Shown in pieces: positions 1-64,000 of a stretch of 64,000 nucleotides of DNA. The stretch's first letter is position 1, and each line of letters begins with the position of its first letter. The DNA is from Candidatus Omnitrophota bacterium (GTDB taxonomy: Bacteria; Omnitrophota; Omnitrophia; Omnitrophales; Aquincolibacteriaceae). A model generated the notes under the pieces. It worked only from the letters and a program-made list of their open reading frames with translations. It did not search any database and had not been told where the DNA came from. The DNA is taken from positions 7,128 through 71,127 of the forward strand of contig CAIJDY010000030.1 of NCBI GenBank assembly GCA_903819565.1, read 5' to 3'. The translations under genes were made by a program, and so were the position numbers.

Positions 1-293
1 CTATTTTCTTTTCATTAATGGCGACTTGGACTGTCCTGACATCATTAATCAATGAACGAGAGTCAGGGCTGCAAACCCATAAAATTTAATGTGATGCAGT
101 ACTAGAAGCCTACTGATTTTATACGGGAAATCAAATAGAATGTGCCAACGGCTCGGACACGGGGTTCGTTCCTCGGGACTCGAAACGTTTCTTTTTATTG
201 TGTTATGCCGGACTTGATCCGGCATCCAAAATTTTCCTGAGGAATAACAGATTCCGGGTCACGGCCTAGAATGACAAAGTAAATGAATAGGTT

Positions 294-1529
294 ATGGCGA
301 AAAATAGTTTTCTGAAAAATTATTCCTTTTCCCTTCTCCTGATCGCTTCCATTGCGGCGGGCGCGGGGCTGGGAGTTCTCCTTCAGGGAAAAGCGGCGGC
401 CCTGAAGCCGTTCGGGGATATTTTCCTGAATCTTCTTTTTACGGCCGTCGTGCCGCTTGTCTTCTTTTCGATCTCGTCGGCAATCGCCGAGATGTCCGAT
501 CTCCACCGGCTCGGAAAGATCATGGGCTGGATGATCTTTCTTTTTATCATGACGGGCGTTCTTTCAGCCTCGCTCATGGTCATGGGAGTGAAGTTTTACC
601 CGCCGGTCCTGACGGGGCAACCGCTGTTGCCGCTCCCGGAAGCCGTCCGCCAAAGCCTGACCAGCGCCGAGTGGGTCAGCGCTTTCACGGTGCCGGATTT
701 CTTTAATCTTCTTTCGAAGCAGAACATGCTGGCCCTGATCGTTTTTTCCATGCTGGTCGGTCTCGGGGCCTCCCTGGCGCGCGAAGAGGGCAAGCCTTTC
801 GTCCATTTTCTCGTTTCGGGCAACAAGGTCATGATGAAAGTGATCCATTTGATCATGTTCTACGCGCCGGTCGGACTCGGCGCTTACTTTGCCTTTCTTA
901 CGGGGGTTTTCGGGCCCAGTCTCTTGGGTTCGTACCTGCGGGTCGTGACGCTTTATTACCCGCTCTCGATCTTGTACTTTGTCATCGGGTTCTCATTTTA
1001 CGCTTTTCTGGCCGGAGGGCTCCCCGCCATAAGGGTTTTTTGGGCGAATATTTTCCCCGCCTCCCTGACTGCGCTCGGGACGGGAAGCAGCCTCGCAACG
1101 ATACCGTCCAATCTCGAAGCCGCGGACAGGATCGGAGTTTCGCGGGATATTTCCAAGATCGTGATCCCGATCGGAGCGACGATCCACATGGACGGCACTT
1201 GCATTTCGGCGGTTGTGAAGATCGCGCTTCTTTTCAGTTTTTTTGGGATGAAATTCGCGGGGGTCGGAACGATCGTTACGGCGATCGGCGTCGCGCTTTT
1301 GAGCGGGATCGTGATGACAGGCATTCCGGGCGGCGGATTTTTGGGTGAGCTTCTGATTGTGACACTTTATGGATTTCCGCCCGCGGCGCTTCCGCTGATC
1401 TCCATGGTGGGGACGCTCGTGGATCCCCCCGCGACCATGGTGAACGCGATCGGCAGCAACGTGGTTAGCATGCTCATCGCCCGCATCCTCGGCGGGAATA
1501 AATGGATGAAGCAGGAGCTTGAGCGCTAG
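294..1529 (+). CDS. Dicarboxylate/amino acid:cation symporter (DAACS/SDF family, GltP/DctA-like)
   Basis: 411 aa polytopic membrane protein; N-terminal TM segment and overall hydrophobic profile typical of the sodium:dicarboxylate symporter family; ORF-track translation uninterrupted. Confidence 0.75.
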   Translation: MAKNSFLKNYSFSLLLIASIAAGAGLGVLLQGKAAALKPFGDIFLNLLFTAVVPLVFFSISSAIAEMSDLHRLGKIMGWMIFLFIMTGVLSASLMVMGVKFYPPVLTGQPLLPLPEAVRQSLTSAEWVSAFTVPDFFNLLSKQNMLALIVFSMLVGLGASLAREEGKPFVHFLVSGNKVMMKVIHLIMFYAPVGLGAYFAFLTGVFGPSLLGSYLRVVTLYYPLSILYFVIGFSFYAFLAGGLPAIRVFWANIFPASLTALGTGSSLATIPSNLEAADRIGVSRDISKIVIPIGATIHMDGTCISAVVKIALLFSFFGMKFAGVGTIVTAIGVALLSGIVMTGIPGGGFLGELLIVTLYGFPPAALPLISMVGTLVDPPATMVNAIGSNVVSMLIARILGGNKWMKQELER

Positions 1530-1771
1530 CCGCTGTTCAAATCGATGTCGCGGGTTCGTTCTTTCCGCAGTGTGATTAGTTTATTCGTGACGACGCGCCT
1601 CTTTTGCTGTAATATGCACCGATGCTTATATGAGAATATACCCATATATCTCATGAGACGGAATGTTTAAGACAGGGGTCATGCCGGTTTCCGTTAATAG
1701 CCAGGGCTTAATCATCCTAAATGAAGCATGGCCTCCTTTTAACAAACTCTATTTATTAGAAGGAGAGAGCT

Positions 1772-3436
1772 GTGTTTTCCCCAAAGCTGGCGACATGCCT
1801 TAAAGATTATTCCAAGGAGAAATTTTTCACGGATTGTATCGCGGGATTCATCGTCGGAGTTGTCGCGATCCCTTTGGCGATCGCTTTCGCGATCGCTTCC
1901 GGAGTGTCTCCGGACAAAGGTCTTTTTACGGCGATCATCGCCGGATTCCTCGTTTCCGCGCTGGGCGGGAGCCGGGTGCAGATCGGCGGGCCGACGGGCG
2001 CTTTTGTGGTCATTGTTTACGGTATTGTCCAGAAATACGGGATTGACGGACTGATTCTCGCGACGTTGATGGCGGGTATTATGCTTGTGGTCATGGGGAT
2101 CGCGAAACTCGGAACGGCGATCAAGTTCATGCCACATTCCGTGATCGTCGGGTTCACCAGCGGCATCGCGGTGATCATCTTTTCATCCCAGGTGAAGGAT
2201 TTCCTGGGTCTGAGTATTGAAAAAGTGCCGGCGGAATTTGTGGAAAAGTGGCACATCTTTTTTCAGCATTTGGGCACGGTGAATTACGTTGCGTTGTTGT
2301 TGGGCCTGGCCACGGTCTTGATCATTTCCGTGACTCCCAAATTTTCCAAAAGGGTTCCGGGCGCGCTTGTGGCCCTTATCGTCGTGACCGTTTTCGCGGC
2401 CGTGTTCCGTTTACCCGTCGAGACGATCGGCAGCCGTTTCGGGGAGCTGCCTCACGGCCTGCCCGTGCCGCATTTCCCTCTTCTGAATTTTTTAAAGATC
2501 CGGGAACTTCTTCAGCCGGCCGTGACGATCGCGCTCCTGGGAGCCATCGAGTCCCTGCTGTCCGCCGTAGTCGCGGACGGCATGATCGGGGCTCGACACC
2601 GTCCCAACACCGAGCTGATCGGTCAGGGGATCGCGAACATCGGCTCCGCGCTTTTCGGCGGGATCCCCGCGACGGGAGCGATCGCGAGAACCGTGACCAA
2701 TATTAAGAACGGGGGCAGGACCCCGGTTGCCGGGATCATTCACGCGATCACGGTCCTTCTCATCATGTTATTCTTCGGAGCTTGGGTCAAATTCGTGCCC
2801 CTGGCTTGTCTGGCGGGGATTCTCGTCGTGGTCGCGTACCATATGAGCGAATGGCGGTCTTTCCGCGAGCTGCTCAAAGGCTCCCGCGGCGGAAGGATCG
2901 TCCTGGGCATGACGTTCCTTTTGACGATCTTCGTGGACCTGAACGTTGCCATTGAGATCGGGGTGGTGCTGGCGGCATTCCTCTTCATGAAGCGGATGTC
3001 CGAGATAACGGATGTGAAGGTTTTTGCCCGGGAATATGAAGAAGACGAGAAAATGGAGCGGGGAGAGGATCGGCCCTTATCGGCCTTTTCACTTCCTCCG
3101 AAAGTCGAGGTTTACGAGATCAACGGCCCGCTTTTCTTTGGGGCCGCCAACAGCTTTGATGAGGCCGAGAGAGAGATCTCCGGAAAACGCAAGGTGCGGA
3201 TCCTGCGTTTCCGGGACGTGCCTTTGATCGATTCGACCGGCATGCACGCGCTGAAGGGTTTTTATAATAAGACCAAGCGGGAAGGCATCCGTCTTGTGAT
3301 GACCGGACTCCATGTCCAGCCGCTGAATGAAATGGTCAAATCGGATCTTTACGACCTGGTCGGCGAAGAGAACGTTTTCGCGAGCATGAAAGAGTCGATC
3401 GCGCGGGCGGAAGAATTGTTGAATGAAAAAAAATAG
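1772..3436 (+). CDS. SulP family anion transporter (sulfate/bicarbonate/dicarboxylate permease type) with C-terminal STAS domain
   Basis: 554 aa; GTG start preceded by AGGAGAG RBS; N-terminal region (…AIPLAIAFAIASGVSP…GGPTGAFVV…) matches SulP/BicA/DauA-type permeases; C-terminal soluble ~130 aa with STAS-like segment (NGPLFFGAANSF…IDSTGMHAL). Confidence 0.85.
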   Translation: MFSPKLATCLKDYSKEKFFTDCIAGFIVGVVAIPLAIAFAIASGVSPDKGLFTAIIAGFLVSALGGSRVQIGGPTGAFVVIVYGIVQKYGIDGLILATLMAGIMLVVMGIAKLGTAIKFMPHSVIVGFTSGIAVIIFSSQVKDFLGLSIEKVPAEFVEKWHIFFQHLGTVNYVALLLGLATVLIISVTPKFSKRVPGALVALIVVTVFAAVFRLPVETIGSRFGELPHGLPVPHFPLLNFLKIRELLQPAVTIALLGAIESLLSAVVADGMIGARHRPNTELIGQGIANIGSALFGGIPATGAIARTVTNIKNGGRTPVAGIIHAITVLLIMLFFGAWVKFVPLACLAGILVVVAYHMSEWRSFRELLKGSRGGRIVLGMTFLLTIFVDLNVAIEIGVVLAAFLFMKRMSEITDVKVFAREYEEDEKMERGEDRPLSAFSLPPKVEVYEINGPLFFGAANSFDEAEREISGKRKVRILRFRDVPLIDSTGMHALKGFYNKTKREGIRLVMTGLHVQPLNEMVKSDLYDLVGEENVFASMKESIARAEELLNEKK

Positions 3437-3803
3437 ATCCAGCGGAGTTTCTACGCGGGAAGGCCCCATGAAAAAAATAGATGACATGGTGTTCAAGATC
3501 AAAGCGGACTTTTTAAAAGCCCTGGCGCATCCGGCCCGTTTGCAGGTCATTGAATACCTCAAAAACGGGGAGGCCAGCGTGGGAAAACTTGTCCAGGCGC
3601 TGGGGATTGAACAGTCAAGCCTGTCGCGGCACTTGGCCACGCTGCGGAACCTCGGGGTCCTGGAGGCGCGCCAGGAAAAGACGAATGTTTACTATAACCT
3701 GCAGGATCATGATATTTTCAAGGTGTTGCGGCCGATCGCCGAGCTCCTCCGGAAAAAACTGAAAAGAAGCGAGAAAATGCTGGAGAGCCTCGGCGAAGAA
3801 TAA
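3423..3803 (+). CDS. ArsR/SmtB family HTH transcriptional regulator (no metal-binding Cys motif evident)
   Basis: HTH segment LKALAHPARLQVIEYLKNGEASVGKLVQALGIEQSSLSRHLATLRNLGVL is typical ArsR-family; start may instead be the internal ATG at 3468 (MKKIDDMVF). The 3' end of the SulP gene overlaps this ORF. Confidence 0.75.
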   Translation: MKKNRSSGVSTREGPMKKIDDMVFKIKADFLKALAHPARLQVIEYLKNGEASVGKLVQALGIEQSSLSRHLATLRNLGVLEARQEKTNVYYNLQDHDIFKVLRPIAELLRKKLKRSEKMLESLGEE

Positions 3804-3819
3804 GAAAGCGGGAAACGCC

Positions 3820-4503
3820 ATGCAATTGACTTTCCGTGAGATAGAAAACGCTTTTGAGGTCGAAGAGAAAACGCTTTATCAGTGGCTCAATGAGCGGGGA
3901 ATGCCGGCGGTCAAGGCCAACGATCAGTACTATTTCAACTCGGTCGAGGTCCTGGAATGGGCGCTCAAGTATAAGGTCCGTCTGACGCTCGGGGCCTTGA
4001 AGCTTTGTGAAAAAAACCGTCCCGGTCAGGATATTTTCACCCCGGCCCTCCTTCGCGGAGGCGTTCATTTCGGGATCAAGGGGGGCCGTCGCGAGGAGAT
4101 CTTCCGGGAAGTTTTGAGCCTCCTGCCGCTTCCAGGCCACATTGACCGTTCTTCTTTAATGGAAATGCTGATCTCCCGTGAACAGGCCGGCACGACCGGC
4201 ATCGGGAACGGGATCGCCATCCCTCACGTCAAACACCCCGTGATCTTTGCCGGCCTCGATCCCGTGATCGGGCTTTTTTTTCTTGAAAAACCGGTCGATT
4301 TTGCCGCCCTTGACGGAGAGCGGGTCCATACGCTGTTCGTGATACTGTCCGGCTCTTTTAAAGGACATTTGTCGCTCCTTTCTCGTTTGGCCTTTTGTCT
4401 GCAACGCGAAAGCGTTCAAGCGGTCCTGTGCCGCCGTTCGAATGCCGAAGATATCCTCGCGACGTTCCAGGTTGCGGAAGCAAAAACCGTGAAGACCTCC
4501 TAA
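3820..4503 (+). CDS. Two-domain regulator: N-terminal excisionase/MerR-type HTH (HTH_17-like) fused to PTS EIIA type-2 (EIIA-Ntr/PtsN-like) domain
   Basis: N-term LTFREIENAFEVEEKTLYQWLNERGMPAVKANDQYYFNSVEVLEW resembles HTH_17 DNA-binding domains; C-term REQAGTTGIGNGIAIPH carries the phosphorylatable His signature of PTS_EIIA_2; stop codon immediately abuts the next ATG (4504). Confidence 0.7.
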   Translation: MQLTFREIENAFEVEEKTLYQWLNERGMPAVKANDQYYFNSVEVLEWALKYKVRLTLGALKLCEKNRPGQDIFTPALLRGGVHFGIKGGRREEIFREVLSLLPLPGHIDRSSLMEMLISREQAGTTGIGNGIAIPHVKHPVIFAGLDPVIGLFFLEKPVDFAALDGERVHTLFVILSGSFKGHLSLLSRLAFCLQRESVQAVLCRRSNAEDILATFQVAEAKTVKTS

Positions 4504-6351
4504 ATGGAAACATTCTTCCGCGGGCCCTGGCAGGTCCCTTTCGGCGAACTCTCACTCAAGGTTGATCCCTTGAGCCTCGTTTTTCTTGTCGCGATCACGA
4601 TCCTTGTCCTGTGCGCCGGGGCATACGGTATCGGGTATATGCGTCCGTATCGAGGAAAGAAACCCTTGGGGATCCACGCCTTTTTTTACGGGGTCCTGGC
4701 GTTGGACCTTGTCCTTATCGTTACCGCCAACAACGCGATCCTTTTCCTGGGGGCGTGGGAGCTCATGACCCTTTCCACGTTTTTTTGTATTATTTTCGAT
4801 GACGAAAAATCCTCGGTGCGTAAGGCCGGATTTATTTATTTGATCGCGTCCCATTGCGCGACGTTTTTTCTTTTCCTGATGTTTTTTTTGATGGCCCGCG
4901 CCGCAGGATCGATGGATTTCGATATCATGGCGCGGACGGGTTTTTCGCCGGTCCTTGCGGGGATCGTTTTTCTCCTGGCGCTGGCCGGTTTCGGGGTCAA
5001 GGCGGGATTCCTCCCGGTGCATATTTGGTTGCCGTATGCCCATCCGGCCTCGCCTTCCCATATCTCCGCTTTGATGTCGGGGATCACGATCAAAATGGGG
5101 ATCTACGGGATCTGTCGCGTGCTGTGGATCATGAAAGTGCTGCCGAATTGGTGCGGGTATGTCCTTTTGATGATCGGCGTGTCCTCCGGCATTATGGGGG
5201 TCTTATACGCCCTCGGGCAGCACGAGTTGAAAAAATTGTTGGCCTATCACAGTATTGAAAATATCGGCATCATTGCGCTCGGGTTGGGTGTGGGATTATT
5301 GGGAAGGAGCCATCAGGTCCCCTTCCTCGCGGTTCTCGGATTCGGCGGAGGTCTCTTGCATGTCCTGAACCACTCGCTTTTCAAAAGCCTTCTTTTTTTT
5401 GGAGCGGGTTCCGTCATCCAAAAGACACACACCGGTGAAATGGACCGTCTCGGAGGCCTGGCCAGGACCTTGCCGGTCACAAGCATCCTTTTCCTGGTGG
5501 GGGCACTCTCGATCTGCGGTCTGCCGCTCTTTAACGGGTTCATCAGCGAATTCATTATTTATTTCGGGCTTTTCCAGGGACTTCTCGGTCTTCCAGTGCA
5601 AGGGGGGATCTTTTGTTCGCTGGGGATCCTTGCGCTGGCGCTTATGGGCGCGCTTGCCCTGGCCTGTTTTTGTAAAGTCTACGGGACCGTTTTTTTGGGT
5701 AAGCCCCGTGTGGATATCAATGGCCCTTTAAAGGATCCCGCGGCGCGGCAGGGGATCCGTGAAGGGACATCGCGGTGGATGCTTGTTCCCATGATGATCC
5801 TGGCGGGGCTCTGCGTCTGGATCGGTCTTGTTCCCCGGACAGCGGCGGGGTTGGCTTTCCGCGGAGGGGCCTACCTGACGCATGTGGATCTTGCCGCGGT
5901 CCCGCTGGGGCAGGTTTTCACGCCCTTGACGATGGTCGTCCGTATCGTCCTTCTGTTCCTCGCGCTCGTTTTGGGATTGATCGTGGTCCGGCGGTTTCTT
6001 TTGGGAGGAACGTCCATGCCAGTCCGGGAAACCTGGAGCTGCGGTTTTTCACAGGTCTCATCGAGATTTCAATACACCTCTGCTTCTTTTGCCCGATCGA
6101 TCGTCGATTTGATGAAAAACGTCCTTTTTTTCCGCCGCTACGGGGGACAGGTCGCGGGCGTTTTCCCGGAGAAAACGTCCTTGGTTTCCTCGGTTCACGA
6201 TGTTTCCGAAGAGATGGTTTACAGGCCCGGGTTGGCTTTGTTAAATTATATTTCCGAAAAACTCGGCCATAGCCGTATCCGTTATACGCAGCTCTACCTG
6301 GTCTACATTCTTCTGTTCCTGATATTTTTACTGGTCTGGAAATTAAAATAA
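4504..6351 (+). CDS. Complex I NuoL / hydrogenase-4 HyfB / MnhA-like antiporter-type membrane subunit
   Basis: 615 aa, ~15 predicted TM; conserved antiporter-subunit motif WLPYAHPASPSHISALMSGITIKMG (cf. [25 protein letters not shown] of NuoL/M/N family). Confidence 0.85.
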   Translation: METFFRGPWQVPFGELSLKVDPLSLVFLVAITILVLCAGAYGIGYMRPYRGKKPLGIHAFFYGVLALDLVLIVTANNAILFLGAWELMTLSTFFCIIFDDEKSSVRKAGFIYLIASHCATFFLFLMFFLMARAAGSMDFDIMARTGFSPVLAGIVFLLALAGFGVKAGFLPVHIWLPYAHPASPSHISALMSGITIKMGIYGICRVLWIMKVLPNWCGYVLLMIGVSSGIMGVLYALGQHELKKLLAYHSIENIGIIALGLGVGLLGRSHQVPFLAVLGFGGGLLHVLNHSLFKSLLFFGAGSVIQKTHTGEMDRLGGLARTLPVTSILFLVGALSICGLPLFNGFISEFIIYFGLFQGLLGLPVQGGIFCSLGILALALMGALALACFCKVYGTVFLGKPRVDINGPLKDPAARQGIREGTSRWMLVPMMILAGLCVWIGLVPRTAAGLAFRGGAYLTHVDLAAVPLGQVFTPLTMVVRIVLLFLALVLGLIVVRRFLLGGTSMPVRETWSCGFSQVSSRFQYTSASFARSIVDLMKNVLFFRRYGGQVAGVFPEKTSLVSSVHDVSEEMVYRPGLALLNYISEKLGHSRIRYTQLYLVYILLFLIFLLVWKLK

Positions 6352-6366
6352 AAAATGAGGTCCTGA

Positions 6367-7302
6367 GTGGATTTTATACTGAACAAGGCATTGCCGGTTT
6401 TGTTCCACTGGGGAGGCGTTTGCCTGTTCGCGCCGTTTTTTCTCGGCGTGATCGCCAGGGTGAAGGCATTTTTTTCAGGAAAAACGGGGCCTTCCGTGTT
6501 CCAGCTTTACTTTGATCTTGCGAAGCTCTTTCGCAAGAAGTGTGTCTACAGCGGCACCGCGACATGGATCTTTCGCGCGGCCCCCGCGGTGATCCTGGGG
6601 GTCATGCTGACCCTGTCCCTGATGGTCCCTTTCGGCAGATTCAAAGCGCCGGTGCAATTTTCGGGCGATGTCCTGTTGGCGGTCTATCTTCTGGCTGTAG
6701 GCAGATTTTTCATGATCCTCGCGGCCCTGGACACGGGGTCCAGTTTTGAAGGTATGGGGGCCAGCCGTGAAGCGTTCTTCTCGTGCCTGTCGGAATTGGC
6801 GCTCTTCATGAATTTCATCGTGCTGGCGCTGCTGGCCAAGAGCATTTCGCTCTCCCAGATGATCGGCGCGAATATCCCGATGTCCTGGGGAGGCATGGAA
6901 CCGGTGTTACTTCTGGTCGTGGTGAGTTTTTTCATCGTGCTTCTGGCGGAAAATTGCCGCATTCCGATAGACGATCCGGAGACCCACCTGGAACTGACGA
7001 TGATCCATGAGGTGATGATCCTGGACCACAGCGGCGTTGATCTGGCTTTCATGCTTCACGCCGCGGCAATGAAATTTTTTATTTTTTCCGGGATCCTTGT
7101 TTCCATCATCATCCCGGTGCGGACCGGGAACGCGGTGATGGACATGGCGATCTTTTTCGGCGGGATGCTGGGCCTGGCGGTCCTGGTGGGGGTCGTGGAG
7201 TCCACCACCGCTCGTTTCCGCCTTAACCGGGTAAGGCTCCTGTTGCTGATCTCGTTCGCGCTGGCATTTTTCGGTCTCATCGTAACGTTGTGGAGGGCCT
7301 GA
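6367..7302 (+). CDS. NuoH / HycD / HyfC-like membrane subunit of complex I / formate hydrogenlyase-type modules
   Basis: 311 aa; GTG start with GAGG RBS; N-term …FFLGVIARVKAFFSGKTGPSVFQLYFDLAKLFRKK…ATWIFRAAP… parallels HycD/NuoH conserved N-terminal region. Confidence 0.8.
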   Translation: MDFILNKALPVLFHWGGVCLFAPFFLGVIARVKAFFSGKTGPSVFQLYFDLAKLFRKKCVYSGTATWIFRAAPAVILGVMLTLSLMVPFGRFKAPVQFSGDVLLAVYLLAVGRFFMILAALDTGSSFEGMGASREAFFSCLSELALFMNFIVLALLAKSISLSQMIGANIPMSWGGMEPVLLLVVVSFFIVLLAENCRIPIDDPETHLELTMIHEVMILDHSGVDLAFMLHAAAMKFFIFSGILVSIIIPVRTGNAVMDMAIFFGGMLGLAVLVGVVESTTARFRLNRVRLLLLISFALAFFGLIVTLWRA

Positions 7303-7306
7303 GGGC

Positions 7307-7963
7307 ATGATGTCCTTGATCGATGTGTGTTGTATCCTGGCCGTGTTTCTGGCGCTGACGGTCCTGGCGACGCACCGTATTGTGGGAATGATCAAGCTCT
7401 TTGCGTTGCAATCCTTTTTCCTGAGCCTTGTGCCGCTGTTCCTGCACGCGGAGGCTCTTTCGGGCCGCGACCTCATGCTTTCTCTCGTGACGATGGTGCT
7501 CAAGGCCGCGTTGGTTCCTGCGATCCTCTTCTGGACGATCCGGCACATCTCGATGCGTTCCGAGATCAAACCAATCCTCGGGTTCGGGGCCTCGATCCTT
7601 TGCGGCGCGGCGTTGATCGCGGTCGCTTTCTGGATCTCCTTGTCTTTACGGTTGCCCGGAAAGCTGACCTCGAGCCTGGTCCTGCCGTGCTCGCTGGCGA
7701 CGATGCTGTTAGGTTTTATGACCATGGTGACCCGGACGCGTGCCATGACCCAGGTCTTGGGCTACATGGTGATCGAGAACGGGATTTTTCTTTTCGCGCT
7801 GTCGCTTTTTGACGCCATGCCGCTGCTCATTGAAATGGGCATCCTGCTGGATATTTTTGTCGCGGTCTTTATCATGGCCATCGTGCTCAATCACATCAAC
7901 GAGGAGTTCGAAAGGACCCGGGGCTCCGCGGTGAGCCGGCCTAAATGGGGGGAAAGTCAGTGA
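7307..7963 (+). CDS. Small polytopic membrane subunit, HyfE / NuoK / MnhC-like
   Basis: 218 aa, ~6 TM, sits between NuoH-like and NuoN-like genes as hyfE does in hyf operons; GGAGGG RBS; family call by position and size. Confidence 0.5.
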   Translation: MMSLIDVCCILAVFLALTVLATHRIVGMIKLFALQSFFLSLVPLFLHAEALSGRDLMLSLVTMVLKAALVPAILFWTIRHISMRSEIKPILGFGASILCGAALIAVAFWISLSLRLPGKLTSSLVLPCSLATMLLGFMTMVTRTRAMTQVLGYMVIENGIFLFALSLFDAMPLLIEMGILLDIFVAVFIMAIVLNHINEEFERTRGSAVSRPKWGESQ

Positions 7964-9375
7964 TCCTGTCCTTTTTGATCGCGATCCCGTTTATGGGAGC
8001 CCTGGCCGTATTGCTGCCGGTGAGGCCTCTGTTCAGACGGTGGTTTTTTTGGGCGGTGTCTCTCACGCATGCCTTGATCGTGACTTTTTTCTGGGCGCTG
8101 CGGCCGGCTCCGGAATGGCAGGGGTATCTGGTGCTGGACCCCCTAGGGCTTATCCTGCTCTCGGTGATAAGCCTTCTCTTTCTGGCCGTGTCTTTTTTCA
8201 TGATCGGTTATTTCCAGTATGAACAAAGGGGTAACCGGATATTCACGGCGTGTCTCTTGGCGCTTCTGTCCATGATGACGCTGGTTTCGGTGAGCTATCA
8301 CATGGGGCTTTTGTGGGTGGCAATAGAGACGACGACGCTTTTCAGCGCCCCTTTGATCGCTTTCCATCGTGATTGGAAAAGTCTGGAAGCCACCTGGAAG
8401 TACTTGCTGGTCTGTTCCGTGGGGATCGCTTTGGCGCTGATGGGGACCTTTTTCCTTGCGATCGCGGCTCACGATACGCACACGCTCCTTCTGCCGGCGA
8501 TCCTGAGCGCGGCGCCTTCACTTTCCGTCAATTGGCTGAAACTGAGCGTTATTTTCCTGTTCGTCGGCTACGGTTGCAAGATGGGACTTGCCCCGATGCA
8601 TAGCTGGAAGCCGGAAGCTTACGGCCAGGCGACCGGCATGGTGGTGGTTTTGATGGCCGGGGGCCTGACGCAGTGTTCTTTTTTGGCGCTCATGCGGGTG
8701 AGTCAGATCTGCTACAAGACAGGATTAAGCGATTTTTACGCTTCCATTCTGATCGTGACCGGGATCCTGTCGCTCGTGGTTCCGGCGGTACTTTTGTTGA
8801 GCGAGAAAAACATTAAAAGGTCGTTCGCTTTTTCCTCCGTCGAGCACATGGGGATCCTGGTCCTGGGGCTCGGGTTGGGAGGGCTCGGGATCTTTGGCGC
8901 CTTATTTCATATGGTCAATAACGCCCTGGCAAAGGTGGTGATGTTCCTTACGGCCGGGTCCATCGCCCAGAAATACGGGTCTTCCCGCGTCGAGGACGTG
9001 CGGGGGATCATCCACACCTATCCCATGACGGGCATTTTTTTGATCGTCTCGCTGTTTGCCGGGACGGGGATGTTCCCCTTCGCGACGTTCCATAGCGAAC
9101 TGTTGATACTCAACGCTTCGATCATTTCAAAGCACTACCTGTTGGCAGGGAGCTTCGTCCTGTGTCTGGCCGTTATTTTTATCGGAATGGCCAGGATCGT
9201 TTTGGCGTTCGTCTATGGCCAACCGACGGAACCGGTCCTGGCTAAAAAGGAAAATTTCTTTATGAATACGACCATCGTGGTTGCCGCGGTCGTCTTGCTG
9301 GGAGTTGGCTTGTGGATGCCGGTTTCCTTGAACAGGGCGCTCCACGAAGCGGTGACGTTGATCGGGGCGTCTTAA
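7945..9375 (+). CDS. NuoN/NuoM / HyfF-like antiporter-type membrane subunit
   Basis: 476 aa, ~13 TM, proton-pumping antiporter-like subunit profile; overlaps upstream gene (alternative GTG at 7960 gives GTGA start/stop overlap, suggesting translational coupling). Confidence 0.8.
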   Translation: MGGKSVILSFLIAIPFMGALAVLLPVRPLFRRWFFWAVSLTHALIVTFFWALRPAPEWQGYLVLDPLGLILLSVISLLFLAVSFFMIGYFQYEQRGNRIFTACLLALLSMMTLVSVSYHMGLLWVAIETTTLFSAPLIAFHRDWKSLEATWKYLLVCSVGIALALMGTFFLAIAAHDTHTLLLPAILSAAPSLSVNWLKLSVIFLFVGYGCKMGLAPMHSWKPEAYGQATGMVVVLMAGGLTQCSFLALMRVSQICYKTGLSDFYASILIVTGILSLVVPAVLLLSEKNIKRSFAFSSVEHMGILVLGLGLGGLGIFGALFHMVNNALAKVVMFLTAGSIAQKYGSSRVEDVRGIIHTYPMTGIFLIVSLFAGTGMFPFATFHSELLILNASIISKHYLLAGSFVLCLAVIFIGMARIVLAFVYGQPTEPVLAKKENFFMNTTIVVAAVVLLGVGLWMPVSLNRALHEAVTLIGAS

Positions 9376-9442
9376 TTCTTGTTTAAAAATTTACAGTGAA
9401 TTGGGGCGTAAACAAGGCCCGGTTTGGAACGAATGAGGACTT

Positions 9443-10957
9443 ATGGAATTGTTTAATGGCGGCAACATTTCTTTAAAAGATATCCCGGTTTTAGCGGAAA
9501 AAGAATTCCGCGAAGAAGTGATTCTTCGCTGCCGGGAGGACGCGCGGCTGATGAACTTTTTCGGATGCGCGGAGGACGGGGGCGACGTCCGCTTGATCGT
9601 GATCCTGGGACTCAGCGAAGAGTCTTTGTTGCGGGTGTTTGCGACAAAAATTCCGGCGGGATCTCCCCGTTATCAATCGTTGACCAGGGAGCTACCTCAA
9701 GCGCAATTATTCGAACGCGAGATCGCGGAGCAGTGGGCGGTCACCCCCGAAGGGCACCCTTGGCTTAAACCGGTGAGGTATCACGCGAATTACCGCGGCG
9801 TGCCGGACCTTTGGAAGGATGTCGCGCGGCAGACGATCCCGGGATCTTATCCTTTTTATGCCGTGGGCGGCGAGGAGGTCCATGAAGTGGGTGTGGGGCC
9901 GGTGCATGCCGGTATTATCGAGCCCGGACATTTCCGGTTCCAGTGTCACGGGGAAGAGGTGCTGCATCTGGAGATCCAATTGGGATACCAGCATCGCGGT
10001 ATCGAGCCCCTAATGGGCGTGGGAAAAGATCTGAAACGGGGAGTTCTTTTAAGCGAGTCCATTGCCGGGGACACTTCGATCGGTCATTCTACGGCGTATT
10101 GCGAGGCGATCGAATCGCTGGCGGGTTGCGCGGTTCCGCTGAGGGCGCAGGCCCTCCGCGCGGTGACGCTGGAGCTGGAACGGCTGGCGAATCACGTGGG
10201 CGACCTGGGCGCTTTGGGGATGGATGCCGGTTTTCTGCCGACCAGCGCGTATTTCGGCCGCATGCGTGGGGATTACTTGAATCTATTGCTGGAACTGACG
10301 GGAAACCGTTTTGGGAAGGGACTCTGCCGGCCGGGAGGTGTCCTTTTTGATATGGATACTGCCATGGCCGAAGATTTCTGCCGGAAACTGAAGCGCTATA
10401 AAAAAGAATTCGAAGAAGTAAGCGATCTTTTTTTCACCCGTCCGTCGGTCCTTGCGCGTTTTGAAGGTATCGGGATTCTTCCCCTGAAGACCGCGAAAGA
10501 CCTGGGGGTGGTGGGTCCCGTTGCGCGCGCGAGCCAGTCGGAGCAGGATGTGCGTATCGATTATTCCTCCGGGATATGGCAATTCTATCATGTGCCCATT
10601 TCTCTGGCCGCGACCGGGGACGTTTACGCGCGGGCTCTGGTGCGGCGGCAGGAAGTGATGCGCTCGCTGGAATTCTTGCTGAAACTTTTGCCGTCTTTAC
10701 CCAAAGGGGATATCAGAGCCCCCCTCGGTCCTTTAAAGCCGGAGAGGCTTGCGGTCTCTCTGGTAGAGGGATGGCGCGGCGAGATCATGCATGTCGGTAT
10801 GACCGACGGCCAGGGCGCCTTGTCCCGATACAAGATCAAAGATCCCTCGTTTCACAATTGGTTCGCATTGACCCACGCGATGCGCAATCAGGAAATATCT
10901 GATTTTCCGTTATGCAATAAAAGCTTCAATTTGTCCTATTGCGGGCATGATCTATGA
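9443..10957 (+). CDS. Fused NuoC-NuoD / HycE-like large subunit of a group-4 [NiFe]-hydrogenase-related complex; canonical Ni-Fe Cys ligands apparently absent
   Basis: 504 aa; N-terminal ~120 aa NuoC(30 kDa)-like, remainder NuoD/HycE-like (…HRGIEPLMG…GHSTAYCEAIE…RGDYLN…). Where HycE/EchE have the L1 motif R-x-C-G-I-C-x-x-x-H the sequence reads SIAGDTSIGH; the C-terminal DPCxxCxxR position reads NLSYCGHD (Cys offset, spacing broken). Confidence 0.8.
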   Translation: MELFNGGNISLKDIPVLAEKEFREEVILRCREDARLMNFFGCAEDGGDVRLIVILGLSEESLLRVFATKIPAGSPRYQSLTRELPQAQLFEREIAEQWAVTPEGHPWLKPVRYHANYRGVPDLWKDVARQTIPGSYPFYAVGGEEVHEVGVGPVHAGIIEPGHFRFQCHGEEVLHLEIQLGYQHRGIEPLMGVGKDLKRGVLLSESIAGDTSIGHSTAYCEAIESLAGCAVPLRAQALRAVTLELERLANHVGDLGALGMDAGFLPTSAYFGRMRGDYLNLLLELTGNRFGKGLCRPGGVLFDMDTAMAEDFCRKLKRYKKEFEEVSDLFFTRPSVLARFEGIGILPLKTAKDLGVVGPVARASQSEQDVRIDYSSGIWQFYHVPISLAATGDVYARALVRRQEVMRSLEFLLKLLPSLPKGDIRAPLGPLKPERLAVSLVEGWRGEIMHVGMTDGQGALSRYKIKDPSFHNWFALTHAMRNQEISDFPLCNKSFNLSYCGHDL

Positions 10958-10988
10958 AGCGCTTTGACCGTAGAAGCGGGGAGCCTTT

Positions 10989-11669
10989 ATGCTGAATATT
11001 TTAATGGAGCGTTTAAAACAGGGCCGCCGGACTTTATCCTTTCCCAAGGGGAAGCCCCCGGTCCTGCCGGCGCGTTATCGGGGCCGCCCCATCGTCGCGG
11101 GCCTGAAAGACGGTGTGGACTTGGGGAAGATCACCTTTATCCCCGACAGCGGCATTCAACATTCTAATGATTTTCGTATGGCGGCTTCTCGCCGGGAAGA
11201 TCTCGTTCTTAAGGGTGACGACGCGCACGCTTTGGCACATGCGTTGAATAAGAAGATCTTGGAGATGTTCGGCCGTTCTCTGAAGCTGCGGCAGGTTTCA
11301 GCGGGCGGGTGCAATGCCTGCGAGGCAGACATCAATGTCCTGAATACGCCCGTCTTTGATCTCAGCCGTTTCGGTATTCAATTCGTCGCGTCGCCGCGCC
11401 ATGCCGACGGGATCGTCGTCACGGGTCCCATTTCGCGCAATATGAAAGAAGCGCTTCTGAAAACTCACGAAGCCACACCGGACCCCAAGATCGTTATTGC
11501 GGTCGGTGCTTGCGCGATCTCCGGAGGTATTTTTTCCGAAAGTCCGGAATCTTCCAAGGGGCTGGACACCCTTCTTCCCGTAGACCTTTATATCCCCGGC
11601 TGTCCTCCGCACCCCTTGACCATTCTTGACGGGCTCCTGAGATTGATGGGAAGGCTCAGAAAAGAATGA
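10989..11669 (+). CDS. NuoB / HycG / EchC-like small subunit with intact [4Fe-4S] (N2-type) Cys set
   Basis: 226 aa; …RSLKLRQVSAGGCNACEAD… (CxxC), …AVGACAISGG…, …YIPGCPPHP… correspond to the four Cys of HycG/NuoB-type subunits. Confidence 0.8.
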   Translation: MLNILMERLKQGRRTLSFPKGKPPVLPARYRGRPIVAGLKDGVDLGKITFIPDSGIQHSNDFRMAASRREDLVLKGDDAHALAHALNKKILEMFGRSLKLRQVSAGGCNACEADINVLNTPVFDLSRFGIQFVASPRHADGIVVTGPISRNMKEALLKTHEATPDPKIVIAVGACAISGGIFSESPESSKGLDTLLPVDLYIPGCPPHPLTILDGLLRLMGRLRKE

Positions 11670-11782
11670 ATGGAGGTTTCACCCCGATTCATGTCTTCAG
11701 GAGTTAATTCTTCGCGGTATTTTTCTCGTTTTAGGGAAGGTCTCCACGAAATAGAAAACCAGACCCTGCTTCGTCCGGAGTT

Positions 11783-12259
11783 TTAATGAGAAGCCTGTTC
11801 GCCCGCGTCCGGAGTTTCCGGGGGAGCGACCTGGAGGGGGTTCAGATTGGCGTGGAAGGCCCATTTCCAGCCCTCCGGAGTCTTGATCCAGCCGCTGAGG
11901 CGCATCGCCGCCCGCGTGGGAAGGTCCAGGGGGCCGATGTTCTCTTCGGTCATGACCCGGTAGCTGACAAGAATGAGGGAATCGGTTTGCGTGGTTTTAA
12001 TATAGCTGAGCTCGTACTGGTCAATGTTCAGTTCCTTCAGAAGCGCCATTTCTTCCGCTCCGTTGCGGGCGATATCCTCATGGACGGACTGGAACTCCGG
12101 GGCCATATCTTTTTCGATCTGGGCCCAATTGCCTTCATGAACGTTCTTCCAGAGTTCACGGACAAGCGTTTCGCCCTGGGACATCTCTTCAGCGAAAGTC
12201 GGTGGAACGGAACCCAGTAAAAAGAAAACGAAACAAAGAACGACGAGTTTGTTTCTCAT
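11783..12259 (-). CDS. Secreted NTF2-like / SnoaL-like fold protein (unknown function)
   Basis: Start taken at internal MRNKLVVLCFVFFLLGSVPPTFA (Sec signal peptide); ~135-aa mature domain with W/E-rich pattern typical of NTF2-like (DUF4440/SnoaL-like) proteins; family call tentative. Confidence 0.45.
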   Translation of the reverse strand: MRNKLVVLCFVFFLLGSVPPTFAEEMSQGETLVRELWKNVHEGNWAQIEKDMAPEFQSVHEDIARNGAEEMALLKELNIDQYELSYIKTTQTDSLILVSYRVMTEENIGPLDLPTRAAMRLSGWIKTPEGWKWAFHANLNPLQVAPPETPDAGEQASH

Positions 12260-12298
12260 GGCGTCTCCTTCCATGCGGATCTTCATACCGTCTCAGGG

Positions 12299-12769
12299 TT
12301 AGTCGGACTCTTTCCAGATATCGCCGCGCCGTCCGATCTTAACAACGTCGTTTATCTTGATCTTCAGGATGGCGAATTTCTCCGAGATCTCCACTTCGAA
12401 ATGTTCGTGTTTTTTTCCCGTCCGGACCGCTTCGATCACGCGGTCGGCCGAGAGCTTGACGACTTTTTCATCCCATTCTCTCAACATGGCATCGTAGCTT
12501 TTGCCCCGCTCGATCACTTTTGCGGTCCCGTTCAGGCGGTAGGCCTCCAGAGCGTCCTGTTCCATAAAAGAAACGGAGACGAGGGGGTTCTCTTTGATGT
12601 TGACGACCGTCTGGCCCATGACGTGATCGATCAAATAGAGGGAATCCCTCTTGGCGTGGAGAAAAAGCTTCGGGGCGGAATTCGGCCGGCCGTCACGGGT
12701 GGCGGTGCCGACCGAGACGAACTTTCTTTTTCCGAGTAATTCCTGGATTTTTTCCGTGATCTTGGGCAT
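12299..12769 (-). CDS. Pyridoxamine 5'-phosphate oxidase-like FMN-binding protein (general stress protein 26-like)
   Basis: 156 aa; …FVSVGTATRDGRPNSAPKLFL…LYLIDHVMGQTVVNIKENPLVSVSF… pattern typical of PNPOx split-barrel family. Confidence 0.6.
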   Translation of the reverse strand: MPKITEKIQELLGKRKFVSVGTATRDGRPNSAPKLFLHAKRDSLYLIDHVMGQTVVNIKENPLVSVSFMEQDALEAYRLNGTAKVIERGKSYDAMLREWDEKVVKLSADRVIEAVRTGKKHEHFEVEISEKFAILKIKINDVVKIGRRGDIWKESD

Positions 12770-12942
12770 AAAAGTCCTTGAAGGTCCCCATTATACTCCC
12801 AAAACGGCAAAAGTTGTGCCAGTTTCGTGGTCTCTACTCAAATCAGGGCAGAGCGCAATAAGAATTGGATATTGCGGCAGACCTCAAACCTGCGCGAGCC
12901 AAACTGCTTGCCTCTATAGGTGAAATCCATTATAAGAAGGGC

Positions 12943-14094
12943 ATGCCCCGAGGATTGTATATTCATATTCCGTTCTGCAAGACCCGCTGCCACTATTGCA
13001 ATTTCATTTCGTTCGGAGAGACTACGCCGGAATTCCGGGAACGGTTCTTTAAGGCCTTATTTGAAGAGGTCCGTGAGGCCGGAAAAAAATATGGACAGCT
13101 GTTTTTCGACACGCTGTATCTCGGGGGCGGGACGCCGTCGCTGTTAAACGCTCAAGAGATGACCGGGCTTTTCGGGGAGGTCCGGAAAAATTTCGAAATT
13201 TCACAAGACGCCGAGATCACCTGCGAATGGAATCCGGGGGACGGGGAGGAAGAAAAATTCTCCGTTCTCAGAGCTCTGGGAGTCAACCGCCTCAGCCTCG
13301 GCGTCCAGTCTTTTCAGGACGGTCTATTGTCCCAGCTCGGGCGGAGGCATACCGTTCATGATACTTTGCGGACGCTCGAGAAGATCCAAAAAGCGGGCAT
13401 CGGCAATATCAGTTTTGACCTGATGCTTCGGATCCCGGGGCAGAAGCTCGCGGATTTTCAGGAGTCGCTTGAACGGTGCGTCGCATGCGGCGCCGCGCAG
13501 GTTTCGCTTTATGATTTGGAGGTCCATAAGGCCACGGTGTTCGGCGGGTTGCGGGAAAAAGGAGCGCTGGCGCTTCCGGATGAAGAGGAGCACGCGGGGA
13601 TGTATCAGGCGGCATGTGAAGGTCTGGTCCGCGCCGGCTACGAGCATTACGAGATCTCCAATTTCGCGAGGCCCGGCTTTGCGTCCCGGCACAATCTCAT
13701 CTATTGGCACAACCAGGAGTACCTGGGGCTGGGTCCCGGAGCTTTTTCCTATCTCGGCGGGATCCGTTCCCAATTCGCGGGCGAGGGGATCCGGTATCTT
13801 GAAAAGTGCGAGGCCGGGGACTGGCGGAACGATCAGGAAGACGTTCTCTCTGAAGCGGAACGGGAAACGGAGACTTTCGCGATGGGACTCCGTTTGGCAG
13901 AGGGCGTGAAGCTCCGGGATTTTCCGGGCATTTATCCGGGTCTTCGGGAACGCGTCGAGACCTTGTTGCAGAAAGGACTCCTTGAGCTCGCGGATGAAGA
14001 ATTACGTTTAACGGCCTGGGGGCGGTTCCTTTCGGAGGACATTTTCGGTTTTCTACTTCAAAAGGATAGGGGTTCCGAAGCGTGTTTTTTATGA
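12943..14094 (+). CDS. hemW: Radical SAM family heme chaperone HemW / HemN-like oxygen-independent coproporphyrinogen oxidase homolog
   Basis: LYIHIPFCKTRCHYCNF (CxxxCxxC radical-SAM motif directly after conserved LYIHIPFC); start moved to ATG at 12943 (AAGAAGGG RBS) rather than the TTG at 12865. Confidence 0.75.
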   Translation: MPRGLYIHIPFCKTRCHYCNFISFGETTPEFRERFFKALFEEVREAGKKYGQLFFDTLYLGGGTPSLLNAQEMTGLFGEVRKNFEISQDAEITCEWNPGDGEEEKFSVLRALGVNRLSLGVQSFQDGLLSQLGRRHTVHDTLRTLEKIQKAGIGNISFDLMLRIPGQKLADFQESLERCVACGAAQVSLYDLEVHKATVFGGLREKGALALPDEEEHAGMYQAACEGLVRAGYEHYEISNFARPGFASRHNLIYWHNQEYLGLGPGAFSYLGGIRSQFAGEGIRYLEKCEAGDWRNDQEDVLSEAERETETFAMGLRLAEGVKLRDFPGIYPGLRERVETLLQKGLLELADEELRLTAWGRFLSEDIFGFLLQKDRGSEACFL

Positions 14095-14151
14095 TATATT
14101 ATTCCCCAGCTTGATCTGCGAAACTCACCTTGCAACAAAGGAGAAATCAAC

Positions 14152-14904
14152 ATGAGAACCTTTTTCAGAATCTGTATCGTTGCGGTTTTATTTTCTTTGG
14201 CAATCACGCCTTACGCTCTCGCCGAAGAAGCCAAGACTTCCGAAAGGTCCGAAGGCGCGACGGTTCAGGTAACTCCCGTGGCGGCGACGATTGTCGACGC
14301 GTCGGCCCAGGCCCGGGTCATCGTCAGCGCCCCGGTACCGGCGACCGTGGTCTCGCCCGTGGTTGAAAAGACGACGCTGGATAATCTCCAAGCGGCGTTC
14401 AACGGTGAAAGCAACGCCCATGCCCGTTATTTGGCGTTCGCGAAGAAAGCGGACGAAGAAGGGTACGGGAAGGTCGCCAATCTTTTCCGCGCGGCCGCTC
14501 GCGCTGAGCAGGTTCATTTTGAAAATCACACCAAGGTCATCAAGGAGCTCGGGGGAACCCCGACCGCCAAGATCGAAACCCCGGTCGTGAAAACCACGGC
14601 TGAGAACCTTAAAGCCGCTTTTGACGGGGAAACTTACGAGACGACCGTGATGTATCCGGAGTTTCTCGCGAAGGCCCAGAAGGACAAGGTCAAAGGCGCG
14701 ATAGATACTTTCGAGGATGCCGGGCGGGCCGAGGCTGTTCACGCCGCTCTCTATAAAAAAGCCATGCAGGATTTGCCGGCATGGAAGGGCAAGGGGAAGG
14801 GGTTTTTTGTTTGCCCGGTTTGCGGGAATGTGGTCGAGAAAACGGATTTTCTAAGATGCCCGATTTGTGATACGAGCAAAAAGCTGTTCATAACGGTTAA
14901 GTAA
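14152..14904 (+). CDS. Rubrerythrin (ferritin-like diiron domain + C-terminal rubredoxin-like CxxC…CxxC) with N-terminal Sec-type signal peptide and T/V/A/P-rich linker
   Basis: MRTFFRICIVAVLFSLAITPYALA signal peptide; LQAAFNGESNAHARY…E…H ferritin-like E/H motifs twice; C-term CPVCGNV…CPICD rubredoxin-like Zn/Fe ribbon. Confidence 0.8.
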   Translation: MRTFFRICIVAVLFSLAITPYALAEEAKTSERSEGATVQVTPVAATIVDASAQARVIVSAPVPATVVSPVVEKTTLDNLQAAFNGESNAHARYLAFAKKADEEGYGKVANLFRAAARAEQVHFENHTKVIKELGGTPTAKIETPVVKTTAENLKAAFDGETYETTVMYPEFLAKAQKDKVKGAIDTFEDAGRAEAVHAALYKKAMQDLPAWKGKGKGFFVCPVCGNVVEKTDFLRCPICDTSKKLFITVK

Positions 14905-14915
14905 GCACCTGCGCG

Positions 14916-14955
14916 AAAAAAAAGGCGGGACCGGTTTTCCGGTTCCGCCTTTTTT
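14916..14955. terminator. Bidirectional rho-independent terminator between convergent rubrerythrin and gpmA genes
   Basis: AAAAAAAA-GGCGGGACCGG-TTTT-CCGGTTCCGCC-TTTTTT: 11-bp GC-rich stem (one G.U), 4-nt loop, A-tract upstream and T-tract downstream. Confidence 0.6.
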
Positions 14956-14973
14956 CCCTTAAGGGAGCGTTCC

Positions 14974-15723
14974 TTACTTCTTCGCTTTTCCCTGACTTGC
15001 CACCGCATCCATGGCCGCTTTGATCTTTTCCGGGTCGCCGAGGTAATAGTGTTTCACCGGTTTCAGGTTCGAGTCGAGCTCGTAAACAAGCGGGATGCCG
15101 GTCGGGATGTTCAAACCGAGGATCTCCTCTTCGGAGACGTTATCCAGGTATTTCACCAGCGCGCGAAGGCTGTTGCCGTGCGCCGCGATGAGGACTTTTT
15201 TCCCCGACTTGATCGCGGGGGCGGCGACCTCGTGCCAGAACGGAAGGACGCGCGCGACCGTGTCTTTCAGGCATTCCGTAAGCGGGAGTTCGGTTTTTTT
15301 AAGATCTTTATAGCGCGGATCCAGAGCCGGTGAGCGCGGATCGTTAGGTTCAAGCTTCGGGGGAGGAACATCGTAACTCCGGCGCCAGATCTTGACCTGA
15401 TCTTCGCCGAATTTCGCGGCGGTCTCCGATTTGTTCAGCCCCTGCAGGGAGCCGTAGTGGCGTTCGTTCAAACGCCAGTCCCTGACCACCGGGATCCACA
15501 TGAGGTCCATTTTATCCAGGACGATCCATAGGGTCCGGATGGCGCGCTTCAGAACGGACGTGAAGGCGATATCGAAGGCATAGCCCTCTCTTTTGAGTAG
15601 TGCGCCGCCTTCGCCCGCCTCCTGAAGTCCTTTTTCGGACAGGTCTACGTCGGTCCATCCCGTGAACCGGTTCTCTTTGTTCCAGGTACTTTCTCCGTGA
15701 CGGATCAAAACGATCTTATACAT
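14974..15723 (-). CDS. gpmA: 2,3-bisphosphoglycerate-dependent phosphoglycerate mutase
   Basis: [32 protein letters not shown]… with RHG catalytic His motif and full-length (249 aa) dPGM signature. Confidence 0.9.
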
Positions 15724-15826
15724 CCACAGCCTCCTTACGATGGGGATTAGTTTTACCGTGAAAGGGCGTTAGTTTAGCACCGAACCCGGGACCGGGAAAA
15801 CAAAAATAATGGCCTGTTTTTGCGGG

Positions 15827-16198
15827 TTATTCCTCGATGTCGATCGACAAAGCTCGCGCGCTGGGGATGGCGTTGGGGTCGTAACGGACCGTCGCGTGAT
15901 CCCCGGATTCAATGTCGTCCAGCTCGATCGGAGCGGAATTTTTCATAATGATCGTAGAGGGAAAAACCTTGAGGGCGATGTTCTCATAGCGCAGCATGAC
16001 CGGGTCGTTCATCCATCTCAGGGTGACGGTCTTTTTTTCGGTGTCCACGGAGTCGATGGTCCCCTCGGTGGTTTCCACGATCCCGCTAACAGAAGTTGCT
16101 TCGGAGGCGTTGGGCTCGATGGCACGGGCAAGATTGGCCGCGAGCAGGATCGACCAACCCGCGAGAAACGACAGAGAAACAATCGCGATTTTACGCAT
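15827..16198 (-). CDS. Small secreted protein of unknown function
   Basis: Start taken at MRKIAIVSLSFLAGWSILLAANLARA (signal peptide); 123 aa; no recognisable domain. Confidence 0.4.
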   Translation of the reverse strand: MRKIAIVSLSFLAGWSILLAANLARAIEPNASEATSVSGIVETTEGTIDSVDTEKKTVTLRWMNDPVMLRYENIALKVFPSTIIMKNSAPIELDDIESGDHATVRYDPNAIPSARALSIDIEE

Positions 16199-16333
16199 GT
16201 TAGGCACCTCTTTTGAGGAACGGCTTCCGCATCCAAATATAGCAGTTGAACCGTGGAAAGCAAAGCCAAAAAAGGCCCGGGCGCTTTCCGGTCTTCCCGC
16301 CACAAAGCTCCAGGCCGCCCCGTTCTTCGACGA

Positions 16334-16999
16334 ATGAGAAGGGTCGAGCATCAATCTTTGGCTCCCCGTGCCGTTAATGCAACCATGGCGTACGCGGATC
16401 TGGATCCTTCTTCCTCGACCAAGGAAAAAATTTATTCAAAGTGTCTCTTGGAGAGCCAGGAAGCCTGGTGGCGGCGCCTTTTAAACGTACAGGCTCCTTA
16501 CGGCTGGAATCTCCGGCGTCTTCATCCGGGGTTTACGCTCGACATCGGGTGCGGTCTGGGAAGGCATTTACTCCATTTAGGCGGGAACGGTGTCGGGATC
16601 GATCACAACCCGGATTCGGTCCGGTTTGCCCGGGCCCAGGGACTCGAGGTTTTTACACCGGAGGATTTTCGGGGTTCTCCGTTCAACATCCCGCAAAGAT
16701 TTGATTCTCTCCTGTTGTCCCATGTGGCGGAGCACATGACCCAGGCGGAGGTGATCACTTTATTGTCCTCTTATAGGGAACTTCTCAAGCCCCAAGGAAA
16801 GCTGATCGTTATCGCGCCGCAGGAAGCGGGTTTCAGAAGGGACGCCACGCACCGGGAGTTCGTGGATTTTCAAAAGGCTCGCGAGATAGCGGGAACCCTG
16901 CGGTTAGAAGTCATCAAGGAATATTCGTTCCCCTTGCCGCGCGTGTTCGGAAAGGTTTTCTACTTCAACGAGTTTGTTTCGGTGAGTCTTAAGAAATAG
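16334..16999 (+). CDS. Class I SAM-dependent methyltransferase
   Basis: LDIGCGLGRHLLHLGGNGVGIDHNPDSV (motif I GxGxG), …LLSHVAEHM… (post-II); start uncertain (GTG 16253, ATG 16334 or ATG 16385). Confidence 0.6.
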   Translation: MRRVEHQSLAPRAVNATMAYADLDPSSSTKEKIYSKCLLESQEAWWRRLLNVQAPYGWNLRRLHPGFTLDIGCGLGRHLLHLGGNGVGIDHNPDSVRFARAQGLEVFTPEDFRGSPFNIPQRFDSLLLSHVAEHMTQAEVITLLSSYRELLKPQGKLIVIAPQEAGFRRDATHREFVDFQKAREIAGTLRLEVIKEYSFPLPRVFGKVFYFNEFVSVSLKK

Positions 17000-17004
17000 G
17001 AGAG

Positions 17005-18258
17005 TTAGCGGTTCCGGCGGTAGGCGGGAGCGATATAACCGCGGCGCCGTCCACGGGAAAAACTGCGGCCGCCGAAAGAAGCGACCTTGACCGGTTTGTG
17101 TTCGATGAAGCTTTCCAGCGGCATTTCCGGATGCTCCGAAATAGGGAGCGCCATCCGCATGAGTTTCTCGATATCCTTCACATCCTTGCCTTGTTCCGGC
17201 GTCGCAAACGAGATCGCGTGACCTTTATCCCCGATACGGCCCGTGCGGCCGATCCTGTGGACATAATTTTCGGTATCATCCGGAAGGTCGTAGTTGAGCA
17301 CCAGTTCGATCCCCTTGACGTCGATCCCGCGCGCCGCGATGTCGGTCGCCACGAGCACGCGATACCGCCCCGATTTGAACCCGTCCAGGGCTTCGCGCCT
17401 TTGGGACAGGGAGCGATCCGCGTGGATCTCAGCAACCTTATGGCCCATTTCCCTGATGGAACGCGTGATCTTATAAGCACCGATCTTGGTTCGCGAGAAC
17501 AACAGGATCGTGCCGTGGTATTGTGACAGTATTTTCGCCAGGAGCTGCCTCTTGGCGTCTTTTTTGACGACGAATAATTCCTGAGTGATCTTTTCTGCGA
17601 CGGTCCCGGATTTTGCAATCTCCACACTGATCGGAAGTTTCATGTTGGAAGAAGCCATCTTCATGATCTGCTCGGGCATGGTGGCCGAGAAAAGCATGGT
17701 TTGACGTTCGCGCGGGATCTTGCGCAGGATCTGCTGGATCTGGGGGGCAAAACCCATGTCGAGCATGCGGTCGGCCTCATCCAGCACCAGGATGCTCACG
17801 TCATCCATAAAAACATAGCGTTGTTCCATGTGGTCGATGAGCCGTCCCGGAGTGGCAATGATGACGCGCGGGTGCTGGCGGAGCTCCTGGATCTGGTTGT
17901 GCATCGAAGCGCCCCCGATGAGGACCGCGAATTTGATCTTGGGATCGATCTTATGAAGGCTTTGATGGACCTGATAGGCCAGCTCACGGGTCGGGACCAG
18001 GATAAGCCCCCTGCCTTTTTTCTGGGCAAGCCGTTGGATCATCGGAATACCGAAGGCAAGCGTCTTTCCGGTGCCAGTTTGGGCGATGCCGATGACGTCC
18101 TGGCCTTCCAGGGCAATGGGGATTGCTTTTTGCTGGATCGGCGTCGGATTTGTGAATTTCATCCGGTCCAGGACCTCCAGGAGCTGCGGGGCAATGCCCA
18201 ACCCGTAGAACGTCACTGGGGCCGTCGGTTGTGATGCTGGGTGTGTTGTCATAAGCAC
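17005..18258 (-). CDS. DEAD-box ATP-dependent RNA helicase (RhlE-like)
   Basis: Q-motif/PTPIQ, AQTGTGKT (Walker A), DEAD, SAT, HRIGRTGR motifs all present; Arg/Gly-rich C-terminal tail. Confidence 0.9.
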   Translation of the reverse strand: MLMTTHPASQPTAPVTFYGLGIAPQLLEVLDRMKFTNPTPIQQKAIPIALEGQDVIGIAQTGTGKTLAFGIPMIQRLAQKKGRGLILVPTRELAYQVHQSLHKIDPKIKFAVLIGGASMHNQIQELRQHPRVIIATPGRLIDHMEQRYVFMDDVSILVLDEADRMLDMGFAPQIQQILRKIPRERQTMLFSATMPEQIMKMASSNMKLPISVEIAKSGTVAEKITQELFVVKKDAKRQLLAKILSQYHGTILLFSRTKIGAYKITRSIREMGHKVAEIHADRSLSQRREALDGFKSGRYRVLVATDIAARGIDVKGIELVLNYDLPDDTENYVHRIGRTGRIGDKGHAISFATPEQGKDVKDIEKLMRMALPISEHPEMPLESFIEHKPVKVASFGGRSFSRGRRRGYIAPAYRRNR

Positions 18259-18371
18259 AGTATAAGCTCTTTCTGCATAAAAGAGGTAATAATAAAAATC
18301 CTAAGAGAAATCCGCTGACCGGACAAGAAAACGGGATTTGCGCGGTCAGGCCGCGTTCACGGGCGCGGCTT

Positions 18372-19670
18372 TCAGCGGGGGACCGGAGGGCGGCGGTTTT
18401 TCTTCCGGTTCAGGATGTCACAGATCAGGAAGGCCACGACCGTCGCGATTAGGAGGGAAAGCGTCTTGTCGGCAATCTCGATGCAGAAGGTCTCGGAAAG
18501 AGACGCGGTGATCCGGCTGTGGATGAATTTGTGGAAGAAGTCGTAAACCGGGAGCGTGTTCACGTCGGGTTTGAGGCGGAAAACTGTGGCAACCGCCTGG
18601 ACGAGAAGGGCGTTGACGGCGCCGATCCCGATGCCGGCCGCGAGAAGTTTGTGTAACTTCCGTGGGCTGATCCATCCGAGACGCTCCAAAAGCCACGTCG
18701 CCGAAGCGATCCAGACACTGTTGAGCAGCCAGAACCAGGAAGTGGTTCCCCAGAAAGTGAACGCCATGAGGAGGTGGTAGAGGATCGCGGTAAAGATCCC
18801 GATCCAGAAACCGCCCAATAGCACGGCCAGGGAAGTCCCCCAGCTATCCAGGAAAAAAGGGAGATGCCATTTGATCAGCAGGACCGAAGCGCTGAAATTG
18901 AACAGCATCGCGCTCAACATGATCCCGAACGGCCGCTGCCGGAAAGGTTTGAAGAGAAAGTTCTCGACCGCCTCGATGTCTTCTTTGATCATTTCTTCCA
19001 TTTTGGAGTGGGGCTCGGGGTCTTGTTCGTGAATCCCGCTGATCGCGTTGATCAAACGGCCGATCAATACCGCCAGGTAAGTCACGCCGAGGATCATTTC
19101 CAGCGTCACGAAGCTCCGCACAAAAGGAGAGATTGCCGTGATGTCCCCGAAACCGGCGGTTGCTTGAACGACGAAACTGAAGTAGACGTATGTCGACATG
19201 AGACCCTGCCCTCCTCCCCGCGAAAAAAAGAAGGCGTTAGGCAGAAGCATTTCGGAAAGCCCGTAAATACAAGCGAAAAAGATCCCTATCAGGATGTACC
19301 CGCTGATGGCGCCGTAAAGTTCGTTAAGCGTCACATGCTTCACGGAAAGGACCTGCTTCAGGAGGACAATGCACGTGTAACCGATGAAAACGGTCATGCA
19401 GGTCAGGCCTGTGATTTTAATAAGCGGGTGATGTATAAAAACATACGTCCACTGGGTCAGGAAGCAGGGGATCGCGAACAGGACGCTCAAAGCGGTGTAG
19501 CGGAAATCATAGCTCATGGAGAAAATGGCCGCGACGAGGAGGCCGGTCAGGATCAGACGAAGGGCGATCTGCCCCAGCAGGGACTGTTCCAGCAAAGGGA
19601 GCAGGAGAATGTACCCGGTCAGCAGGATCAACAGCAAAAGATTGTTGTTCTTTTTGAACGGTTCGAACAT
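18372..19670 (-). CDS. Polytopic membrane protein containing a K+-channel-type pore domain (Ion_trans_2-like)
   Basis: …YFSFVVQATAGFGDITAI… matches the T-x-G-[YF]-G-D selectivity-filter signature preceded by a pore helix and followed by a TM helix; rest of 432-aa protein is additional TM helices. Confidence 0.5.
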   Translation of the reverse strand: MFEPFKKNNNLLLLILLTGYILLLPLLEQSLLGQIALRLILTGLLVAAIFSMSYDFRYTALSVLFAIPCFLTQWTYVFIHHPLIKITGLTCMTVFIGYTCIVLLKQVLSVKHVTLNELYGAISGYILIGIFFACIYGLSEMLLPNAFFFSRGGGQGLMSTYVYFSFVVQATAGFGDITAISPFVRSFVTLEMILGVTYLAVLIGRLINAISGIHEQDPEPHSKMEEMIKEDIEAVENFLFKPFRQRPFGIMLSAMLFNFSASVLLIKWHLPFFLDSWGTSLAVLLGGFWIGIFTAILYHLLMAFTFWGTTSWFWLLNSVWIASATWLLERLGWISPRKLHKLLAAGIGIGAVNALLVQAVATVFRLKPDVNTLPVYDFFHKFIHSRITASLSETFCIEIADKTLSLLIATVVAFLICDILNRKKNRRPPVPR

Positions 19671-19768
19671 AGACCCCGCTTTTCTTTGGATGGACCGGTC
19701 CGGAAAAGATTAAACGTTTCCTTCTTTCGATGCAAATGAAAAAATGGTCGCGAGTTTTGGGATCCCGC

Positions 19769-20992
19769 TCAGGCGCGCGATGCGGGTGCCGGGGAGAGGT
19801 CCGGACGGAAATGCCAAAGTAGCCACCCGCAGCCGGAGGCCAGAACGCCGGTCCAGGCCCACCACGTCAACAGCCGGTGATGGATGAGGGCGCCGCTTAT
19901 GAAAGGCATGAGGATCTGGCTGATGGACATGAATGACTGCGTCATTCCCAACGCGATGCCCTGGCGGTGCCTTCCGGCTTTTTGCGTGATCAGGCTCGTC
20001 AGGCTTGGCCGCAGCACGGACATTCCGAAGAACATGACCGAAACGGCGGCCAGAAGGTTGGGAAGGTCAAAGGTCCCGCTGAGATAGACGAAACCAACCG
20101 CCATGAAAACAAATCCCGCCTGGACCAGGCGGGACTCCCCGAATTTTTTCACCAGCCGCCCGATCAATCCCCCCTGAATGATCATCCCGAGCAGGCCGAC
20201 ATAGGCAAAAACATAGCCGACCTCCTTCGTGCCGAAAGCGATCGCGTGATGAGTGTAGCGCCGTTCGGCAAAAAGAGCGAACCCGGAGAAGAAGATGCCG
20301 AAAGCGCAAATGAACGCGAAGAATTGCCATAGGAGAGAGCCGAGCTCCGGTTCTTTTAACAAGGCGAGAGAACTTTTCCAGTCCAGATGACGGGTTTTCG
20401 GAACGGTTGTCCCGGAGGAGACGGACTGCGCCGCAAGTTGGGCAGCTTTCTTGGAGGACGGCAGCAGCACGGAAGTGGCGACGATGCTCGCGGCCGAAAG
20501 TCCCGCGGCGGCGAAGATCGGGTATTGGTGTCCGAAATGGGCCAGCAAGCCGGCGAGCGCGGGCCCCACCAGGAATCCGAAACCGAAGGCGATGCCGATA
20601 AGGCCGAAAGATTTCGCCCTCTTTTCGGGTTCCGTGACGTCCGAGATATACGCCTGGGCCACGGAAATATTCCCCGCCGTGAGGCCGTCGATGACGCGGG
20701 AAATAAAAACGGGGAGCAGGCTCGTGGAGAAAGCAAGGATCAGGAAGCCGATGAGAGTTCCCCCTTGGCTCAGCAGAAGAACGGGTTTGCGGCCGATCCG
20801 GTCCGAGATCTGCCCGAGGACGGGGCCGGCGACGAACTGGCAGATGCCGTAGGAGGAAAGCAGCCAGCCAACCACCAGGGGCGTGGCGCCAAGTTGTTCG
20901 GCGTAAAAGGGCAGCAGCGGTAGAATGATCGTAAAACCCAGAATGTCGATCAGAACGATCAGAAAAATGGAAAAAAGGGGCGATCTTTTCAT
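19769..20992 (-). CDS. MFS transporter (DHA1-like, 12 TM)
   Basis: 407 aa; …LPFYAEQLGATPLVVGWLLSSYGICQFVAGPVLGQISDRIGRKPVLLLS… (MFS motif A region G-x-x-x-D-R-x-G-R-K). Confidence 0.8.
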   Translation of the reverse strand: MKRSPLFSIFLIVLIDILGFTIILPLLPFYAEQLGATPLVVGWLLSSYGICQFVAGPVLGQISDRIGRKPVLLLSQGGTLIGFLILAFSTSLLPVFISRVIDGLTAGNISVAQAYISDVTEPEKRAKSFGLIGIAFGFGFLVGPALAGLLAHFGHQYPIFAAAGLSAASIVATSVLLPSSKKAAQLAAQSVSSGTTVPKTRHLDWKSSLALLKEPELGSLLWQFFAFICAFGIFFSGFALFAERRYTHHAIAFGTKEVGYVFAYVGLLGMIIQGGLIGRLVKKFGESRLVQAGFVFMAVGFVYLSGTFDLPNLLAAVSVMFFGMSVLRPSLTSLITQKAGRHRQGIALGMTQSFMSISQILMPFISGALIHHRLLTWWAWTGVLASGCGWLLWHFRPDLSPAPASRA

Positions 20993-21113
20993 GAAAGGGA
21001 TAAGGCCTCGAAATTTCGTTCAGTATGGCGCTAATTTTTCAGGAACTCAACAAAAAAGGGCCGGCCTGAAATCGCGCTTGTCCGGATCCTTTTTTTAAAG
21101 TAAAACAGACTCC

Positions 21114-21890
21114 ATGATCCTGGCATTCAACAAACCTTACGGCGTGCTTTCCCAATTTACAGCCAAGGGAAGCTCCGCTCCCAAGAGCGGGGCTTCCTTG
21201 CAGTCCATCCGTCCCGCTGCCGGCGGGAAGGATGTGATTTATCCGCCACAAAGCGTTGGGGGATCTTCGCCAGAGGACGGATCCACCCAGAGAAGTGTGG
21301 CGGAAAATTCTCGCAGCAACTTGTGTACCGCAAGGTTGCGCGATCATTTGACGCAGCAGCAATCCGGGCAGCGGACGCTTGCCGCGTTCGGATTTCCGAA
21401 GCACGTTTACCCGATCGGCCGTCTTGACTGGGACAGCGAGGGGCTTCTTCTCCTGAGTGACGAGAAAGAATGGAACGATCTTTTGCTCCACCCCCGCCAT
21501 GCCCACGAGCGAACGTACCACGTCCAGGTGGAGGGGCTTATTTCGGAAGCAGCTCTGTCGCGGCTACGCGAGGGAGTGATGATCCAAAACAGGCGGACAA
21601 AACCTTGCAGCGTGAAAATCCTGAAAGATCCCCGATACCCGCCGCGTTGTCCGCCCATCCGTTTCCGTTTATCGGTCCCCACTTGCTGGATCGAGCTTAA
21701 GCTGATCGAAGGGAAGAACCGGCAGGTGCGGCGCATGACGGCCGCGGTGGGTTTTCCCACGCTTCGTCTGATCCGTACGGCGATCGGCGCGTACGCTTCG
21801 GGAGATCTTCCGGAAGGAAAGTGGCGTGAATTGGGAATTTCTCAGAGGCAGCTGCTAACAGGGGGAGGAAGGGCCCGAAAAGTCAGCTGA
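21114..21890 (+). CDS. RluE/RsuA-family 16S/23S rRNA pseudouridine synthase with ~65-aa low-complexity insertion
   Basis: FNKPYGVLSQF… and …GRLDWDSEGLLLLS…YHVQVEG…GKNRQVRRMTAAVGFPTLRLIRTAIG match RluE; S/G/Q-rich insert between the first two conserved blocks. Confidence 0.7.
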   Translation: MILAFNKPYGVLSQFTAKGSSAPKSGASLQSIRPAAGGKDVIYPPQSVGGSSPEDGSTQRSVAENSRSNLCTARLRDHLTQQQSGQRTLAAFGFPKHVYPIGRLDWDSEGLLLLSDEKEWNDLLLHPRHAHERTYHVQVEGLISEAALSRLREGVMIQNRRTKPCSVKILKDPRYPPRCPPIRFRLSVPTCWIELKLIEGKNRQVRRMTAAVGFPTLRLIRTAIGAYASGDLPEGKWRELGISQRQLLTGGGRARKVS

Positions 21891-21902
21891 GTTTTTGGCG
21901 AA

Positions 21903-23912
21903 ATGCGCCGTTACTTGGATGACGCGTTTTTGAACAAAGAGGAGGCCATGGCATTGCAGTTCAAGGGAGCGTTTTTTTCGCGAGCGATGGAGAAGGGGCT
22001 GTTTTTTATTGCTCTTTTGTTCGCCTTTGCGATCGGTGTCCCGTGGATGCCTGATTTTTCCATTACGGGACTGGATCCGTCCTGGAGATTGTCGCTCCAC
22101 TATTTCTTCGAGCACGGGTACGTTTTTGGAAAAGACATCATTTTCACCTACGGCCCTTACGGTTTTATCACCACCTGCACTTATTATCCCGCCACCTATC
22201 AGATCTTGTTCTTCGCATATTTCTTTTTTGTGGCGGTCTACGCAGTCGTGAGCTGGAACCTTTTCAAGAGGGCTATCAGGAGCCCTTGGGGCGTTTTTTT
22301 TGCGGTACTTGGGGCGTCCCTTCTTTGGGCGCCGTTCCCGGAAAATTTTTTTTCGGGAGACACCTTTTTTTATTCCTGCGGGATTTTGTTTTTTACGTCC
22401 TATCTCGCGGAAATTGACGAGCCTTACCGGCCGAGAAATTTTTTTCTTGTTGGAATCCTGGCGGCTTCCAGCCTGATGAAATACAGTTTTTTTATTTGGG
22501 CGCTCGGTCTTCTCTTCTTCGTCAGTCTGGACGGGATCCTTTTCAGGAAGAAAGTCCCGTTCTTATTCCTTTGGTATTGGGGGGTTCTCGGGGGCCTTTG
22601 GGTCCTAGCGAAACAGCCGTTAGCGGGTTTGGGCGCTTTTCTTTTGAACGGGGCCCGGATGGCGCAATATTACGGTTCGGCGATGAGCTTTGTTTTGACC
22701 TCCTACCAGCTTAAGCTTGTTATTTATCTTGTCTTTACACTGTTTTTTTTGGCGGTTTTTTATGTCGCCCAGCGGCAGCGGATGGGCCGGCGCGCCCTTT
22801 TACCGTCGCTCACTCTGGCGGCCATGGGGTTCTTGATTTTTCGGGCCTCTTTTACGCGTCCCGATCACTACGTTCTTGCCATGAGTTATAGCGCGATTTT
22901 GGCGATCTATTTGATCCCTTTCATCGCGGAAGTCCTCAAATCGAAGGTTTGGAAAGTTTTTCTTATCATGTTGTTGATGGCAGCGCTGGGCCTGGGTTAT
23001 TCCGCCTGCCTGAAGCCTTTGGCGCCCTCATTCTCCAAGCTCGCCGGCAGGATCGGGAACTCCATCTTGAGAATACCTTACTGCACGTTCCGGGAGTCAC
23101 GTTTTTTGCCACGGCCCAAAGATTTGCAGGCGCGCTATGAAAATATCCGGGGAGCCATCCGGTGGACGGATCCGATGCCGCAGCTTTTCGGGACCGTGGA
23201 CGCCTATCCCTACGACAGCACCGGGTTGATCGCCTGGAACCTTTCGTACAAACCCCGGCCGGTTTTTCAAAGTTATGCCGCGTACACTCCCTTTTTGTCC
23301 CGGAAAAATGCGGACCATTTTAAAAGTTCCAACGCGCCGGAATTTCTTATTTTCGGACCGAACGTTACGGAAGACGGCAAGCCCGTCGATGCCCGTTATC
23401 CGACGCTGGACGACAGTCTGTCTTTGCCCGAGATCCTGAGCCGTTACGATTTACTGGCGACTCTTCGTGGGAAAGCCCTGTTGAAAAAAACCCCCGTCCC
23501 GCGGCCTTACGCACTTCCGTTGATCGAAAAAGTAACGGCGGAGTTCGGGAAACCCATTCCCGTTCCCGGCTTTGACAAAAACCCCGTCTGGGTCGAAATT
23601 GACATTGAGCCGACATGGTGGGGCAGGATCTTTGAATTTCTCGGCAGGGCGGGGAGGGTTTTGATCACTGTCCGGGCTTTGAACGGCACCGCGCATGCCT
23701 ACGAACTGCCTCCGGTGATGGCCCGAACGGGATTTTTACTTTCTCCTCTATTGGACGACGCTGGCGGGTTTATCGATTTTTGGACGCGTCATTTTGAAAA
23801 CTCGGGATTGCTTCAAAAGGAAGTGGTGGGATTGACTCTTGAGGTGCCATCCTCCTACCGAGGGTTCTTTGCTTCAAGGTTCCTGGTCCGTTTTTTCGAA
23901 TATAAGACCTGA
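21903..23912 (+). CDS. Large polytopic membrane protein with C-terminal soluble domain (paralog A; GT-C-like architecture, unknown family)
   Basis: 669 aa; ~11 TM in first ~400 aa then ~270-aa hydrophilic domain; ~70% identical to downstream paralog over long stretches (…SLHYFFEHGYVFGKDIIFTYGPYGF…). Confidence 0.55.
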   Translation: MRRYLDDAFLNKEEAMALQFKGAFFSRAMEKGLFFIALLFAFAIGVPWMPDFSITGLDPSWRLSLHYFFEHGYVFGKDIIFTYGPYGFITTCTYYPATYQILFFAYFFFVAVYAVVSWNLFKRAIRSPWGVFFAVLGASLLWAPFPENFFSGDTFFYSCGILFFTSYLAEIDEPYRPRNFFLVGILAASSLMKYSFFIWALGLLFFVSLDGILFRKKVPFLFLWYWGVLGGLWVLAKQPLAGLGAFLLNGARMAQYYGSAMSFVLTSYQLKLVIYLVFTLFFLAVFYVAQRQRMGRRALLPSLTLAAMGFLIFRASFTRPDHYVLAMSYSAILAIYLIPFIAEVLKSKVWKVFLIMLLMAALGLGYSACLKPLAPSFSKLAGRIGNSILRIPYCTFRESRFLPRPKDLQARYENIRGAIRWTDPMPQLFGTVDAYPYDSTGLIAWNLSYKPRPVFQSYAAYTPFLSRKNADHFKSSNAPEFLIFGPNVTEDGKPVDARYPTLDDSLSLPEILSRYDLLATLRGKALLKKTPVPRPYALPLIEKVTAEFGKPIPVPGFDKNPVWVEIDIEPTWWGRIFEFLGRAGRVLITVRALNGTAHAYELPPVMARTGFLLSPLLDDAGGFIDFWTRHFENSGLLQKEVVGLTLEVPSSYRGFFASRFLVRFFEYKT

Positions 23913-24027
23913 AGGGGATCCCTGTATCCGAGGGGCGGACGTAACCGTTCGACAGCATCCTGCGGGGGATGAAGTTTTGTATGGGAAACAATAGAACGAC
24001 GGGCTGTTTTCCGGAAAAAAGGTAGCC

Positions 24028-25989
24028 ATGGTGTTTCAGCCCAAAGGATCGATCGTAGCGCGAGGGATAGAAACCGCGTTGTTTTTCATTTCTCTCTTGG
24101 TCGCTTCCGCGGTCTTTATCCCGTGGAAGCCTAATTTTTCCATGATGGGACTGGACCCATCCTGGATGCTGTCGCTCCACTATTTTTTTGAACACGGGCA
24201 CGTTTTCGGGAAAGATATTATTTTCACCTATGGGCCTTACGGGTTTATCAGCACCTACCTTTATTATCCTGCCACTTACCAGATCATGGTTTTCGCGTAT
24301 CTTTTTTTTACCGTTGTTTATACCGCTGCGGGCTGGAATATCCTCCGGAAGGAGATCAAGCACAAGGGGGGCGTTTTCTGTGCCGTCCTTGCCGCGACTT
24401 TTTTTTTGGCACCGGCCCCCCATAACTTTTATGCGGGAGATATCTTCTTCTATTCTTGTGGGGTCCTTTTTTTCGCGTCCTATCTCGCGGAGAGCGATAA
24501 GCCTTACCGGTGGAGAAATTTTTTTCTTGTCGGAGTCCTGGCGGTCATCAGCTTGATGAAATACAGTTTTTTTATTTGGGCGGTCGGGCTACTTTTCTTT
24601 GTAAGTTTGGACGGGATCATTTTCAAGAAAAGATGGCCGTACTTATTTCTTTTGTACGGGGGATTTCTCGTTGCGTTCTGGGTTCTCGCGAAGCAACCGT
24701 TGGAGGGTCTTGGGGCCTTTTTCCTGACAGGGGCCCACATGGCACGGTATTACGGTTCCGCGATGGGCACTTCCTCGTCGCTCCATGATCCTCGTCTTGT
24801 TTTTTATATGATCCTTTCGTTATTGCTCACGACGGTTTTTTACATCGCCCAACAGCGGCGGACGGGACCCCGGGCCATTCTACCGTCCCTGACCTTGGCG
24901 GCCATGGCGTTCCTGATCTATCGCGCCTCTTTCACGCGGGACCACAGCATCATTGCCATGAGCTATCTCGCGGTTTTGGCGGTCTACCTGGTCCCGTTTT
25001 TAAATACGGCCCTGGGTGGCAGGGGATGGAAAATATTATGGGCAGTTCTTTTGGTGGTGACTTTTACGTTCGCCTATCTTTACAGCATCAGACCTTTCAC
25101 GCCTTCTTTCTCAGGGCTCGCTGGAAAGATCTGGAGTTCTTTTTCCAAGATGCCTCACTACACGTTCGTGGAATCACGTTTTTTGCCTCGCCCCAAGGAC
25201 CTGCAACTGCGCTACGAGGAGGTCCGGAAACTCGTCCGGGGGGACAATGCCGTCCCGCAGCTTTCGGGAACTGTAGATACCTATCCGTACGACAGCACCG
25301 GACTGATCGCGCAAGACCTTTCGTACAGGCCGAGGCCGGTTTTTCAAAGCTATGCTGCGTATACGCCATTTCTATCCCAAAAAAACGCCGATTATTTAAA
25401 AAGTCCGAGGGCTCCGGAATTTCTTGTCTTTGGGCCGAACGTCACGGCTGACGGCAAACCCATTGATGCCCGTTACCCGACGCTGGACGACAGTCTTTCT
25501 TTGCCTGAAATCATGAGCCGTTATGATTTTCTGGCCGCTCTTTACGAGAAGGCCCTGTTGCGAAAAACCCTCGTTCCGCGGCCTTATTCGTTCATATTAA
25601 TCGAAAAAGTTACCGCGGAATTCGGGGAGACGATCCCGGTTCCTCATTTCGATGAGGGGCCTATCTGGGTGGAAATTGAAATCAAAAAAACATGGCTGGG
25701 AGAATGGGGCGCGTTTCTGGGCCGGGCCGGGAGAGCCGGGATCGCCGTCAGGGCTCTGGACGGGAAAACTTATACTTACGACCTGCCTTCCGAAATGTCC
25801 CGAACAGGGTTCCTGCTTTCCCCCGTTCTGGACGACCCCGGCGGGTTTATCGCTTTTTGGACGCGTCATTTTAATCATGCCGGGCTTTCCCATAAGGGGG
25901 TGTTTGAATTCAAGCTTGAAGTCCCGGCTTCTTGCGGCCGGTTTTTTTCTTCGAAGATCGAAATCCGTTTTTTTAAGTATATAATTTAA
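24028..25989 (+). CDS. Large polytopic membrane protein with C-terminal soluble domain (paralog B of 21903-23912)
   Basis: 653 aa; same architecture and conserved blocks (…SLHYFFEHGHVFGKDIIFTYGPYGF…, …YPYDSTGLIA…PRPVFQSYAAYTPFLS…IDARYPTLDDSLSLPEI…). Confidence 0.55.
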   Translation: MVFQPKGSIVARGIETALFFISLLVASAVFIPWKPNFSMMGLDPSWMLSLHYFFEHGHVFGKDIIFTYGPYGFISTYLYYPATYQIMVFAYLFFTVVYTAAGWNILRKEIKHKGGVFCAVLAATFFLAPAPHNFYAGDIFFYSCGVLFFASYLAESDKPYRWRNFFLVGVLAVISLMKYSFFIWAVGLLFFVSLDGIIFKKRWPYLFLLYGGFLVAFWVLAKQPLEGLGAFFLTGAHMARYYGSAMGTSSSLHDPRLVFYMILSLLLTTVFYIAQQRRTGPRAILPSLTLAAMAFLIYRASFTRDHSIIAMSYLAVLAVYLVPFLNTALGGRGWKILWAVLLVVTFTFAYLYSIRPFTPSFSGLAGKIWSSFSKMPHYTFVESRFLPRPKDLQLRYEEVRKLVRGDNAVPQLSGTVDTYPYDSTGLIAQDLSYRPRPVFQSYAAYTPFLSQKNADYLKSPRAPEFLVFGPNVTADGKPIDARYPTLDDSLSLPEIMSRYDFLAALYEKALLRKTLVPRPYSFILIEKVTAEFGETIPVPHFDEGPIWVEIEIKKTWLGEWGAFLGRAGRAGIAVRALDGKTYTYDLPSEMSRTGFLLSPVLDDPGGFIAFWTRHFNHAGLSHKGVFEFKLEVPASCGRFFSSKIEIRFFKYII

Positions 25990-26070
25990 AGGGACACTTG
26001 TATTCGAAGACCAAACGTAATAGTTTGATAGTGTTCTCGCGGGGTTTCACCGTGGGAAAAGGAGACGGGT

Positions 26071-27267
26071 ATGGACCAGTACCAATATGATGTGTGTGTC
26101 ATCGGAGGCTGCGGGCACGTCGGGTTGCCGCTAGCGATCGCTTTCGCGAACGCGGGGAAAAAGGTTTCGATCTACGACGCGTCCGAGAAGAACGTCATGA
26201 CCGTGCGCCAGGGGACGATGCCTTTCGAAGAAGAAGGCGCTGAGGTCCTCCTCAAAAAGAATCTCGGGAAAAATCTTTTTGTTTTTTCCGACGACGCCGT
26301 GATCCGGGAAAGCCGTTTCCTGATCGTCGTCATCGGGACGCCGACCGACCGCCACCTGAATCCCGAATTCACGAAGTTCAAAGGCCTTTTCGAAGGGATC
26401 ATCGATCTGATTCGGGACGACCAACATGTCATTTTGAGAAGCACGGTGTTTCCCGGCACGAGCGACAATATCCGGACGTATCTAAAGGAAAAAGGAAAGG
26501 CCCCGCGGGTATCGTTCTGCCCCGAGAGGATCCTGCAGGGCAAGGCGATGGAAGAGCTTTGTTCGCTCCCGCAGATCATCGGCGCCTACGACGACGCTTC
26601 CTGGGAAGACGCGAAAGCGCTGTTCCTGTTATTGGCGCCGGAGGTCGTGCGTCTCACGCCGCTGGAAGCGGAGATCTCAAAACTCTTCACGAACGTCTGG
26701 CGCTACATCCAGTTCTCGATCGGCAACCAGTTCTACCAGATCGCGACGGAACACGACCTCGATTTTTACAAGATCTACAACGCGTTGACCCACCATTACC
26801 CCCGGGCCAAGGATTTCGCGCGCGCGGGTTTCGCCGCGGGGCCGTGTCTTTTCAAGGACACCGCCCAGATGGTCGCTTATACCGGCAACACGTTCTTCCT
26901 CGGGAATGCGGCCATCCTGCTGAATGAAGGACTGCCCAACTTCATCGTCAAAAGGCTGCATGACAAACATGCGCTCTCCGCGAAAACCATCGGGATCCTC
27001 GGCATGACCTTCAAGGCGAACATCGACGACAAAAGGGACTCTCTTTCCTACAAATTGAAGAACATCCTGGAGGTCGAAGCGAAAAAAGTGCTGTGCTCGG
27101 ATGTTTATGTTCACGAGGAAGGTTTTGTTTCTCCGGAAGTTTTGATCCGGGATTCCGACATCGTGGTCGTGGGCGCGCCGCACAGGGAATATGCCGGCCT
27201 GCGGATCCCCGAGGAGAAGGTCCTGGTCGATACCTGGAATTTCTTCGGCCGCGGAGGGCTGTTCTGA
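26071..27267 (+). CDS. Nucleotide-sugar 6-dehydrogenase (UDP-glucose/UDP-ManNAc dehydrogenase family)
   Basis: VCVIGGCGHVGLPLAIAFA Rossmann start; catalytic Cys context AAGPCLFKDT; 398 aa typical for Ugd/WecC/WbpA. Confidence 0.85.
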   Translation: MDQYQYDVCVIGGCGHVGLPLAIAFANAGKKVSIYDASEKNVMTVRQGTMPFEEEGAEVLLKKNLGKNLFVFSDDAVIRESRFLIVVIGTPTDRHLNPEFTKFKGLFEGIIDLIRDDQHVILRSTVFPGTSDNIRTYLKEKGKAPRVSFCPERILQGKAMEELCSLPQIIGAYDDASWEDAKALFLLLAPEVVRLTPLEAEISKLFTNVWRYIQFSIGNQFYQIATEHDLDFYKIYNALTHHYPRAKDFARAGFAAGPCLFKDTAQMVAYTGNTFFLGNAAILLNEGLPNFIVKRLHDKHALSAKTIGILGMTFKANIDDKRDSLSYKLKNILEVEAKKVLCSDVYVHEEGFVSPEVLIRDSDIVVVGAPHREYAGLRIPEEKVLVDTWNFFGRGGLF

Positions 27268-28286
27268 TGCGCATCCTGGTCACGGGGGCGGCGGGATTCA
27301 TCGCGGGCTATCTGGTCGAGGACCTTTTAAAACACGGTCACGCGGTCGTAGGCATCGACAACTTTTCCAAGTACGGGAAGGTCGGGAAGAGTTATGACAA
27401 CCACCCGCAGTACCGGTTCGTTCAGGGGGACGCGAAAGATGCGGCGCTTCTCACGGAACTGGCCTCGGATTGCGATCAGATCGTGGCGTGCGCGGCGATC
27501 ATCGGAGGCATTTCGCTTTTCCATGAATACGCGTACGATCTTCTAGCCGAGAACGAAAGGATCCTTGCCGCGACTTTTGACGCGGCGATCAGCGCTTTCC
27601 GGAACAAAAAACTGAAGAAGATCAACGTCCTGTCGTCTTCGATGGTCTTTGAAAGTACCACGACGTACCCGACGCCCGAAGGGGAGCAGATGCGGTGCCC
27701 GCCGCCGTTATCGACCTACGGGTTCCAGAAACTCGCGTGCGAATACTTCGCCAAGGGCGCGTGGGAACAATACCAGCTGCCTTACACGATCGTCCGTCCT
27801 TTCAACTGCATTGGGATCGGGGAGAAGAGGGCGCTCTGCGACAAGGAGATCTTGTCGGGGAACGTGAAACTGGCGATGAGCCACGTGGTTCCGGACCTTG
27901 TCCAAAAGGTCCTGAAAGGACAGGCGCCGCTGCACATTCTTGGCGACGGCAGCCAGATCCGTCACTACACCTACGGAGGCGATCTCGCGCGCGGTATCCG
28001 GCTGTGCGTCGAAAACGACAAGGCCCTCAATGAGGATTTCAATCTTTCCACGCCCGCGTCGACCACGGTGCTCGAGCTCGCCCGGTTGATCTGGAAAAAG
28101 ATCCGCGGCAACGAGCCTTTCCGGTTCGTGTCGGACCCGCCTTTCCAGTACGATGTTCAAAAAAGGGTCCCGGACGTCACAAAGGCCAGGAAAGTTCTGG
28201 GTTTTGAAGCGACGACTTCTCTTGAGGACGCTCTTGATGAGATCATTCCGTGGATCCAGCAGCAAATAGAGGCCAGAGGCATATGA
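27267..28286 (+). CDS. Extended-SDR NAD-dependent nucleotide-sugar epimerase/dehydratase/decarboxylase (UXS/ArnA C-terminal domain-like)
   Basis: MRILVTGAAGFIAGYL (GxxGxxG), catalytic YGFQK (YxxxK), …HPQYRFVQGD…, …IVRPFNCIGIG… parallel ArnA-decarboxylase/UXS blocks; ATG overlaps upstream stop (TGATG). Confidence 0.85.
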   Translation: MRILVTGAAGFIAGYLVEDLLKHGHAVVGIDNFSKYGKVGKSYDNHPQYRFVQGDAKDAALLTELASDCDQIVACAAIIGGISLFHEYAYDLLAENERILAATFDAAISAFRNKKLKKINVLSSSMVFESTTTYPTPEGEQMRCPPPLSTYGFQKLACEYFAKGAWEQYQLPYTIVRPFNCIGIGEKRALCDKEILSGNVKLAMSHVVPDLVQKVLKGQAPLHILGDGSQIRHYTYGGDLARGIRLCVENDKALNEDFNLSTPASTTVLELARLIWKKIRGNEPFRFVSDPPFQYDVQKRVPDVTKARKVLGFEATTSLEDALDEIIPWIQQQIEARGI

Positions 28287-28948
28287 GCGAACAATCCATG
28301 GATGTCCGGAAACTTTACCAGGAACGGTTTTCTTCCGAAGACCTCCGGAAGAAAAACGGGATCTGGAAAGTGCTGTGCGGCTCTTTTTTCCAGCGGTTCA
28401 TCCGGGAAGACCAGGCCGTCGTGGACGTCGGCGCGGGCTATTGTGAATTTATCAACCATATCCGGTGCGCAAAAAAATTGGCCGTGGACCCCAACGAGGA
28501 CACCGCGCGCCATGCCGCGCCGGACGTCCGGGTCTTTACGGATCTTTCTTTTTTGAAGGACGGGTCCGTCGATGCCGCGTTCATGAGCAATCTTCTGGAG
28601 CACATGAAATCGAAGGAAGACATCCTGAAGCTCTTCGCGGAAGTCCGGCGTGTTTTGAAGACGGACGGGCGGCTCCTGATCCTCCAGCCCAATATCCGGT
28701 TCCTGTCCCGGGAGTACTGGGATTTTTTCGACCACCACATTCCGCTCAGCGACCGGAGCCTGGCCGAAGGGCTTCTATTGGCAGGTTTTCAGATCGAAAA
28801 AGTCATTCCCCGGTTCCTGCCCTACACGACCAAGTGCCGCATGCCCCAGAACCCTTTGTGGGTCAAGCTGTACCTGAACATGCCCTGGGCGTGGGGGATC
28901 TTCGGCAAGCAAACCTTCGCGGTGGCAAGGAAAGCATGTACGGCCTAG
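28283..28948 (+). CDS. Class I SAM-dependent methyltransferase
   Basis: …AVVDVGAGYCEF… (motif I), …AAFMSNLLEHMKSKEDILKLFAEVRRVLKTDGRLLILQP (Methyltransf_11 post-II/III); ATG overlaps upstream stop (ATGA). Confidence 0.65.
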   Translation: MSEQSMDVRKLYQERFSSEDLRKKNGIWKVLCGSFFQRFIREDQAVVDVGAGYCEFINHIRCAKKLAVDPNEDTARHAAPDVRVFTDLSFLKDGSVDAAFMSNLLEHMKSKEDILKLFAEVRRVLKTDGRLLILQPNIRFLSREYWDFFDHHIPLSDRSLAEGLLLAGFQIEKVIPRFLPYTTKCRMPQNPLWVKLYLNMPWAWGIFGKQTFAVARKACTA

Positions 28949-29655
28949 TTCAGATCGTGATGCCGGTGTATAACGAAGGGAAGAATATCGCGAAAACGAT
29001 TGCCACGATCGAAGTGAAAGTAAAAACCCCGTTCCGCGTCCTCATGGTCTACGATTTCGATGAAGACGACACCCTTCCCGAGGCCCGGTCCCTGCAGGGG
29101 CGGTACGACATCCGGCTGATCCGGAACCGCTACGGCCGGGGAGTTCTTAACGCGATCAAGACCGGGTTTGAAAGCGCGGAGGACGGCGCCGTGCTGGTCT
29201 CGATGGCGGATCTCTCCGACGATTATTCCGTGGTCGATGTCATGATCGGAAAGCTCAACGAGGGGTACGATATCGTGTGCGGTTCCCGGTACATGAAAGG
29301 GGGACGGCAGGTCGGAGGGCCGAAGTTCAAAGGGTTCCTTTCGCGCGCGGCCGGTCTTTCGCTCCATTTTTTGACGGGGATCCCAACTCATGATATTTCG
29401 AACAGCTTCAAGATGTACACCAAAAAGCTTCTGGAAGCGATCCGGATCGAAAGCCGCGGCGGGTTCGAGCTCGGCATGGAGATCGTCGTAAAGGCTTTCC
29501 GCCAGGATTTCAGGATCGCGGAAGTTCCTTCCGTGTGGCAGGACCGGAGCGCGGGAACTTCAAAGTTCAAGCTGTGGGAATGGCTGCCGCATTATCTGCG
29601 CTGGTATTTTTTCGCGCTGACATCAACTTCGAGGAAAGCCCCGCTTCGTTCCTGA
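28936..29655 (+). CDS. GT2 polyprenyl-phosphate glycosyltransferase (ArnC/GtrB/DPM1-like)
   Basis: VQIVMPVYNEGKNI…, …SMADLSDD… (DxD-type), …EGYDIVCGSRY… blocks typical of DPM1/ArnC-like GT2; start overlaps end of methyltransferase by 13 nt. Confidence 0.8.
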   Translation: MYGLVQIVMPVYNEGKNIAKTIATIEVKVKTPFRVLMVYDFDEDDTLPEARSLQGRYDIRLIRNRYGRGVLNAIKTGFESAEDGAVLVSMADLSDDYSVVDVMIGKLNEGYDIVCGSRYMKGGRQVGGPKFKGFLSRAAGLSLHFLTGIPTHDISNSFKMYTKKLLEAIRIESRGGFELGMEIVVKAFRQDFRIAEVPSVWQDRSAGTSKFKLWEWLPHYLRWYFFALTSTSRKAPLRS

Positions 29656-29660
29656 CCCGC

Positions 29661-29701
29661 AAAAAATTAGGGGACAGACATGAAGTGACTGTCTGTCCCC
29701 T
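29661..29701. terminator. Hairpin terminator between convergent GT2 and fused MFS/spermidine-synthase genes
   Basis: AGGGGACAGACA-(9 nt loop)-TGTCTGTCCCCT perfect 12-bp stem; on the minus strand it is followed by AATTTTTT. Confidence 0.55.
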
Positions 29702-29720
29702 GGAAAATATCAGGCAGGGC

Positions 29721-31796
29721 TCAGCGTTCAAATTCGTTCGCGAACAGTTTGAGGCTGAGCAGCGATCGCTTGATCTCCCCCCAGTTAAGAAAAGGAAGGA
29801 TGTCCGAGTAGCCGTCCGTCCAGACACGGTGACGTTCCGTCAGCCGGTTGGCGATAGGCTCCCACCCGTGATCGACGACCAGCGTCTGGAACTTCGTGCC
29901 GTCCCATGTGAACGCCATCCAATGCGAAGGAAGTCCGGCGGGCTGTCCGGAGGTCATGCGGTAGAGCACCCACGCCTTCGCATCCCTGGCGGCTTCCACG
30001 AGGACCGGCTCCAGCCGGATAAAGCGGTTGCTGATATGGAACAGCAGCAGGCCGCCTTCGTTCAAATGTTCCTTGTATCCGGCGACGGCTTCCCGGGTCA
30101 CAAGATGGAAGGGGATGGAATCGCCGCCGAACGCGTCCACGACGAGGACGTCGTATTTGCGCTCCGGCGCTAGCTCAAGCGAGCGGCGCGCATCGCCATA
30201 GAAGACGCTGATCTTTCCCCGCGCGTTCGCCAGAAACGTAAAATATTTTTTGGCGATGACGCCGATGTCGGGATCCAATTCATAATAATCCATGGTGTCG
30301 CCGGGTTTCGTGTAGATCGCGAGCGATCCCGTGCCGAGGCCGATGATGCCGCAGGATTGAAAACGGAATTTCTCCGAGGAGAAAAGTTCTCCGGCCGGCG
30401 ACGTCGGACTGTAGAAGGAACTTGGCACAAGCTCCAGACCCGGTACTCGAAGCTGCGCTCCGTGCAGGGTCGTTCCGTGGCTCAGGATCCGCACGTCCTT
30501 CGTGTCGGTCACTTCGTAGATCCCGTAGTAATTCCGGGCCTTGAAAACGGCGTGGGAACTGGCGCCGGTTATTTCGGGAATCCAAAATATGCACAGCAAT
30601 GCCGGTACGATCGCCAGGGCTCCTGTTCGTAAATGGGCCAGCCACCTGGTCCCCGCCGTCTTTTTTTCGGCGATCCATACGGCCGCGGCGATCAGCGTCA
30701 GGGCCAAAAGGTATTCGATGACTGACTTCGAAACGAGCGGCATGACCCAGCTGGTCAGGAGTCCGCCGAGGAACCCTCCGAACGAGAGCGTCAGATAGAA
30801 CGCGGTCAGATGGCGTTCCGAAGACGGTTTGTGGGCCGCCAGCCGGTTCTGGCAATAAAGGCACAGAAGGAACAGGGCCGTGCTAAAAACGATCAGTTCG
30901 ATCGCGACCGGGAAACTCTTTTTTTTGACCGCGAAAAATAACAGGGCGCCGCCGGCGAGCAGGAAGGAAATATTTTTGAGTATCCATGGGGGGCACCAGG
31001 GCTTCGGCTTAAAACTCAGCACGAAAGCGAAAAGATAAATGGCCAAAGGCAGGACCCAGAAAAGAGGGACCGGGGCGATCGCGTAAGTGATGATGTTCGT
31101 GACGGCCATGAAAAGCATGACGCCGGCGGCGCTGAATAAAAACCAGAGGCCCATTTTCGTGCCGGGCATTTCTTTTTCCCGAGTTGAAGATACAGGCGCG
31201 GGAGGATTCACCGGGACGAGCATGAAGAGCAGAACATTAAAAACCGCCAGGAACCCGTAGCCCCACCGCCAGAACTGTTCCTGCTGCGGCAGCGTCAGAC
31301 ACAATTCAAATATAAAAGGATAAGTCAGGAGCGCGCCGAGGGAGCCGGCGTTGGAGGTCGCGTAAAGGGCGTAGGGGTTGGACCGCTGCGGGAGCGAAGA
31401 GGCCGCGAGCCACGATTGAAGTGCGACGCTGATCGTTGACAGGACGAAAAAGACCGGCCCGATGCTGGCCAGCAAACGCCCAAAAACGCTTCCGGCCAGG
31501 AAAGCGGAATTTTCCCCGCCGCCGATCCCGAGGACGTGTCCCGGGAAAAACAAAAAGGGAAGGAACACGAGCAGGAGCTGGATCTTCCGGTAGACGCGGG
31601 CGCCCCATTTTTGGACCGCGCAATGGACGGAGACGTATCCCAGCAGCAAAAAAGCCTGGAAGAAGACCAGGCAGGCGCCCCACACGAAATAACTTCCGCC
31701 GTAAACGGGGAGAAGCTTTTTGGCGATGATGAGCTCGATCTGGAACAGGAGGAACGCGGCAAGGAACGTGATTGTGTGCAAAAGGAAAATCGCCAT
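29721..31796 (-). CDS. Fused MFS-like membrane domain / spermidine synthase-like (aminopropyltransferase-fold) protein
   Basis: 691 aa; ~14 TM N-terminal region followed by C-terminal …KYDVLVVDAFGGDSIPFHLVTREAVAGYKEHLNEGGLLLFHISNRF… resembling spermidine synthase/class I MTase fold. Confidence 0.65.
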   Translation of the reverse strand: MAIFLLHTITFLAAFLLFQIELIIAKKLLPVYGGSYFVWGACLVFFQAFLLLGYVSVHCAVQKWGARVYRKIQLLLVFLPFLFFPGHVLGIGGGENSAFLAGSVFGRLLASIGPVFFVLSTISVALQSWLAASSLPQRSNPYALYATSNAGSLGALLTYPFIFELCLTLPQQEQFWRWGYGFLAVFNVLLFMLVPVNPPAPVSSTREKEMPGTKMGLWFLFSAAGVMLFMAVTNIITYAIAPVPLFWVLPLAIYLFAFVLSFKPKPWCPPWILKNISFLLAGGALLFFAVKKKSFPVAIELIVFSTALFLLCLYCQNRLAAHKPSSERHLTAFYLTLSFGGFLGGLLTSWVMPLVSKSVIEYLLALTLIAAAVWIAEKKTAGTRWLAHLRTGALAIVPALLCIFWIPEITGASSHAVFKARNYYGIYEVTDTKDVRILSHGTTLHGAQLRVPGLELVPSSFYSPTSPAGELFSSEKFRFQSCGIIGLGTGSLAIYTKPGDTMDYYELDPDIGVIAKKYFTFLANARGKISVFYGDARRSLELAPERKYDVLVVDAFGGDSIPFHLVTREAVAGYKEHLNEGGLLLFHISNRFIRLEPVLVEAARDAKAWVLYRMTSGQPAGLPSHWMAFTWDGTKFQTLVVDHGWEPIANRLTERHRVWTDGYSDILPFLNWGEIKRSLLSLKLFANEFER

Positions 31797-31903
31797 AAAG
31801 TCCCCGGTGATCTTTAAAAAGGACGTTCGAGAGGCGCCTGGAAAAATGCGCGCCCGGAAGACAGTCTAGAGCCCTGAAAATGCCCGGTCAAACAAAATGT
31901 CCC

Positions 31904-32560
31904 TCAGCGCTTCCTTTCATCCACGACCTGTTCAACCCCGGGGTTTGGACGGGGTGCTTCCGGCGGCGCCGCGTCCTCGGGAGGAAGGATCTTCACGGGC
32001 CTTCTTACCGATTCTTCCGTGGAGAACTCGTCCTGGCAGCGCGGACAGCGGCTTATCTTCGAGAAGCGAACGCAGTAGTGTTGGATCCCGACCGCGGCGT
32101 GATCGTTCTCGAAACATTTCGGACAGACGCACTCTCCGGAGGATTTGTGCCGGTAGACGGTGACGCCCGTCGGGAGTTTGTGGGCCTCATAAGGTTCGCC
32201 GCCGTTCCCGGGCAGCCGCTGCGACAGCTCCCTGAGCTTCGCGTTCTCTCTCTGGAGCTCGAGCCTTGACGTCTCGAGACCGGATAATTTTTCGTGGATC
32301 GAAAGAATGCCTTCCTGAAGGAGGTCCATCTGCTGTTTAAGAAGCGCGAGGTCGAAACCGACGGGGGAACGGTCCAGCAGCAGTTCACCGCGGGGGGCGC
32401 GCGGAGACGCTTTCTTCTTTCGCGGCGTTTTCTTTTCCTTCTGGGGCCGGAAGTAATCCAGGGAAGCGATTTTATCCCCGGGGATTTTTTCGAGAGCTTT
32501 TTTCATCGCGTCGCTGACATATTCTTTTTTCATGGCAAACCGTAAGGTCCTCCGGGCCAT
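31904..32560 (-). CDS. Hypothetical coiled-coil protein with C4 zinc-ribbon (CxxC…CxxC)
   Basis: Lys-rich N-term, central coiled coil (…LELQRENAKLRELSQRL…), CVCPKC…CPRC; start may be internal (MKKEYV…); lies directly downstream of the response-regulator array on the same strand. Confidence 0.4.
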   Translation of the reverse strand: MARRTLRFAMKKEYVSDAMKKALEKIPGDKIASLDYFRPQKEKKTPRKKKASPRAPRGELLLDRSPVGFDLALLKQQMDLLQEGILSIHEKLSGLETSRLELQRENAKLRELSQRLPGNGGEPYEAHKLPTGVTVYRHKSSGECVCPKCFENDHAAVGIQHYCVRFSKISRCPRCQDEFSTEESVRRPVKILPPEDAAPPEAPRPNPGVEQVVDERKR

Positions 32561-32648
32561 TCAAGTATCGGTCATGCCGGGATTTTCTAGAGTGCGGAGT
32601 GCCGGGGGCCGTTCCGGTGCCGGAAGAGGGGGGATCGGGTTTCGGGGA

Positions 32649-33020
32649 CTATCCGAGGAGCTCGTCGATGGCTTGGAACAGCTGTTCGCCGAAAAAAGGC
32701 TTCGTGAGCACATGCTTGATATGGGTGACGAATTTTGTCGCTTCCAAATAGTTTTCCCCGCTATTAAGCGCTCCGCCTCCTGACATGGCGATGATCTTCA
32801 CGGCGGGGAAGTCCTTTTGGATCTCCTGGATGGTCGTAACGCCGTCTTTGACCGGCATGATAATGTCCGTAATCACAAGGTCGACGGGGGTTGTTTTGAG
32901 CGCCTGGATCCCCTTTTCCCCGTCCTCCGCGGTGATCACCTGATAGTTTTTGCGCTCCAGCATTTCCTTCATCGTTTCCCTGAACAAAGGATTGTCTTCG
33001 ATCACAAGGATGCGGGGCAT
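32649..33020 (-). CDS. Single-domain CheY-like response regulator (copy 1)
   Basis: MPRILVIEDNPLFRETMKEML…DLVITDIIMPVKDG…IIAMSGGG…: receiver domain with acidic pocket and phospho-acceptor Asp. Confidence 0.85.
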   Translation of the reverse strand: MPRILVIEDNPLFRETMKEMLERKNYQVITAEDGEKGIQALKTTPVDLVITDIIMPVKDGVTTIQEIQKDFPAVKIIAMSGGGALNSGENYLEATKFVTHIKHVLTKPFFGEQLFQAIDELLG

Positions 33021-33393
33021 GGGAGCGTTCTCTTTCGAAGGAGTTCGTTGATGGCTTGCAATAATTGTTCGCTGGAAAAAGGTTTTTGGAGCACATGCTT
33101 GATATGGTTGATGTATTTCGCCGCTTCCAGGTAGCCATCACCCTTATTGATGACCCCGCCTCCCGACATGGCGATGATCTTGACCGAAGGGAAACCCGTT
33201 TGAATATTCTTGATGGTCGTGACCCCGTCCGAGACCGGCATGATAATGTCCGTGATCACGAGGTCCACCGGGACGCTTTTGAGGGTTTGGATCCATTGGC
33301 AGCGGTAATGACCTCATAGTGATTCTGTTCCAGCGCTTCTTTCAGTATTCCCCGGAAGGAGGCGTCATCTTCGATCACAAGGACGCGTGCCAT
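33002..33393 (-). pseudogene. CheY-like response regulator (copy 2) disrupted by a small deletion/frameshift
   Basis: ATG at 33393 encodes MARVLVIEDDASFRGILKEALEQNHYEVITAANGSKPSKASRWTS* ; receiver sequence resumes in another frame (IQTLKSVPVDLVITDIIMPVSDG…) and continues as the 88-aa ORF 33002-33268. Confidence 0.55.
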
Positions 33394-33399
33394 GAAATC

Positions 33400-33507
33400 G
33401 TTTCCTTTCTGAGACGGTCGTTGGTGTCTTGCAATAACGGTTCGCCGAAAAACGGTTTCGGAAGCAACCGGTTGATAGGGGGAATGTCTTTCGTCGTTCC
33501 CGAGAGG
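33400..33507 (-). pseudogene. 3'-terminal remnant of a further response-regulator copy
   Basis: Minus-strand frame reads …RLLPKPFFGEPLLQDTNDRLRKETISWHASL*, paralleling the C-termini …HVLTKPFFGEQLFQAIDELLG of the intact copies; no N-terminal portion present. Confidence 0.35.
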
Positions 33508-33879
33508 CTACCCCAGGACCTTCTCGATGGTTTGGAACAACACTTCGCCGGAAAAAGGTTTTTGGAGCACATGCTTGATGTGGGTGATGAACATCGTGGC
33601 TTCCAGGTAGGTTTCCCCTTTATTGATCGCGCCGCCCCCTGACATGGCGATAATCTTGGCCGCGGGGAATTCCCTTTGGATGTCCTGGATGGTCGTGACG
33701 CCGTCTTTGACCGGCATGATGATGTCCGTGATCACCAGGTCGACCGGGTTGCTTTTAATCGCCTGGAGCCCTTTGTCCCCGTCTTCCGCGGTGATGACCT
33801 GATGGTTTTTCCGTTCCAGCATTTCCTTCAGGGTCTCCCGGAACGAAGCGTTGTCTTCGATGACAAGGATGCGTGCCAT
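33508..33879 (-). CDS. Single-domain CheY-like response regulator (copy 3)
   Basis: MARILVIEDNASFRETLKEMLERKNHQVITAEDGDKGLQAIKSNPVDLVITDIIMPVKDG…; ~80% identical to copy 1. Confidence 0.85.
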   Translation of the reverse strand: MARILVIEDNASFRETLKEMLERKNHQVITAEDGDKGLQAIKSNPVDLVITDIIMPVKDGVTTIQDIQREFPAAKIIAMSGGGAINKGETYLEATMFITHIKHVLQKPFSGEVLFQTIEKVLG

Positions 33880-33893
33880 ACAGGCTCCCTTCT

Positions 33894-36800
33894 TTATGCG
33901 TGAGCAGCGACGCGAGGTAAAAAGATGCTAACGACGGTTCCTTTGCCGACTTCGCTTTCCACCGCGATCTTTCCGTTGTACCGAGCGACGACGTTATGGG
34001 TCATGAAAAGTCCGAGGCCGGTCCCTTCGCCGATTTCTTTAGTCGTAAAAAACGGCTCGAAGATGCGGTCGAGCGTTTTCGGGTCCATGCCGCGCCCCGT
34101 GTCTTCGAGGGTCATTTTAACATAGTCGCCTCCCTCAAAGAGCGCATATTTTTTCGCCGTTTGTTCATCCGCCAGGATCCACGAAAGGCTGAAGGTGATG
34201 ATCTCTTCTTTCGCGGGATCCAGCGCCTGGTAGCTGTTGGAAAGGATGTTGAGCAGGGCGTGTTGTATCTCGTTCGGGTCCGCCCGGACAAGTCCGCAGT
34301 GGGGAGCCAGATTCTCACGGAGCTGAATGTCCCCTTTGACCGAGGCCCGGAACAATTTCAGCGTGTTCGCGACGACGGGGTAGATCTCGATCTCGTTGAT
34401 GTCGCGTTCCTGCGCCCGGCTGAAAGAAAGCATTTGCCCGATCAATTGTTTTGCGCTGTCGACCCCTTCGATGGCCCGGAGAAGGTCCTTGTGTGTCCGG
34501 CTGCCCGGCGCGATATCTCCGAGCGCCATCTCCGTGCAGCCGCGGATCGAGGCCAGGATGTTATTGAAATTATGGGCGATCCCGTTGGCCATGGTCCCGA
34601 TCGATTCCATTTTTTGAGCCTGCATCAGCTGTTTGATAAGCATTTCCTTTTCTTGGATGGCTTTCAGCTGTTCCGTGATGTCATGCATGACGGCGACCGC
34701 GCCTAAAATCCTGCCGTCTTCCGCTTTGATGGGAGAGGCCTCGGCGATGACATGCCGTTGGGGGCCGCCTTTCGGGGCGATCACCATCCCGGCATCGTGG
34801 ACTTTTTCACCGCGGAAAGCCCGCAGCAAGGGGATCGTGCGGACATCTAAGGGGGTGATCCCGTCTTCCTCATAGAGGTTATAATGACCGGCCCAGTTCT
34901 CCTGCGATAAAGAGCTCTCGGCGCTTAACTCGTGCCATTCGCGGGCCGTACGGTTAAAGAGGATCAGTTCGCTTTTTTCGTTACAGGCGATCACTCCCGC
35001 GTTCATGTTCTCAAGAAGCGCGGAGGAAAAAAGCTGTTCCAGTGCCAACTTTTCCTCAGCTTGTTTTCGCTCGGTGATGTCCTGGAACGTGCCCAAGACG
35101 TAGGAGCGTTCCCCCTCGACCACCGGTGCGATCCCCCGCACTTCGGTCCAGATCATCCTGCCTGTGCCCGTGATGCCACGGCACTCTATAGCAAATCGTT
35201 CGCCGGTGGCCAGACAGCGGGCGATGCTGTCCTTGATCTTGGGAACGTACTCCGGCAGATAAAATTTCAGACCTTCTGTCAATCCGAGCTGGTTCCCTTT
35301 GGGATATTCGATGATTTCGAAAACTCCTTCGGTCCATTCGAGATAGTCTGTCAGAGGATTCGCTTTCCACCCCGACAAGCGGGCGATCCGCTGCGTTTCC
35401 TGGAGAAAGACTTGGCTTTCCCGCAACGCCTCTTCCGCGCGTTTGCGTTCGGTGATGTCGCGAAACGTCCAGATCCTTCCGTAGTATTTTCCGTCCTTGC
35501 CCCAAACGGGCGCGGAATACCTGTCCAGGACCATCCCGTTCTTGAACTCGATCTCGTCACGGCTGGTCTCTCCCGGGTGGTTGTAAAGATCCCGGACCCT
35601 TTCGAGAAAAGAATCGGGGTCCCGGGTCAGGCTGACCACATACTTGAGCAGCGCGGCATCATCCGGGTCCTCCGCGATGTGTTGGGGGACATTGAAAATC
35701 TCGAGCATCCGCTGGTTCGTAAGGACCCGCTGCTGTTTCTCGTCGACCACCAGGATCCCGTCGAGGGACGCGTTCGTTTGAGCTTCCAGCAAAGCCGTTT
35801 TCGATCGCAAAGCCACGTCGGCCTGACGGATCTCCGTCATGTCCCTGTCCGATCCGCGATATCCGGTGAGATTGTTCTGAGAGTCCAAAAGCGGGACACC
35901 GTTCGTGATCATTAAAAGGATCCGTCCGTCCTTGGCTTGAACCTGGTTGGGCAAATTGCGGAACGAGCCCTTTCGCTCAAAAACGGCCAGGGTGATTTTT
36001 CTAAAAACCTCGCGACCTTCTTCGGGGTGGAGGTCGTAAAAATATTTTTTTCCGACCAATTCCTGCGCTTCGTAGCCGATGACTTTTTTGCAGCTCTGGC
36101 TCAGGTAGGTGTAGAGGCCCGCGGCGTCAGTTTCCCAGATCATTTCCGAACTCAGGGCCGCGATCTGATCGAAACGTTCTTTGCTATCCCGCAACAAGTC
36201 TTCCGCTTTCTTGCGCTGGGAGATGTCGTTCAAAAGAGCGACGACATATTCCACGTTTCCCTGGGGATCCCGTACGCAGCCCACGGCCAGATCGACCCAG
36301 ATCACGGCGCCGTTTTTGCGGACGAACCGTTTCTCCAGGTCGTACTGTTTGATTTCGCCAGACAGCAGGCGGTTAAATTGTGCGACGTCCTCGGCAAGGT
36401 CATCGGGGTACGTCATTTCCGCCCAGGTCATGTCGACAAGTTCCTCCCGGGAATAACCCAAAAGGGAACAGACCTGATCATTTACCTGGATCCAGCCTTT
36501 TGTGGGAGAGGTGATCGCGATGCCGGTCAGGGCGAGATCAAAATAACTGCGAAAGCGGGCCTCACTTTTTCGGAGGTCCGATTGCTGGGCCTGGATGCTT
36601 GTGTCGGTGTGGCGGAGCAGGATGTAGATGAATCCCAGGATCAGCGTCATCAGCACCAGAGCGCTCATTCCTCCGAGGATTAACGGGCGTGAAAAGTTCT
36701 CCTTGTCAGTCGAAAGATCGCGTGTGACGATCAGATGGCCGACCTCCTTGCCCGAAGCGTCCGCAAGAGGCAGTGCGGATACCCGCCACTCATTTCCGTC

Positions 36801-38261
36801 GATGGTGACTTTCTGGCCCGGGTCTCCACGGATATGTTCGCCCGCCGGGCCTTGATCCGCGAGGGGCACGAAGGCATCAGGAAGCTTGCCGAAAGAAGTG
36901 TAGAGCACGACGTTCTGTGACAAACGGTCCCACTCGGGTTCGCGTCCGAGCAGGCGCATGCTCTCTTCCCAATTCTGGCGGTTCAAAAGTTGCTTCTGGA
37001 TGGTGACGGTCAAGTGTTTTCCGGACCGGAGGTACAACGTGCGCAGGATGTCTTCGATCTCTTTCCCGAGTTCCACATAACCGACGAGCGTGCCCGCTTC
37101 GAAAACCGGCTGCACCACCCGCAAGGGGAAGGTCCCTAATGTGCCCAACTCGACGCCAGATGAGGCTTTGCCGGTCCGTTCCGCTTCGAGGGCCGTAAAA
37201 CGGTCGATCCGGTCGCCGTGGTTTTCCGGTCTGTGGACGCGCAAGAGACAGACGCGGTTCTTGTCTAAAAAATAAAAATGGGTGATGCCGCTATCCCGGC
37301 GCAAGGTTTCGAAGATAGGGCTCCAAACGGCAAGCAGGTTTTCAATGTTCCCTTCGCGCAGGGCCTTTTGCGCGCGCGGATCTGTGGCAATAGCTTGCGT
37401 CGCCACCTCCAGACCGGAGGATTGCTGGTGCAGGGCCACCTGGAGATCGTTGGAAACGTCGGCCATATCGGCCGCAAAACTGTCAGCCAAGCGTTGCCGC
37501 TGTTGTTGCCAAAGTAGAAATCCGGCGATCGCGGTAAAGACGATCACAAGGGTTGCCAGCGGAACCAACAGACGCCTCATCACGGGTTTTGGCGAAGCTT
37601 TGACACGGCGGTTGGAAATAAAGCCGGTGGCCAAGCCGATAAGAAGTACGAGCATGAACCCCACGGGTTGGGCCACCTTTGCGGCCACATTCCATTTCCA
37701 GACGCGGGCGTCAATATCCATGCCCAGAACGGCGATGAGGGTGTTGGTTTTCGGGTCGATCACCGGGTCCAGTGCTGAAACCCACATGCCCCAGCGATCC
37801 GTGACGGGGCCTTCGACGGTCGCGATCTTGGAGTCGAAAACACGGCGATAATTTTCCGAGACTTCCGTGTAGGGTTGCCCCGGCGGGGAATAGTCCTTTG
37901 AATGGACCGGTTCGCTGTCCACGAAGAAAAATACCGAACCGTCAGCTTTGCGTCCCATGAAATAGACGAACCGGCAGAGCGGGTTGGCCGAACGGACGGC
38001 GGTCAGTTGTTCCTTGAGTCGCAGGTAGTGGGGGTTGTCAAGGTCCGCCGCCGTCCCCGAGAGGGACCGGAGGTGATTGAAATCGACGGATCGTGCCACC
38101 AGGTGTGTTTCCAGAAGCAGGCTTTCGCGCATTTTGCGGTCGGTTTGCGTGACCGTCCACCAGGTAAAGAACGTTCCGGCGACGAAGATGGTCAGAAACA
38201 GCAGCGTTGGTAAGCGCGGGTATCTGATCCTGGAGAGAAGCGCCGTCTCCTTATCTTTCAT
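33894..38261 (-). CDS. Multi-sensor histidine kinase: two extracytoplasmic sensor domains, 4 TM, about five PAS/PAC domains, HisKA + HATPase_c (no receiver)
   Basis: 1455 aa; TM helices at ~25-45, ~215-235, ~245-268 and ~560-583; repeated PAS-type blocks with …DITERK… PAC ends; H-box …GIAHNFNNIL…, N-box …NILSNSYQA…, G1 …DTGRGM…, G2 …GTGLGL…. Confidence 0.9.
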   Translation of the reverse strand: MKDKETALLSRIRYPRLPTLLFLTIFVAGTFFTWWTVTQTDRKMRESLLLETHLVARSVDFNHLRSLSGTAADLDNPHYLRLKEQLTAVRSANPLCRFVYFMGRKADGSVFFFVDSEPVHSKDYSPPGQPYTEVSENYRRVFDSKIATVEGPVTDRWGMWVSALDPVIDPKTNTLIAVLGMDIDARVWKWNVAAKVAQPVGFMLVLLIGLATGFISNRRVKASPKPVMRRLLVPLATLVIVFTAIAGFLLWQQQRQRLADSFAADMADVSNDLQVALHQQSSGLEVATQAIATDPRAQKALREGNIENLLAVWSPIFETLRRDSGITHFYFLDKNRVCLLRVHRPENHGDRIDRFTALEAERTGKASSGVELGTLGTFPLRVVQPVFEAGTLVGYVELGKEIEDILRTLYLRSGKHLTVTIQKQLLNRQNWEESMRLLGREPEWDRLSQNVVLYTSFGKLPDAFVPLADQGPAGEHIRGDPGQKVTIDGNEWRVSALPLADASGKEVGHLIVTRDLSTDKENFSRPLILGGMSALVLMTLILGFIYILLRHTDTSIQAQQSDLRKSEARFRSYFDLALTGIAITSPTKGWIQVNDQVCSLLGYSREELVDMTWAEMTYPDDLAEDVAQFNRLLSGEIKQYDLEKRFVRKNGAVIWVDLAVGCVRDPQGNVEYVVALLNDISQRKKAEDLLRDSKERFDQIAALSSEMIWETDAAGLYTYLSQSCKKVIGYEAQELVGKKYFYDLHPEEGREVFRKITLAVFERKGSFRNLPNQVQAKDGRILLMITNGVPLLDSQNNLTGYRGSDRDMTEIRQADVALRSKTALLEAQTNASLDGILVVDEKQQRVLTNQRMLEIFNVPQHIAEDPDDAALLKYVVSLTRDPDSFLERVRDLYNHPGETSRDEIEFKNGMVLDRYSAPVWGKDGKYYGRIWTFRDITERKRAEEALRESQVFLQETQRIARLSGWKANPLTDYLEWTEGVFEIIEYPKGNQLGLTEGLKFYLPEYVPKIKDSIARCLATGERFAIECRGITGTGRMIWTEVRGIAPVVEGERSYVLGTFQDITERKQAEEKLALEQLFSSALLENMNAGVIACNEKSELILFNRTAREWHELSAESSLSQENWAGHYNLYEEDGITPLDVRTIPLLRAFRGEKVHDAGMVIAPKGGPQRHVIAEASPIKAEDGRILGAVAVMHDITEQLKAIQEKEMLIKQLMQAQKMESIGTMANGIAHNFNNILASIRGCTEMALGDIAPGSRTHKDLLRAIEGVDSAKQLIGQMLSFSRAQERDINEIEIYPVVANTLKLFRASVKGDIQLRENLAPHCGLVRADPNEIQHALLNILSNSYQALDPAKEEIITFSLSWILADEQTAKKYALFEGGDYVKMTLEDTGRGMDPKTLDRIFEPFFTTKEIGEGTGLGLFMTHNVVARYNGKIAVESEVGKGTVVSIFLPRVAAHA

Positions 38262-38509
38262 CGGAAAGGAAACCCCATGAAGCCTCCGTCGAGCATACGT
38301 TGAGGGCGTTCAAAGCGCAAGACGCTACGCGCCAATATAGTTCGCGGTCAGGCACAAGTCAAGGTTACCCGGAGCTGTGTAGTGTTCGCACGAGATCGGG
38401 AGGATCTGGAAATCTAGGTTCTGTTGACATTCCCTTCTCCCACAAGGGAGGAGGTTGGCTTTGGGAGAAAAAAGGCGAAAAGGAAAAACACAAGAAAGTC
38501 TGGATGTTT

Positions 38510-40480
38510 TTACTCGTACCTCAGCGCGGAGATCGGATCCAGGGCCGCGGCTTGTTTGGCGGGCCAAAGGCCGAAAATAATACCGACTGATGCCGAACAA
38601 AAAAAGGCCAGGAGTAAAGAGTCCAGCGTGATAATCATTTTCCATTGTGCGATCAGGGCGATCAGCCAGGAGATTACCGCGGCGAGCAAGATGCCCGCGA
38701 GTCCGCCCAGAAAAGTGACCAGGACCGCCTCAACAAGGAATTGCATCAGGATATCGCGCGGCGTCGCGCCGATGGCTTTGCGCAGGCCGATCTCACGGGT
38801 CCTTTCCTTGACCGAGACCAGCATGATGTTCATGATCCCGATGCCGCCGACCACCAGCGAGATCGCGGCCACGCAGCCGAGCAGGACGGAAAAGGTTTTT
38901 GTCGTGCTCGAGAGGGCCTGCTGGATGTCCGCGTAATTCCGGATATTGAAACTGTCGTAACGGTCCGGGGTCAGGTGGTGCCTGCGAATGATCATGGAGT
39001 TGATCGCCTCTTCGGCCAGGGGCATTTTCCCAAGGTCCGTGATTTCGGCATCGATCTGGTCGAGGTAGTCTTTCCCCATGAGCCGCCGCATGGCCGTCAT
39101 GAGCGGGATTACGACCACGTCGTCCTGGTCATGGAAGGCATTGGCGCCAAGGGAAGGAAGGATCCCGAGGACCTGGAAGCTGACGCGATTGATCTTGATC
39201 GCTTGTCCGATGGGATCTTCACCGCCGAAAAGTTCGCGTTGGACCGTTTGTCCGATCAGGACCAGCCGTTGCCGCGTCTGGTTCTCGCCCGCGGTAAAAA
39301 AGCGGCCGGCCGTGGGTTCCTGATTCCTCACGCTCGCGTATTCGGGAGTCACTCCGATCACCTGCGTGCTCCAGTTCTTATTCCCGTAGACCAGCTGTCC
39401 CTGCCCCGTGACTTGGGGGGCGACTTTCTTCACATACGAGATCTCTCCGATCGCCTTCACGTCCTCAAAATCCAGACGTGTTGCGGCTCCGGCCTCGGTG
39501 CTTACCCCGTGGACCTTGACCGAACCCGGGCGGACCGAAAGCAGGTTGGAGCCCAGGCGCGACAATTGCTCGGTGATCGATTCCCGCGCGCCCCGGCCGA
39601 GCGCGAGCATGGTGATTACGCACGCGACCCCGATCAGCACGCCCAGCATCGAAAGGAAGGACCTTAATTTATTGCTGAGGATCATGCGGCAGGCTTGCTT
39701 GAAATGGTCCCGGAATTCTTCGAGGCTGTATTTTTTCTCTTTGGAGAGCTCCCGGGAGGGGAGTCCCGGAGGGAGCGGCCCGGACCGCCCGGAGGACCCG
39801 GTTTTTTTTTCATCGCTGACGATTTTGCCGTCATGCATGCGAATGACCCTTTCGGCGGTATTTCCGACATTTTCGTCATGGGTCACCAGCACGATGGTCA
39901 TGCCCCGGGCGTGAAGCGATTGAAAGATCGCCATGATCTCTTTTCCCGATTGAGAATCAAGATTTCCCGTGGGTTCGTCGGCAAGGATCATCAGTGGATC
40001 GTTCACCAGCGCCCGGGCGATCGCGACCCGCTGCTGCTGGCCGCCGGAAAGTTCGTTCGGTCGGTGCTGCACCCGCGCGGCCAGGCCCACCTGCTCCAGC
40101 ATTTTTCGTGACCGCGGGATATCTTCTTGGCCTCGTGTGCCGGAATAGATCAGCGGCAGGCAGACATTTTCCAGCGCCGTGGAACGCGTCATAAGATTAA
40201 ATTGCTGGAACACAAAACCGATCACGCGGTTCCGGAGGAAGGCGTATTCCTCTTCCTGCAGTCGGGTCGTATCCTTCTCGAGTAGACGGATCGTGCCGCT
40301 GTCCGGCGTATCGAGAAAACCGAGAAGGTGCATTAACGTGGATTTTCCAGATCCTGACGGCCCCATGATCGCGACGAACTCCCCGGCATCGATATTCACG
40401 GAAACGCCCTGTAGTGCGCGGATATCCACTTCGCCAATGCGGTAGGTCTTCGATATGTTCTCGACTTCGACTAATTTCAT
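38510..40480 (-). CDS. MacB-family ABC transporter, fused ATP-binding and permease domains (FtsX-like)
   Basis: N-term ABC: [10 protein letters not shown] (Walker A), [15 protein letters not shown] (signature), [11 protein letters not shown] (Walker B); C-term 4-TM FtsX-like permease with large periplasmic loop. Confidence 0.9.
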
Positions 40481-40522
40481 CAGAACCTCTAGAACGGGTT
40501 ACGATCCGGTCTTGCGACGGTC

Positions 40523-41521
40523 CTAACGCCCCTGTTTGTCACTCTTTTTGGGCGCGCCGCCCATCGCGAACGGGCTGACGGACATCTCTTTTTGTTTCTT
40601 CTGGACGATCTGGATCTCCTGGCCGTCGCTCAGGCCTTCCGTGATCTCGGTCACCCGGCCGTCCGAATCTCCGATGCGGACCGGAAGCGGGACCAGTTTC
40701 CCGCCGAACGTTTTTTCGTAAGCAGCGAACTCCGCGTTCTTGGGTTTGGGGACTTTCCGCGGCCATTCCACGATCGCTTCGGAGGGCGCCAGGAGAACCT
40801 CTTTTCTTTCTTTCACGATAAAAGTCACGTTCGCGGTCATCCCGCTGCGGAACGCCGGTGGGATCTTTTCGGGAAGGATATCCACCGCGTAGACGTTCAC
40901 GTTATTCGTGAGCTTGCTTTCGTACATGATGTGGTCGACTTTTCCCCAAAAGGTTTCCTTGGGATAGGCATCCAGCTGGATGCCGGCTTTTTGGCCGAGC
41001 GCGATCAAGGCAAGGTCGGTCTCATCGACCAGGGCCTCTACGATCAACCGGTCGGAAAGGACTACCACAGGATCTGCCGTGGTCACGGTCTGTCCCGGTT
41101 CCACCGCGCGGACGATGATTGTTCCATCCAGTGGAGCAAGGAGCGGCGCCATTTTGTAGGCCTCTTCCCACCGTTTCATTGTTTCGGCCCCCCGCGCTCT
41201 CGCGGCATCCAGCAGTGCGGCCCTTTCGGTGGAGCTCATCTGGGCAAGGATCTGCCCCTTTTTCACTTCATCCCCTTCCTGGACCAAGACTTCCTCCACG
41301 CGGCCCGGGATCGGCGGTTTGATCTCTACGCGGTTGTACGGCTTCACCGTTCCCGTAGCGGTCACTTTGACCTCCAGGTCGCCTCTGTAAACTTTTGCGG
41401 AACGGAGCGCTTGTAGGGGATCTTTTCCGGGCGCGCAGGAAGAGAATATTTTGATCAGGATAAAGACGAGGATCAGGAAGACGCCGAGCTTCCATCGTTT
41501 TAATAGATTATTTAATCGCAT
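40523..41521 (-). CDS. Efflux periplasmic adaptor (HlyD/MacA-family membrane fusion protein)
   Basis: 332 aa; N-terminal anchor, coiled-coil/lipoyl-like …GTVKPYNRVEIKPPIPGRVEEVLVQEGDEVKKGQILAQM… typical of RND/MacA adaptors; overlaps upstream TolC-like gene by 14 nt. Confidence 0.8.
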   Translation of the reverse strand: MRLNNLLKRWKLGVFLILVFILIKIFSSCAPGKDPLQALRSAKVYRGDLEVKVTATGTVKPYNRVEIKPPIPGRVEEVLVQEGDEVKKGQILAQMSSTERAALLDAARARGAETMKRWEEAYKMAPLLAPLDGTIIVRAVEPGQTVTTADPVVVLSDRLIVEALVDETDLALIALGQKAGIQLDAYPKETFWGKVDHIMYESKLTNNVNVYAVDILPEKIPPAFRSGMTANVTFIVKERKEVLLAPSEAIVEWPRKVPKPKNAEFAAYEKTFGGKLVPLPVRIGDSDGRVTEITEGLSDGQEIQIVQKKQKEMSVSPFAMGGAPKKSDKQGR

Positions 41522-42854
41522 TCAGGTCATCCTCCAAAGTTTTGCCCCGGACCAGTTCCCAATTCGCCTGGGCATTCAGCACATCGGCAAGCCCTTGCAC
41601 GTAATCATTCTCCGAATTATTCTGCTCCTGCTCCGCCGTATCAAAATCCTGGAAACTCATCAATCCGGAAGCGTATTCCGCGCGGACGATTTCCGCTCGT
41701 TTCTGTGAGGCCTCCAGGAATTTCCTGAGAACCTCGATGCTTTCGACCGCATCCACGTATTTGGTCCAGGTGTCCGCGAGTTGGGCGACTGCTTCGTCGC
41801 GGGCGCTCACGGTGGCCGCGTGTGCCGCATCGTAATCCGCTTTGGCTTTGCGGATCGCGTTCACGTTCTTTCCACCGTTAAAAAACGGAACGGCAATGTT
41901 CAGTCCCCAGGAGTGTTCGCTTTTTAAATTAGACGCCCGTTCCCCGGAAACGCCATAATCCATGGTTCCAGTCGCTTGAGGCCAGACGACCGATTGCACC
42001 GCGACCACATTGGCTTTGGCGGATTCCGCGATCTTTAAAAGCCGCTGTACCTGGGGAGTGTTTTCGGCGATCTCTGCGTAGTCCGGCTCTTTCATCATCG
42101 CCGCGGGGATCGTCTGTTCGAGAGAATCCTGGATCGATACCGGGAGCACGAAGTCGCCGCCGCACTCGCGTCCGAGACGTATCGTTTGGCTTTCGATGTG
42201 ACGTTCCGCCGTTCGGACATCGAAGGCAGCACGGTCCGCCAGGGCTTCGGCCCGCAAAGCGGAGCCCAGGTTTTCGCGCCCGGCTTCATAACGGAGCCGG
42301 ACCATTTCCGCGTTATGTTTTCGGCGTTCCAGGATCCCCTGGTTCACCTTCAAAAGGCGGTTCCAGCGGAGAACGTCGACATAGGCAAGCTTCAATCCGT
42401 TGCGAACATTCGCGCTGGTGACGACGTACTGGAACTTTGCAGCATCCAGGTCTTTCCGGGCTTTGAGGAAGCTTCCGGTTGTTCCGAACCCGTTGAACAG
42501 CGATTGATTGCCGACAATGTCCAATGAAAGACTGTCCTGCAACGTGTTCCCGCCCCCGCCGCCGCTAAAGCCACCGCCGAATGAGGCGTTGCGGGAAGCG
42601 CTGCGCTGAAGGTCGCCCTCGAAAGAAGGCAGGTAATTCCCGAAAGCGATATCACGGCTTCTCGCGGTAGAAGTCACGACATACCGGGCGCTTTGAAGAT
42701 CAGGATTGAACTGGAGCGTCTGGCGGACCAGGGAGTCCCAAGACAGGACCCGGGGTTCGGCGTTGCGTTCGATCCTCGCCTCCGGCAAACGGACTGTGAG
42801 GCATCCTGACAAAAGGAAACCTGTCAATATCGTTGCGAATATTTTCTTAAGCAT
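41508..42854 (-). CDS. TolC/NodT-family outer-membrane efflux lipoprotein
   Basis: Lipoprotein signal MLKKIFATILTGFLLSGC; 448 aa with two-repeat coiled-coil/beta pattern of outer-membrane factors. Confidence 0.8.
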   Translation of the reverse strand: MLKKIFATILTGFLLSGCLTVRLPEARIERNAEPRVLSWDSLVRQTLQFNPDLQSARYVVTSTARSRDIAFGNYLPSFEGDLQRSASRNASFGGGFSGGGGGNTLQDSLSLDIVGNQSLFNGFGTTGSFLKARKDLDAAKFQYVVTSANVRNGLKLAYVDVLRWNRLLKVNQGILERRKHNAEMVRLRYEAGRENLGSALRAEALADRAAFDVRTAERHIESQTIRLGRECGGDFVLPVSIQDSLEQTIPAAMMKEPDYAEIAENTPQVQRLLKIAESAKANVVAVQSVVWPQATGTMDYGVSGERASNLKSEHSWGLNIAVPFFNGGKNVNAIRKAKADYDAAHAATVSARDEAVAQLADTWTKYVDAVESIEVLRKFLEASQKRAEIVRAEYASGLMSFQDFDTAEQEQNNSENDYVQGLADVLNAQANWELVRGKTLEDDLNAIK

Positions 42855-42996
42855 CGGAGTATTCTACGCCCAATTCCTTGGACGTGCCTTCTTAAAATCG
42901 GCTCGGTACGTTGGCGGACGCCGTCCGCTGACGAAAGCTGTAAAACGAGTAAGAGCAAAAGGTTAGACAGCTCAACGACGGAAAAGTTCCGGATAT

Positions 42997-43031
42997 CACC
43001 CTCAATTCAACCCCCGGGGTTGGATTGAGGG
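42997..43031. terminator. Hairpin immediately 3' of the 43033-43464 gene (minus strand)
   Basis: CACCCTCAATTCAACCC-CCGG-GGGTTGGATTGAGGG(G): ~15-bp stem with one mismatch, ends 2 nt after the stop codon. Confidence 0.45.
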
Positions 43032-43032
43032 G

Positions 43033-43464
43033 CTATCGTTGCCGCTCCCAAGGCTCTACCGGGCCGGCTTTTACGGAAAATAAAGGATGGGATTCAATCC
43101 TTGCCTTCGAACGTAGTTCCTTTTGTCGTGCCGGATCCCTTTTTTTTAGTTTCTGGACGAGCCAGGCGGCCTCGTATTTGATTTGTCCGCGTGTCACGGC
43201 GATCTTCATCCGAGAGCGTTTTCCCAGGATCTTCTTCCCGTCAAAGTGGTAGCCTCTTCGGACGGCTTCTTCATGGACGCCGTATAAGTAAGAAGCGATG
43301 GCGCGCGCTGGATTCGTGGAGTTTTTGAAACGCTCAAGTTGAGGATGATGCCTGTAGCCCTTTGTCTTGCCGCGCAGGATTTTTTGGGCGAGAAGAGCTT
43401 CCCTCCAAAGCGCGACGATCCCTTTGGCGTCCAGATATCGGGGGTGGAGGCTCCAGAGGCGCAT
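43033..43464 (-). CDS. Small basic protein, tentatively pyrimidine-dimer DNA glycosylase (Pyr_excise)-family
   Basis: 143 aa, N-terminus MRLWSLHPRYLDAKGIVALWREALLAQKIL recalls annotated bacterial DNA-lyase/pyrimidine-dimer-glycosylase homologs of this size; assignment from memory only. Confidence 0.35.
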   Translation of the reverse strand: MRLWSLHPRYLDAKGIVALWREALLAQKILRGKTKGYRHHPQLERFKNSTNPARAIASYLYGVHEEAVRRGYHFDGKKILGKRSRMKIAVTRGQIKYEAAWLVQKLKKRDPARQKELRSKARIESHPLFSVKAGPVEPWERQR

Positions 43465-43470
43465 GGGGTG

Positions 43471-45108
43471 TTACCGGTGATCCATTTTTGATTCGAGTCG
43501 TTGAAGATTTTCGCGGGGCAGTGGGTAAGAAGGCTCGAGTTTTATCGCCGTGCGGTATTCCTGTTCCGCTTCCTTCCACTGGCGGTTTCCTTCCAGCGCC
43601 GCGCCGAGACTGTTGTGCGCGTCCGCGAGCCGGGCGGCGGGTGCGACATCGAGGTTCTTCCGGAACATTGCCGCGGCTTCGGGAAAATGCTTCTTGTTCA
43701 GGTAATGAAGCCCCAGCAAATGGTACCCGGCTGAAGGCGTTCCTCCGTAAATATTGATAAAAGCCCTGTCAGAAGAGATCGCCAGCAGGACCACGATCAC
43801 GATGACAGCTGCGATCTTTTTGGTCCTGGAAACGTTTTTATTAAAAAAGGCAACGACTCCGGACGCGGCATAAATGGCCCAAAGCGGGTACAAAGGGACC
43901 TTGTACCGCTCATGGACCAGGACGACCAGGATGGACGCCGCGTAAGACAACACAACCAGCGCCGGGAGCAGCTGTTTTTTCTCCAAGGAAAAACAAAGGA
44001 CCGTGCCGCCTAGGGCCAGAGGGAGTAGCCAGAAAAAATTCAGCGGGAAAAGGCAGAGCGTGGGGAGGAAAGGGGAAAGAAAAGAAATGGAGAAAATATC
44101 CGGCATTTCGAACCCGCTGACCAGAAGGCGGAATTTTGTAAGGAGTAGTTCCAGGAATTTTTTGGGATGTTTTTGGACGTAATCCAGGGTCTCCCGGTAC
44201 CAGAAAGAAGAGAGCTCCGGATCGGTGAACCGTTTTCCCGTTTTCCACTCCGCGGCGGAGCGGAAAGCCTGGGGGAGGTCCTTGTCACTCGGGGGCACCC
44301 AAGGGAAACGAAGGGAGCGCCCGTCCGCGTAAGGCCCGTTCCCGACAAAAAAAGAAATGCCCGTGTTGTGTCCGGTCAGGAAAAAACTTTTTCCGGAGCC
44401 GTGATTGACAAGGTTGAAAGAGGCCAGAACGAAGGCCGCGCCGCACAAAAACGAGAGCAGGACTTTGGTCCGTTGGCGGGGGAATGCAACGATGAGCCAG
44501 AGGACCAGCGCCGGGAAAACAGCCCCATAGTTGGCCCTTGTGCCGAGCCCCAGGCCGGCAAGGCTTCCCGCGAAAAAAAGTTCAAGGAGGGAAGTCCGCC
44601 CGCAGGACTTTAGGAGGAGAAACACCAGGAAAACGCAAAGGAAGGCGGAAAACGTTTCAGTCAGCGGGAACATTTCATAAAAAACAGCCGGCCTGAACAA
44701 AAGAGCGGTCGCGAAAGCCGTGGCCGCGGCCTTGACGCTTCCGGTCAGGTCTTTCGCGAGCTGGTAGGTCAGGACACAGGTCAAAGCCCCCATCAGGATC
44801 TGGGCGATCCGTATGACCCGCAGATCATGGCCGAAGAGGCGGTAGAGGCCGCCGAGAAAATGAGCGTAAAAAGGCAGGCCGGGGAAGTTCTCACTTTCTG
44901 CGCCGCCGTTCGCCAGCAAGCCGCCCCACCGGTCATAACCCGCGGCATCGAGCGGCAGGTAATCTACCAGGACGGAATGCTGCATTTGCCAGAGGCAAAG
45001 AACGCGAGGGAGCAGGGCAATGAAAAATAAAAAAAAGAACGGGAGATAGCGATCCTGAGAACGGGCGCCTGGCAAGTCCGTTTTTATTCTATCGAAAAAT
45101 ACGAACAC
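43471..45108 (-). CDS. GT-C fold glycosyltransferase (family 39 / ArnT / PMT-like) with C-terminal TPR repeats
   Basis: 545 aa; ~11 TM N-terminal region typical of ArnT/PMT_2 proteins; C-terminal …AAAMFRKNLDVAPAARLADAHNSLGAALEGNRQWKEAEQEYRTAIKLEPSYP… TPR motifs. Confidence 0.6.
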   Translation of the reverse strand: MFVFFDRIKTDLPGARSQDRYLPFFFLFFIALLPRVLCLWQMQHSVLVDYLPLDAAGYDRWGGLLANGGAESENFPGLPFYAHFLGGLYRLFGHDLRVIRIAQILMGALTCVLTYQLAKDLTGSVKAAATAFATALLFRPAVFYEMFPLTETFSAFLCVFLVFLLLKSCGRTSLLELFFAGSLAGLGLGTRANYGAVFPALVLWLIVAFPRQRTKVLLSFLCGAAFVLASFNLVNHGSGKSFFLTGHNTGISFFVGNGPYADGRSLRFPWVPPSDKDLPQAFRSAAEWKTGKRFTDPELSSFWYRETLDYVQKHPKKFLELLLTKFRLLVSGFEMPDIFSISFLSPFLPTLCLFPLNFFWLLPLALGGTVLCFSLEKKQLLPALVVLSYAASILVVLVHERYKVPLYPLWAIYAASGVVAFFNKNVSRTKKIAAVIVIVVLLAISSDRAFINIYGGTPSAGYHLLGLHYLNKKHFPEAAAMFRKNLDVAPAARLADAHNSLGAALEGNRQWKEAEQEYRTAIKLEPSYPLPRENLQRLESKMDHR

Positions 45109-45148
45109 GCAACAGCCTCCTGCGGATCTGTCGGGGCGCGATCTTTGT

Positions 45149-45625
45149 TTATTTCATGCACTCCGTCATCAATTCCACATACTGCTGTTCAAGGATCTCG
45201 TTGAACATGTTCGGGTGGACCGAACCGTCTTTTTTCAGGAGTTCCGCAATGCGGGAAGATGAGCGGTTGAACCAGAGGTCGAAAAGATCCTTCAAATTGA
45301 CCTTTTTCGTCAACTCCTCTTTCAGTTCCTGCTCCGCCTCGATCCAGTCGTCAAAGGCCGTGCGTAAGGACCCGATCTTCTCTTCGCGGATCGCCTGCGC
45401 CCGAGCCTTAATTTTGGCGACTTCCTCATCCGTATACTGGTCGGACCTTTTGTTCTGGATCCCGATGGTCGTGCGGAGTTCCTGTTCCGCCTGGAGCCAG
45501 TCATCGAGCGCGGTGTTGAACGACAGGCATTTTCTTTTCCAGATCTCGCGCGCACGCTTCCGTATTTTTTCAAGGTCCGCTTTAGAGTATTTTTTATCAG
45601 TATTGGATTTTTTTGTCATAGTCAT
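45149..45625 (-). CDS. DUF2934-repeat protein (two tandem copies of the motif)
   Basis: …ADLEKIRKRAREIWKRK…LDDWLQAEQELR… and …EEVAKIKARAQAIREEK…FDDWIEAEQELK… both fit the DUF2934 pattern (I-R-x-R-A-x-x-[LI]-W…D-W-x-x-A-E-x-E-L). Confidence 0.5.
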   Translation of the reverse strand: MTMTKKSNTDKKYSKADLEKIRKRAREIWKRKCLSFNTALDDWLQAEQELRTTIGIQNKRSDQYTDEEVAKIKARAQAIREEKIGSLRTAFDDWIEAEQELKEELTKKVNLKDLFDLWFNRSSSRIAELLKKDGSVHPNMFNEILEQQYVELMTECMK

Positions 45626-45827
45626 CCTTCTCGCCAGGTTACTGGACGAATTGCACCATCGAAGCGGTCATTCCTTTAACGGCCGCCTGCCTTCAGTCTA
45701 GCATGCTGAACCCCGGACCTTAAGCCCTAAATCCCCGGAAAAATGACGGCGATTCCCGAGACGGAGCAAATGTGCGGGATGAATTTCCGCTTTTCTGTGA
45801 GTTTTCAATTTTTAGGTCTGAAAAGCT

Positions 45828-45865
45828 AAAAAAAGAGCCGCTTTTTTTGGGCGGCTCTTTTTGCA
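45828..45865. terminator. Bidirectional rho-independent terminator
   Basis: AAAAAAAGAGCCGC-TTTTTTTGG-GCGGCTCTTTTT: stem flanked by A-tract and T-tract; lies 3' of the 45948-46145 gene. Confidence 0.55.
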
Positions 45866-45947
45866 GAAGCACGGTTTTCAAAAACTCAGTGAAGCTGTCA
45901 AGTCCCGCATTTCCGAAGTACGGAAATTAGCAGGTCTTGGGACTGTC

Positions 45948-46145
45948 TTAGGCCACCTTCTTGGCTTCGACCACGTGGCCTCCTAAGGCTTTGCAGGCAT
46001 CGACGGTCTGGACCCATTTCGTTTTACCCTTGACGCTACATTCCACCGGCTTGGGAGCTGTCGGGGTCGGCTGGTTGATCAGTGAGGCATAAGCGGCAGT
46101 TCCCGCAATCGATAACATGACCGCAACCAAAAGTATTTTTTTCAT
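45948..46145 (-). CDS. Small secreted two-Cys protein (65 aa), unknown function
   Basis: MKKILLVAVMLSIAGTAAYA signal peptide; mature ~45 aa with two Cys. Confidence 0.4.
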   Translation of the reverse strand: MKKILLVAVMLSIAGTAAYASLINQPTPTAPKPVECSVKGKTKWVQTVDACKALGGHVVEAKKVA

Positions 46146-46329
46146 GGTATTTTCCCTCCGTTAAACTGTTTTTGATTTATGTTCAGAGCATAAACTCAAT
46201 GTTTCAAAGCTTCAGCCACGAAACTTAATCCTGACAGAAGTATAACGCCCCGAGATTACGGAGGGATGAATTCAAAATTACATTTTCTTCATCTCTGTCC
46301 GTTTTTGAGGAAAAGAGATCCCCCGGCAA

Positions 46330-46424
46330 TTAGAACCGGATCGTATGTCCGAGCCAAAAGACCAACGGTATAGCTATGACATGAACAACCCACCACCCGG
46401 GTTTCAAGAAGCGGAATTGTTCCA
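46330..46424 (-). CDS. 31-aa single-TM peptide (not in ORF track) with strong Shine-Dalgarno
   Basis: Minus-strand mRNA reads …AAATAA-AAAGGAGGG-CGCC-ATG GAA CAA… -> MEQFRFLKPGWWVVHVIAIPLVFWLGHTIRF*; SD AAGGAGGG 4-5 nt upstream; immediately follows the stop of the 46439-46936 membrane protein gene. Confidence 0.35.
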
Positions 46425-46438
46425 TGGCGCCCTCCTTT

Positions 46439-46936
46439 TTATTTAAAAAGAACGATTCCCAAAAAATAGATGAAAGAGACGGAAAAGAAATGTGCCCACC
46501 ACCACCCCATGTTCGGGTAGCGGAAGAAATGGCCTTTCGGGCCGATATCCGTCTCAGACTTCAGGAATTCCAATTGAAACAGGGACCGGGATATCGCGAA
46601 GCGGCCCCACAGGATCGCGATGTCGGGAAGCGTGGTGTTGAGAAAAAGGCTCGCCAGCGTTAGCGGTCCTTGAAAATGAATGATGGAAAAGTGGGCCATC
46701 AGGATCGTCCCGAGGATCGCAATGAATCCGCTGAGGATATAAGCCAATGAGAGCGTGCGTCTGAAGCAGAAAAGGAGCGGGAGGCAGAAAGCACCGACGA
46801 GCCCCGTGATAAAAGGGATAATGTTCCACGAGTTCTTTCCTGGGGGATGGATCCTGAGGTGCAGGCACCACCCGCCGAACGTCAGAAAAAACAGGGCGAG
46901 AATCAAAGTCGCTTTGAGGGATTTTTTCTGATTCAT
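46439..46936 (-). CDS. Membrane protein (5 TM), unknown function
   Basis: Start at internal ATG 46936 (MNQKKSLKATLILALFFLTFGGW…); 165 aa. Confidence 0.4.
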   Translation of the reverse strand: MNQKKSLKATLILALFFLTFGGWCLHLRIHPPGKNSWNIIPFITGLVGAFCLPLLFCFRRTLSLAYILSGFIAILGTILMAHFSIIHFQGPLTLASLFLNTTLPDIAILWGRFAISRSLFQLEFLKSETDIGPKGHFFRYPNMGWWWAHFFSVSFIYFLGIVLFK

Positions 46937-47243
46937 GAACACTTCCTCTTTCTTAATAATGGATTGGATAGGGACTTTTTTATTGATATAGGCCTTTTCG
47001 CGACGAGATAACTTTGCTTCTACGTCAATCCTGGGTACCAGTCTAGACCCGAACGGGGAAAAAAGCCATAGGGTAGCGGGCGCTTTCGCCGACTTTTTTC
47101 TGCCAGATCGCATGCGCGGATCTTCATATTTTCCAGGATACAGTCGCTAGTGAGCTTTTTCGGTCTTCGGGGCCGCGACGGGGATGGACTTTCTTGACCT
47201 CAGAGAAGCTGAGATCCCCGGAACTCTGGAAAGAAATTTTAAA

Positions 47244-48851
47244 TCAATGGCTTGCGATGGGGGCGCTGCCGTGGGTGCGCACTTTCTTGAATAAAAACAC
47301 GGTGGGGGTGAAAATAAAACAGACGAGCCCCACGCCGCGGAAATTGTCCACGAAAGCCATGAGGGTCGCCTGGCGGACAAGTTCCTGATAGATCAATCCA
47401 TAAGTCAGGGGGTCCGCCATTCCCGTTCCGGCGTGGGCCAAAAGCCCCTGGATCTTCTGAAAAGTGATCTGAGAGGTGGGATCGTAGGGTGTCAGGTGAC
47501 TGATCAGGGTGGCCTGGTGGGCCTGGCTCATTCGCGCGAGAGCCGTCGTGGTCAGCGCGATCCCGACGCCACCTCCGATGTTCCGCATGAGATTAAAAAG
47601 CCCGGAGGCATTGCCCATTTCCTCTTTGTGCAAAGTCCCCATTGTGAGGATGGTCAGTGGAACAAAGATCGCGCTGATCCCGATCCCGGTACCGATAATG
47701 GGCCACACGACATTCGACATGCCGATCTGCAAATTAATATTCCCCAGCTCGTAGCAGGTCAGGCCCAGGAGTGCGAGACCGCCGGCGACAAAGATCCGGG
47801 CATCCACTAACCCGATCACGCGGCCGACCACGAGGGCGGTCAAAAAAGCGCCGATCCCGCGCGGGCTGATCGCCAGTCCGCTCAGGTACGCCGAATAATT
47901 CATGAGGCTCTGCAGGAAAAGTGGCAAGAGCGCCGTGGTGCTGTAGAGGACCGCGCCGATGGCGGTGACGATGCAGACGCCGGTAAAAAAATTCCGGTCC
48001 TTGAGAATGCGCAGGTCCACGACGGGGTGGTCGGTCCGCAATTCCCGGAAAACAAAGGCCACCAGCGAAACGACGATAATGCCGCTGGACCAGCAGAGCC
48101 AGCTCGCGGAGAACCAATCCACTTCCTGGCCTTTATCCAGCACCACTTGCAGCAGGCCCAGCCCGATCGCCATGAGGGAGAACCCGATATAATCGATGGA
48201 GAGGGCCTTGTTCTTTTTGATGTAAGGGGGATCTTCGACGAACGCCTTCGTCATGAACACGGCCCAGATCCCGATGGGAAGATTGATCAGGAAGATCCAG
48301 CGCCAGGAATAATTGTCCGTGATCCATCCTCCGATCGTGGGGCCGATGATCGGCGCGACGATCACACCCAGGGCATAAACCGCCATGGCCTGGCCGCGTT
48401 TTTCTTTCGGGAAACTTTCCAGCAGCACGGCCTGCGCGATGGGCTGCAGTGCACCGCCGCCAAGGCCCTGAACGATCCGTGCGAAGATGAGGAATCCCAG
48501 GCTGTTGGCCAAGCCGCAGAGCGCCGAAGAAACGGTGAAGATCATGATGCAAAGGATCAGGAACCGTTTACGGCCGAAAAACCCGCCGAACCACGCCGCC
48601 GCCGGCAGGATGATGGCGTTCGATACCAGATAACTCGTGAGAACCCACGTGGCTTCGTGATTGCTGGCCGAAAGATTTCCCGCGATATGCGGCAGTGAAA
48701 CGTTTGCCACCGAAGTGTCCAAGACCTCCATGAAGGTCGCCAGCATCACCGAAAAGGCGATGAGCCACGGACTGTGGCGGGGATGCCATTCTTCCGCCGC
48801 CATAACGGCCTGCGCCTGTGCGTGGTTTTCCTCCGGGGGTTTTTGGGCCAC
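47244..48851 (-). CDS. DHA2-family (14-TM) MFS multidrug efflux transporter, EmrB/QacA-like
   Basis: 535 aa; …LIAFSVMLATFMEVLDTSVANVSLPHIAGNLSAS… is the hallmark EmrB N-terminal block. Confidence 0.85.
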   Translation of the reverse strand: MAQKPPEENHAQAQAVMAAEEWHPRHSPWLIAFSVMLATFMEVLDTSVANVSLPHIAGNLSASNHEATWVLTSYLVSNAIILPAAAWFGGFFGRKRFLILCIMIFTVSSALCGLANSLGFLIFARIVQGLGGGALQPIAQAVLLESFPKEKRGQAMAVYALGVIVAPIIGPTIGGWITDNYSWRWIFLINLPIGIWAVFMTKAFVEDPPYIKKNKALSIDYIGFSLMAIGLGLLQVVLDKGQEVDWFSASWLCWSSGIIVVSLVAFVFRELRTDHPVVDLRILKDRNFFTGVCIVTAIGAVLYSTTALLPLFLQSLMNYSAYLSGLAISPRGIGAFLTALVVGRVIGLVDARIFVAGGLALLGLTCYELGNINLQIGMSNVVWPIIGTGIGISAIFVPLTILTMGTLHKEEMGNASGLFNLMRNIGGGVGIALTTTALARMSQAHQATLISHLTPYDPTSQITFQKIQGLLAHAGTGMADPLTYGLIYQELVRQATLMAFVDNFRGVGLVCFIFTPTVFLFKKVRTHGSAPIASH

Positions 48852-48853
48852 GG

Positions 48854-49765
48854 TCAGCGGACCTTCACCTCTGGGACGGCGGACATGCCTAACGCCAGAG
48901 GGTATTTTTTATTCGGGGCTTCGTCAAAAACGATCTTCACGGGCACGCGCTGGACCACTTTCACATAATTGCCCGTCGCGTTCTCCGGAGGAAGCAGGCT
49001 GAAGCGGGCGCCGGTCCCTCGCTGGATGCTGTCCACGCGGCCTTTGAAGGTTTTGTGCGGGTAAGTGTCGATCCGGATGGAGACTTTCTGTCCGGGATGC
49101 ATCGCGGTCAGCTGCGTTTCCTTGAAGTTCGCGACCACCCATTTTTCCCTGGAAACGATGGCCAGGAGCGGCTGTCCGACCTGGATGAGCTGACCGACCT
49201 CCACGCTTTTTTTGGTCACGTGGCCGTCGATCGGCGCGTAGATCTTGGTGTAAGAAACCTCCAGATCGGCCTGCTCCACGCGCGCTTTGGCGGCGGCGAC
49301 TTTCGCGTCCGCGATCTGGGTCCGGAGCACGGCCATGTCGAGCTGCTGCTTCGAGACCTCGTCTTCGGTGTTCAGTTTGCTATAACGCGCGGCGTCGGTG
49401 TGGGCCTTTTCCGCCTCCGCTTCCGCGGCCTGCAGGTCTGCCTTCGCCATTTGGTCCCGGACCCTGTAGTCGTTGGCATCCAGTTCGATCAAAGGGTCCC
49501 CGGCCTTCACTTCCTGGTTGTCGTTCACGAGGACGTTCGTCACGTGGGCCGACACCTTCGGGCTGATGGGGACGACGTGTCCTTCGATGAAAGCGTCGTC
49601 CGTCGACACGTAACAGAGGCCGTGCTGAATGAACCAGAGCACCAGGATGAGAAGCAGTCCTCCCGCGCACGTGACCGCGACCCGGAACGTGGGATCTTCG
49701 GCGTGGAGTTGTTTTTTGAATTCCTGCCGGTTCATGCCCTTTAATTTTCTTAAGAGATTCCACAT
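48854..49765 (-). CDS. HlyD-family membrane fusion protein (EmrA-like)
   Basis: 303 aa; N-terminal TM anchor then coiled-coil (…QADLEVSYTKIYAPIDGHVTKKSVEVGQ…) typical EmrA; 2-nt gap to emrB-like gene. Confidence 0.8.
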   Translation of the reverse strand: MWNLLRKLKGMNRQEFKKQLHAEDPTFRVAVTCAGGLLLILVLWFIQHGLCYVSTDDAFIEGHVVPISPKVSAHVTNVLVNDNQEVKAGDPLIELDANDYRVRDQMAKADLQAAEAEAEKAHTDAARYSKLNTEDEVSKQQLDMAVLRTQIADAKVAAAKARVEQADLEVSYTKIYAPIDGHVTKKSVEVGQLIQVGQPLLAIVSREKWVVANFKETQLTAMHPGQKVSIRIDTYPHKTFKGRVDSIQRGTGARFSLLPPENATGNYVKVVQRVPVKIVFDEAPNKKYPLALGMSAVPEVKVR

Positions 49766-49771
49766 AACGGC

Positions 49772-51217
49772 TTACTCCTTTTCTTGATCCGTATTTTTCA
49801 GATAAAAAGCGCCGGTTTGGCCCAAGGCGTAGAACAAATTAAGGCGGGCGACATGATATTGGGTCAGCGCGGAAATGTGGGTTTCGCGGGCGCGCGCGAG
49901 GGTCGTCTGGGCGGCGATCACTTCCACGTTGTCCCCGAGGCCTTCCCCGAACCGGTCCTGCGCCATTTTCAGCTCCCGGGAAGCAAGCTCCAGGATCGAG
50001 GTCGCGGTCTTGACCTGCTGTTTCTCCGTTTTGATCTTCAGCAAAGCCAGACGGACATCTTCCTCGATCTGCCTCCGGAGGTCCGCCAGTTTTTGTTCTA
50101 GCTGACGTTTCCGGCTTGAGGCTTCCTTGATCGCGCCCCAGATCTTGCCGCCTTCCAAAAGCGGCATCGAGCCGCCGATCATGATCTCGCCCGTCCCGCG
50201 GTCGTTCCGCCGCGGACCGTTCCCGCTCAAGCCGTAATCGCCGTTCAGGGCGATCTTGGGAAGCATCTCGGCTTTGGCGGCCCGCAAAAGATAATTTTCG
50301 GTCCGGATGCCGTCGCCGAGGATCCGCATTTCGAGGCGATTTTTCTGGGCAAGGTCGATGGCATCATCGATGGGGATCTCCGGCTCGTCCAGGTAAGAAA
50401 GGGAATCGCTCAGGTCCAAAAGGTCTTCGTAGGGAAGTCCCGCGACCCTTTGGATTTGCAGGTAAGACTCGGTAAGCCCCAGGCGGAATTGTTCGAGCTG
50501 GAAGGTTTCTTCCGCAGTCCTAGTGGTCGCACGGGCGACGTCGACCCCGGTCGCGATCTCAACTTCATGCTGATGCTCCGCCTGTTTCAAGAGGCGTTCG
50601 GCCAGTTCGACGTTCGCTTCGGCGGCTTTGAACCTTCCTTTGCTCTGAAGGGCGGCGAGATAGGCCAGAGAAGCCTCCAGCATGACCTTCTGTCTGGCGA
50701 ATTCCTCCTCGTATTGTTTGACCTTGACGTTGGCGTTCCCGGCCTGAAAGCGTGAGAGGGCGCTTAAGTCAAAGATCGTCTGGGTCAACCTGAAACGCGC
50801 ATCGAAAGTGTCAAAGGGCCCGATCAGGGGTTGGTTTTTAAAACCCATGGCCTCGAGATTCATGCGGCCCACCCGGTTTTCCGACATGGTGGCTTCCACG
50901 TGAGGCAAAAGCTCCGAACCCGCCTGGAGTCTCTGGGCTTTGGCCTCGCGGATTTGCTCCAGCGCGAGCTTCGTGAGTAAATGATTCTTCAGCGCGAATT
51001 GAATGACCTGCTGAAGGCTCAACGAGGAGGAGTTAATTTCTTCCGTCGGATGCTTCTTCCCCAAAGGCAATATTTTTTCGAAGAAAGAGCTCCACGAAGC
51101 CGTCGCGGAAATCGGGGAAACCACGATTAATATCCCCAGAGCGAGCATGATGCGCCGGAAACCTTTGAATCCAAACGTCCGGCTGCGATCTTTGAAGATT
51201 TTTAGAAAGAAACTCAT
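49772..51217 (-). CDS. TolC-family outer-membrane efflux protein
   Basis: 481 aa; signal peptide; two-repeat outer-membrane-factor architecture. Confidence 0.8.
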   Translation of the reverse strand: MSFFLKIFKDRSRTFGFKGFRRIMLALGILIVVSPISATASWSSFFEKILPLGKKHPTEEINSSSLSLQQVIQFALKNHLLTKLALEQIREAKAQRLQAGSELLPHVEATMSENRVGRMNLEAMGFKNQPLIGPFDTFDARFRLTQTIFDLSALSRFQAGNANVKVKQYEEEFARQKVMLEASLAYLAALQSKGRFKAAEANVELAERLLKQAEHQHEVEIATGVDVARATTRTAEETFQLEQFRLGLTESYLQIQRVAGLPYEDLLDLSDSLSYLDEPEIPIDDAIDLAQKNRLEMRILGDGIRTENYLLRAAKAEMLPKIALNGDYGLSGNGPRRNDRGTGEIMIGGSMPLLEGGKIWGAIKEASSRKRQLEQKLADLRRQIEEDVRLALLKIKTEKQQVKTATSILELASRELKMAQDRFGEGLGDNVEVIAAQTTLARARETHISALTQYHVARLNLFYALGQTGAFYLKNTDQEKE

Positions 51218-51748
51218 TTAGCGAATCCCGCTTTTGAATTTGCAAAGGAGCCGGAACAGCTCTTTTTTTTCATCGGGCTTGAATTCCGAAAAGATCCGAT
51301 GGATCGTCGTGTAATGATGGGGAAGATAACTTTCGAGCAGGGCTTTTCCTTTTGGGGTGATCTTCACAAGCCAGGCGCGGCCGTCACTCCGGTCCGCTTC
51401 CCGTTTGGCCAGGCCTTTGCGGACCAGCGCGTTCACAAGGCCTGTGACATTGGCCCGGCTCACGAGGAGTAGTTTGCTGATATCGTGCTGTTTGAGTTTT
51501 TTCCCCGAGCTCCGGCTCAGGATCATCAGGACGTTGAACACCGCGGGGGACAGGCCGTAACCCGCCATGAGTTTCGTAAAATGGACCATAAGTACGTCGT
51601 AGGTATAAACAAAAGTCAGCAGGGTCCGGACGGCGGGCCAATCGAACGCTTTGTATTTTTTTCCGAACTCGCGGATCCGGGTCCAGTAATAGCTGGCGCG
51701 CAGGTCTTCCGCGACGGGCAGGGCTGGGGGAATGGGGCGCTTTTTCAT
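51218..51748 (-). CDS. MarR-family transcriptional regulator
   Basis: …LSPAVFNVLMILSRSSGKKLKQHDISKLLLVSRANVTGLVNALVRKGLAKRE… winged-HTH of MarR type; first gene of the MarR-TolC-EmrA-EmrB unit. Confidence 0.8.
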   Translation of the reverse strand: MKKRPIPPALPVAEDLRASYYWTRIREFGKKYKAFDWPAVRTLLTFVYTYDVLMVHFTKLMAGYGLSPAVFNVLMILSRSSGKKLKQHDISKLLLVSRANVTGLVNALVRKGLAKREADRSDGRAWLVKITPKGKALLESYLPHHYTTIHRIFSEFKPDEKKELFRLLCKFKSGIR

Positions 51749-52192
51749 GGGAGGATTCTAGCCTGAAGTCGTTATTTTGTAAATATCTTAACAAACCAAA
51801 AAAGCGGGCGAAGGGGCCGCACCGGAAAGACGCCGTGATGCATGACGCAAAAGACCTGGGCAGCGGGACCGTTAGGGAGTGTCCATTTATTGATCGTTCG
51901 ATCTTTCTACCATGGGGGAGTTACGAAGCGACGGGGGGAACGCAGGCTCTTTCTTTTTCCAGTCGGGTTTCTTGGGCGATCGCGAAGATCAGGACGATGC
52001 AAAAGAATATCGAGGAAGCCACCGTGCCGATGTTGATGCCGCCCTTTGCGATCGGTTTGGTAAGAAGATCGCCGAACGTGGCGCCGAACGGTCTTGTCAA
52101 AACAAAGGCCAGCCAGAAGAGCCATGTCCCGGAAACTTTTGTAAAAAAGTGCTGCAGGATTATACACCCGCCGCGCCTTTTCTGTGGAAACT

Positions 52193-53821
52193 CTACCGCC
52201 TTGGCGGCTTGCCACGGCCTCTTGATTTATCGCCTTCACTTGCGCTGGCGAAGTTTGAAGGGGGTGTTAATTGACCCGCGTTTTGCGGTATGCTGCCGAC
52301 GCCGAACAGAAAGTCGGTGTTGGGGATTTCCGGCATAGTGACCAGCGTCGAAAACCGGTAGGCGCCCTGGGGTACCACGTCAAGATTCCGGAGTTTTACA
52401 AGCGCCGTTCGCTGGTCTGCCGTGAGCGTTTTATTGACCTCTGAAAATCGGGAGGCATAGAGCGCCGACATCTGTCCGTCCAGCGCCCCATAACGCTCGA
52501 TAAGGGAATACACCTTTTCTTTGTCGGGGGGTTCTCCGGTGATGGCCTTGCGCAACTCCTTGGAGACAGCGATTCTTAGCTGCTTTATTTCTGCGAGCGC
52601 AGGTCGCTGCTCATCAATGATCCCCGTAATCAACGCTCTCTGATTGCGGTCCAGAATATTGAGGAAATCCTTTCCGCTGTCTCCTGTGATGGCCGTGCTG
52701 ATGAAGTAATTCGGGTTATGCATCGCCGGATAATCCTTCATGAAGAAACCGCCGAAGTAAGTACCGTGACGTTCCGGGCAGAAATACACATCCGCCTCAA
52801 GACCGCCTTTATACCAGGAGAACAGTTCGCTGGCATACGTCATCACGGCCACGAACTCAGGATTGGTCATGCTTCGCTTGAGCGTTTCATCCTCTGCCAC
52901 TTCCGGCCATGAGGCGTAGTTATTGAACTGCATTTTTGCCAGGTAGGCCTTTTGCTCCGAAGTAAAAGAGCTGATGATCTCACCGATCGCCGAGGCGCGG
53001 TGGTAGCTCAGATCTGCGTCATTCTTGTAGAGGCCTGCCGTGTACTTTGAAACCGCCTGAATATCAAGGCCGGCTGATCCGGAAGGGACCTTTCCCTCCA
53101 AACTGCGCCGAAAGGCGTTTGATAGGAGCAGACGGTTATAAGCAAACCGGGTATAGATCGGCGCCTGTTCTTTGGCCAGCGCCACCAGTTTCGCTTTTTG
53201 AGCGTCATTTAATATGTAAAGAACATTGCTGGCAACCCGAGTGAGGAACGTGGTGTTATGTCCGTAACCGGCCGTATCCACATCGCGCATATACTGGAAT
53301 CCGAAGAAATCCGCTACTTTGCCTGGGGGAAAGAAAGTATCGCCGCCGGCGCTCCCGGTAATAAAAGCCAGGCCGCTGAATGCAATCGTGGAAAGCTGCG
53401 CGTTGTCGCTCATGGCCTGCTCGATCGTGTATTGATTTCCCTGCCCTCCGGGATTTGACTTTGGGTCTTGGCTTTGGGGTTGTTGATGATCGTTTTCTGG
53501 TTGTTCCCGGGAATTGTCCGGTTTCTCTCCTTGTTCTGCTTTACCGGGACCGCGGCGATCCGAGGAGCCCCGTTCAGGCCGACAGGCGAAATATTGCTTG
53601 TCCGGTGTGTAGGCACAATCTCCGGTCTTGGTTCCTTCGGGGGTGGAAATTTCACAAGCTGTTCCTTCGGATTTTCCGGCGCAGGCGTCTATAGCAGATT
53701 GCGGGGGAATGCGGGTCGGGCTATTTCTTTGACCTTCCTGCGGGGGCATGGGATCCTGCGCGCAGACGATGCCTGTTAGCAAGAATAAGAACAAGACGAT
53801 TCCTGAAATTTTCTTGGTCAT
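52193..53821 (-). CDS. Secreted protein of unknown function (542 aa) with Q/P/G-rich low-complexity N-terminal region
   Basis: Signal peptide MTKKISGIVLFLFLLTGIVCAQ; Cys-containing segment then ~60 aa Gln/Pro/Glu/Asn-rich linker; large C-terminal domain without recognised motifs. Confidence 0.45.
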   Translation of the reverse strand: MTKKISGIVLFLFLLTGIVCAQDPMPPQEGQRNSPTRIPPQSAIDACAGKSEGTACEISTPEGTKTGDCAYTPDKQYFACRPERGSSDRRGPGKAEQGEKPDNSREQPENDHQQPQSQDPKSNPGGQGNQYTIEQAMSDNAQLSTIAFSGLAFITGSAGGDTFFPPGKVADFFGFQYMRDVDTAGYGHNTTFLTRVASNVLYILNDAQKAKLVALAKEQAPIYTRFAYNRLLLSNAFRRSLEGKVPSGSAGLDIQAVSKYTAGLYKNDADLSYHRASAIGEIISSFTSEQKAYLAKMQFNNYASWPEVAEDETLKRSMTNPEFVAVMTYASELFSWYKGGLEADVYFCPERHGTYFGGFFMKDYPAMHNPNYFISTAITGDSGKDFLNILDRNQRALITGIIDEQRPALAEIKQLRIAVSKELRKAITGEPPDKEKVYSLIERYGALDGQMSALYASRFSEVNKTLTADQRTALVKLRNLDVVPQGAYRFSTLVTMPEIPNTDFLFGVGSIPQNAGQLTPPSNFASASEGDKSRGRGKPPRR

Positions 53822-53863
53822 GGAGGCTTCCTCCCGTGATAGTTTTGGTGGTACGGCTTGCCC

Positions 53864-55024
53864 TTACCGGTCGCTGCGCATGATCCAGTAATCGATGTCC
53901 TTATCCACATTCACGAGATAGAGCTGGCGGTTGTGGTGTGAGGATGCGTCAAAAAGGCGCATGTAAAAATCATCGTAAAATTCGGGCGCCTGCAGGTCGT
54001 ATTGATGGCCGTAGCTGGCCCGGTTGACCGGGGTCACGTCCACGATCGACAGTCTGTCCGGGATCAAATATTTAAGGGAAAGAAACCCGTGGGCCTCTTC
54101 GAACTGTTCCTGCTCGGTGACGGCAGAATGTTGCCGGCCGAATTTTTTCTCCCAGTCGATGATCCGCGCCATGAGGAGCGCTTTGTCGTTGGAAGAAACG
54201 TAAACGGCGAGTTTTTCCGATAACGCCAATATTTCGTCCCGGAACTTGTCATTAAATTCATTCTTCGAGACATCCGGTGCCGCCATCACCGTGAGCGCTA
54301 TTTCCGCTTCGGGGTCGGCAAGGTCCGGCTGCTGGTACATCCACTCAAAGGCACTGCATACCACCTGACAGCCGAGGCTCGAAGACTCGATCCACAACTT
54401 TTCGGGTTTCACCTCACGGATGACTTTAGTCAAAACACCCCCCAGCTGCGCCCCTGAAGCGGCGGCAAGTTTTTCTGCCTTCCGGTATCCCCAGGGAGTC
54501 ACCGATTGGTCTCCGGGCCAGTCGAAGATCAGGACCGGCGTATTGACATCCAGAAGATAGGTGAAATAGGCGAGCTTGGTCGCGGTCAGTTCAAAATCGT
54601 CCTTGAAGCCGTGGACCAATACCAGCAAAGACTTGCGCGGCGAGCTTTGGACCGCCTGCAAAAGTTCCCTGATAAAAGCATCGTCGTTCAATCGCGCGAC
54701 ATCCTGGACCCGGATGATCCCTTTTTTCTTGAGTTCCGCGGCGGTTACTTTGGCGATCTTGACCAACGGATCGATCCTGCAATTGAGTTTCCCCAGCGTC
54801 GGGCTGTCAGCCATTTCGGAATTGAAATAAAGCTGGCCGTCCTGTTCTCTGACCTGGCGGCTGCTGGCGTAAAAGAGCCCGATGATCCTGTGGTTGCCTT
54901 CCATTTTGGACGGGGCGCGGCGATAAAGTGTTTTGTCGTTATAGGCAGTAGTTTCTTTTAAGGGGACAGAGGTGCAGCCGGGCAGGAGCAGGATCACGAT
55001 CAGGAGATAGGATATTTTTTTCAT
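53864..55024 (-). CDS. Alpha/beta-hydrolase-fold lipoprotein (DUF900-like)
   Basis: Start at MKKISYLLIVILLLPGC (lipobox); …LLVLVHGFKDDFE… and …SSSLGCQVV… (nucleophile-elbow-like) blocks. Confidence 0.45.
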   Translation of the reverse strand: MKKISYLLIVILLLPGCTSVPLKETTAYNDKTLYRRAPSKMEGNHRIIGLFYASSRQVREQDGQLYFNSEMADSPTLGKLNCRIDPLVKIAKVTAAELKKKGIIRVQDVARLNDDAFIRELLQAVQSSPRKSLLVLVHGFKDDFELTATKLAYFTYLLDVNTPVLIFDWPGDQSVTPWGYRKAEKLAAASGAQLGGVLTKVIREVKPEKLWIESSSLGCQVVCSAFEWMYQQPDLADPEAEIALTVMAAPDVSKNEFNDKFRDEILALSEKLAVYVSSNDKALLMARIIDWEKKFGRQHSAVTEQEQFEEAHGFLSLKYLIPDRLSIVDVTPVNRASYGHQYDLQAPEFYDDFYMRLFDASSHHNRQLYLVNVDKDIDYWIMRSDR

Positions 55025-55103
55025 AGTCGAAACAAGCGGACTGATTATATTGGCACTATTCCGGGATATCAAAGGATATCTTCGCGAATGCGAGGGAAAC
55101 AGG

Positions 55104-55823
55104 TTAGGAAGGCTTTGTCTGTTGTTTGAATTTTTTGATGATTAAAAAAGAATGGATCCACACGAAAAAGATGCCCCAGGGACTAAAAAGGGTTGAGCGT
55201 AAAATGTTGTTGGGAGATGGATCCATTACCACTGCCGCCTTCATAAGGTAAGCCCGGATCCTCCAAAGGGTCATGATGAAGGTGATGAGCAAGGCAATAT
55301 TCAGCAGAATGGCCGATCCCTTTTCCGCGATGCCCATGGATTCCTCCGTCAGGATCTTGGCGATCAACAAGACCGGGCAGGATAAATTGATGGTATTGAA
55401 AATTTTAATTTTACGGATGTACTTCGCCAGATCGTCTGCTTGGGCGTGATCGATGGATTCCAGGCGGGGCTTCACCGTGGCGTCGCGGCTGAACAGACCG
55501 CATAACAAATAGGACGCTCCGATCACCAGGCACATGAGAAAGAGGATCGGGAAAACAAAAAAGAACAGCCCCAAAAGAAAGGGGGTCCGCTCAAGTAAGG
55601 GCATGAAGGAACAGGCGGTGACGGCGACGAATGAGAAAAGCCATGCCGCGAAGACGCAATAAGCCGTTCCGGCCTGCCGCAATTCCGCTTTCGGGTATTT
55701 CCGGTCCTTCAGGATCCGGGGGATAAAATAAGGCGTGATCCTGTTGCCTGAAAATGTTTTATGAGCGATGAAAACGACCAGCGGAAGAGCCAGAATGAAA
55801 GTTTCGGACAATATGTTTTTCAT
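55104..55823 (-). CDS. Membrane protein, unknown function (239 aa, ~6 TM)
   Basis: Hydrophobic profile only. Confidence 0.4.
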   Translation of the reverse strand: MKNILSETFILALPLVVFIAHKTFSGNRITPYFIPRILKDRKYPKAELRQAGTAYCVFAAWLFSFVAVTACSFMPLLERTPFLLGLFFFVFPILFLMCLVIGASYLLCGLFSRDATVKPRLESIDHAQADDLAKYIRKIKIFNTINLSCPVLLIAKILTEESMGIAEKGSAILLNIALLITFIMTLWRIRAYLMKAAVVMDPSPNNILRSTLFSPWGIFFVWIHSFLIIKKFKQQTKPS

Positions 55824-55911
55824 GCGGTCCTTCTCGCGATATTTTTTCGAGCGAACAGCAAGGCCGTTGTGCTGTCCTCAGCGGTATCGGCCCCCTCTTT
55901 GATTTTCTTTG

Positions 55912-56484
55912 TTATTTAGAACGGGATTGGTCCCGTTTGTATTTTTTATATAACGTCGTGAAAACGATCCCGCTCACGATGACCGCGATGCTGATGCCCA
56001 AATTGACCCGGTCAGGGCATAACGCCGGGTATAAATTCCTAAAAAAGGCCACCAGCGTTAAAAACGTCAGTAGAAATCCCCAAACAATCGCCATGAACCG
56101 GCAGCTGCGGAATAGCAGGGGATCGTCCCACCGTTCTTTCGGGAGCTCGGCTCTCGCGTATTGCAATGTGAAAGGTTTTCTGATCAAGACCGTTCCCCAG
56201 ATCAGGCACGCGAGAAATCCGTTGGAGATGATCCCCATGCTCTTCGCGACCGCGACCGATTTCATCAGGTCCACGGTGACCGCGCAGGCGGCGAAGAAAA
56301 GAAGGGTCCCCCATTGCAGAAGGAAGCCTTTTCGCAGTTCCCGAAAGCCCAATATCAGGCTCGCCAAAAGCCCCAGGATGATCGATCTTTCAAGGCTGGC
56401 GAATGTCTGGCCAGAAAAAAAGAGGAACAGCAGCCACGGCATAAATCCCAGGAGGAAATTTACCAACTCTTTAAGTTCTTTCAT
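55912..56484 (-). CDS. Membrane protein, unknown function (190 aa, ~5 TM)
   Basis: Hydrophobic profile only. Confidence 0.4.
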   Translation of the reverse strand: MKELKELVNFLLGFMPWLLFLFFSGQTFASLERSIILGLLASLILGFRELRKGFLLQWGTLLFFAACAVTVDLMKSVAVAKSMGIISNGFLACLIWGTVLIRKPFTLQYARAELPKERWDDPLLFRSCRFMAIVWGFLLTFLTLVAFFRNLYPALCPDRVNLGISIAVIVSGIVFTTLYKKYKRDQSRSK

Positions 56485-56653
56485 TACGAGTCCTTTTTGG
56501 AGACGATATCTTCAGGGATATCTGTTCGCGTGCGTTGATTCCGAGAAAGGAAAAAGCCGTTTTTCCTATCCACAGTGTTATCGGCAGCCGCGACGCCTTT
56601 TGTAGCCCTTGTAAGGCGCAACGTTTGTACCGAAAGCCGGGGTGATGAGAGGA

Positions 56654-57721
56654 TTATCGTTTGTCGTTACTCAATAGCCATTGCTCGACATATTTTGCAA
56701 TTTGGCGGTAGCCGTAACGGTTAGGGTGGCCGTCATTTTCATAGAACATGCTTTTATCCCAAGGGTATTCGTAGAGTGCGGGAATATAAGAGATCCCCAG
56801 AGACTCTATGTGCTTCTGAAAATCCACTTCATAGGCTTTCATTTCCGCCTCATTTTTCTGAGGAAGGTGGAAAAAATAAATTCTTGCTTTAGGGAAAAGC
56901 GCTCTTATGGTTTCTAAGGGGTAAAAGCCTATGGGGGGATTCGTCCTCTTCTTGTGCTGGAGCCATAGCCGCGCCTGATGAATCCAATAGAACAACACAG
57001 ATTCCTTCGGGAAGCGTTTGACGCCTCCAGTTGCTTCGCCCTGCAGAGAAGCTGACTCCGACTTTTTCACACGACGAATGATCTCTGCCTGCGACGTATC
57101 CGGCTCTATGATCGCGGCAACTGCGCGGCTACATAACGCGCCGGCATAGAAATACATTTTTCCGTCTCGGGTTAACGGCTTCCAGTAGCGGCGACAAAAG
57201 TCGTCAGTGATTGCGCAAATGACGATGTCCGTAAAGTGAAGTTTATGGGAAGCGCTCTCCAGCATCTTTTTGAAATGGAAAAATCCGCCTCCCGGAAGCG
57301 AAAAGTTGTAGAGCGCTATGTCTTTTCGGGTGGCAGCCAGTTTGTCGCGCAATTCTGAAATCCATTCATATCCCCCAGCTCCGGCAGCGAAAGAATCGCC
57401 AACGAAGGCGTAGCTTCTGACTGCGGTATCGTTATTTTTATAATCCAGATTGTCGGGGGATCCAAAATTATTCGTTTTGTAAAACATGTCATATTCGATT
57501 TTGTCGTTATATACGGCAACTTCTCTGACGGAATCATTTTTCGCAAGGGTTACAGCACCGTAAGAATCCACTTCAAATGTGGGATGACTCCATATCAGGA
57601 ATCTTGGGGGAGTTTGGTTGTCCGGGAATATTTGTAAAAAAAGATTCGCAGGGAAAAAAAACAAAAATAAGCAAAAAATAAGCAATGTGATGTTTAGAAT
57701 AGTTTTGCGGTCCAATCCCAT
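56654..57721 (-). CDS. SGNH/GDSL-family hydrolase with N-terminal membrane anchor
   Basis: …FVGDSFAAGAG… (GDS block I) and …NDGHPN… (block V D-x-x-H). Confidence 0.6.
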   Translation of the reverse strand: MGLDRKTILNITLLIFCLFLFFFPANLFLQIFPDNQTPPRFLIWSHPTFEVDSYGAVTLAKNDSVREVAVYNDKIEYDMFYKTNNFGSPDNLDYKNNDTAVRSYAFVGDSFAAGAGGYEWISELRDKLAATRKDIALYNFSLPGGGFFHFKKMLESASHKLHFTDIVICAITDDFCRRYWKPLTRDGKMYFYAGALCSRAVAAIIEPDTSQAEIIRRVKKSESASLQGEATGGVKRFPKESVLFYWIHQARLWLQHKKRTNPPIGFYPLETIRALFPKARIYFFHLPQKNEAEMKAYEVDFQKHIESLGISYIPALYEYPWDKSMFYENDGHPNRYGYRQIAKYVEQWLLSNDKR

Positions 57722-58026
57722 ACTTCATCCTTCTAGGGCTTTTCCAGCGCCTGATGACGGAAGGCAGCGTTTCTCAGGCGCTCCAAGCGAACAAAAAGTT
57801 TGCCTCCGCTAGTTATCGGTAACAATGGAACCTGGATTGAATTATAAAAATGACGCTGCCGGCGGTTTTCCGCGCGGAAGGAGTCGGCCCTGTCTATGGG
57901 ACAGTCCATTGAGGCACTGACTTTCCCCGAAATGGTGCTATCGCCCGGGACCTCGGGAGAGGCGGAAATCCTTGAGCCCTATGCGGGGACTGCCGGTTGC
58001 CGCAGGTGAATCCGGATAACCTGTCG

Positions 58027-59082
58027 TCATGCTTTCAGCGATTCCATATTGATCGCGAAGCGGTACTTCACATCAGACTTGAGCAGTCTTTCATAGGCTT
58101 CGTTGACTTTTTGAATGGGAATGATCTCGACATCCGCGGTGATGTTATGGGCGCCGCAAAAGTCGAGCATTTCCTGGGTTTCGGCAATGCCCCCGATGAG
58201 AGAGCCGGAGAGACTGCGGCGTCCCATAATGAGACTGAAAGCCGAAAACTCAAGATGCTTCGCGGGTGCGCCGACCAGGGTGATGTTGCCGTCGGGGCGA
58301 AGCAGGTCGAGATAGGCGTTAATATCGTGATGGGCCGAAACAGCGTCGAGAATGAAGTCGAAGCTGTCATGATGCTTCCTCATTTCGGCGGCGTTACGGG
58401 AAACAACAACTTCTTGGGCGCCAAGCCGGAGGGCATCTTCCTTCTTGCCGGGGGAGGTCGTGAAAACCACGACGTGGGCTCCGAGGGCGTGAGCGAACTT
58501 CACGCCCATGTGACCTAAACCGCCAAGACCGACCACGCCGACCTTCTTTCCCTTGGTGACATTCCAATGCCGCATGGGGGAGTAGGTGGTGATCCCGGCG
58601 CAGAGAAGCGGCGCGGTTCCGGCAAGATCGAGATTCGATGGGACACGCAAAACAAAGCGTTCATCAACCACGATATTCTCGGAATAGCCGCCATAAGTGA
58701 CTCCTCCGAGATGTTTGTCGGGAGAGTTGAAAGTGAGCGTCATGTTCGAGCAGAACTGCTCGTGGCCAGCCTTGCAATGAGGGCAGCTACCATCCGAGTC
58801 AACAAGACAGCCTACCGCGGCAAGGTCTCCCGGTTTGAACTTCTTAACGGAGGGTCCCACTTTTGTGACGCGCCCGACGATCTCATGACCTGGAACGATC
58901 GGATAAGTGGTGGGCACGGTGCGGTTCCACTCGTCGCGGACCGAATGGACATCGGAGTGGCAAATTCCACAGAACAGGATCTCGATCTGGACATCGTAAT
59001 CCGTCAGATCACGGCGTTTAATTTGAGCAGCGGTCAGTGGCGATTTCGCGCTGGCAGCGGAGTAAGCTCTGGCGTTGGACAT
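58027..59082 (-). CDS. Zinc-dependent NAD(P)-dependent alcohol dehydrogenase (cinnamyl-ADH/YahK-like)
   Basis: …GICHSDVH… catalytic Zn motif, structural-Zn Cys cluster (…CPHCKAGHEQFC…), GVVGLGGLGHMGV Rossmann. Confidence 0.9.
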   Translation of the reverse strand: MSNARAYSAASAKSPLTAAQIKRRDLTDYDVQIEILFCGICHSDVHSVRDEWNRTVPTTYPIVPGHEIVGRVTKVGPSVKKFKPGDLAAVGCLVDSDGSCPHCKAGHEQFCSNMTLTFNSPDKHLGGVTYGGYSENIVVDERFVLRVPSNLDLAGTAPLLCAGITTYSPMRHWNVTKGKKVGVVGLGGLGHMGVKFAHALGAHVVVFTTSPGKKEDALRLGAQEVVVSRNAAEMRKHHDSFDFILDAVSAHHDINAYLDLLRPDGNITLVGAPAKHLEFSAFSLIMGRRSLSGSLIGGIAETQEMLDFCGAHNITADVEIIPIQKVNEAYERLLKSDVKYRFAINMESLKA

Positions 59083-59113
59083 GGATCTATCCTCCTCTGT
59101 AAGGTTTTAAAGG

Positions 59114-60145
<1,032 letters not shown>

Positions 60146-60158
60146 TTATAAAAGACGT

Positions 60159-60190
60159 TGCAGGATTATACACCCGCGGCGTCTTTTCGG
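60159..60190 (-). promoter_or_regulatory. Putative sigma70 extended -10 promoter for the AKR-ADH pair
   Basis: Minus strand reads …GCGGGTGTATAATCCTGCAA…: perfect TGnTATAAT ~37 nt upstream of the AKR ATG, followed by GGAGGA RBS; core repeated at 52153-52182. Confidence 0.4.
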
Positions 60191-60587
60191 AAAAAGCCCT
60201 TCCCCGTTTCTCGGCAAGCGGCCGCTGCAGGTCTTTGAGCCGATGATCTCCTGAAAGATTGAGTGCGGTTAACGTTCCCACTCAAGCGGTTACTCAGGTT
60301 CGGGCCAAGAAGAATATCCCTCCGACGGGAGACGCCCCATTTAGGCCGGCTAAACATTGGGTGTGGCTTGGTAAGCCAAGAAAAGGCTGCAAAATGCAGT
60401 CCATGATTAAATGTGTCCGAGAGCTTGAAGAAGAGGGCCTCAAAAAGCGCATGCCCCAGGAAGAACATGCGCGAAGACTCGATATCGCTTTCTCAACCAT
60501 CAATCGCCGGATCAACGGCAAAACAAAACCCAGCGTTACCCGATCGAAAAATTTCAATACAAAATAAGATATCAAAAAGGTTAGACC

Positions 60588-61329
60588 ATGCATGAGCCTT
60601 CGGGAGGGTGTATGAACGACAAATCTTTTGTATTTAAATTTTTTATTGGGGGCAGGGAGATGGTTTTTGAGGATCTGTTTCGCGCCCTCCGCCAATACTG
60701 CGGCGGCCACGTATTGGATGTGGGAGAATGGGATTTTTACCTAACCGCAAAAAGAAAAAAACAAAGTCCGCTTCCTGGACAACTTAAGACTGCTCTGAAG
60801 CAAAAAAGCCGGCCATCAACGATGAAGAATTTGCCTTTGCGGCGGAAGACGGCTGTTATACGGAATTTAAAGACAATAGTTTTGATACCGTGCTTAATAT
60901 CCAGGTGCTTGAACATGTCGTAGAGCCTATAAAAATGCTCCAGGAGACCGGACGGGTACTTCGAGGGGGAGGCTATGGTGTGTTTTTAATTCCTAAAATA
61001 GCGTTCTGCATCTTGCGCCGTGTCACCGCTATAATTTTACAAGATATTGGATTGAAAAAGCCATGGAAACGGCGGGTCTCGAAATTATTGAGCTGAAACC
61101 GTTGGGCGGGCTTTGGTCTTCCTTTGCAGCACGGTTTTTTTATTTCTTTCTTCAGAGCGTCAGGTGTAAAGGGATGTCAACGAAAGAGGTTCGCCGGAGC
61201 CTTTTCTTTTACATTTTGTATCCCCTGATGGTCTTTTATTCGATTTTAAGCATAGCCATCTGTCTGTTCTTAAGCCTCGGCGACCTGCAAGAAGAGCCCA
61301 ACAGCCATTTGGTGGTTGTAAGAAAATAA
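60588..61329 (+). pseudogene. Decayed class I SAM-methyltransferase (paralog of the 28283-28948 gene) broken over three reading frames
   Basis: Frame 1 …GGHVLDVGEWDFYLT… (degenerate motif I); frame 2 …DEEFAFAAEDGCYTEFKDNSFDTVLNIQVLEHVVEPIKMLQETGRVLRGGGYGVFLIP… (intact Methyltransf_11 core); frame 3 …METAGLEIIELKPLGG… (C-terminal part); frameshifts near A-rich homopolymers. Confidence 0.5.
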
Positions 61330-61804
61330 GTCTTTGTTACTTAGAGTTGCGGAAAATTTAGGTCTTCATGGGAAACCGTTATTCTTGCCAGCGTTTCGAC
61401 CGAAGAACAAATTCCCGAGGGGGGAAATCCATCCCGGCCCAGACTGAAGTAGGCGCAGTCCTACGTCTTGCGCAAAGGGTTTGCAATCAAGAGAGCGAAC
61501 AACCCGTTCGATGAATCCTTCATTCAAGACCAAAGATAGAGGAATCAAAGGCTTCTGAAGAGCCGATTGTCTTGATTGTCGAGACTATCGACCGCCTTCA
61601 ACGAAGTTTCAAGGGATCCGTCCTCTTTGAGGAAACAGAGAGGCGGATGCAACTGGTTATTGGAATCAAGTGAGGCTGAAACAATGAAAGTGTTATTGAA
61701 AACTGCTCTTCCTGCACATCTTGCACTCCAGATAAAGTCCTATGAAGGTATCCAGGATCGGGATTGATTTCTAGGGCTTTATTAAAATCAATGATGGCTT
61801 GGCT

Positions 61805-62791
61805 TTACTCTTTTTCAAAAGGGTAGACGATCTTCCAATCGTCCTTCATGCTCACCACTGTCCAGCCTTTGACCAAGGCTTCGTCGAGACCTTTGTCGAG
61901 TCGGCCCACGACCGACTCGCGGTCATAAGCCCACTCCCGTTTGGCATCGGTATGGTGAACATAAAGACAAAAACGGGGGCCGCTGCCAGCGGAAGTCCAT
62001 TGCATCATTTGCAGGTCGCCGTCGGAATTGCCGAACGAGGCGATCGGACGACGGCCGATCCGGGACTGGATGCCGATGGGTTTCCCGTCACTGTTGTCAA
62101 TGAAGTCCAACTCCGGCACGTAGATCAGCACGGGCTTGCCGCCGCGAAATTCAAACTTCGTCTTGATGCTGCTTCCGACGACCTGTTCAGGCGGGATGCC
62201 ATAGACTTTTTCCGACCACGGACGCATGAAGTCGACACCGCCGCCTGAAACAATAAAGGTCTTGAATGCGTTCGCGCGCAAATAGGCAAGCAGTTCCAGC
62301 ATGGGCTGGTAGGCCATCTCCGTATAAAGTCGCCGGGTCCGGGGATGTCTCGCGGTCGTGATCCAATCCGTCACGACTTTTCCGAATTCATCGGGGGTCA
62401 TTCCCGACTGCGTGGCCATAAACATCCCCAGGACTGTCTTATCGCCGCCGGACAGAGCGTCCTTCAGATCGTCTTTCAGGACGGAGGCAAAAGGCTCCTC
62501 GCTTTTCCACTCCGGATGCTGCGGCGCGAGGGCTCGGATGCGGTCAAAGATAAAGGTATACTGGAAATAGATCGGCTGCTCCGCCCAAAGCGTGCCGTCG
62601 TTGTCAAAAGTGGCGATACGTTCGGACTGCGGCACAAAATCCGGCGAGCCTTCCTTGGTCACTTCTTCGACAAAAGCGATGATGGCCTTCTTCGGGGCAG
62701 TGTCGTTCCAGGAGGGCAAAGCATCGGCAGCGAGGGCTGTGTTTGCCGCTAAAAGGAAAACAAAAATACACCTCAAAGCCAACTTTTTCAT
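61805..62791 (-). CDS. Secreted HAD-superfamily hydrolase (phosphatase-like)
   Basis: Signal peptide MKKLALRCIFVFLLAANTALA; motif I FDNDGTLW (DxDGT); 328 aa. Confidence 0.6.
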   Translation of the reverse strand: MKKLALRCIFVFLLAANTALAADALPSWNDTAPKKAIIAFVEEVTKEGSPDFVPQSERIATFDNDGTLWAEQPIYFQYTFIFDRIRALAPQHPEWKSEEPFASVLKDDLKDALSGGDKTVLGMFMATQSGMTPDEFGKVVTDWITTARHPRTRRLYTEMAYQPMLELLAYLRANAFKTFIVSGGGVDFMRPWSEKVYGIPPEQVVGSSIKTKFEFRGGKPVLIYVPELDFIDNSDGKPIGIQSRIGRRPIASFGNSDGDLQMMQWTSAGSGPRFCLYVHHTDAKREWAYDRESVVGRLDKGLDEALVKGWTVVSMKDDWKIVYPFEKE

Positions 62792-62825
62792 AACGAGATT
62801 CCTCTTTTGCAGAGCGCCTGTGATT

Positions 62826-64000
62826 TTATTTCCCGTAGTTTTGCATCCGCGTCCGCATTTGGGGACTCAATGGTTTGACAAGTTCCGCATTGTACGAACC
62901 CGTTGGCATGGGCTTTATCGTGGGATCCTTCGTCGGATTATAATCAAAGATATCAGCGCCAATGATCTGCCCTGCCGCAATGGCGCAGGAACGCGATATC
63001 GCGGCAAGCGATCCTTCTTTAACCGCAGGATCAACATCGGTCGTCATGATGGAGAGGGTATTGTCGTTATTGAGATAGATCTCAAAAGTGCGAAACTCCT
63101 GAGGAAAATCCCTCAAGGAGGATGTTTCAACCTCCCAGAATCCTTTTTCGGGGGCGTTGACCGGATCGGGCGATATAAACGCTTTAACAATATTTAAATG
63201 GCGATGTCCCGAGATCCATAGGATTAAATTCGGATGGCTTTGCAGTTCAGCGATCAGATCCGGCAGCGTGACGGCATTTTTAGGGTCCGTCCACCAACCC
63301 ATCTCGGACCTGGGCCCGGTCTCTTCGACGTTGATCGGGACGTGCGCCGCGATGATCATGAGCTGGCCGGCCGCATCGCCATCCGCAAGTTCTTTTTTGA
63401 GCCAGTCCCAGCGTGCCGGGTCAAGAAAACCATGCCCATGGATGTCGGCGGAGCCGTCATCTTCCCTTTGGGTATCATCAAGAACAATAACCTTGATCGG
63501 GACTGCCGCCTTTGGGACAAAGCTATAACAGGCAAAACCCTTGGCGGCATCGGCCAGGTTAAAACCGTGGCCAACCGGATCTGAAGACGTTGTAAAAAAT
63601 TCTTTCATCCACTCCGTTCTCAAAAGTGAACGGCGGTCCGGATCGGCCGCGACTTTCGGAGGACTCTTGAAATCTGCGACAGGTCCCGCGTACCGGATAT
63701 CACCGTGAGGGGTCGAACCGTCGAGAACCCCCATATAGTAATCAGGGCTGTTTATTTTTCGGGGGTCCGCAAGAACATCTCCGGCGGCCAAAACCGTATC
63801 GCTGATGTAGGATCGACGGAGGAATTCATCCACAGGGAGCGAACCCATCCAAAAATGATCATGATTGCCAAGGACCTGATACCAAGGGATCGTCTTGTCA
63901 AGCCCTGCCGCCTTGTAGGGTTTCTGATAATCGGTGGTTTCGGCTCCGCGATGAGCCCCGGAACTTGGGGTAATAGTCTTGCCGTCAAGAACATCGATAT
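62826..64000 (-). CDS. Calcineurin-like metallophosphoesterase, 5' end beyond window
   Basis: …VLGNHDHFW… (GNHD), …ISGHRH… (GH-x-H) motifs; reading frame stays open upstream of the ORF-track ATG (63848) to the window edge, so the true N-terminus lies outside. Confidence 0.7.
   Translation of the reverse strand, partial: IDVLDGKTITPSSGAHRGAETTDYQKPYKAAGLDKTIPWYQVLGNHDHFWMGSLPVDEFLRRSYISDTVLAAGDVLADPRKINSPDYYMGVLDGSTPHGDIRYAGPVADFKSPPKVAADPDRRSLLRTEWMKEFFTTSSDPVGHGFNLADAAKGFACYSFVPKAAVPIKVIVLDDTQREDDGSADIHGHGFLDPARWDWLKKELADGDAAGQLMIIAAHVPINVEETGPRSEMGWWTDPKNAVTLPDLIAELQSHPNLILWISGHRHLNIVKAFISPDPVNAPEKGFWEVETSSLRDFPQEFRTFEIYLNNDNTLSIMTTDVDPAVKEGSLAAISRSCAIAAGQIIGADIFDYNPTKDPTIKPMPTGSYNAELVKPLSPQMRTRMQNYGK

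Follow-up and report, generated by a model that had tools for sequence, protein, structure and literature searches.

What is a SulP-type anion transporter doing in front of genes resembling those of complex I and the group 4 hydrogenases, and do the two belong together? The question is raised by a nine-gene locus in a stretch of 64,000 nucleotides from a Candidatus Omnitrophota bacterium (the window), where the original prediction saw an uncharacterised system for anion uptake or ion pumping, an interpretation that, taken as a whole, is partly supported. All nine + strand open reading frames are present in the order proposed, and each label is backed by Pfam or NCBIfam profile searches. The intergenic spacings are, in order, -14, +16, 0, +15, +4, -19, +67 and +31 nt; of the range first given, -19 to +85 nt, the lower end is correct and the upper end is not, the largest gap being +67 nt. 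The TAA stop of the third gene, which encodes a helix-turn-helix protein with an EIIA domain (HTH-EIIA), does abut the ATG of the NuoL-like gene (4503/4504), and the GTGA coupling at 7960, with GGGGGGAAAG directly 5′ of it, is a real overlap. The proposed overlap of sulP and arsR holds for the longest arsR frame only, and gives way to a gap of +31 nt with the second ATG (window position 3468, 111 aa), which is where independent gene calling places the start, both on the identical contig and in relatives. The complete order, sulP-arsR-EIIA-ehrABCDLS, recurs in three relatives (L005, L167 and L168) whose large subunits are 74–86% identical, so the arrangement is no chance juxtaposition. Values of dN/dS lie between 0.01 and 0.15 across all nine genes, and strong purifying selection acts on the six-subunit module.

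The original prediction had the anatomy of this module right. A [NiFe] hydrogenase was considered and ruled out because none of the four [NiFe] cysteines is present in the large subunit, nor in that of any of the 102 family members; gene order and profile matches instead agree with the module being a member of the Ehr (Ech-hydrogenase-related) family. The description as uncharacterised thus applies to its function, but the family is widespread and already a named one, first described in Geobacter. The name was reportedly given by Coppi for the Geobacter sulfurreducens cluster (GSU0739-45), and Ehr complexes are said to have been surveyed by Marreiros et al. in 2013. Known Ehr complexes match the window in their six subunit types and in the order of these (A, B, C, D, L, S), with a large subunit free of [NiFe] cysteines and a small subunit retaining the proximal cluster ligands; in Geobacter and Geomonas the gene order is identical and the large subunits are 48–50% identical to that of the window. 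The Geobacter cluster GSU0739-45 has been described without an assigned role, Ehr being more abundant on formate in Geobacter (PMC7894505), and published proposals such as an FDH-Ehr hypothesis treat Ehr as redox-coupled ion translocators (PMC6349859). We found no function assigned to Ehr in the 2023–2025 literature, and a search that covered publications other than the founding papers on Ehr returned no mention of an HTH-EIIA partner or of SulP with Ehr. What the window holds is a variant of this known family, preceded by sulP-arsR, unlike Ehr in general, and stripped of redox parts.

The stripping is seen in both soluble subunits. EhrL (9443..10957, + strand, 504 aa) is a fused NuoC+NuoD/HycE-like protein without [NiFe] ligands (Complex1_49kDa, 1e-37; Complex1_30kDa, 2e-6) whose closest solved chains are HycE (7z0s_E, 2.7e-51) and MbhL (2.3e-43). 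In the alignment, RVCGICGFAH of HycE corresponds to SIAGDTSIGH, and the C-terminal DPCYSC, located on E. coli HyfG, corresponds to NLSYCG; the C-terminal DFPLCNKSFNLSYCGHDL is nearly invariant in the family. The window EhrL has F271 and T286 where 64 of 66 full-cluster relatives have a pair of cysteines, a pair absent from all 12 cluster-less EhrL sequences. As the equivalent residues are F/T in E. coli HycE and F/I in HyfG, the cysteines may either have been lost or never gained. EhrS (10989..11669, + strand, 226 aa; Oxidored_q6, 1e-31) is a NuoB/HycG/MbhJ-like small subunit closest to MbhJ (6cfw_J, 1.8e-38) and HycG (7z0s_G, 1.6e-34). It retains the four N2-type cluster cysteines (C108, C111, C175 and C205), which none of the 12 cluster-less sequences has lost and which at least 90 of 94 family members share. 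Its N-terminus is a 96-aa remnant, still constrained at dN/dS 0.11–0.14, of a HycF/NuoI-type ferredoxin domain, with no cysteines at all, unlike the 67 of 91 relatives that carry at least seven there in the two CxxCxxCxxxC motifs of a 2x[4Fe-4S] ferredoxin-type domain. Judged by these residues, the window Ehr falls into a redox-stripped subclass in which the ferredoxin-type clusters are gone and the ion-pumping parts kept. Group 4 hydrogenases (Hyf/Hyc, PDB ID: 7Z0S; Mbh, PDB ID: 6CFW) provide the closest solved structures for EhrL and EhrS, and HyfB, HyfC, HyfE and HyfF the best models for the membrane subunits. Unlike them, however, the window Ehr has neither [NiFe] ligands nor a separate HycF/NuoI subunit, and a scan of ORFs along the 64 kb of the window turned up no gene for a formate dehydrogenase, a hyp maturase, a ferredoxin or a PTS partner, in line with the absence of the first three noted originally. 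It cannot make or use H2 via the known mechanism.

The membrane subunits give a different picture. EhrA (4504..6351, + strand, 615 aa) is NuoL/HyfB-like and of the antiporter type (Proton_antipo_M, 9e-52; HyfB model, 531 bits), with the TM5 glutamate E86, the TM7 lysine K166, H286/H290/K294 and the TM12 glutamate E349 kept in 68–71 of 71 members. EhrB (6367..7302, + strand, 311 aa; NADHdh, 3e-32) is NuoH/HyfC-like, and its acidic E-channel residues E143, D202, E209 and D220 are kept in 64–66 of 67. EhrC (7307..7963, + strand, 218 aa, dN/dS 0.06–0.09) is a HyfE-like small membrane subunit (NF008556 hydrogenase-4 membrane subunit, 5e-25) with a weak match to the NuoK-like Oxidored_q2. The NuoN/HyfF-like, antiporter-type EhrD (7945..9375, + strand; Proton_antipo_M, 7.5e-37; HyfF models up to 272 bits) has two possible starts, ATG 7945 and a GTG at 7960 that overlaps the ehrC stop; its residues E128, K152, K212 and E385 are kept in 66–74 of 74 members. 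All canonical ion-translocation residues are intact. A similar set of parts is found in Mrp antiporters: a small NuoK-like subunit accompanies NuoL/M/N-type ones whose pathway residues (Glu/Lys/His/Lys-Glu) are the same as here, and the whole runs without electron input, the mode we propose for the redox-stripped Ehr. Mrp has no Fe-S cluster and no counterparts of the NuoH-, NuoCD- and NuoB-like subunits of Ehr, whereas Ehr is without MrpE, MrpF and MrpG, and the resemblance points to a possible working mode, not to family membership.

The conserved partner of Ehr is the HTH-EIIA protein, not SulP: it adjoins Ehr in 42 of 49 Ehr loci, and Ehr genes directly follow it in 58 of 60 HTH-EIIA loci. 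This protein (3820..4503, + strand, 227 aa), for which we coined the name EhrR, joins an excisionase/BldC-type HTH_17 domain (1.7e-5) to an EIIA(Ntr)-type domain (PTS_EIIA_2, 4.8e-21); the original prediction had listed it as a regulator and passed over it. It aligns to PtsN (PDB IDs: 2A0J; 1A6J), its AlphaFold2 model has a pLDDT of 86.9 and a pTM of 0.84, and the C-terminal 130 residues adopt the PtsN fold (TM about 0.8 to 2A0J, 3URR, 4GQX and 1A6J). The phospho-acceptor histidine lies in a GIAIPH motif that, together with His183, is invariant in an alignment of 12 sequences from several phyla and reaches a conservation of at least 95% in a set of 48 family members. PtsN regulates ion transporters, for instance the Trk and Kdp K+ systems. 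Unlike PtsN, HTH-EIIA has an N-terminal HTH_17 DNA-binding domain, an architecture found in none of the solved structures, and is the coupled first gene of ehr operons, not a neighbour of rpoN. The EIIA stop and the ehrA start lie within 4 nt of each other in about 65 of 98 loci, suggesting conserved translational coupling. In other lineages, phased TGGACAT/ATGTCCA repeats lie upstream of HTH-EIIA (in 25 of 113 upstream regions; shuffles averaged 0.075), with 27 pairs at exactly 10 bp and at most one at neighbouring spacings; a search of 1.97 Mb gave 34 pairs, 27 of them upstream of HTH-EIIA/ehr. On these observations HTH-EIIA is a putative regulator of ehr operons that would bind DNA under the control of phosphorylation. 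The phased operator is absent upstream of the window operon and of all SulP-linked loci, which leaves DNA binding by HTH-EIIA without a supporting cis-element in this lineage, and the window contains no PtsP, NPr or HPr genes.

The transporter itself (1772..3436, + strand, 554 aa, dN/dS 0.06) is a DauA/SLC26Dg-like SulP/SLC26 protein with a C-terminal STAS domain (Pfam Sulfate_transp, 8.6e-89; STAS, 2.8e-14), an architecture common to E. coli DauA (YchM), SLC26Dg and BicA. Its top NCBIfam model is DauA at 520 bits, yet this is under the equivalog cutoff of 614; TIGR00815 (sulP) scores 389 (cutoff 380) and BicA 295 (cutoff 880). Among solved structures, the SLC26Dg fumarate transporter is the best relative (PDB ID: 5DA0, 3e-56), with BicA about as similar (PDB ID: 6KI1, 3e-52). 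Neighbouring genes follow a C4-dicarboxylate theme (DctA-like, CitMHS, malic enzyme, citrate synthase and fumarase), and malate, fumarate, succinate or another C4-dicarboxylate is the most plausible substrate, a call from homology and neighbours that is weak because BicA and SLC26Dg are nearly equally similar. Bicarbonate or sulfate, as first suggested, is less well backed by the model scores and the neighbours, and the profiles also found no DabA (PF10070), CupA/ChpY or carbonic-anhydrase-like protein. The following arsR gene (3423..3803, + strand, dN/dS 0.01–0.06) encodes a cysteine-free ArsR/SmtB-family repressor (HTH_5, 3e-12; NF033788, 82 bits, cutoff 55); it has 126 aa if translation begins at ATG 3423, but ATG 3468, giving 111 aa, is the likelier start. 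Upstream of sulP lies a candidate promoter and ArsR-type operator (1604..1654, + strand), read from the sequence: a -35-like TTGCTG (1604–1609), a 17-nt spacer and a -10-like TATATG box within the overlapping palindromes TATAT-GAGA-ATATA (1627–1640) and ATGAGAATAT-ACCC-ATATATCTCAT (1630–1654). The leader sequences of sulP in L167 and L085 have this block conserved as TTGCTK-17 nt-(C/T)ATAT(A/G)N2-4(T/A)ATAT(A/G).

As a general partner of Ehr, SulP does not hold up: of the loci anchored on Ehr only 3 of 49 have a close homolog alongside, and of those anchored on EIIA only 4 of 38, so that homologous modules almost never neighbour SulP overall, but within the cluster-less subclass the link is recurrent. 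It is found at 7 of 12 cluster-less Ehr loci and at none of the 79 with two or more cysteines in the EhrS extension, on roughly three independent branches (counted on a rough NJ tree) in Omnitrophota, where 8 of 13 loci have SulP immediately upstream, and Gemmatimonadota, where it lies beside Ehr on two sub-branches. SulP is the single most recurrent upstream family (95 flanking ORFs, 103 Pfam families), and the protein beside Ehr always belongs to one subfamily (56–60% identity across phyla). On these grounds the SulP-Ehr link is not random.

We propose, at a probability of about 0.45 and thus tentatively, that the locus is a head-to-tail union of two modules which most likely share a transcript. 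The first would be a SulP/STAS anion symporter with its own repressor, controlled through the palindromic operator overlapping the sulP promoter. The second would be a seven-gene ehr operon, the HTH-EIIA gene followed by EhrA-B-C-D-L-S, in which HTH-EIIA serves as the dedicated DNA-binding regulator that it may be across bacteria, probably switched via histidine phosphorylation from a PTS(Ntr)-type relay. Since most of the redox parts are missing, the ion residues kept and purifying selection strong, the stripped Ehr may act mainly as a regulated, Mrp-like H+/Na+ translocating machine, not as an electron-driven pump. The recurrent operon fusion would then reflect functional coupling through a shared coupling ion and shared regulation, the ion entering with the anion through SulP being recycled by Ehr; an obligatory physical complex of the two would not be required.

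Such a complex is the core of a closer coupling, in which SulP, perhaps via STAS, docks on the stripped Ehr and ion flow through the antiporter-like subunits directly drives or gates anion uptake. DabAB and NDH-1(3/4)/CupA-CupB offer the precedent, a complex-I-type antiporter-like subunit in a non-respiratory role genetically linked to the acquisition of inorganic or organic anions, and SulP-EIIA gaps of only 1–2 nt in L003 and L006 suggest co-translation; adjacency only where the ferredoxin-type domain has decayed, recruitment of one subfamily every time and purifying selection on every part fit equally. We nevertheless consider it very unlikely: SulP is missing beside roughly one in three cluster-less Ehr operons (L001, L086, L169, L170 and L172, five of some 16 loci that could be evaluated), SulP is divergently transcribed in the Gemmatimonadota L073 and L164, close homologs occur away from Ehr, and, unlike in the DabAB and Cup systems, DabA, CupA/ChpY and carbonic-anhydrase-like components are absent, with a SulP nearer DauA than BicA by NCBIfam and a C4-dicarboxylate context.

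Retention of the N2-type cluster in every variant argues that some redox or redox-sensing role persists, and Ehr could still be a redox enzyme, its N2-type [4Fe-4S] taking electrons straight from a soluble donor (ferredoxin, flavodoxin or a partner encoded elsewhere) with an acceptor at the EhrL site, ions being pumped as assumed for other Ehr and SulP moving substrate or product, or being unrelated. The near invariance of the EhrL pocket motifs (AGDT..GH and DFPLCNKSFNLSYCGHDL) in redox-competent and stripped variants alike, the published redox-coupled proposals and the formate abundance in Geobacter favour this. However, both ferredoxin-type clusters, the normal wire from donor to proximal cluster, are gone along with the co-varying Cys271/286, and no candidate donor or acceptor gene is present in the window or recurs in the flanks of relatives, making it unlikely. 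Rather doubtful, finally, is that no specific link exists, sulP-arsR being an independent cassette that came to lie upstream of EIIA-ehr by chance in some lineages, and its correlation with cluster loss a product of shared ancestry and small numbers. Close SulP homologs are missing near 46 of 49 Ehr-anchored loci, SulP-ArsR stands alone beside TCA-cycle genes in L174 (which speaks against docking too), malic enzyme, FKBP or glycogen genes fill the same upstream slot in sister Omnitrophota, and the correlation rests on about three events. Against chance stand the recurrence of SulP upstream, its restriction to cluster-less loci, and its presence in L101 and L119 but not in their closest 5-Cys relatives L042, L129 and L155; the three arrangements found, tight on the same strand, with an 80-nt gap and divergent, argue against a single inherited accident.

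The nine plus-strand genes of the original prediction were all found as open reading frames, and each of the labels is backed by Pfam and NCBIfam. The cluster opens with a SulP permease carrying a STAS domain (1772–3436), an ArsR/SmtB regulator (3423–3803) and a protein joining HTH_17 to PTS_EIIA_2 (HTH-EIIA; 3820–4503), and continues with six genes resembling those of complex I and hydrogenases: HyfB/NuoL-like ehrA (4504–6351), NuoH-like ehrB (6367–7302), HyfE-like ehrC (7307–7963), HyfF/NuoN-like ehrD (7945–9375), ehrL, in which NuoC- and NuoD-like parts are fused (9443–10957), and NuoB-like ehrS (10989–11669). The sequence confirms the TAA/ATG abutment of the EIIA and ehrA genes at 4503/4504 and, at 7960, the GTGA overlap. 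The proposed overlap of sulP with arsR holds if arsR starts at the ATG at 3423 but disappears, leaving a gap of 31 nt, with the ATG at 3468, which is the start in gene calls of the identical contig and of relatives. Gaps of up to 85 nt had been described, but the largest internal one is 67 nt. No convincing intergenic terminator was found inside the cluster, only weak and mostly intragenic matches (intrinsic-terminator matches total 32, compared to 22.7 ± 4.2 expected), and neither the sulP leader nor the rest of the window has a riboswitch or other known RNA. We infer that the genes are co-transcribed. At the ehrD/ehrL junction, where the 67-nt gap begins, a weak hairpin with a 6-bp stem (9354–9371) precedes TTAATTCTTG; it could be an attenuator, a processing site or chance.

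The six-subunit module is an Ehr (Ech-hydrogenase-related) complex, a family already known and functionally unsolved. Such complexes were first recognised in genomes in the mid-2000s. The core order A-B-C-D-L-S (homologues of NuoL/HyfB, NuoH/HyfC, HyfE, NuoN/HyfF, NuoCD/HycE and NuoB/HycG) is common to about 70 relatives from many phyla. EhrL aligns best to E. coli HycE (7z0s_E, 2.7e-51) and Pyrococcus MbhL; RVCGICGFAH of HycE corresponds to SIAGDTSIGH in the window and the C-terminal DPCYSC to NLSYCG, and the four [NiFe] cysteines (L1 RxCGxCxxxH, L2 DPCxxC) are replaced by A, T, S and G. They are absent from all 102 EhrL relatives (102/102), with the same A/T/S/G in 92–100%. The proximal (N2-type) ligands of EhrS, C108, C111, C175 and C205, align with the cluster cysteines of MbhJ/HycG and are kept in at least 90 of 94 sequences. 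The same layout, with EhrL 48–50% identical, is found in Geobacter argillaceus (locus L072 of those gathered for comparison), Geomonas limicola (L067) and an uncultured Geobacter (L064), the three from which relatedness to the Geobacter type cluster was judged. Gene order, the missing [NiFe] ligands and these Geobacter and Geomonas relatives together identify the module as Ehr. The cluster that carries the name is GSU0739-45 of Geobacter sulfurreducens (PMC7894505); papers of 2019 to 2025 still call the function unknown, and Ehr occurs in about half of Nitrospirales genomes.

The complex-I/group-4-hydrogenase likeness first proposed is thus borne out as subunit homology, but the module is not a hydrogenase, since EhrL lacks all four [NiFe] cysteines, which rules out a true group-4 hydrogenase or formate hydrogenlyase. 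Group 4 [NiFe] hydrogenases have these ligands, a separate HycF/NuoI-type subunit and hyp genes, none of which is present in the window cluster, and the usual formate dehydrogenase, hyp and ferredoxin companions are, as originally noted, absent from the ORFs scanned across the 64-kb window. Respiratory complex I has NuoA, J, K and I and an E/F/G input module, whereas the window has only L-, H-, N-, CD- and B-like subunits and a HyfE-like one. DabAB and NDH-1/Cup systems are defined by DabA (PF10070) or a CupA/ChpY subunit, and none of the nine window proteins matches these in Pfam or NCBIfam. Mrp antiporters consist of MrpA–G without homologs of NuoH, NuoD or NuoB, whereas the window has NuoH-, NuoCD- and NuoB-like proteins and no MrpE, F or G; a similarity to Mrp in working mode is nevertheless what we infer for this Ehr. 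Both [NiFe] ligand motifs of EhrL are replaced, by AGDT..GH and by the C-terminal motif ISDFPLCNKSFNLSYCGHDL (window 10898–10954), and the near invariance of the two across phyla suggests a different conserved site.

Homologues of the nine window proteins were located in 80 Ehr-anchored loci taken from species-representative genomes, among at least 588 relatives in Omnitrophota, Verrucomicrobiota, Planctomycetota, Gemmatimonadota, Acidobacteriota, Desulfobacterota, Spirochaetota and other phyla; 49 loci have enough upstream DNA. The HTH-EIIA gene is directly upstream on the same strand in 40 of these 49 and divergent in two, both Geobacter. Conversely, when 80 metagenome loci were anchored on HTH-EIIA, Ehr genes came immediately after it in 58 of the 60 that were evaluable. 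In about two thirds of loci the EIIA gene ends at or within the start of ehrA, and 33 of 98 show an ATGA overlap. HTH-EIIA, not SulP, is the conserved, near-universal partner of Ehr and its putative dedicated regulator. We found no published mention of this link in the literature covered, outside which the original Ehr descriptions lie.

The HTH-EIIA protein is 225–240 aa long, with a canonical N-terminal HTH_17 (excisionase/BldC-type) domain and a PtsN-like C-terminal domain (PTS_EIIA_2, Pfam 4.8e-21 in the window). Its GIAIPH phospho-His motif is invariant in a 12-sequence multi-phylum alignment and at least 95% conserved among 48 members, and phospho-control of the protein would be expected; no gene for the PTS partners PtsP, PtsO or HPr is present among the window ORFs scanned (64 kb). 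An AlphaFold2 model is confident (pLDDT 86.9, pTM 0.84), and Foldseek places EIIA(Ntr)/PtsN closest among solved structures (TM about 0.8), none of which matches the two-domain HTH_17 and EIIA architecture. After PtsN, the EIIA domain is structurally closest to the cytoplasmic regulatory domains of SLC4/Band 3 anion/bicarbonate exchangers, a known fold relationship that is not evidence of function here. Control by sigma-54, as part of an RpoN/PTS(Ntr) circuit, was considered and dropped, as none of 113 regions upstream of EIIA-ehr contains such a promoter.

The operons vary around this core. Two tandem EhrA (NuoL-like) paralogs occur in 10 of 49 loci (L019, L020, L023, L033, L042, L054, L066, L067, L070 and others) and two tandem EIIA genes in some (L019, L042, L145), and in the Geobacter loci L064 and L072 the HTH-EIIA gene and one EhrA paralog are divergent from the remaining cluster. 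In the Planctomycetaceae loci L027 (9161–12345) and L030 (177–3217) an EIIA-like gene lies directly upstream of EhrL-EhrS, and at L027 there are no Ehr membrane-subunit genes within 10 kb on either side, which looks as if the peripheral arm were encoded separately.

Upstream of HTH-EIIA genes from many phyla we found TGGACAT(T) at −80 to −60 and inverted ATGTCCA at −60 to −20, for instance at about −77 to −43 from the EIIA start in L028, and also in L017, L014, L103, L113 and L081. Repeat pairs exactly 10 bp apart number 27, compared to at most one at a spacing of 8, 9, 11 or 12 bp; 25 of 113 upstream regions contain such pairs, versus a mean of 0.075 in shuffles, and these regions hold 27 of the 34 found in 1.97 Mb. 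The phased repeat is a candidate operator, with the site pattern expected for a DNA-binding domain of the kind in HTH-EIIA, and argues that this protein autoregulates ehr operons. Ehr expression is accordingly predicted to follow a PTS(Ntr)-type signal. Neither the window nor any SulP-linked or Omnitrophota locus inspected has the strict element, which is thus no proof that sulP is under HTH-EIIA control. Two Gemmatimonadota loci, L101 (9915–10003) and L119 (7080–7175), have a conserved GC-rich inverted repeat, TTCGCGACGCC...GGTCGCG, between SulP and EIIA, which may be a hairpin or an operator unlike the TGGACAT type.

What sets the window apart from most Ehr complexes is EhrS, whose N-terminal extension of about 125 aa contains two CxxCxxCxxxC motifs in most members and is a fused HycF/NuoI-type 2x[4Fe-4S] domain. 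The majority of sequences (67 of 91) have at least seven cysteines there. Another 12, including Geobacter, have two to six, mostly five, consistent with one surviving cluster, and the remaining 12 have none or one: the window (no cysteine in 96 aa) and other Omnitrophota, all with a deletion of about 30 aa, and a subset of Gemmatimonadota. The 2x[4Fe-4S] domain is the majority state among the sequences here rather than a published Ehr criterion, and its lack makes the window Ehr a variant, not a non-member. The extension as a vestigial HycF remnant throughout the family was ruled out, as most relatives have full motifs and only the subclass of the window is degenerate. Cluster-less Gemmatimonadota EhrS proteins share the signature LGACLFSPEE with five-cysteine relatives, and are either full length with no cysteine or carry a deletion; this signature and the different lesions indicate that the clusters were shed there independently of the Omnitrophota.

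A similar picture emerges for two cysteines of EhrL, at window positions 271 and 286 (nt about 10253–10255 and 10298–10300), which occur in about 77% of Ehr (consensus ASYCGRIRGDFLNLTALLCGNRFG) and are F and T in the window; position 286 aligns with T of TGFRMH in E. coli NuoCD. Of 66 full-cluster Ehr, 64 have both, whereas all 12 cluster-less ones, the window included, have neither; the two cysteines are a candidate redox-active pair near the N2-type cluster. We describe them as absent rather than lost, since neither occurs in the large subunits of the E. coli hydrogenases (HycE F/T, HyfG F/I) and the base of the NJ tree is poorly resolved. EhrS domains with two, one or no clusters form a natural deletion series, and its covariation with the EhrL cysteines may point to the redox-active parts of Ehr.

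The rest of the machine is conserved in the cluster-less subclass. The N2-type cysteines are kept in every such EhrS, and the canonical ion-pathway residues (E. coli NuoL/M/N/H numbering), found in 64–74 of 67–74 sequences per site, are all present in the window. Against four relatives, dN/dS is 0.06–0.15 for all nine genes and 0.11–0.14 for the cysteine-free EhrS remnant. Intact N2-type cysteines, intact ion-pathway residues and low dN/dS indicate that the redox-stripped variant is functional, and it is very probably unable to take electrons by the usual route. Strongly selected as it still is, the cluster-less subclass is also the sole one linked to a SulP transporter.

A close SulP homolog lies near only three of the 49 Ehr-anchored loci. 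All seven SulP-linked loci with EhrS available have none or one cysteine in the extension, and SulP neighbours none of 79 loci with two or more. In the Omnitrophota SulP is directly upstream in eight of 13 loci (the window, L003, L005, L006, L085, L167, L168 and L171), with a gap of 1–2 nt in L003 and L006 and with ArsR between SulP and the Ehr operon in the closest relatives of the window; in the other five this slot holds malic enzyme, FKBP-ArsR or glycogen genes, or lacks SulP. Among Gemmatimonadota, SulP is divergent at L073 and L164, on the same strand with a gap of about 80 nt at L101 and L119, and absent beside the five-cysteine relatives L042, L056, L070, L129 and L155. The association arose independently about three times, with the same SulP subfamily in all cases (56–60% identity between phyla). 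Among the 95 ORFs flanking upstream, no Pfam family recurs as often as SulP, the rest being spread over 103 families; the flanks are essentially unconserved, and no conserved gene in this upstream census hints at an electron donor. Conversely, none of three close SulP homologs on contigs outside the Ehr set is beside Ehr, and at L174 a SulP-ArsR pair on its own lies next to citrate synthase and fumarase genes; the subfamily is thus not dedicated to Ehr. Comparison of hit lists indicates, indirectly, that SulP, EhrL and EIIA are frequently co-resident on contigs. The partnership first proposed does therefore recur in the cluster-less subclass, but it is not obligatory.

The transporter itself has Sulfate_transp and C-terminal STAS domains and matches TIGR00815 at 389 bits (cutoff 380). 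The C4-dicarboxylate transporter DauA is its top-scoring NCBIfam model, but it falls below the cutoffs of both equivalogs considered, DauA with 520 bits (cutoff 614) and BicA with 295 bits (cutoff 880). Among solved structures its nearest relative is SLC26Dg, a fumarate transporter, and BicA follows closely. A DctA/GltP-type SDF transporter is immediately upstream in the window, and in relatives the neighbours of these genes include ACT-domain malic enzymes, a CitMHS transporter, citrate synthase and fumarase; nothing resembling carbonic anhydrase, DabA or CupA was found. The DauA score, the likeness to SLC26Dg and these neighbours favour a C4-dicarboxylate as the probable substrate over bicarbonate or sulfate. 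The assignment to an anion transporter family therefore stands, but the inorganic anion originally proposed is less well supported. The ArsR protein has an HTH_5 winged domain (NF033788, 82 bits, cutoff 55) and contains no cysteine, and thus no thiol-based metal or metalloid sensing site. Its operator is plausibly a conserved palindrome that extends over the −10 region of the sulP promoter (window 1604–1654).

We favour, with a probability of roughly 45%, a reading in which a sulP-arsR cassette has docked onto an HTH-EIIA-controlled, redox-stripped ehr operon. Ehr would then be chiefly a regulated translocator of H+ or Na+, working in the manner of Mrp, and SulP an ion-coupled anion symporter co-expressed with it, the coupling ion being recycled. 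Rather doubtful, in our estimate, is an incidental adjacency of sulP and ehr, with which the rarity of SulP among Ehr loci as a whole and its homologs away from Ehr agree, and against which stand the repeated origins of the association and its confinement to cluster-less Ehr; the cluster would then be one more Ehr operon beside a transporter cassette. We also regard it as unlikely that Ehr is a residual redox enzyme acting through its retained N2-type cluster, the ligands of which are indeed conserved throughout, while the domain expected to feed it with electrons is degenerate and no neighbouring donor gene recurs.

The physically coupled, energy-driven anion pump of SulP and Ehr proposed originally seems improbable: the tight spacing in some Omnitrophota fits it, and the loci where either partner occurs alone fit it poorly. 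The observation behind it is confirmed, and its interpretation is supported only in part, the module being Ehr rather than a hydrogenase and its main partner HTH-EIIA. In the most novel form of this improbable pump, a complex-I-like machine that has shed its electron-input clusters would have been repurposed, at least three times independently, as an energising or gating partner of SulP/SLC26 under an HTH-EIIA phospho-switch. If true, anions (dicarboxylate or bicarbonate) would be taken up by a new class of ion-gradient-coupled system, parallel in mechanism to DabAB and NDH-1/Cup and built from unrelated parts. For the cluster as a whole, SulP itself is of less interest than what comparison with relatives reveals about Ehr. 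Should cluster-less Ehr need no electron input, it would stand between complex-I-type enzymes and antiporters of the Mrp type, and could illustrate how complex-I-like machines are repurposed for transport.

Several other neighbours were seen around ehr operons. An ACT-domain malic enzyme gene is immediately upstream of EIIA-ehr in three Omnitrophota loci, L170 (2098–3522, overlapping the EIIA start), L172 (1837–3291) and L003 (1–1188); L003 also has a CitMHS transporter, and its downstream MFS transporter recurs in L007, L008 and L041. Genes for a Ppx-GppA exopolyphosphatase, polyphosphate kinase and ROK kinase follow ehr in two further Omnitrophota loci, L001 (12769–17444) and L169 (11306–15828), with glycogen-metabolism genes near. 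PtsN is described as regulating polyphosphate production in E. coli (10.1101/2021.10.15.464621).

Downstream of the cluster, genes for PNPOx-like, HemN-like radical SAM and histidine phosphatase proteins (11783–15723) are syntenic with L167 (11264–13843), compared to which the window has an additional DUF4440 protein and rubrerythrin (14152–14904). Three large ORFs have no Pfam match, 21903–23912 (669 aa), 24028–25989 (653 aa) and 29721–31796 (691 aa), the first two in a stretch where G+C is lower (about 0.51) and the AT skew strongly negative. The minus strand encodes a 1455-aa sensor histidine kinase with dCache and multiple PAS domains (33894–38261) and two tripartite efflux systems, one of MacB-type ABC, HlyD and OEP proteins (38510–42854) and the other of MarR, OEP, HlyD and MFS proteins (47244–51748).

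Follow-up and report, generated by a model that had tools for sequence, protein, structure and literature searches.

What does a protein that couples a helix-turn-helix (HTH) domain to an EIIA(Ntr)-like domain do, and why does its gene run directly into a set of genes for a membrane complex? The question is raised by an open reading frame (ORF) of a Candidatus Omnitrophota bacterium, located at 3820..4503 (stop codon included; + strand, as are all features with coordinates below) of the 64-kb stretch of DNA that was analysed, hereafter the window. An earlier note on this DNA had read the ORF as an unusual one-component regulator that may place a complex-I-like module under PTS control. Based on comparisons of sequences and predicted structures, we favor, with modest confidence, a related reading, i.e., that the product of the ORF is a predicted one-component transcription regulator that specifically serves the Ehr (Ech-hydrogenase-related) operon headed by its gene.

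A large family with an HTH-EIIA architecture

The gene starts with ATG and encodes 227 aa, in which a winged HTH of the MerR/excisionase type at the N-terminus is joined through 20 linker residues to an EIIA(Ntr)-like domain. It does not represent a chance ORF, since over 1000 homologs were recovered (at 50% identity, 155 clusters with E < 1e-30), nearly all of them full length at 220-240 aa. Judged from these homologs, the HTH-EIIA fusion is a large uncharacterised family and not a rare one. That is, the fusion deserves to be called unusual relative to stand-alone PtsN but not otherwise, and one GenBank record, from Geotalea daltonii, already describes a member as "MerR family, PTSIIA domain-containing", the usual automatic annotation of the family being "PTS sugar transporter subunit IIA".

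By profile and model comparison, the N-terminal domain (residues 1-52; 3820..3975) is a winged HTH of the MerR/excisionase class, like those of RacA, BldC and Xis. The Pfam model HTH_17 (PF12728) scored 25.4 bits over residues 3-50, 1.6 bits under its gathering cut-off of 27, and most homologs of the regulator carry a precomputed match to the same model. A profile of the family's N-terminal region matched the DNA-binding domain of RacA (E = 9e-7) and BldC (3e-4) in the PDB. When modeled alone by AlphaFold2 (pLDDT 87.7), the N-terminus adopted the beta-alpha-alpha-beta-beta-alpha topology of a winged HTH, for which Foldseek returned RacA-DNA, BldC-DNA, lambda terminase small subunit, MtaN and SoxR (TM ~0.7), with CadR, BmrR and CbpM (3ucs) among the other fold matches. 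Relative to the family consensus, the HTH of the window carries the replacements R21Q, R38Y and R41S and has a net charge of about -3; with these three consensus arginines replaced, the DNA target in the window's Omnitrophota clade is probably a different one.

The C-terminal part is an EIIA type-2 (Ntr-like) domain (residues 73-220; 4036..4479) according to Pfam, NCBIfam and fold matches. Pfam PTS_EIIA_2 (PF00359) scored 75.7 bits over residues 86-216, passing its gathering cut-off of 27. Both halves of the fusion proposed in the earlier note are supported, the HTH half through profile and fold matches. In the AlphaFold2 model of the whole protein (pLDDT 92.4), a short linker connects the HTH to the EIIA fold, and its top Foldseek matches were PtsN structures (3urr, 2a0j, 4gqx and 1a6j; TMt ~0.8). 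The phospho-His loop of the domain carries the motif GIAIPH (4210-4227), and its His136 (codon CAC, 4225..4227), the predicted phospho-acceptor, aligns with the phosphorylation site His73 of E. coli PtsN in phmmer alignments to solved structures (1a6j, 2a0j), as had been suggested from the motif. Arg120 (CGT, 4177..4179) and His183 (CAT, 4366..4368) correspond to Arg57 and His120 of PtsN, respectively, with positions counted from the phmmer alignment to the solved PtsN structures. Hence, as far as alignment can tell, the complete PtsN phosphotransfer triad R120/H136/H183 is retained. Both histidines are invariant among 40 diverse family members and in 117/117 members of the window's clade, and the arginine is kept in at least 90% of the family (same 40 members) and in 115 of the 117 clade members.

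The fold, the GxGxAxPH loop and the triad are thus common to the regulator and PtsN (EIIA-Ntr) of E. coli (1a6j), N. meningitidis (2a0j) and Burkholderia (3urr, 4gqx). PtsN, however, is a stand-alone protein of ~150-160 aa typically encoded in an rpoN-hpf-ptsN arrangement, whereas the 227-aa regulator has an added N-terminal DNA-binding domain, falls under the PtsN equivalog cut-offs and is encoded in front of an Ehr cluster.

The downstream module is an Ehr cluster

The stop codon of the regulator gene (TAA, 4501-4503) abuts the next ATG (at 4504), leaving zero intergenic bases in the TAA-ATG junction (4501..4506), exactly as the earlier note had described. The gene that follows, ehrA (4504..6351), encodes a HyfB/NuoL-like antiporter-type membrane subunit of 615 aa (Proton_antipo_M, 176.5 bits; hydrogenase-4 subunit B model, 531 bits, under cut-off). 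It is followed by ehrB (6367..7302; HycD/NuoH-like membrane subunit; NADHdh, 112.6 bits), ehrC (7307..7963; HyfE-like membrane subunit; NCBIfam hydrogenase-4 membrane subunit, 88.6 bits, under cut-off), ehrD (7945..9375; HyfF/NuoN-like antiporter-type subunit; Proton_antipo_M, 127.5 bits, and HyfF models), ehrL (9443..10957; a large subunit with the 30-kDa and 49-kDa domains fused, by Pfam, and without NiFe cysteine ligands) and ehrS (10989..11669; NuoB/small-subunit homolog; Oxidored_q6, 109.8 bits; NuoB subfamily model, 125.6 vs. cut-off 116). The translation of ehrS has four cysteines whose arrangement is that expected of a single [4Fe-4S] cluster.

The module consists of these six genes only (4504-11669), after which a convergent gene follows, and Pfam families for the NADH-input subunits (NuoE/F/G) or for NuoI/J/K/A were not found within 10 kb of it. 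With six subunits and the NADH-input subunits absent, respiratory complex I can be ruled out, and the complex-I-like module of the earlier note turns out to be an Ehr cluster instead. A group 4 [NiFe] hydrogenase is ruled out as well, since the two CxxC motifs of the large subunit are replaced: in the alignment of EhrL to E. coli HycE (7z0s_E), RVCGICGFAH became SIAGDTSIGH and DPCYSC became NLSYCG, and the NiFe cysteines are likewise replaced in eight other EhrL sequences.

The first descriptions of Ehr complexes, from the mid-2000s, concerned Geobacter, and many phyla are now recognized to have them. By gene content and homology, the downstream module is an Ehr complex, with the ehrA/B/C/D/L/S set and a NiFe-less large subunit. 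We defined Ehr by this gene set and large subunit and by homology to the Geobacter cluster (PMC6349859, PMC7894505). The Ehr of Geobacter sulfurreducens (GSU0739-0745) has the same subunit types and a large subunit equally devoid of NiFe ligands, and homologous clusters were found in Geobacteraceae loci and in G. daltonii. The function of Ehr is described as unknown (PMC7894505, PMC6349859, PMC10284858). The openly accessible literature that was searched contained no mention of an EIIA-type regulator in front of Ehr and nothing relevant on an HTH-EIIA fusion or on a PTS link to Ehr.

The regulator gene accompanies Ehr across phyla

Synteny gives strong support to a regulatory tie between the regulator and the downstream membrane module, which had been proposed from the window alone. 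Of the 79 informative loci, which come from more than 15 phyla by record label, 78 have Ehr genes immediately downstream in the same orientation, and 59 of them have all six Ehr subunit types; cultured Geotalea daltonii FRC-32 is among the loci with this arrangement. Counted from the Ehr side, the regulator gene is present in 21 of 31 clusters and missing from the other 10, and thus the regulator is no obligate subunit of the complex. In some loci, an additional gene separates ehrA from ehrB or the regulator gene from ehrA; it was considered as a new partner (e.g., DabA) but represents a second EhrA paralog.

The upstream neighbors are much less constant. In the window, an ArsR/SmtB-family regulator gene (3468..3803; 111 aa; HTH_5 and HTH_metalloreg) lies directly upstream, with a 16-nt gap; its product has no cysteine, and such a gene precedes the regulator in only six related loci. 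Further upstream are a SulP-STAS anion transporter (1772..3436; DauA-like; Sulfate_transp and STAS; DauA model 520 bits, under its cut-off of 614) and an SDF-family symporter (294..1529; DctA/GltP-like; SDF, 293 bits; models of DctA and GltP matched only weakly), the first gene of the same-strand run. The earlier note had named the STAS domain of SulP as a known type of contact for regulators of this kind. The SulP gene is indeed adjacent, but adjacency is the sole basis for such a partnership, and SulP genes directly upstream of the regulator or the ArsR gene were seen in 14 of 82 loci, from Omnitrophota and Gemmatimonadales only. To our knowledge, there is also no established interaction between EIIA-Ntr and STAS.

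A few additional features of the neighborhood are worth recording. In Omnitrophota, Ehr is predicted to be co-transcribed with transporters (SulP, CitMHS and SDF) and malic enzyme, a c-di-AMP riboswitch is present in two Omnitrophota operons, and regulator-less Ehr clusters are flanked by DabA/DabB or SulP genes. Rfam searches of the window's first 12.5 kb and of 15 loci of the window's clade detected no riboswitch preceding the operon.

A predicted operator at the regulator-gene promoter

Most family members outside the Omnitrophota carry a predicted operator at the promoter of the regulator gene, which supports DNA binding and autoregulation. It consists of up to four T(T/G)GACA(T/A) half-sites, i.e., two direct copies 10 bp apart followed by two inverted ones, and overlaps the sigma-70-type -35 and -10 elements (spacers of 17-18 bp), spanning from -35 to beyond -10. 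The first set of loci yielded 112 motif matches within 110 nt upstream of the gene vs. 7.8 expected, a 14-fold enrichment that has to be read with the pattern having been derived from these same loci. At least two matches occur in 40 of the 60 non-Omnitrophota loci, with spacings of 10 bp dominating, and, across 1.3 Mb, about 24 of 29 motif clusters are located just in front of a regulator gene. In the second set, chosen via EhrL and the only independent one, enrichment was 6-fold (Poisson p ~5e-7), although no more than 4-6 of 21 loci showed the operator clearly. None of the eight regulator-less Ehr loci had two or more matches. In addition, one orphan copy of the regulator gene (locus L059) has kept the operator with no Ehr genes within 10 kb, which suggests action in trans.

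The operator is absent from all Omnitrophota loci examined, including the window, where pattern, PWM and cluster scans of positions 1-12000 found none and near-matches at 25-42 do not score. The region 1530-1771, suggested in the earlier note for an EMSA with the protein, contains neither the family operator nor, in a footprint against relatives, a conserved block. Several relatives have in common only a TTTACA-N17-CATATAAT promoter, which the window is without, and a consensus scan of positions 1-12500 for promoters and terminators gave results not above shuffled expectation.

The predicted operator also helps place the regulator among known DNA-binding proteins. Small MerR-like winged-HTH binders, that is, BldC, RacA and Xis, are the best profile and fold matches of its N-terminal domain, and BldC and Xis bind direct repeats head-to-tail, in a manner resembling the direct half-site pairs 10 bp apart described above. 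These proteins have no sensor domain, however, and the operator of the present family combines direct with inverted pairs. Classical MerR-family members, to which the fold matches MtaN, SoxR, CadR and BmrR belong, have the N-terminal winged HTH in common with the regulator but add a long coiled-coil dimerisation helix and a C-terminal effector pocket, neither of which is present in the AlphaFold2 model, and act on promoters with 19-20-bp spacers, as opposed to spacers of 17-18 bp and an operator reaching from -35 past -10 here. Membership in the classical MerR family can thus be ruled out.

A model for the regulator and its alternatives

Under the model we favor, an oligomer of the regulator would bind the operator and autoregulate the regulator-ehrABCDLS transcript, most simply through promoter occlusion. 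An HPr/NPr-type protein would phosphorylate His136, the phosphorylation state would shift oligomerisation or DNA affinity, and Ehr expression would thereby be coupled to PTS-sensed carbon/nitrogen or K+ status. In the window, the regulator gene lacks a promoter of its own and lies within the longer same-strand run of SDF symporter, SulP, ArsR-type regulator, regulator and ehrABCDLS. The nearest functional analogy is provided by the PRD regulators (MtlR, LicR, ManR), in which a DNA-binding domain likewise occurs together with an EIIA type-2 domain and PTS phosphorylation of the EIIA histidine sets activity. These are proteins of ~650-700 aa that control sugar operons, whereas the regulator has 227 aa, a MerR/excisionase HTH and a membrane energy-conversion complex as its predicted target. 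Pfam searches (E <= 0.01) detected no PRD or EIIB-like domain in the regulator, in which the linker is only 20 residues. Counted against the regulator reading are the missing operator in Omnitrophota, the lost HTH arginines, the HTH_17 score below cut-off and the failure to find EI or HPr.

Alternatively, the protein may act mainly through protein contacts rather than on DNA, at least in Omnitrophota, by docking on the Ehr complex or on the SulP/SDF transporters; translation would be coupled to that of EhrA, phosphorylation would gate the activity of the partner, and the MerR-like fold would be a protein-binding module. Stand-alone PtsN is known to work via protein contacts only (e.g., with TrkA and KdpD), and CbpM, one of the fold matches of the HTH, is a protein-binding MerR-fold protein. 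Junctions of -4, -1 or 0 nt with ehrA (ATGA or TAA-ATG) were found in about 36 of 62 related loci, and such overlaps, counted against the regulator reading, are equally expected for a stoichiometric partner of the complex. The acidic HTH of the window, the loss of its three consensus arginines and an operator that is not recognisable in the window's clade point in the same direction. Nonetheless, we consider this alternative unlikely, given that gene and operator occur together in most family members, that the operator persists at the orphan copy without Ehr nearby, and that a third or so of the Ehr clusters (10/31, above) do without the gene. The HTH is the best-conserved segment even among 117 close homologs of the window's own clade (entropy 0.51 vs. 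0.87 for the EIIA domain), which also argues for DNA binding, although it is compatible with either role.

A second alternative, which we judge somewhat less probable than the first, retains a DNA-binding regulator but assumes that its EIIA-like domain is not phosphorylated and may instead serve as a small-molecule or ion sensor, or in oligomerisation, by analogy to SLC4/Band 3 anion exchangers, whose EIIA-like cytoplasmic domains are part of no PTS. The regulatory domains of Band 3 and NDCBE are in fact among the fold matches of the regulator, and the PtsN equivalog models were missed (TIGR01419, 68.1 vs. cut-off 138.7 bits; NF008145, 48.9 vs. 221 bits). Further, no EI or HPr gene was linked to the regulator in any of ~165 loci, and no signature or homolog of either was detected in the 64-kb window (32-64 kb by motif scan) or in ~2.4 Mb of related loci (motif scan and tblastn, the HPr queries being E. 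coli and B. subtilis sequences). However, regulatory targets of the PTS are usually encoded away from the PTS genes, and hence missing linkage says little, while the strict conservation of the Arg/His/His triad and the GxGxAxPH loop across the family, with the phospho-acceptor present in every clade member, is hard to explain without phosphotransfer. Finally, it is highly improbable that the regulator is the HTH protein of a mobile element, excisionase-like or linked to defence, located beside Ehr by chance. In favor of this reading, only HTH_17 being an excisionase family and a weak match to the MADS MAD1 HTH model (27.7 bits, far under the cut-off of 80) could be cited, and it is effectively refuted by the place in front of Ehr being fixed in 78/79 loci across phyla, the presence of the C-terminal EIIA domain and the lack of any integrase, att-like repeat or defence genes nearby.

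Implications for the role of Ehr

Ehr represents one unexplained branch between the group 4 hydrogenases and complex I, and a dedicated conserved regulator offers a handle on it. The predicted input through His phosphorylation, the predicted operator and cultured hosts (Geotalea daltonii FRC-32, G. toluenoxydans and Geobacter sp. AOG1) together provide a direct route to asking when cells need Ehr. Tentatively, Ehr may be a machine for ion- or anion-coupled homeostasis (K+/Na+, osmotic balance, dicarboxylate or inorganic carbon), as opposed to a redox enzyme seeking an electron donor, and the regulator of the window's clade may have switched from binding DNA to gating the complex directly; we regard this as a possibility well short of probable. 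It is suggested by a dedicated EIIA-Ntr-type protein that is predicted to set Ehr expression, and perhaps activity, in more than 15 phyla, and by the c-di-AMP riboswitch, the co-transcribed transporters and malic enzyme and the flanking DabA/DabB or SulP genes noted above. In proteobacteria, the EIIA-Ntr module controls TrkA and KdpD.

We know of no earlier minimal one-component DNA-binding regulator in which an EIIA-Ntr-type domain serves as the sensor. If the model proposed here is true, the regulatory PTS would extend well beyond the Proteobacteria, to Omnitrophota, Planctomycetota, Verrucomicrobiota and others. One relative (locus L005) also encodes a separate, stand-alone EIIA.

The regulator protein and its family

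The regulator gene (3820-4503, + strand) has an ATG start and encodes 227 aa, and its TAA stop (4501-4503) directly abuts the start codon (ATG) of the gene for a 615-aa Proton_antipo_M protein. The earlier note had described this ORF as a helix-turn-helix (HTH) domain joined to an EIIA domain, with a phosphorylatable His in a GIAIPH motif and a stop codon abutting the next gene, and this description was borne out on every factual point. The EIIA half was recovered in the Pfam search as PTS_EIIA_2 (residues 86-216; 75.7 bits vs. a cut-off of 27), the top NCBIfam model was PtsN (TIGR01419, 68.1 bits) followed by a fructose EIIA model, both under their cut-offs, and the best matches among PDB sequences were all PtsN/EIIA-Ntr (2a0j, 1a6j, 3urr, 4gqx). 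Counting positions along the 1a6j alignment, R57, H73 and H120 of E. coli PtsN correspond to R120, H136 and H183 of the regulator; that is, the His of GIAIPH (H136, codon 4225-4227, + strand) is aligned with the phosphorylation site, H73, as had been proposed.

For the HTH half, HTH_17 (residues 3-50) scored 25.4 bits in the Pfam search, slightly under the cut-off of 27. A profile of the 56 N-terminal residues matched RacA (E = 9e-7), BldC (3e-4) and also a mycobacteriophage Xis, with weak matches to lambda Xis and terminase small subunits, and the N-terminus modelled separately (pLDDT 87.7) superposes on RacA-DNA, BldC-DNA, MtaN, SoxR and other MerR-type winged helices with a TM of about 0.7. 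The AlphaFold2 model of the whole protein, built with a 40-sequence family alignment (pLDDT 92.4), begins with a winged HTH of beta-alpha-alpha-beta-beta-alpha topology (residues 2-50), which is joined by a linker of lower confidence (residues 61-70, pLDDT 66) to an EIIA fold. The Foldseek neighbours of this model are PtsN structures, at a TMt of about 0.8, and, at a greater distance, EIIA-like cytoplasmic domains from SLC4/Band 3 transporters. Both halves are therefore supported.

A word-indexed search returned >1000 homologs, the 120 best of which (at least 69% identical) were all from Candidatus Omnitrophota MAGs, and the sources name the top ones "PTS sugar transporter subunit IIA" or "nitrogen regulatory IIA". 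An exhaustive search of 50%-identity representatives gave 155 clusters with E < 1e-30, nearly all full length (220-240 aa), and with a Geobacter member as seed, a second search reached 4214 clusters (90% identity level, E <= 1e-20). The architecture has already been noticed by an annotator, since the Geotalea daltonii FRC-32 member (ACM20063.1) is recorded as 'MerR family, PTSIIA domain-containing'; our literature searches found no published discussion of the HTH-EIIA fusion. The family is uncharacterised, and its near-universal linkage to Ehr genes and its operator (below) appear to be unreported.

W47, G80, G131, P135, H136 and H183 are invariant in the family alignment and R120 and E121 nearly so, and that R120, H136 and H183 are so strictly kept argues for an EIIA domain working by phosphotransfer. 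Searches with PROSITE-style signatures and by tblastn with HPr gave no EI or HPr, either in the window or in the roughly 2.4 Mb of fetched DNA; a relay of the regulatory EI-Ntr/NPr kind is present in Geobacter and many other bacteria. In the closest long relative (L005), a stand-alone EIIA gene (6576-7088; PTS_EIIA_2, 98 bits) and a Usp-domain gene (5784-6563) lie about 0.8 kb 5' of the SulP-ArsR-regulator-ehr run.

Linkage to the Ehr genes

The genes at 4504-11669, which the earlier note had called a complex-I-like module, encode homologs of HyfB/NuoL, HycD/NuoH, HyfE, HyfF/NuoN, a fused 30-kDa/49-kDa large subunit (EhrL) and a NuoB/small subunit. This is the six-gene Ehr (Ech-hydrogenase-related) complex known from Geobacter sulfurreducens (GSU0739-0745), the function of which is termed unknown in the literature (PMC7894505, PMC8691401, PMC6349859, PMC10284858). 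Complex I identity was rejected, and so was a hydrogenase, the NiFe-binding motifs of the large subunit being replaced: in the alignment to 7z0s, "RVCGICGFAH" and "DPCYSC" of E. coli HycE read "SIAGDTSIGH" and "NLSYCG" in the window's EhrL, and the replacement recurs in EhrL of eight other loci spanning phyla. The EhrL C-terminus (10903-10957, 'DFPLCNKSFNLSYCGHDL') is nearly invariant among nine EhrL from different phyla and keeps two Cys and one His although the N-terminal NiFe CxxC motif is lost; judging from this pattern, these residues may point to a metal or cofactor site of another kind.

Synteny was assessed in the best 80 of >600 matches (one genome per species) plus two loci from exact look-ups, leaving out three contigs too short to judge. 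By record label, these loci belong to Omnitrophota, Planctomycetota (several classes), Geobacteraceae, Desulfobacteraceae, Desulfatitalea, Lentisphaerae, Victivallales, Verrucomicrobiota, Kiritimatiellae, Hydrogenedentota, Elusimicrobia, Fibrobacteres, Gemmatimonadales, Methylomirabilota, Aminicenantes, Holophagales, Spirochaetota, Binatia, Krumholzibacteriia and Eisenbacteria. A same-strand Ehr gene starts within 1.2 kb downstream of the regulator in 78 of the 79 informative loci, the exception being an orphan copy (L059), and 59 loci carry the full set of six subunit types. In about 36 of 62 loci, the regulator stop and the ehrA start are separated by -4, -1 or 0 nt. When all ORFs around the regulator were clustered de novo, only Ehr genes proved to be conserved across phyla; SulP occurs in 12-14 loci (Omnitrophota and two Gemmatimonadales), ArsR in six and malic enzyme in six. 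In the reverse test, based on 80 metagenome loci chosen through EhrL, 31 had enough upstream DNA, and the regulator was found 5' of ehrA in 21 and was absent from 10. Because of the latter, the regulator is a very frequent companion of Ehr, not an obligatory one. One locus (L020) has two tandem Ehr clusters (1335-8652 and 8761 onward) with the regulator gene in between.

A conserved predicted operator in front of the regulator gene

K-mer counting over 39 upstream intergenic regions yielded the half-site T(T/G)GACA(T/A). Scanning both strands with [TAG][TG]GACA[TA] gave 112 matches in the 110 nt 5' of the gene in 60 non-Omnitrophota loci, a 14-fold excess over the 7.8 predicted from the remainder of these loci, with at least two matches in 40 of the 60, and the enrichment was still 14-fold with TTGACA, possibly a plain -35 box, left out. 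The half-sites most often form direct pairs and inverted pairs, each at a 10-bp spacing, with 17-27 bp between the two pairs (e.g., TTGACAAaacGGGACACaaatgagataGTGTCCAccgTTGTCCA in L039 and TTGACATtttAGGACATattttttataATGTCCT in L032); the -35 element coincides with the first half-site and a -10-like sequence lies at the operator centre. BldC and Xis, structural relatives of the regulator's HTH, bind direct repeats head to tail, an arrangement similar to the direct half-site pairs here.

Of 29 clusters of at least three matches in 1.3 Mb, about 24 lie immediately 5' of a regulator gene. Because the pattern had been derived from the first loci, it was re-tested on the EhrL-selected set, where enrichment was 6-fold (Poisson p about 5e-7; 13 matches in 2.3 kb) and four loci (L090, L116, L123 and L127) had clear composite sites. 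None of eight regulator-less Ehr loci had two or more matches, and the orphan copy retains the operator. Geobacteraceae and Desulfobacterota loci have a reduced form, TTGACA(T)-N21-23-(A)TGTCC, or a sigma-70-like promoter only. For an operator to accompany its gene in this way is the signature of an autoregulated DNA-binding protein.

The finding of a PTS-type regulator at the Ehr operon is real, and the core idea of the earlier note, that such a regulator is tied to the adjacent membrane module, survives. The best-supported reading, which we favor with modest confidence, is that of a one-component regulator, phospho-controlled and autoregulating, that is dedicated to the Ehr operon.

The Omnitrophota clade

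The main rival explanation, which we consider rather unlikely, is that the regulator acts on the Ehr complex by protein contact, particularly in the Omnitrophota clade of the window. No operator cluster was found in the window or in about 20 Omnitrophota loci scanned, and the HTH of the clade has Q21, K32, Y38 and S41 in place of the four R of the family consensus, with a net charge of -3 in the window and -1.5 on average in the clade vs. +0.7 in the rest of the family (range -8 to +5). At the same time, conservation within a set of 117 clade members is highest in the HTH (entropy 0.51 vs. 0.87 for the EIIA domain), and the R120/H136/H183 triad is intact. Either the DNA specificity of this HTH would have changed or the domain would have been put to another use.

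The regulator gene rarely has its own promoter in this clade and lies 0-16 nt after a SulP or ArsR gene, a malic enzyme or CitMHS transporter sometimes coming first. The window's same-strand run comprises an SDF symporter (294-1529), SulP-STAS (1772-3436), ArsR (3468-3803), the regulator and ehrABCDLS, with no consensus terminator in its intergenic gaps and no more consensus promoter matches than expected from shuffled sequence. In the region 1530-1771, which the earlier note had chosen for EMSA, comparison with relatives gave no conserved block. This 242-nt SDF-SulP gap contains two palindromes, TATATGAGAAT/ATACCCATATA (1627-1648) and CTCCTTTTAACAAA/TTTATTAGAAGGAG (1733-1765, overlapping the SulP ribosome-binding region), which may serve as an ArsR-type operator or in translation. 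At the window edge (11-56), about 240 nt 5' of the SDF gene, an inverted repeat TTCATTAATG / CATTAATCAA surrounds TTGGACTGTCCTGACAT, which has three near-matches to the family half-site, under the PWM threshold. The ArsR/SmtB-type protein is free of cysteine, and BigR, the specific model it fits best, scores far under cut-off; thiol-based sensing is improbable for this protein, and metal sensing may be absent as well. A few loci of Elusimicrobia and Fibrobacteres (L036, L038) likewise have an ArsR gene at this position.

Seven Omnitrophota loci (L004, L009, L011-L015) share a strong promoter, TTTACA-N17-(C)ATATAAT, about 60-110 nt 5' of the operon's first gene, independent of whether SulP, ArsR or the regulator leads. 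Its -35, TTTACAT, is one base off the half-site TTGACAT in a clade with Gln for Arg at HTH position 21, which may be coincidence.

Pointers to the role of Ehr

A few neighbours provide leads, not conclusions, to the role of Ehr. A c-di-AMP riboswitch (RF00379; gathering score 38) precedes the operon in two second-clade Omnitrophota loci (50.8 and 41.7 bits) and was absent from the window and from the other loci fetched: in L016 (2888-3022, + strand) directly before the regulator gene, and in L019 (896-1070, + strand) before an ACT-malic enzyme, a CitMHS transporter, SulP, the regulator and ehr. Elsewhere, K+ and osmotic homeostasis is governed by both c-di-AMP and EIIA-Ntr. Regulator-less Ehr clusters have inorganic-carbon or anion genes as neighbours: DabA/DabB in L098 (40-4983), where DabA (PF10070, 662 bits) and two NuoL-like genes are found directly 5' of ehrA, and a SulP-STAS gene directly upstream in L136 (2422-4587). 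As a separate observation, L008 carries a c-di-GMP-I riboswitch (RF01051, 54.6 bits; 20239-20331, - strand) a few kb 3' of its Omnitrophota Ehr cluster and in the opposite orientation.

Follow-up and report, generated by a model that had tools for sequence, protein, structure and literature searches.

The 64-kb stretch of Candidatus Omnitrophota DNA analysed here (the window) carries genes in the order (SulP-ArsR-)HTH/EIIA-EhrA-B-C-D-L-S, that is, an Ehr (energy-converting-hydrogenase-related) operon with synteny to Geobacteraceae and other loci. A sequence-only reading of this DNA had described six subunits at 4504-11669 on the plus strand, and Pfam and NCBIfam searches agree with that description. 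EhrA (4504..6351, 615 aa) is an antiporter-like subunit of the HyfB/HycC/NuoL type (NCBIfam hydrogenase 4 subunit B, E 3e-159); its best PDB match is HycC (7z0s_C, E 1.2e-60), and the alignment has the TM5 glutamate and the TM7, TM8 and TM12 lysines all in place. It is followed on the same strand by the NuoH/HycD-like (HyfC-like) EhrB (6367..7302, 311 aa; Pfam NADHdh, E 3e-32), which contains the motif AENCRIPIDDPETHLEL, by the HyfE-like membrane subunit EhrC (7307..7963, 218 aa; NCBIfam hydrogenase 4 membrane subunit, E 5e-25) and by EhrD (7945..9375, 476 aa), an antiporter-like subunit of the HyfF/NuoN-M type (NCBIfam hydrogenase 4 subunit F, E 1e-80) whose sequence shows the Glu and Lys motifs. 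The large subunit EhrL (9443..10957, plus strand, 504 aa) is a fused NuoC+NuoD/HycE-like protein according to its translation and its alignment to HycE (7z0s_E), and the small subunit EhrS (10989..11669, plus strand, 226 aa) joins a vestigial NuoI/HycF domain to a NuoB/HycG domain. The next gene (11783-12286, minus strand; DUF4440) is convergent, as the same reading had noted.

Upstream of EhrA, also on the plus strand, Pfam and NCBIfam identify a SulP/SLC26 anion transporter with a STAS domain (1772..3436, 554 aa), a cysteine-free ArsR/SmtB-family regulator overlapping the end of the SulP gene (3423..3803, 126 aa) and an HTH_17 + PTS_EIIA_2 (PtsN-like) protein (3820..4503, 227 aa). The SulP gene, whose product has SLC26Dg (5da0) and BicA (6ki1) as nearest solved structures, is possibly the first in the transcription unit. 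The EIIA-like gene abuts EhrA with zero gap and keeps the phospho-His motif GNGIAIPH; its product matches PTS_EIIA_2 (E 4.8e-21), reaches 68 bits with TIGR01419 against a PtsN equivalog cut-off of 138.7 and has the HTH_17 domain in addition.

In Ehr complexes the NuoC homologue has been described as fused to NuoD and the NuoI homologue as fused to NuoB (PMC6349859, Supplementary Note 4). Both fusions are found here: Complex1_30kDa and Complex1_49kDa lie in a single 504-aa protein, and a NuoI/HycF-derived N-terminal domain is joined to Oxidored_q6, all in one operon with HyfB-, HyfC/NuoH-, HyfE- and HyfF-like genes. The large subunit is group-4-hydrogenase-like and lacks the CxxC NiFe-binding motifs, again as in Ehr. 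It reads 'ESIAGDTSIGH' where RxCGxCxxxH is expected and has the C-terminus 'ISDFPLCNKSFNLSYCGHDL'; aligned with HycE (7z0s_E, E 2.7e-51), its N-terminal cysteine positions are occupied by Ala and Thr and its C-terminal ones by Ser and Gly. These replacement motifs are nearly invariant across 80 loci from many phyla; the final cysteine is replaced by Ala in nearly all of a soil lineage and in several Omnitrophota loci. Identity as a group 4 [NiFe]-hydrogenase (Hyc/Hyf/Ech/Mbh) was rejected on the L1 (RxCGxCxxxH) and L2 (DPCxxCxxH/R) ligand motifs, neither of which is present, and the window does not encode the NuoI/HycF-type subunit with 2x[4Fe-4S] that belongs to such enzymes. In an alignment with Nqo4, EhrL has Gly at the position of Tyr87, the quinone-site tyrosine of NuoD. 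EhrL has neither NiFe cysteines nor the quinone-binding tyrosine. Respiratory complex I was rejected because of this glycine, because the cluster motif is CxxC and not CC (the tandem-Cys N2 motif of NuoB), and because Pfam and NCBIfam gave no NuoA or NuoJ homologues.

Is the NuoI-type subunit absent from the operon, as the sequence-only reading had it? The relay clusters are indeed missing. However, residues 1-95 of EhrS (10989-11273, plus strand) are a module derived from NuoI/HycF. An overlooked NuoI/HycF-like ORF, a possibility which that reading had allowed for, is hence in part present, as an element fused to the NuoB-like gene; it escaped notice because it is an N-terminal fusion and free of cysteines. 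In the PDB, residues 1-95 match only NuoI and HycF of E. coli, both times as two collinear segments on either side of the ferredoxin core, and the best four NCBIfam matches are all NuoI/HycF models. A phmmer search of 1.84 billion representatives returned 124 matches, mostly N-termini of Fer4+NuoB fusions, which match in two stretches with ~30 extra residues in between. The N-terminal stretch also aligns with fused Fer4+Oxidored_q6 proteins bearing both Cys motifs (overall identity 58-63%), and the same operon type with an intact Fer4 domain occurs in relatives. In the window's EhrS this domain has zero cysteines: all eight cluster cysteines are gone through deletions of 30 and 7 residues and through substitutions, as mapped by aligning EhrS with relatives that have the Fe-S motifs, P0146, P0152 and P0153 (alignment A3).

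Residues 1-37 (10989..11099, plus strand; '...RTLSFPKGKPPVLPARYRGRPIV') are the counterpart of the amphipathic helix and long loop at the N-terminus of NuoI/HycF. They align to E. coli NuoI 28-56 and HycF 1-33, and the AF2 model has a helix spanning residues 2-11; a published account calls this helix/loop element universal to the complex I superfamily (PMC9474812). Residues 38-50 (11100..11138, plus strand; 'AGLKDGVDLGKITF') are the collapsed ferredoxin core in alignment A3. After K40, 30 aa are lost, which is the entire first Cys motif, and after F50 another 7 aa; the leftover Cys positions are substituted. Residues 51-95 (11139..11273, plus strand; 'IPDSGIQHSNDFRMAASRREDL...') form the segment behind the core plus the linker, with homology to NuoI 109-136 and HycF 85-111. 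With a dN/dS of ~0.14 for the entire N-terminal domain, the helix/loop and linker are under purifying selection. The NuoI-type subunit is still there, as a fusion to its neighbour that no longer carries either iron-sulfur cluster. Because its NuoI-like domain is without the two [4Fe-4S] motifs of Geobacteraceae EhrS, the operon is an Ehr variant and not a typical member.

The rest of EhrS (residues 96-226; 11274..11669, plus strand) is the NuoB/HycG domain (Pfam Oxidored_q6, E 1e-31), with MbhJ (E 1.8e-38) and HycG (E 1.6e-34) as PDB matches; the top Foldseek matches are 7z0s_G and 6cfw_J. As in other Ehr small subunits, the four proximal [4Fe-4S] cysteines are there, in the hydrogenase-type arrangement CxxC...C...C: C108 (codon 11310-11312), C111 (11319-11321), C175 (11511-11513) and C205 (11601-11603). 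Alignments of 120 and of 150 homologues show no exception at these positions, and the dN/dS of the domain is 0.04-0.06. Judged by these ligands, the peripheral arm can hold a single [4Fe-4S], the proximal N2/G1-equivalent cluster.

A CxxCxxCxxxC motif is found in none of the six frames of the entire 64-kb window, so that the earlier claim of no 2x[4Fe-4S] ferredoxin holds over this length; a looser scan gave a single CxxCxxC at 46087-46107, inside a 46-aa stop-free segment. The small ORFs at 9396-9476 (one Cys) and 11670-11786 (no Cys) contain no Cys motif, in keeping with the sequence-only reading, which had seen no small Cys-rich ORF in 9376-9442 or 11670-11782. It was also right that NuoEFG and formate dehydrogenase are missing: neither these nor PFOR domains occur among the 30 largest ORFs nearby in the window. 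No ferredoxin-type motif was found within ~10 kb of eight Omnitrophota-type ehr loci.

Among the relatives the relay is found in several states. With cysteine classes assigned by pattern matching, ~60 of 75 species-level loci keep both cluster motifs. Six loci (type X) keep only the CP of motif 1 and the CxxCxxC of motif 2, and 35 loci of a sister soil lineage (type Y) keep only the CxxxCxxC of motif 1 and the CP of motif 2. No cluster motif is kept in nine Omnitrophota-type loci, and at least 12 loci of the sister soil lineage have no Cys or one orphan Cys. On neighbour-joining trees, which carry no support values, the soil lineage appears to have lost the relay clusters independently. Types X and Y have the core at full length and keep complementary clusters; since the ligand sets kept are those of different clusters, the relay to the NuoB cluster is interrupted in at least one of the two classes. 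Across the family, erosion has hit the outer relay more than once and in complementary forms. What persists is the NuoB domain, the pocket motifs of EhrL and the proton-channel residues in the membrane arm. With the relay lost or halved in several lineages and the core under strong constraint, the outer relay is dispensable, and the Omnitrophota data suggest that this lineage can do without a classical electron relay.

The upstream genes were followed in the same loci. Of 85 loci, 50 from various phyla have an EIIA-like homologue next to ehr; 43 of these 50 carry GxGxAxPH. L006 and L008 have a SulP homologue ahead of ehr, as do the soil loci L092-L095 and L104-L106, which are relay-less and where identity is 57-62%; the gene is upstream in 7/7 relay-less soil loci versus 0/6 type-Y loci. 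SulP is a lineage-specific upstream neighbour, which travels with the operon in the relay-less lineages. An ArsR/SmtB gene is also upstream of ehr in L001 and L006.

No relay and no input dehydrogenase are encoded, and the choice posed by the sequence-only reading, between a donor supplied in trans and a module that does not transfer electrons in the usual way, is still valid. The comparative data would favour the second option, because single-cluster forms and repeated full losses occur and yet the NuoB domain, the pocket and the membrane arm are conserved. Our preferred reading, to which we give a probability of roughly 40%, is that the conserved job of Ehr needs no steady electron supply via a NuoI-type wire and consists in gradient-coupled or regulated ion translocation or in a non-redox coupling. 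The complex would most likely be a gradient-coupled or regulated ion-translocating machine; alternatively, an ion gradient might be coupled to a non-redox event at the EhrL pocket. The role of the proximal cluster would be structural or that of a redox sensor, regulation would fall to the EIIA(Ntr)-like protein, and where the relay is lost, the SulP anion transporter encoded alongside would be the likely physiological partner. However, conservation of the four proximal cysteines and of the EhrL pocket is no lower here than in relatives with two clusters, an observation equally compatible with ongoing redox chemistry through a directly docking donor. Also, the two-cluster relay is intact in most phyla, an argument for electron transfer being ancestral and still relevant there. 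We know of no precedent for a complex-I-type proton-pumping arm without a driving reaction save Mrp and DAB, both of which are without NuoB/NuoD. The EIIA-like protein, having an HTH domain, may be a mere transcription factor, and the SulP linkage may reflect descent and not function. A farther-reaching idea, which we find rather doubtful, is that Ehr complexes are not electron-transfer enzymes at their core. The invariant EhrL pocket, with Asp, His and Cys in 'E(T/S)xAGDTxxGH' and '...CNKSFNLSY(C/A)G(H/F)DL-COOH', would then do or gate a non-redox reaction or a transport coupled to the ion gradient, and typical Ehr complexes would use their Fe-S relay as an accessory redox sensor, one given up in several lineages. 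Such a reaction might be, for example, anion or inorganic-carbon handling with the SulP/BicA-like transporter, in analogy to DAB and NDH-1MS/CupA, under PTS-Ntr-type control via the EIIA-like partner.

Could the complex be a redox-driven pump with a shortened wire? This is possible, although we tend to think it unlikely. A soluble low-potential carrier encoded elsewhere (ferredoxin or flavodoxin) would reduce the exposed proximal [4Fe-4S], docking in the space vacated by the excised clostridial-ferredoxin-like core, and an acceptor reduced at the EhrL pocket would lead to ion translocation. The deletions take almost exactly the ferredoxin core and leave the flanking scaffold, the four NuoB cysteines never vary and the pocket motifs of EhrL are the same as in relatives with two clusters, all of which speaks for such a pump; Ech and Mbh likewise depend on ferredoxin without a dedicated input module, and the type X single-cluster forms would match a stepwise shortening of the wire. 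However, types X and Y hold complementary clusters in a full-length core, so that in one class the site beside the proximal cluster is filled by protein lacking a cluster, and relay and direct docking both fail there. Further objections are that we know of no N2-type cluster reduced directly by a soluble carrier, that the EhrL final cysteine has become Ala in nearly the whole soil lineage and several Omnitrophota loci, and that a candidate donor is absent within ~10 kb of the eight loci scanned.

The donor-in-trans option might also mean that a separate 2x[4Fe-4S] protein, encoded elsewhere, binds stably and restores the three-cluster chain. Small ferredoxin genes are often unlinked, and the portion of the genome inspected is 64 kb. 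Yet the scaffold segments are still covalently attached to EhrS and under purifying selection, so that a full NuoI paralogue could not fit in the same place; independent lineages would each need the same split, and no such gene is conserved near the eight Omnitrophota-type loci or present in the window. We consider this arrangement improbable. Least credible by far is a decaying relic, even though non-functional status has been suggested for the Ehr of Geobacter KN400 (PMC13194489), cofactor-binding residues have been lost and no Ehr complex has a known function. The six ORFs are intact here and in relatives, >120 homologues of 72-100% identity share the architecture, dN/dS is 0.04-0.15, and conservation extends to the channel residues and pocket motifs.

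Ehr complexes occur widely (Geobacter, Nitrospira, Planctomycetota, Verrucomicrobiota and candidate phyla), have had no known function since 2005 and figure in discussions of how membrane hydrogenases are linked to complex I. To our knowledge, every complex I superfamily member characterised so far has a two-cluster subunit of the NuoI type as the obligatory final section of its electron wire. The relatives form a natural deletion series with both clusters, either single cluster or none; as the proximal cluster, the pocket and the pump residues are conserved through all deletion states, the wire is dispensable for the job of Ehr. This series provides ready-made variants for biochemistry, the EIIA-like regulator and the SulP transporter are two conserved partners that make the physiology testable, and a minimal one-cluster peripheral arm may be of use for coupling studies in the complex I superfamily.

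How does the operon compare with known systems? In Mrp and DAB (DabAB), NuoL-type antiporter-like subunits work without an electron relay, and an association with inorganic-carbon or anion transport is established for DAB and cyanobacterial systems. Under our preferred reading these are functional analogies only. Mrp and DAB are without a NuoB/NuoD/NuoH module and without an Fe-S cluster, and no MrpE/F/G-like or DabA-like genes were found at the operon (Pfam, NCBIfam for Mrp). An Mrp-type cation/proton antiporter was rejected, given the NuoB- and NuoD-like genes and no MrpE/F/G-like ORFs. Complex I (NDH-1) shares the homologous core (NuoB, C, D, H, L/M/N) and the N-terminal helix and loop of NuoI, whereas the operon has no NuoA/J/K set, no NuoEFG and no NuoI clusters, and a CxxC in place of the tandem CC in NuoB. 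The Mbh and Mbs/Mbx complexes of Pyrococcus furiosus (PDB 6CFW, 6U8Y) are ferredoxin-dependent without a large input module; Mbs/Mbx, like Ehr, is missing a complete NiFe site, and MbhJ is the best PDB match of the EhrS NuoB domain. They differ in having a separate two-cluster NuoI-type subunit (MbhN or MbsN) and Mrp-type Na+ subunits, the latter absent here, and MbsL is a much weaker match of EhrL (E 8.5e-20) than HycE. The E. coli formate hydrogenlyase (FHL; Hyd-3 HycBCDEFG+FdhF, PDB 7Z0S) offers the closest solved structures for EhrL and EhrA and, together with MbhJ, for the C-terminal domain of EhrS, and the membrane subunits are of the HyfB/C/E/F type seen in E. coli Hyd-3 and Hyd-4 (Hyf). 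FHL, however, has a NiFe site, a separate HycF with two clusters, HycB with four and the FdhF input module, whereas the operon has no NiFe cysteines, no HycB and no FdhF, and its HycF has shrunk to a cluster-less fused remnant. The Ehr (Ech-hydrogenase-related) genes EhrABCDLS of Geobacter sulfurreducens and relatives were reportedly described by Coppi in 2005 and by Marreiros et al. in 2013, as secondary sources have it. The Geobacter operons likewise have HyfB-, HyfC-, HyfE- and HyfF-like genes, followed by a NuoCD-like subunit without NiFe cysteines and a NuoI+NuoB fusion; EhrL and EhrS share 47-54% identity with their counterparts in the Geomonas/Geobacter loci L034 and L085, there is no difference in the EhrL motifs, and an upstream EIIA-like gene is common to both. 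The Geobacteraceae differ in having two EhrA genes instead of one, the upstream SulP and ArsR genes were not found there, and their EhrS keeps both CxxCxxCxxxCP motifs (Pfam Fer4 + Oxidored_q6) whereas EhrS of the window has none. The cluster-less NuoI form is a variant of the already known Ehr family, with an inferred function.

In this analysis we show that the ehr operon of the window carries a NuoI-type module that is present but cluster-less, and that its peripheral arm is able to bind only the proximal cluster, the [4Fe-4S] cluster of the NuoB domain. The six co-directional genes at positions 4504-11669 (+ strand) encode, according to Pfam and NCBIfam, the subunits that a sequence-only reading had listed: HyfB/NuoL-like EhrA (615 aa), NuoH/HyfC-like EhrB (311 aa), HyfE-like EhrC (218 aa), HyfF/NuoN-like EhrD (476 aa), NuoC+NuoD/HycE-like EhrL (504 aa) and NuoB/HycG-like EhrS (226 aa). 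The gene following EhrS is convergent as described, a DUF4440 gene on the minus strand (11783-12286). The same reading held that the module has no electron-input subunit. A domain scan of the 30 neighbouring ORFs bore this out for NuoEFG and formate dehydrogenase, and PFOR and ferredoxin domains were likewise absent from these ORFs; in the gaps where a small Cys-rich ORF could have been overlooked, the two ORFs checked contain one and no cysteines and no Cys motif. A six-frame scan of the whole 64 kb window for CxxCxxCxxxC gave no match; with a looser pattern just one CxxCxxC came up, in a non-genic stretch of 46 aa. Hence the window encodes neither an Fe-S relay nor an input module; the redox-type proteins nearest to ehr are a PNPOx-like protein, a HemN-like radical SAM enzyme and rubrerythrin. 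The claim that a NuoI/HycF subunit is missing holds for the relay clusters (the two [4Fe-4S] clusters of such a domain) but not for the domain itself, which is fused to the N-terminus of the NuoB-like protein. The earlier observation was thus partly confirmed and its interpretation partly supported.

The operon belongs to the Ehr family. EhrL is closest to HycE (E 2.7e-51) and MbhL, has Ala and Thr (N-terminal) and Ser and Gly (C-terminal) at the NiFe cysteine positions, and has Gly where complex I has the quinone tyrosine. EhrS retains the hydrogenase-type ligands CxxC...C...C, which do not vary in alignments of 120 and of 150 homologues. Named close homologues are from Candidatus Omnitrophota, and a scan of one genome per species yielded 80 loci with the same operon in Geobacteraceae (Geomonas limicola, Geobacter sp.), Planctomycetota, Verrucomicrobiota, Acidobacteriota, Desulfobacterota, Riflebacteria and others. 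Across loci EhrL keeps two almost invariant elements at the former NiFe ligand site, ‘E(T/S)xAGDTxxGH’ (more narrowly ‘E(T/S)xAGDT(T/S)xGH’; about 10055-10087) and the extreme C-terminus, ‘...ISDFPLCNKSFNLSYCG(H/F)DL’ (10897-10957). Of 47 soil loci, 46 have Ala in place of the last EhrL cysteine, as do several Omnitrophota loci. The C-terminal cysteines vary in a complementary manner, with ‘PLNNKSF’ forms keeping ‘SYCG’ and ‘SYAG’ forms keeping ‘PLCNKSF’; this pattern of residues hints at a candidate ligand or metal site. In some Planctomycetota, Geobacteraceae and Desulfobacterota loci the operon is rearranged or split: genes for membrane subunits, or the EIIA gene, are inverted or have moved with respect to ehrL-ehrS (L029, L036, L046, L048, L060, L083). 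An Omnitrophota locus (L003, GCA_015233675.1) bears an extra partial EhrB/C/D-like set (1-2623) directly upstream of its complete operon (2845-10684) and the polyphosphate genes Ppx and PPK1 directly downstream; in another locus (L001) PPK2 lies upstream.

EhrS carries about 95 additional residues N-terminal to its NuoB-like part. When these residues alone were searched against the PDB, E. coli NuoI was the sole match, in two collinear pieces that flank the ferredoxin core (EhrS 13-42 to NuoI 28-56, ‘LPPRYRGR’; EhrS 51-78 to NuoI 109-136). A profile of 28 homologues also matches HycF residues 1-33 and 85-111, and the best four NCBIfam models are NuoI/HycF, all these matches being weak (E about 0.01-0.05). 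The decisive result for NuoI homology came from phmmer against 1.84 billion representatives. Most of its 124 matches are N-termini of proteins that run on into a NuoB domain, and they align in two stretches separated by about 30 extra residues bearing two ferredoxin-type Cys motifs; two of the matched proteins have Pfam Fer4+Oxidored_q6 and are encoded in the same six-gene operon. Aligned with such Fe-S-containing relatives (58-63% identity overall), EhrS has lost the first Cys motif to a 30-residue deletion after K40 and most of the second to a 7-residue deletion after F50, and the leftover Cys positions are substituted (‘DLGKITF-IPDSGI’ versus ‘DLGRCLFCxxCxxxCPxxAI’). The N-terminal part that is kept matches an amphipathic helix and long loop which, according to the FHL structure paper (PMC9474812), are universal in the complex I superfamily. 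With 120 close homologues alone AF2 gave no usable model (pLDDT 50); one from 150 sequences, with Geobacteraceae homologues added, reached pLDDT 86 and shows a helix at residues 2-11. Foldseek aligned its NuoB domain alone, so that beyond this helix the model informs little on the remnant. One representative protein (P0243, 592 aa) reads from EhrL-like sequence into an EhrS-like N-domain in one ORF, and is either a fusion of the large and small subunits or an assembly frameshift.

Among relatives, the relay has been lost to different degrees. By pattern matching of the EhrS cysteines, about 60 of some 75 species-level loci keep both Cys motifs, and nine, all Omnitrophota-type and including the window, have neither. 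Six (type X: L011, L015, L045, L046, L053, L067) have only the Cys-Pro of motif 1 together with CxxCxxC of motif 2. In a neighbour-joining tree of EhrL (without support values) the Omnitrophota forms make up one clade, sister to a two-cluster locus (L037), and type X has three or more separate origins. Starting from a cluster-less representative, a scan of metagenomes added 80 GC-rich soil loci that form the sister lineage (again in a tree without support values). Thirty-five of them (type Y, within L107-L164) show the complementary arrangement, CxxxCxxC of motif 1 and the Cys-Pro of motif 2, and at least 12 are left with a single orphan Cys or with none. In the clostridial-type 2x[4Fe-4S] fold each cluster takes three of its cysteine ligands from one motif and the fourth from the other. 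The cysteines that remain in type X, and likewise in type Y, which is from a different lineage, are precisely the four ligands of a single cluster, and the two types therefore retain different clusters. Since the NuoB cluster can adjoin only one relay cluster, the relay must be interrupted in at least one of the two types; the argument rests only on the difference between X and Y, whichever relay cluster (the N6a or N6b equivalent) is the one next to NuoB. A stepwise trimming of the relay from its distal end, as type X had suggested, was dropped in view of the complementary type Y in the soil lineage. The NuoB-domain cysteines are kept in all forms, whatever the state of the relay, and the channel Glu and Lys residues are retained in the antiporter-like subunits. 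Several lineages can thus do without the outer relay, while strong constraint acts on the core.

Upstream of ehr and co-directional with it lie, by Pfam and NCBIfam, a SulP/SLC26 transporter with a STAS domain (1772-3436, +), an ArsR regulator (3423-3803, +) and an HTH_17+PTS_EIIA_2 (PtsN-like) protein (3820-4503, +). The last of these has an intact GxGIAIPH, and its stop codon directly adjoins the start of ehr. Across many phyla, 50 of 85 loci have such an HTH+EIIA(Ntr)-like gene beside the operon (among them L001, L006, L008, L009 and loci in L011-L083), 43 of the 50 having the phospho-His motif GxGxAxPH, and the gene is also seen in soil loci in L092-L157; identity outside Omnitrophota is 28-44%. 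This gene, directly upstream of ehr in many phyla, has the look of a seventh conserved member, so far unrecognised, or of a regulator of the Ehr system. The unit begins with SulP, whose nearest solved structures are SLC26Dg and BicA, in the window and in L006 (737-2398), L008 (1319-2965) and L092-L095 and L104-L106 (about 90-1750). It was present in three of six Omnitrophota loci and directly upstream of ehr in all seven relay-less soil loci with enough flanking DNA, absent from 6 of 6 type Y loci, and divergently oriented in one soil locus (L157). The relay-less soil proteins are 57-62% identical to that of the window, a level that the Ehr subunits do not reach. This linkage may reflect a functional tie, or else a joint transfer of the entire block. 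The ArsR protein was considered as a BigR-like thiol or persulfide sensor, a reading that was rejected because it has no cysteine.

Downstream, DUF4440 and a PNPOx-like flavoprotein (both minus), the HemN-like enzyme and rubrerythrin (11783-14904) form a set typical of an anaerobe; none of the four is conserved beside ehr in relatives. Four large ORFs lie elsewhere in the window, at 21903-23912 (669 aa), 24028-25989 (653 aa), 29721-31796 (691 aa) and 33894-38261 (1455 aa), and the first three, which were scanned, have no Pfam match. An Rfam scan gave no riboswitch, and a sub-threshold type I hammerhead ribozyme match inside the DUF4440 gene (12155-12198, minus; 21 bits, where the gathering score is 34; E 0.45) is probably due to chance. 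A promoter and terminator scan was uninformative.

We tentatively favour, at a probability of about 0.4, a reading in which the core function of Ehr would need no steady electron supply through a wire. The complex might be an ion-translocating machine, gradient-coupled or regulated, in which the proximal cluster serves as a structural or sensing element; its partners would be an EIIA-type regulator and, in relay-less lineages, a SulP transporter. The main rival, to which we give somewhat less credence, is that a soluble carrier directly reduces the exposed proximal cluster; the unaltered NuoB domain and EhrL pocket agree with it, and the full length of the single-cluster forms speaks against it. 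It is also conceivable, if unlikely, that an Fe-S subunit is encoded in trans; no ferredoxin-type gene was found within about 10 kb of eight Omnitrophota-type ehr loci. The EhrS remnant is under purifying selection (dN/dS about 0.14 versus 0.04-0.06 for the NuoB domain, with synonymous sites near saturation), and we consider it very improbable that the operon is a decaying relic.

In the literature searched, which may not hold every relevant paper, we found no description of a cluster-less EhrS or of the EIIA or SulP linkage. That Ehr needs an electron donor is a point already raised in one paper. The window is of interest mainly because the natural series of relay losses opens the long-standing question of Ehr function to experiment, in a family that is related to group 4 hydrogenases, has no NiFe ligands and is of unknown function (PMC7894505, PMC10284858, PMC13194489, PMC7304191).
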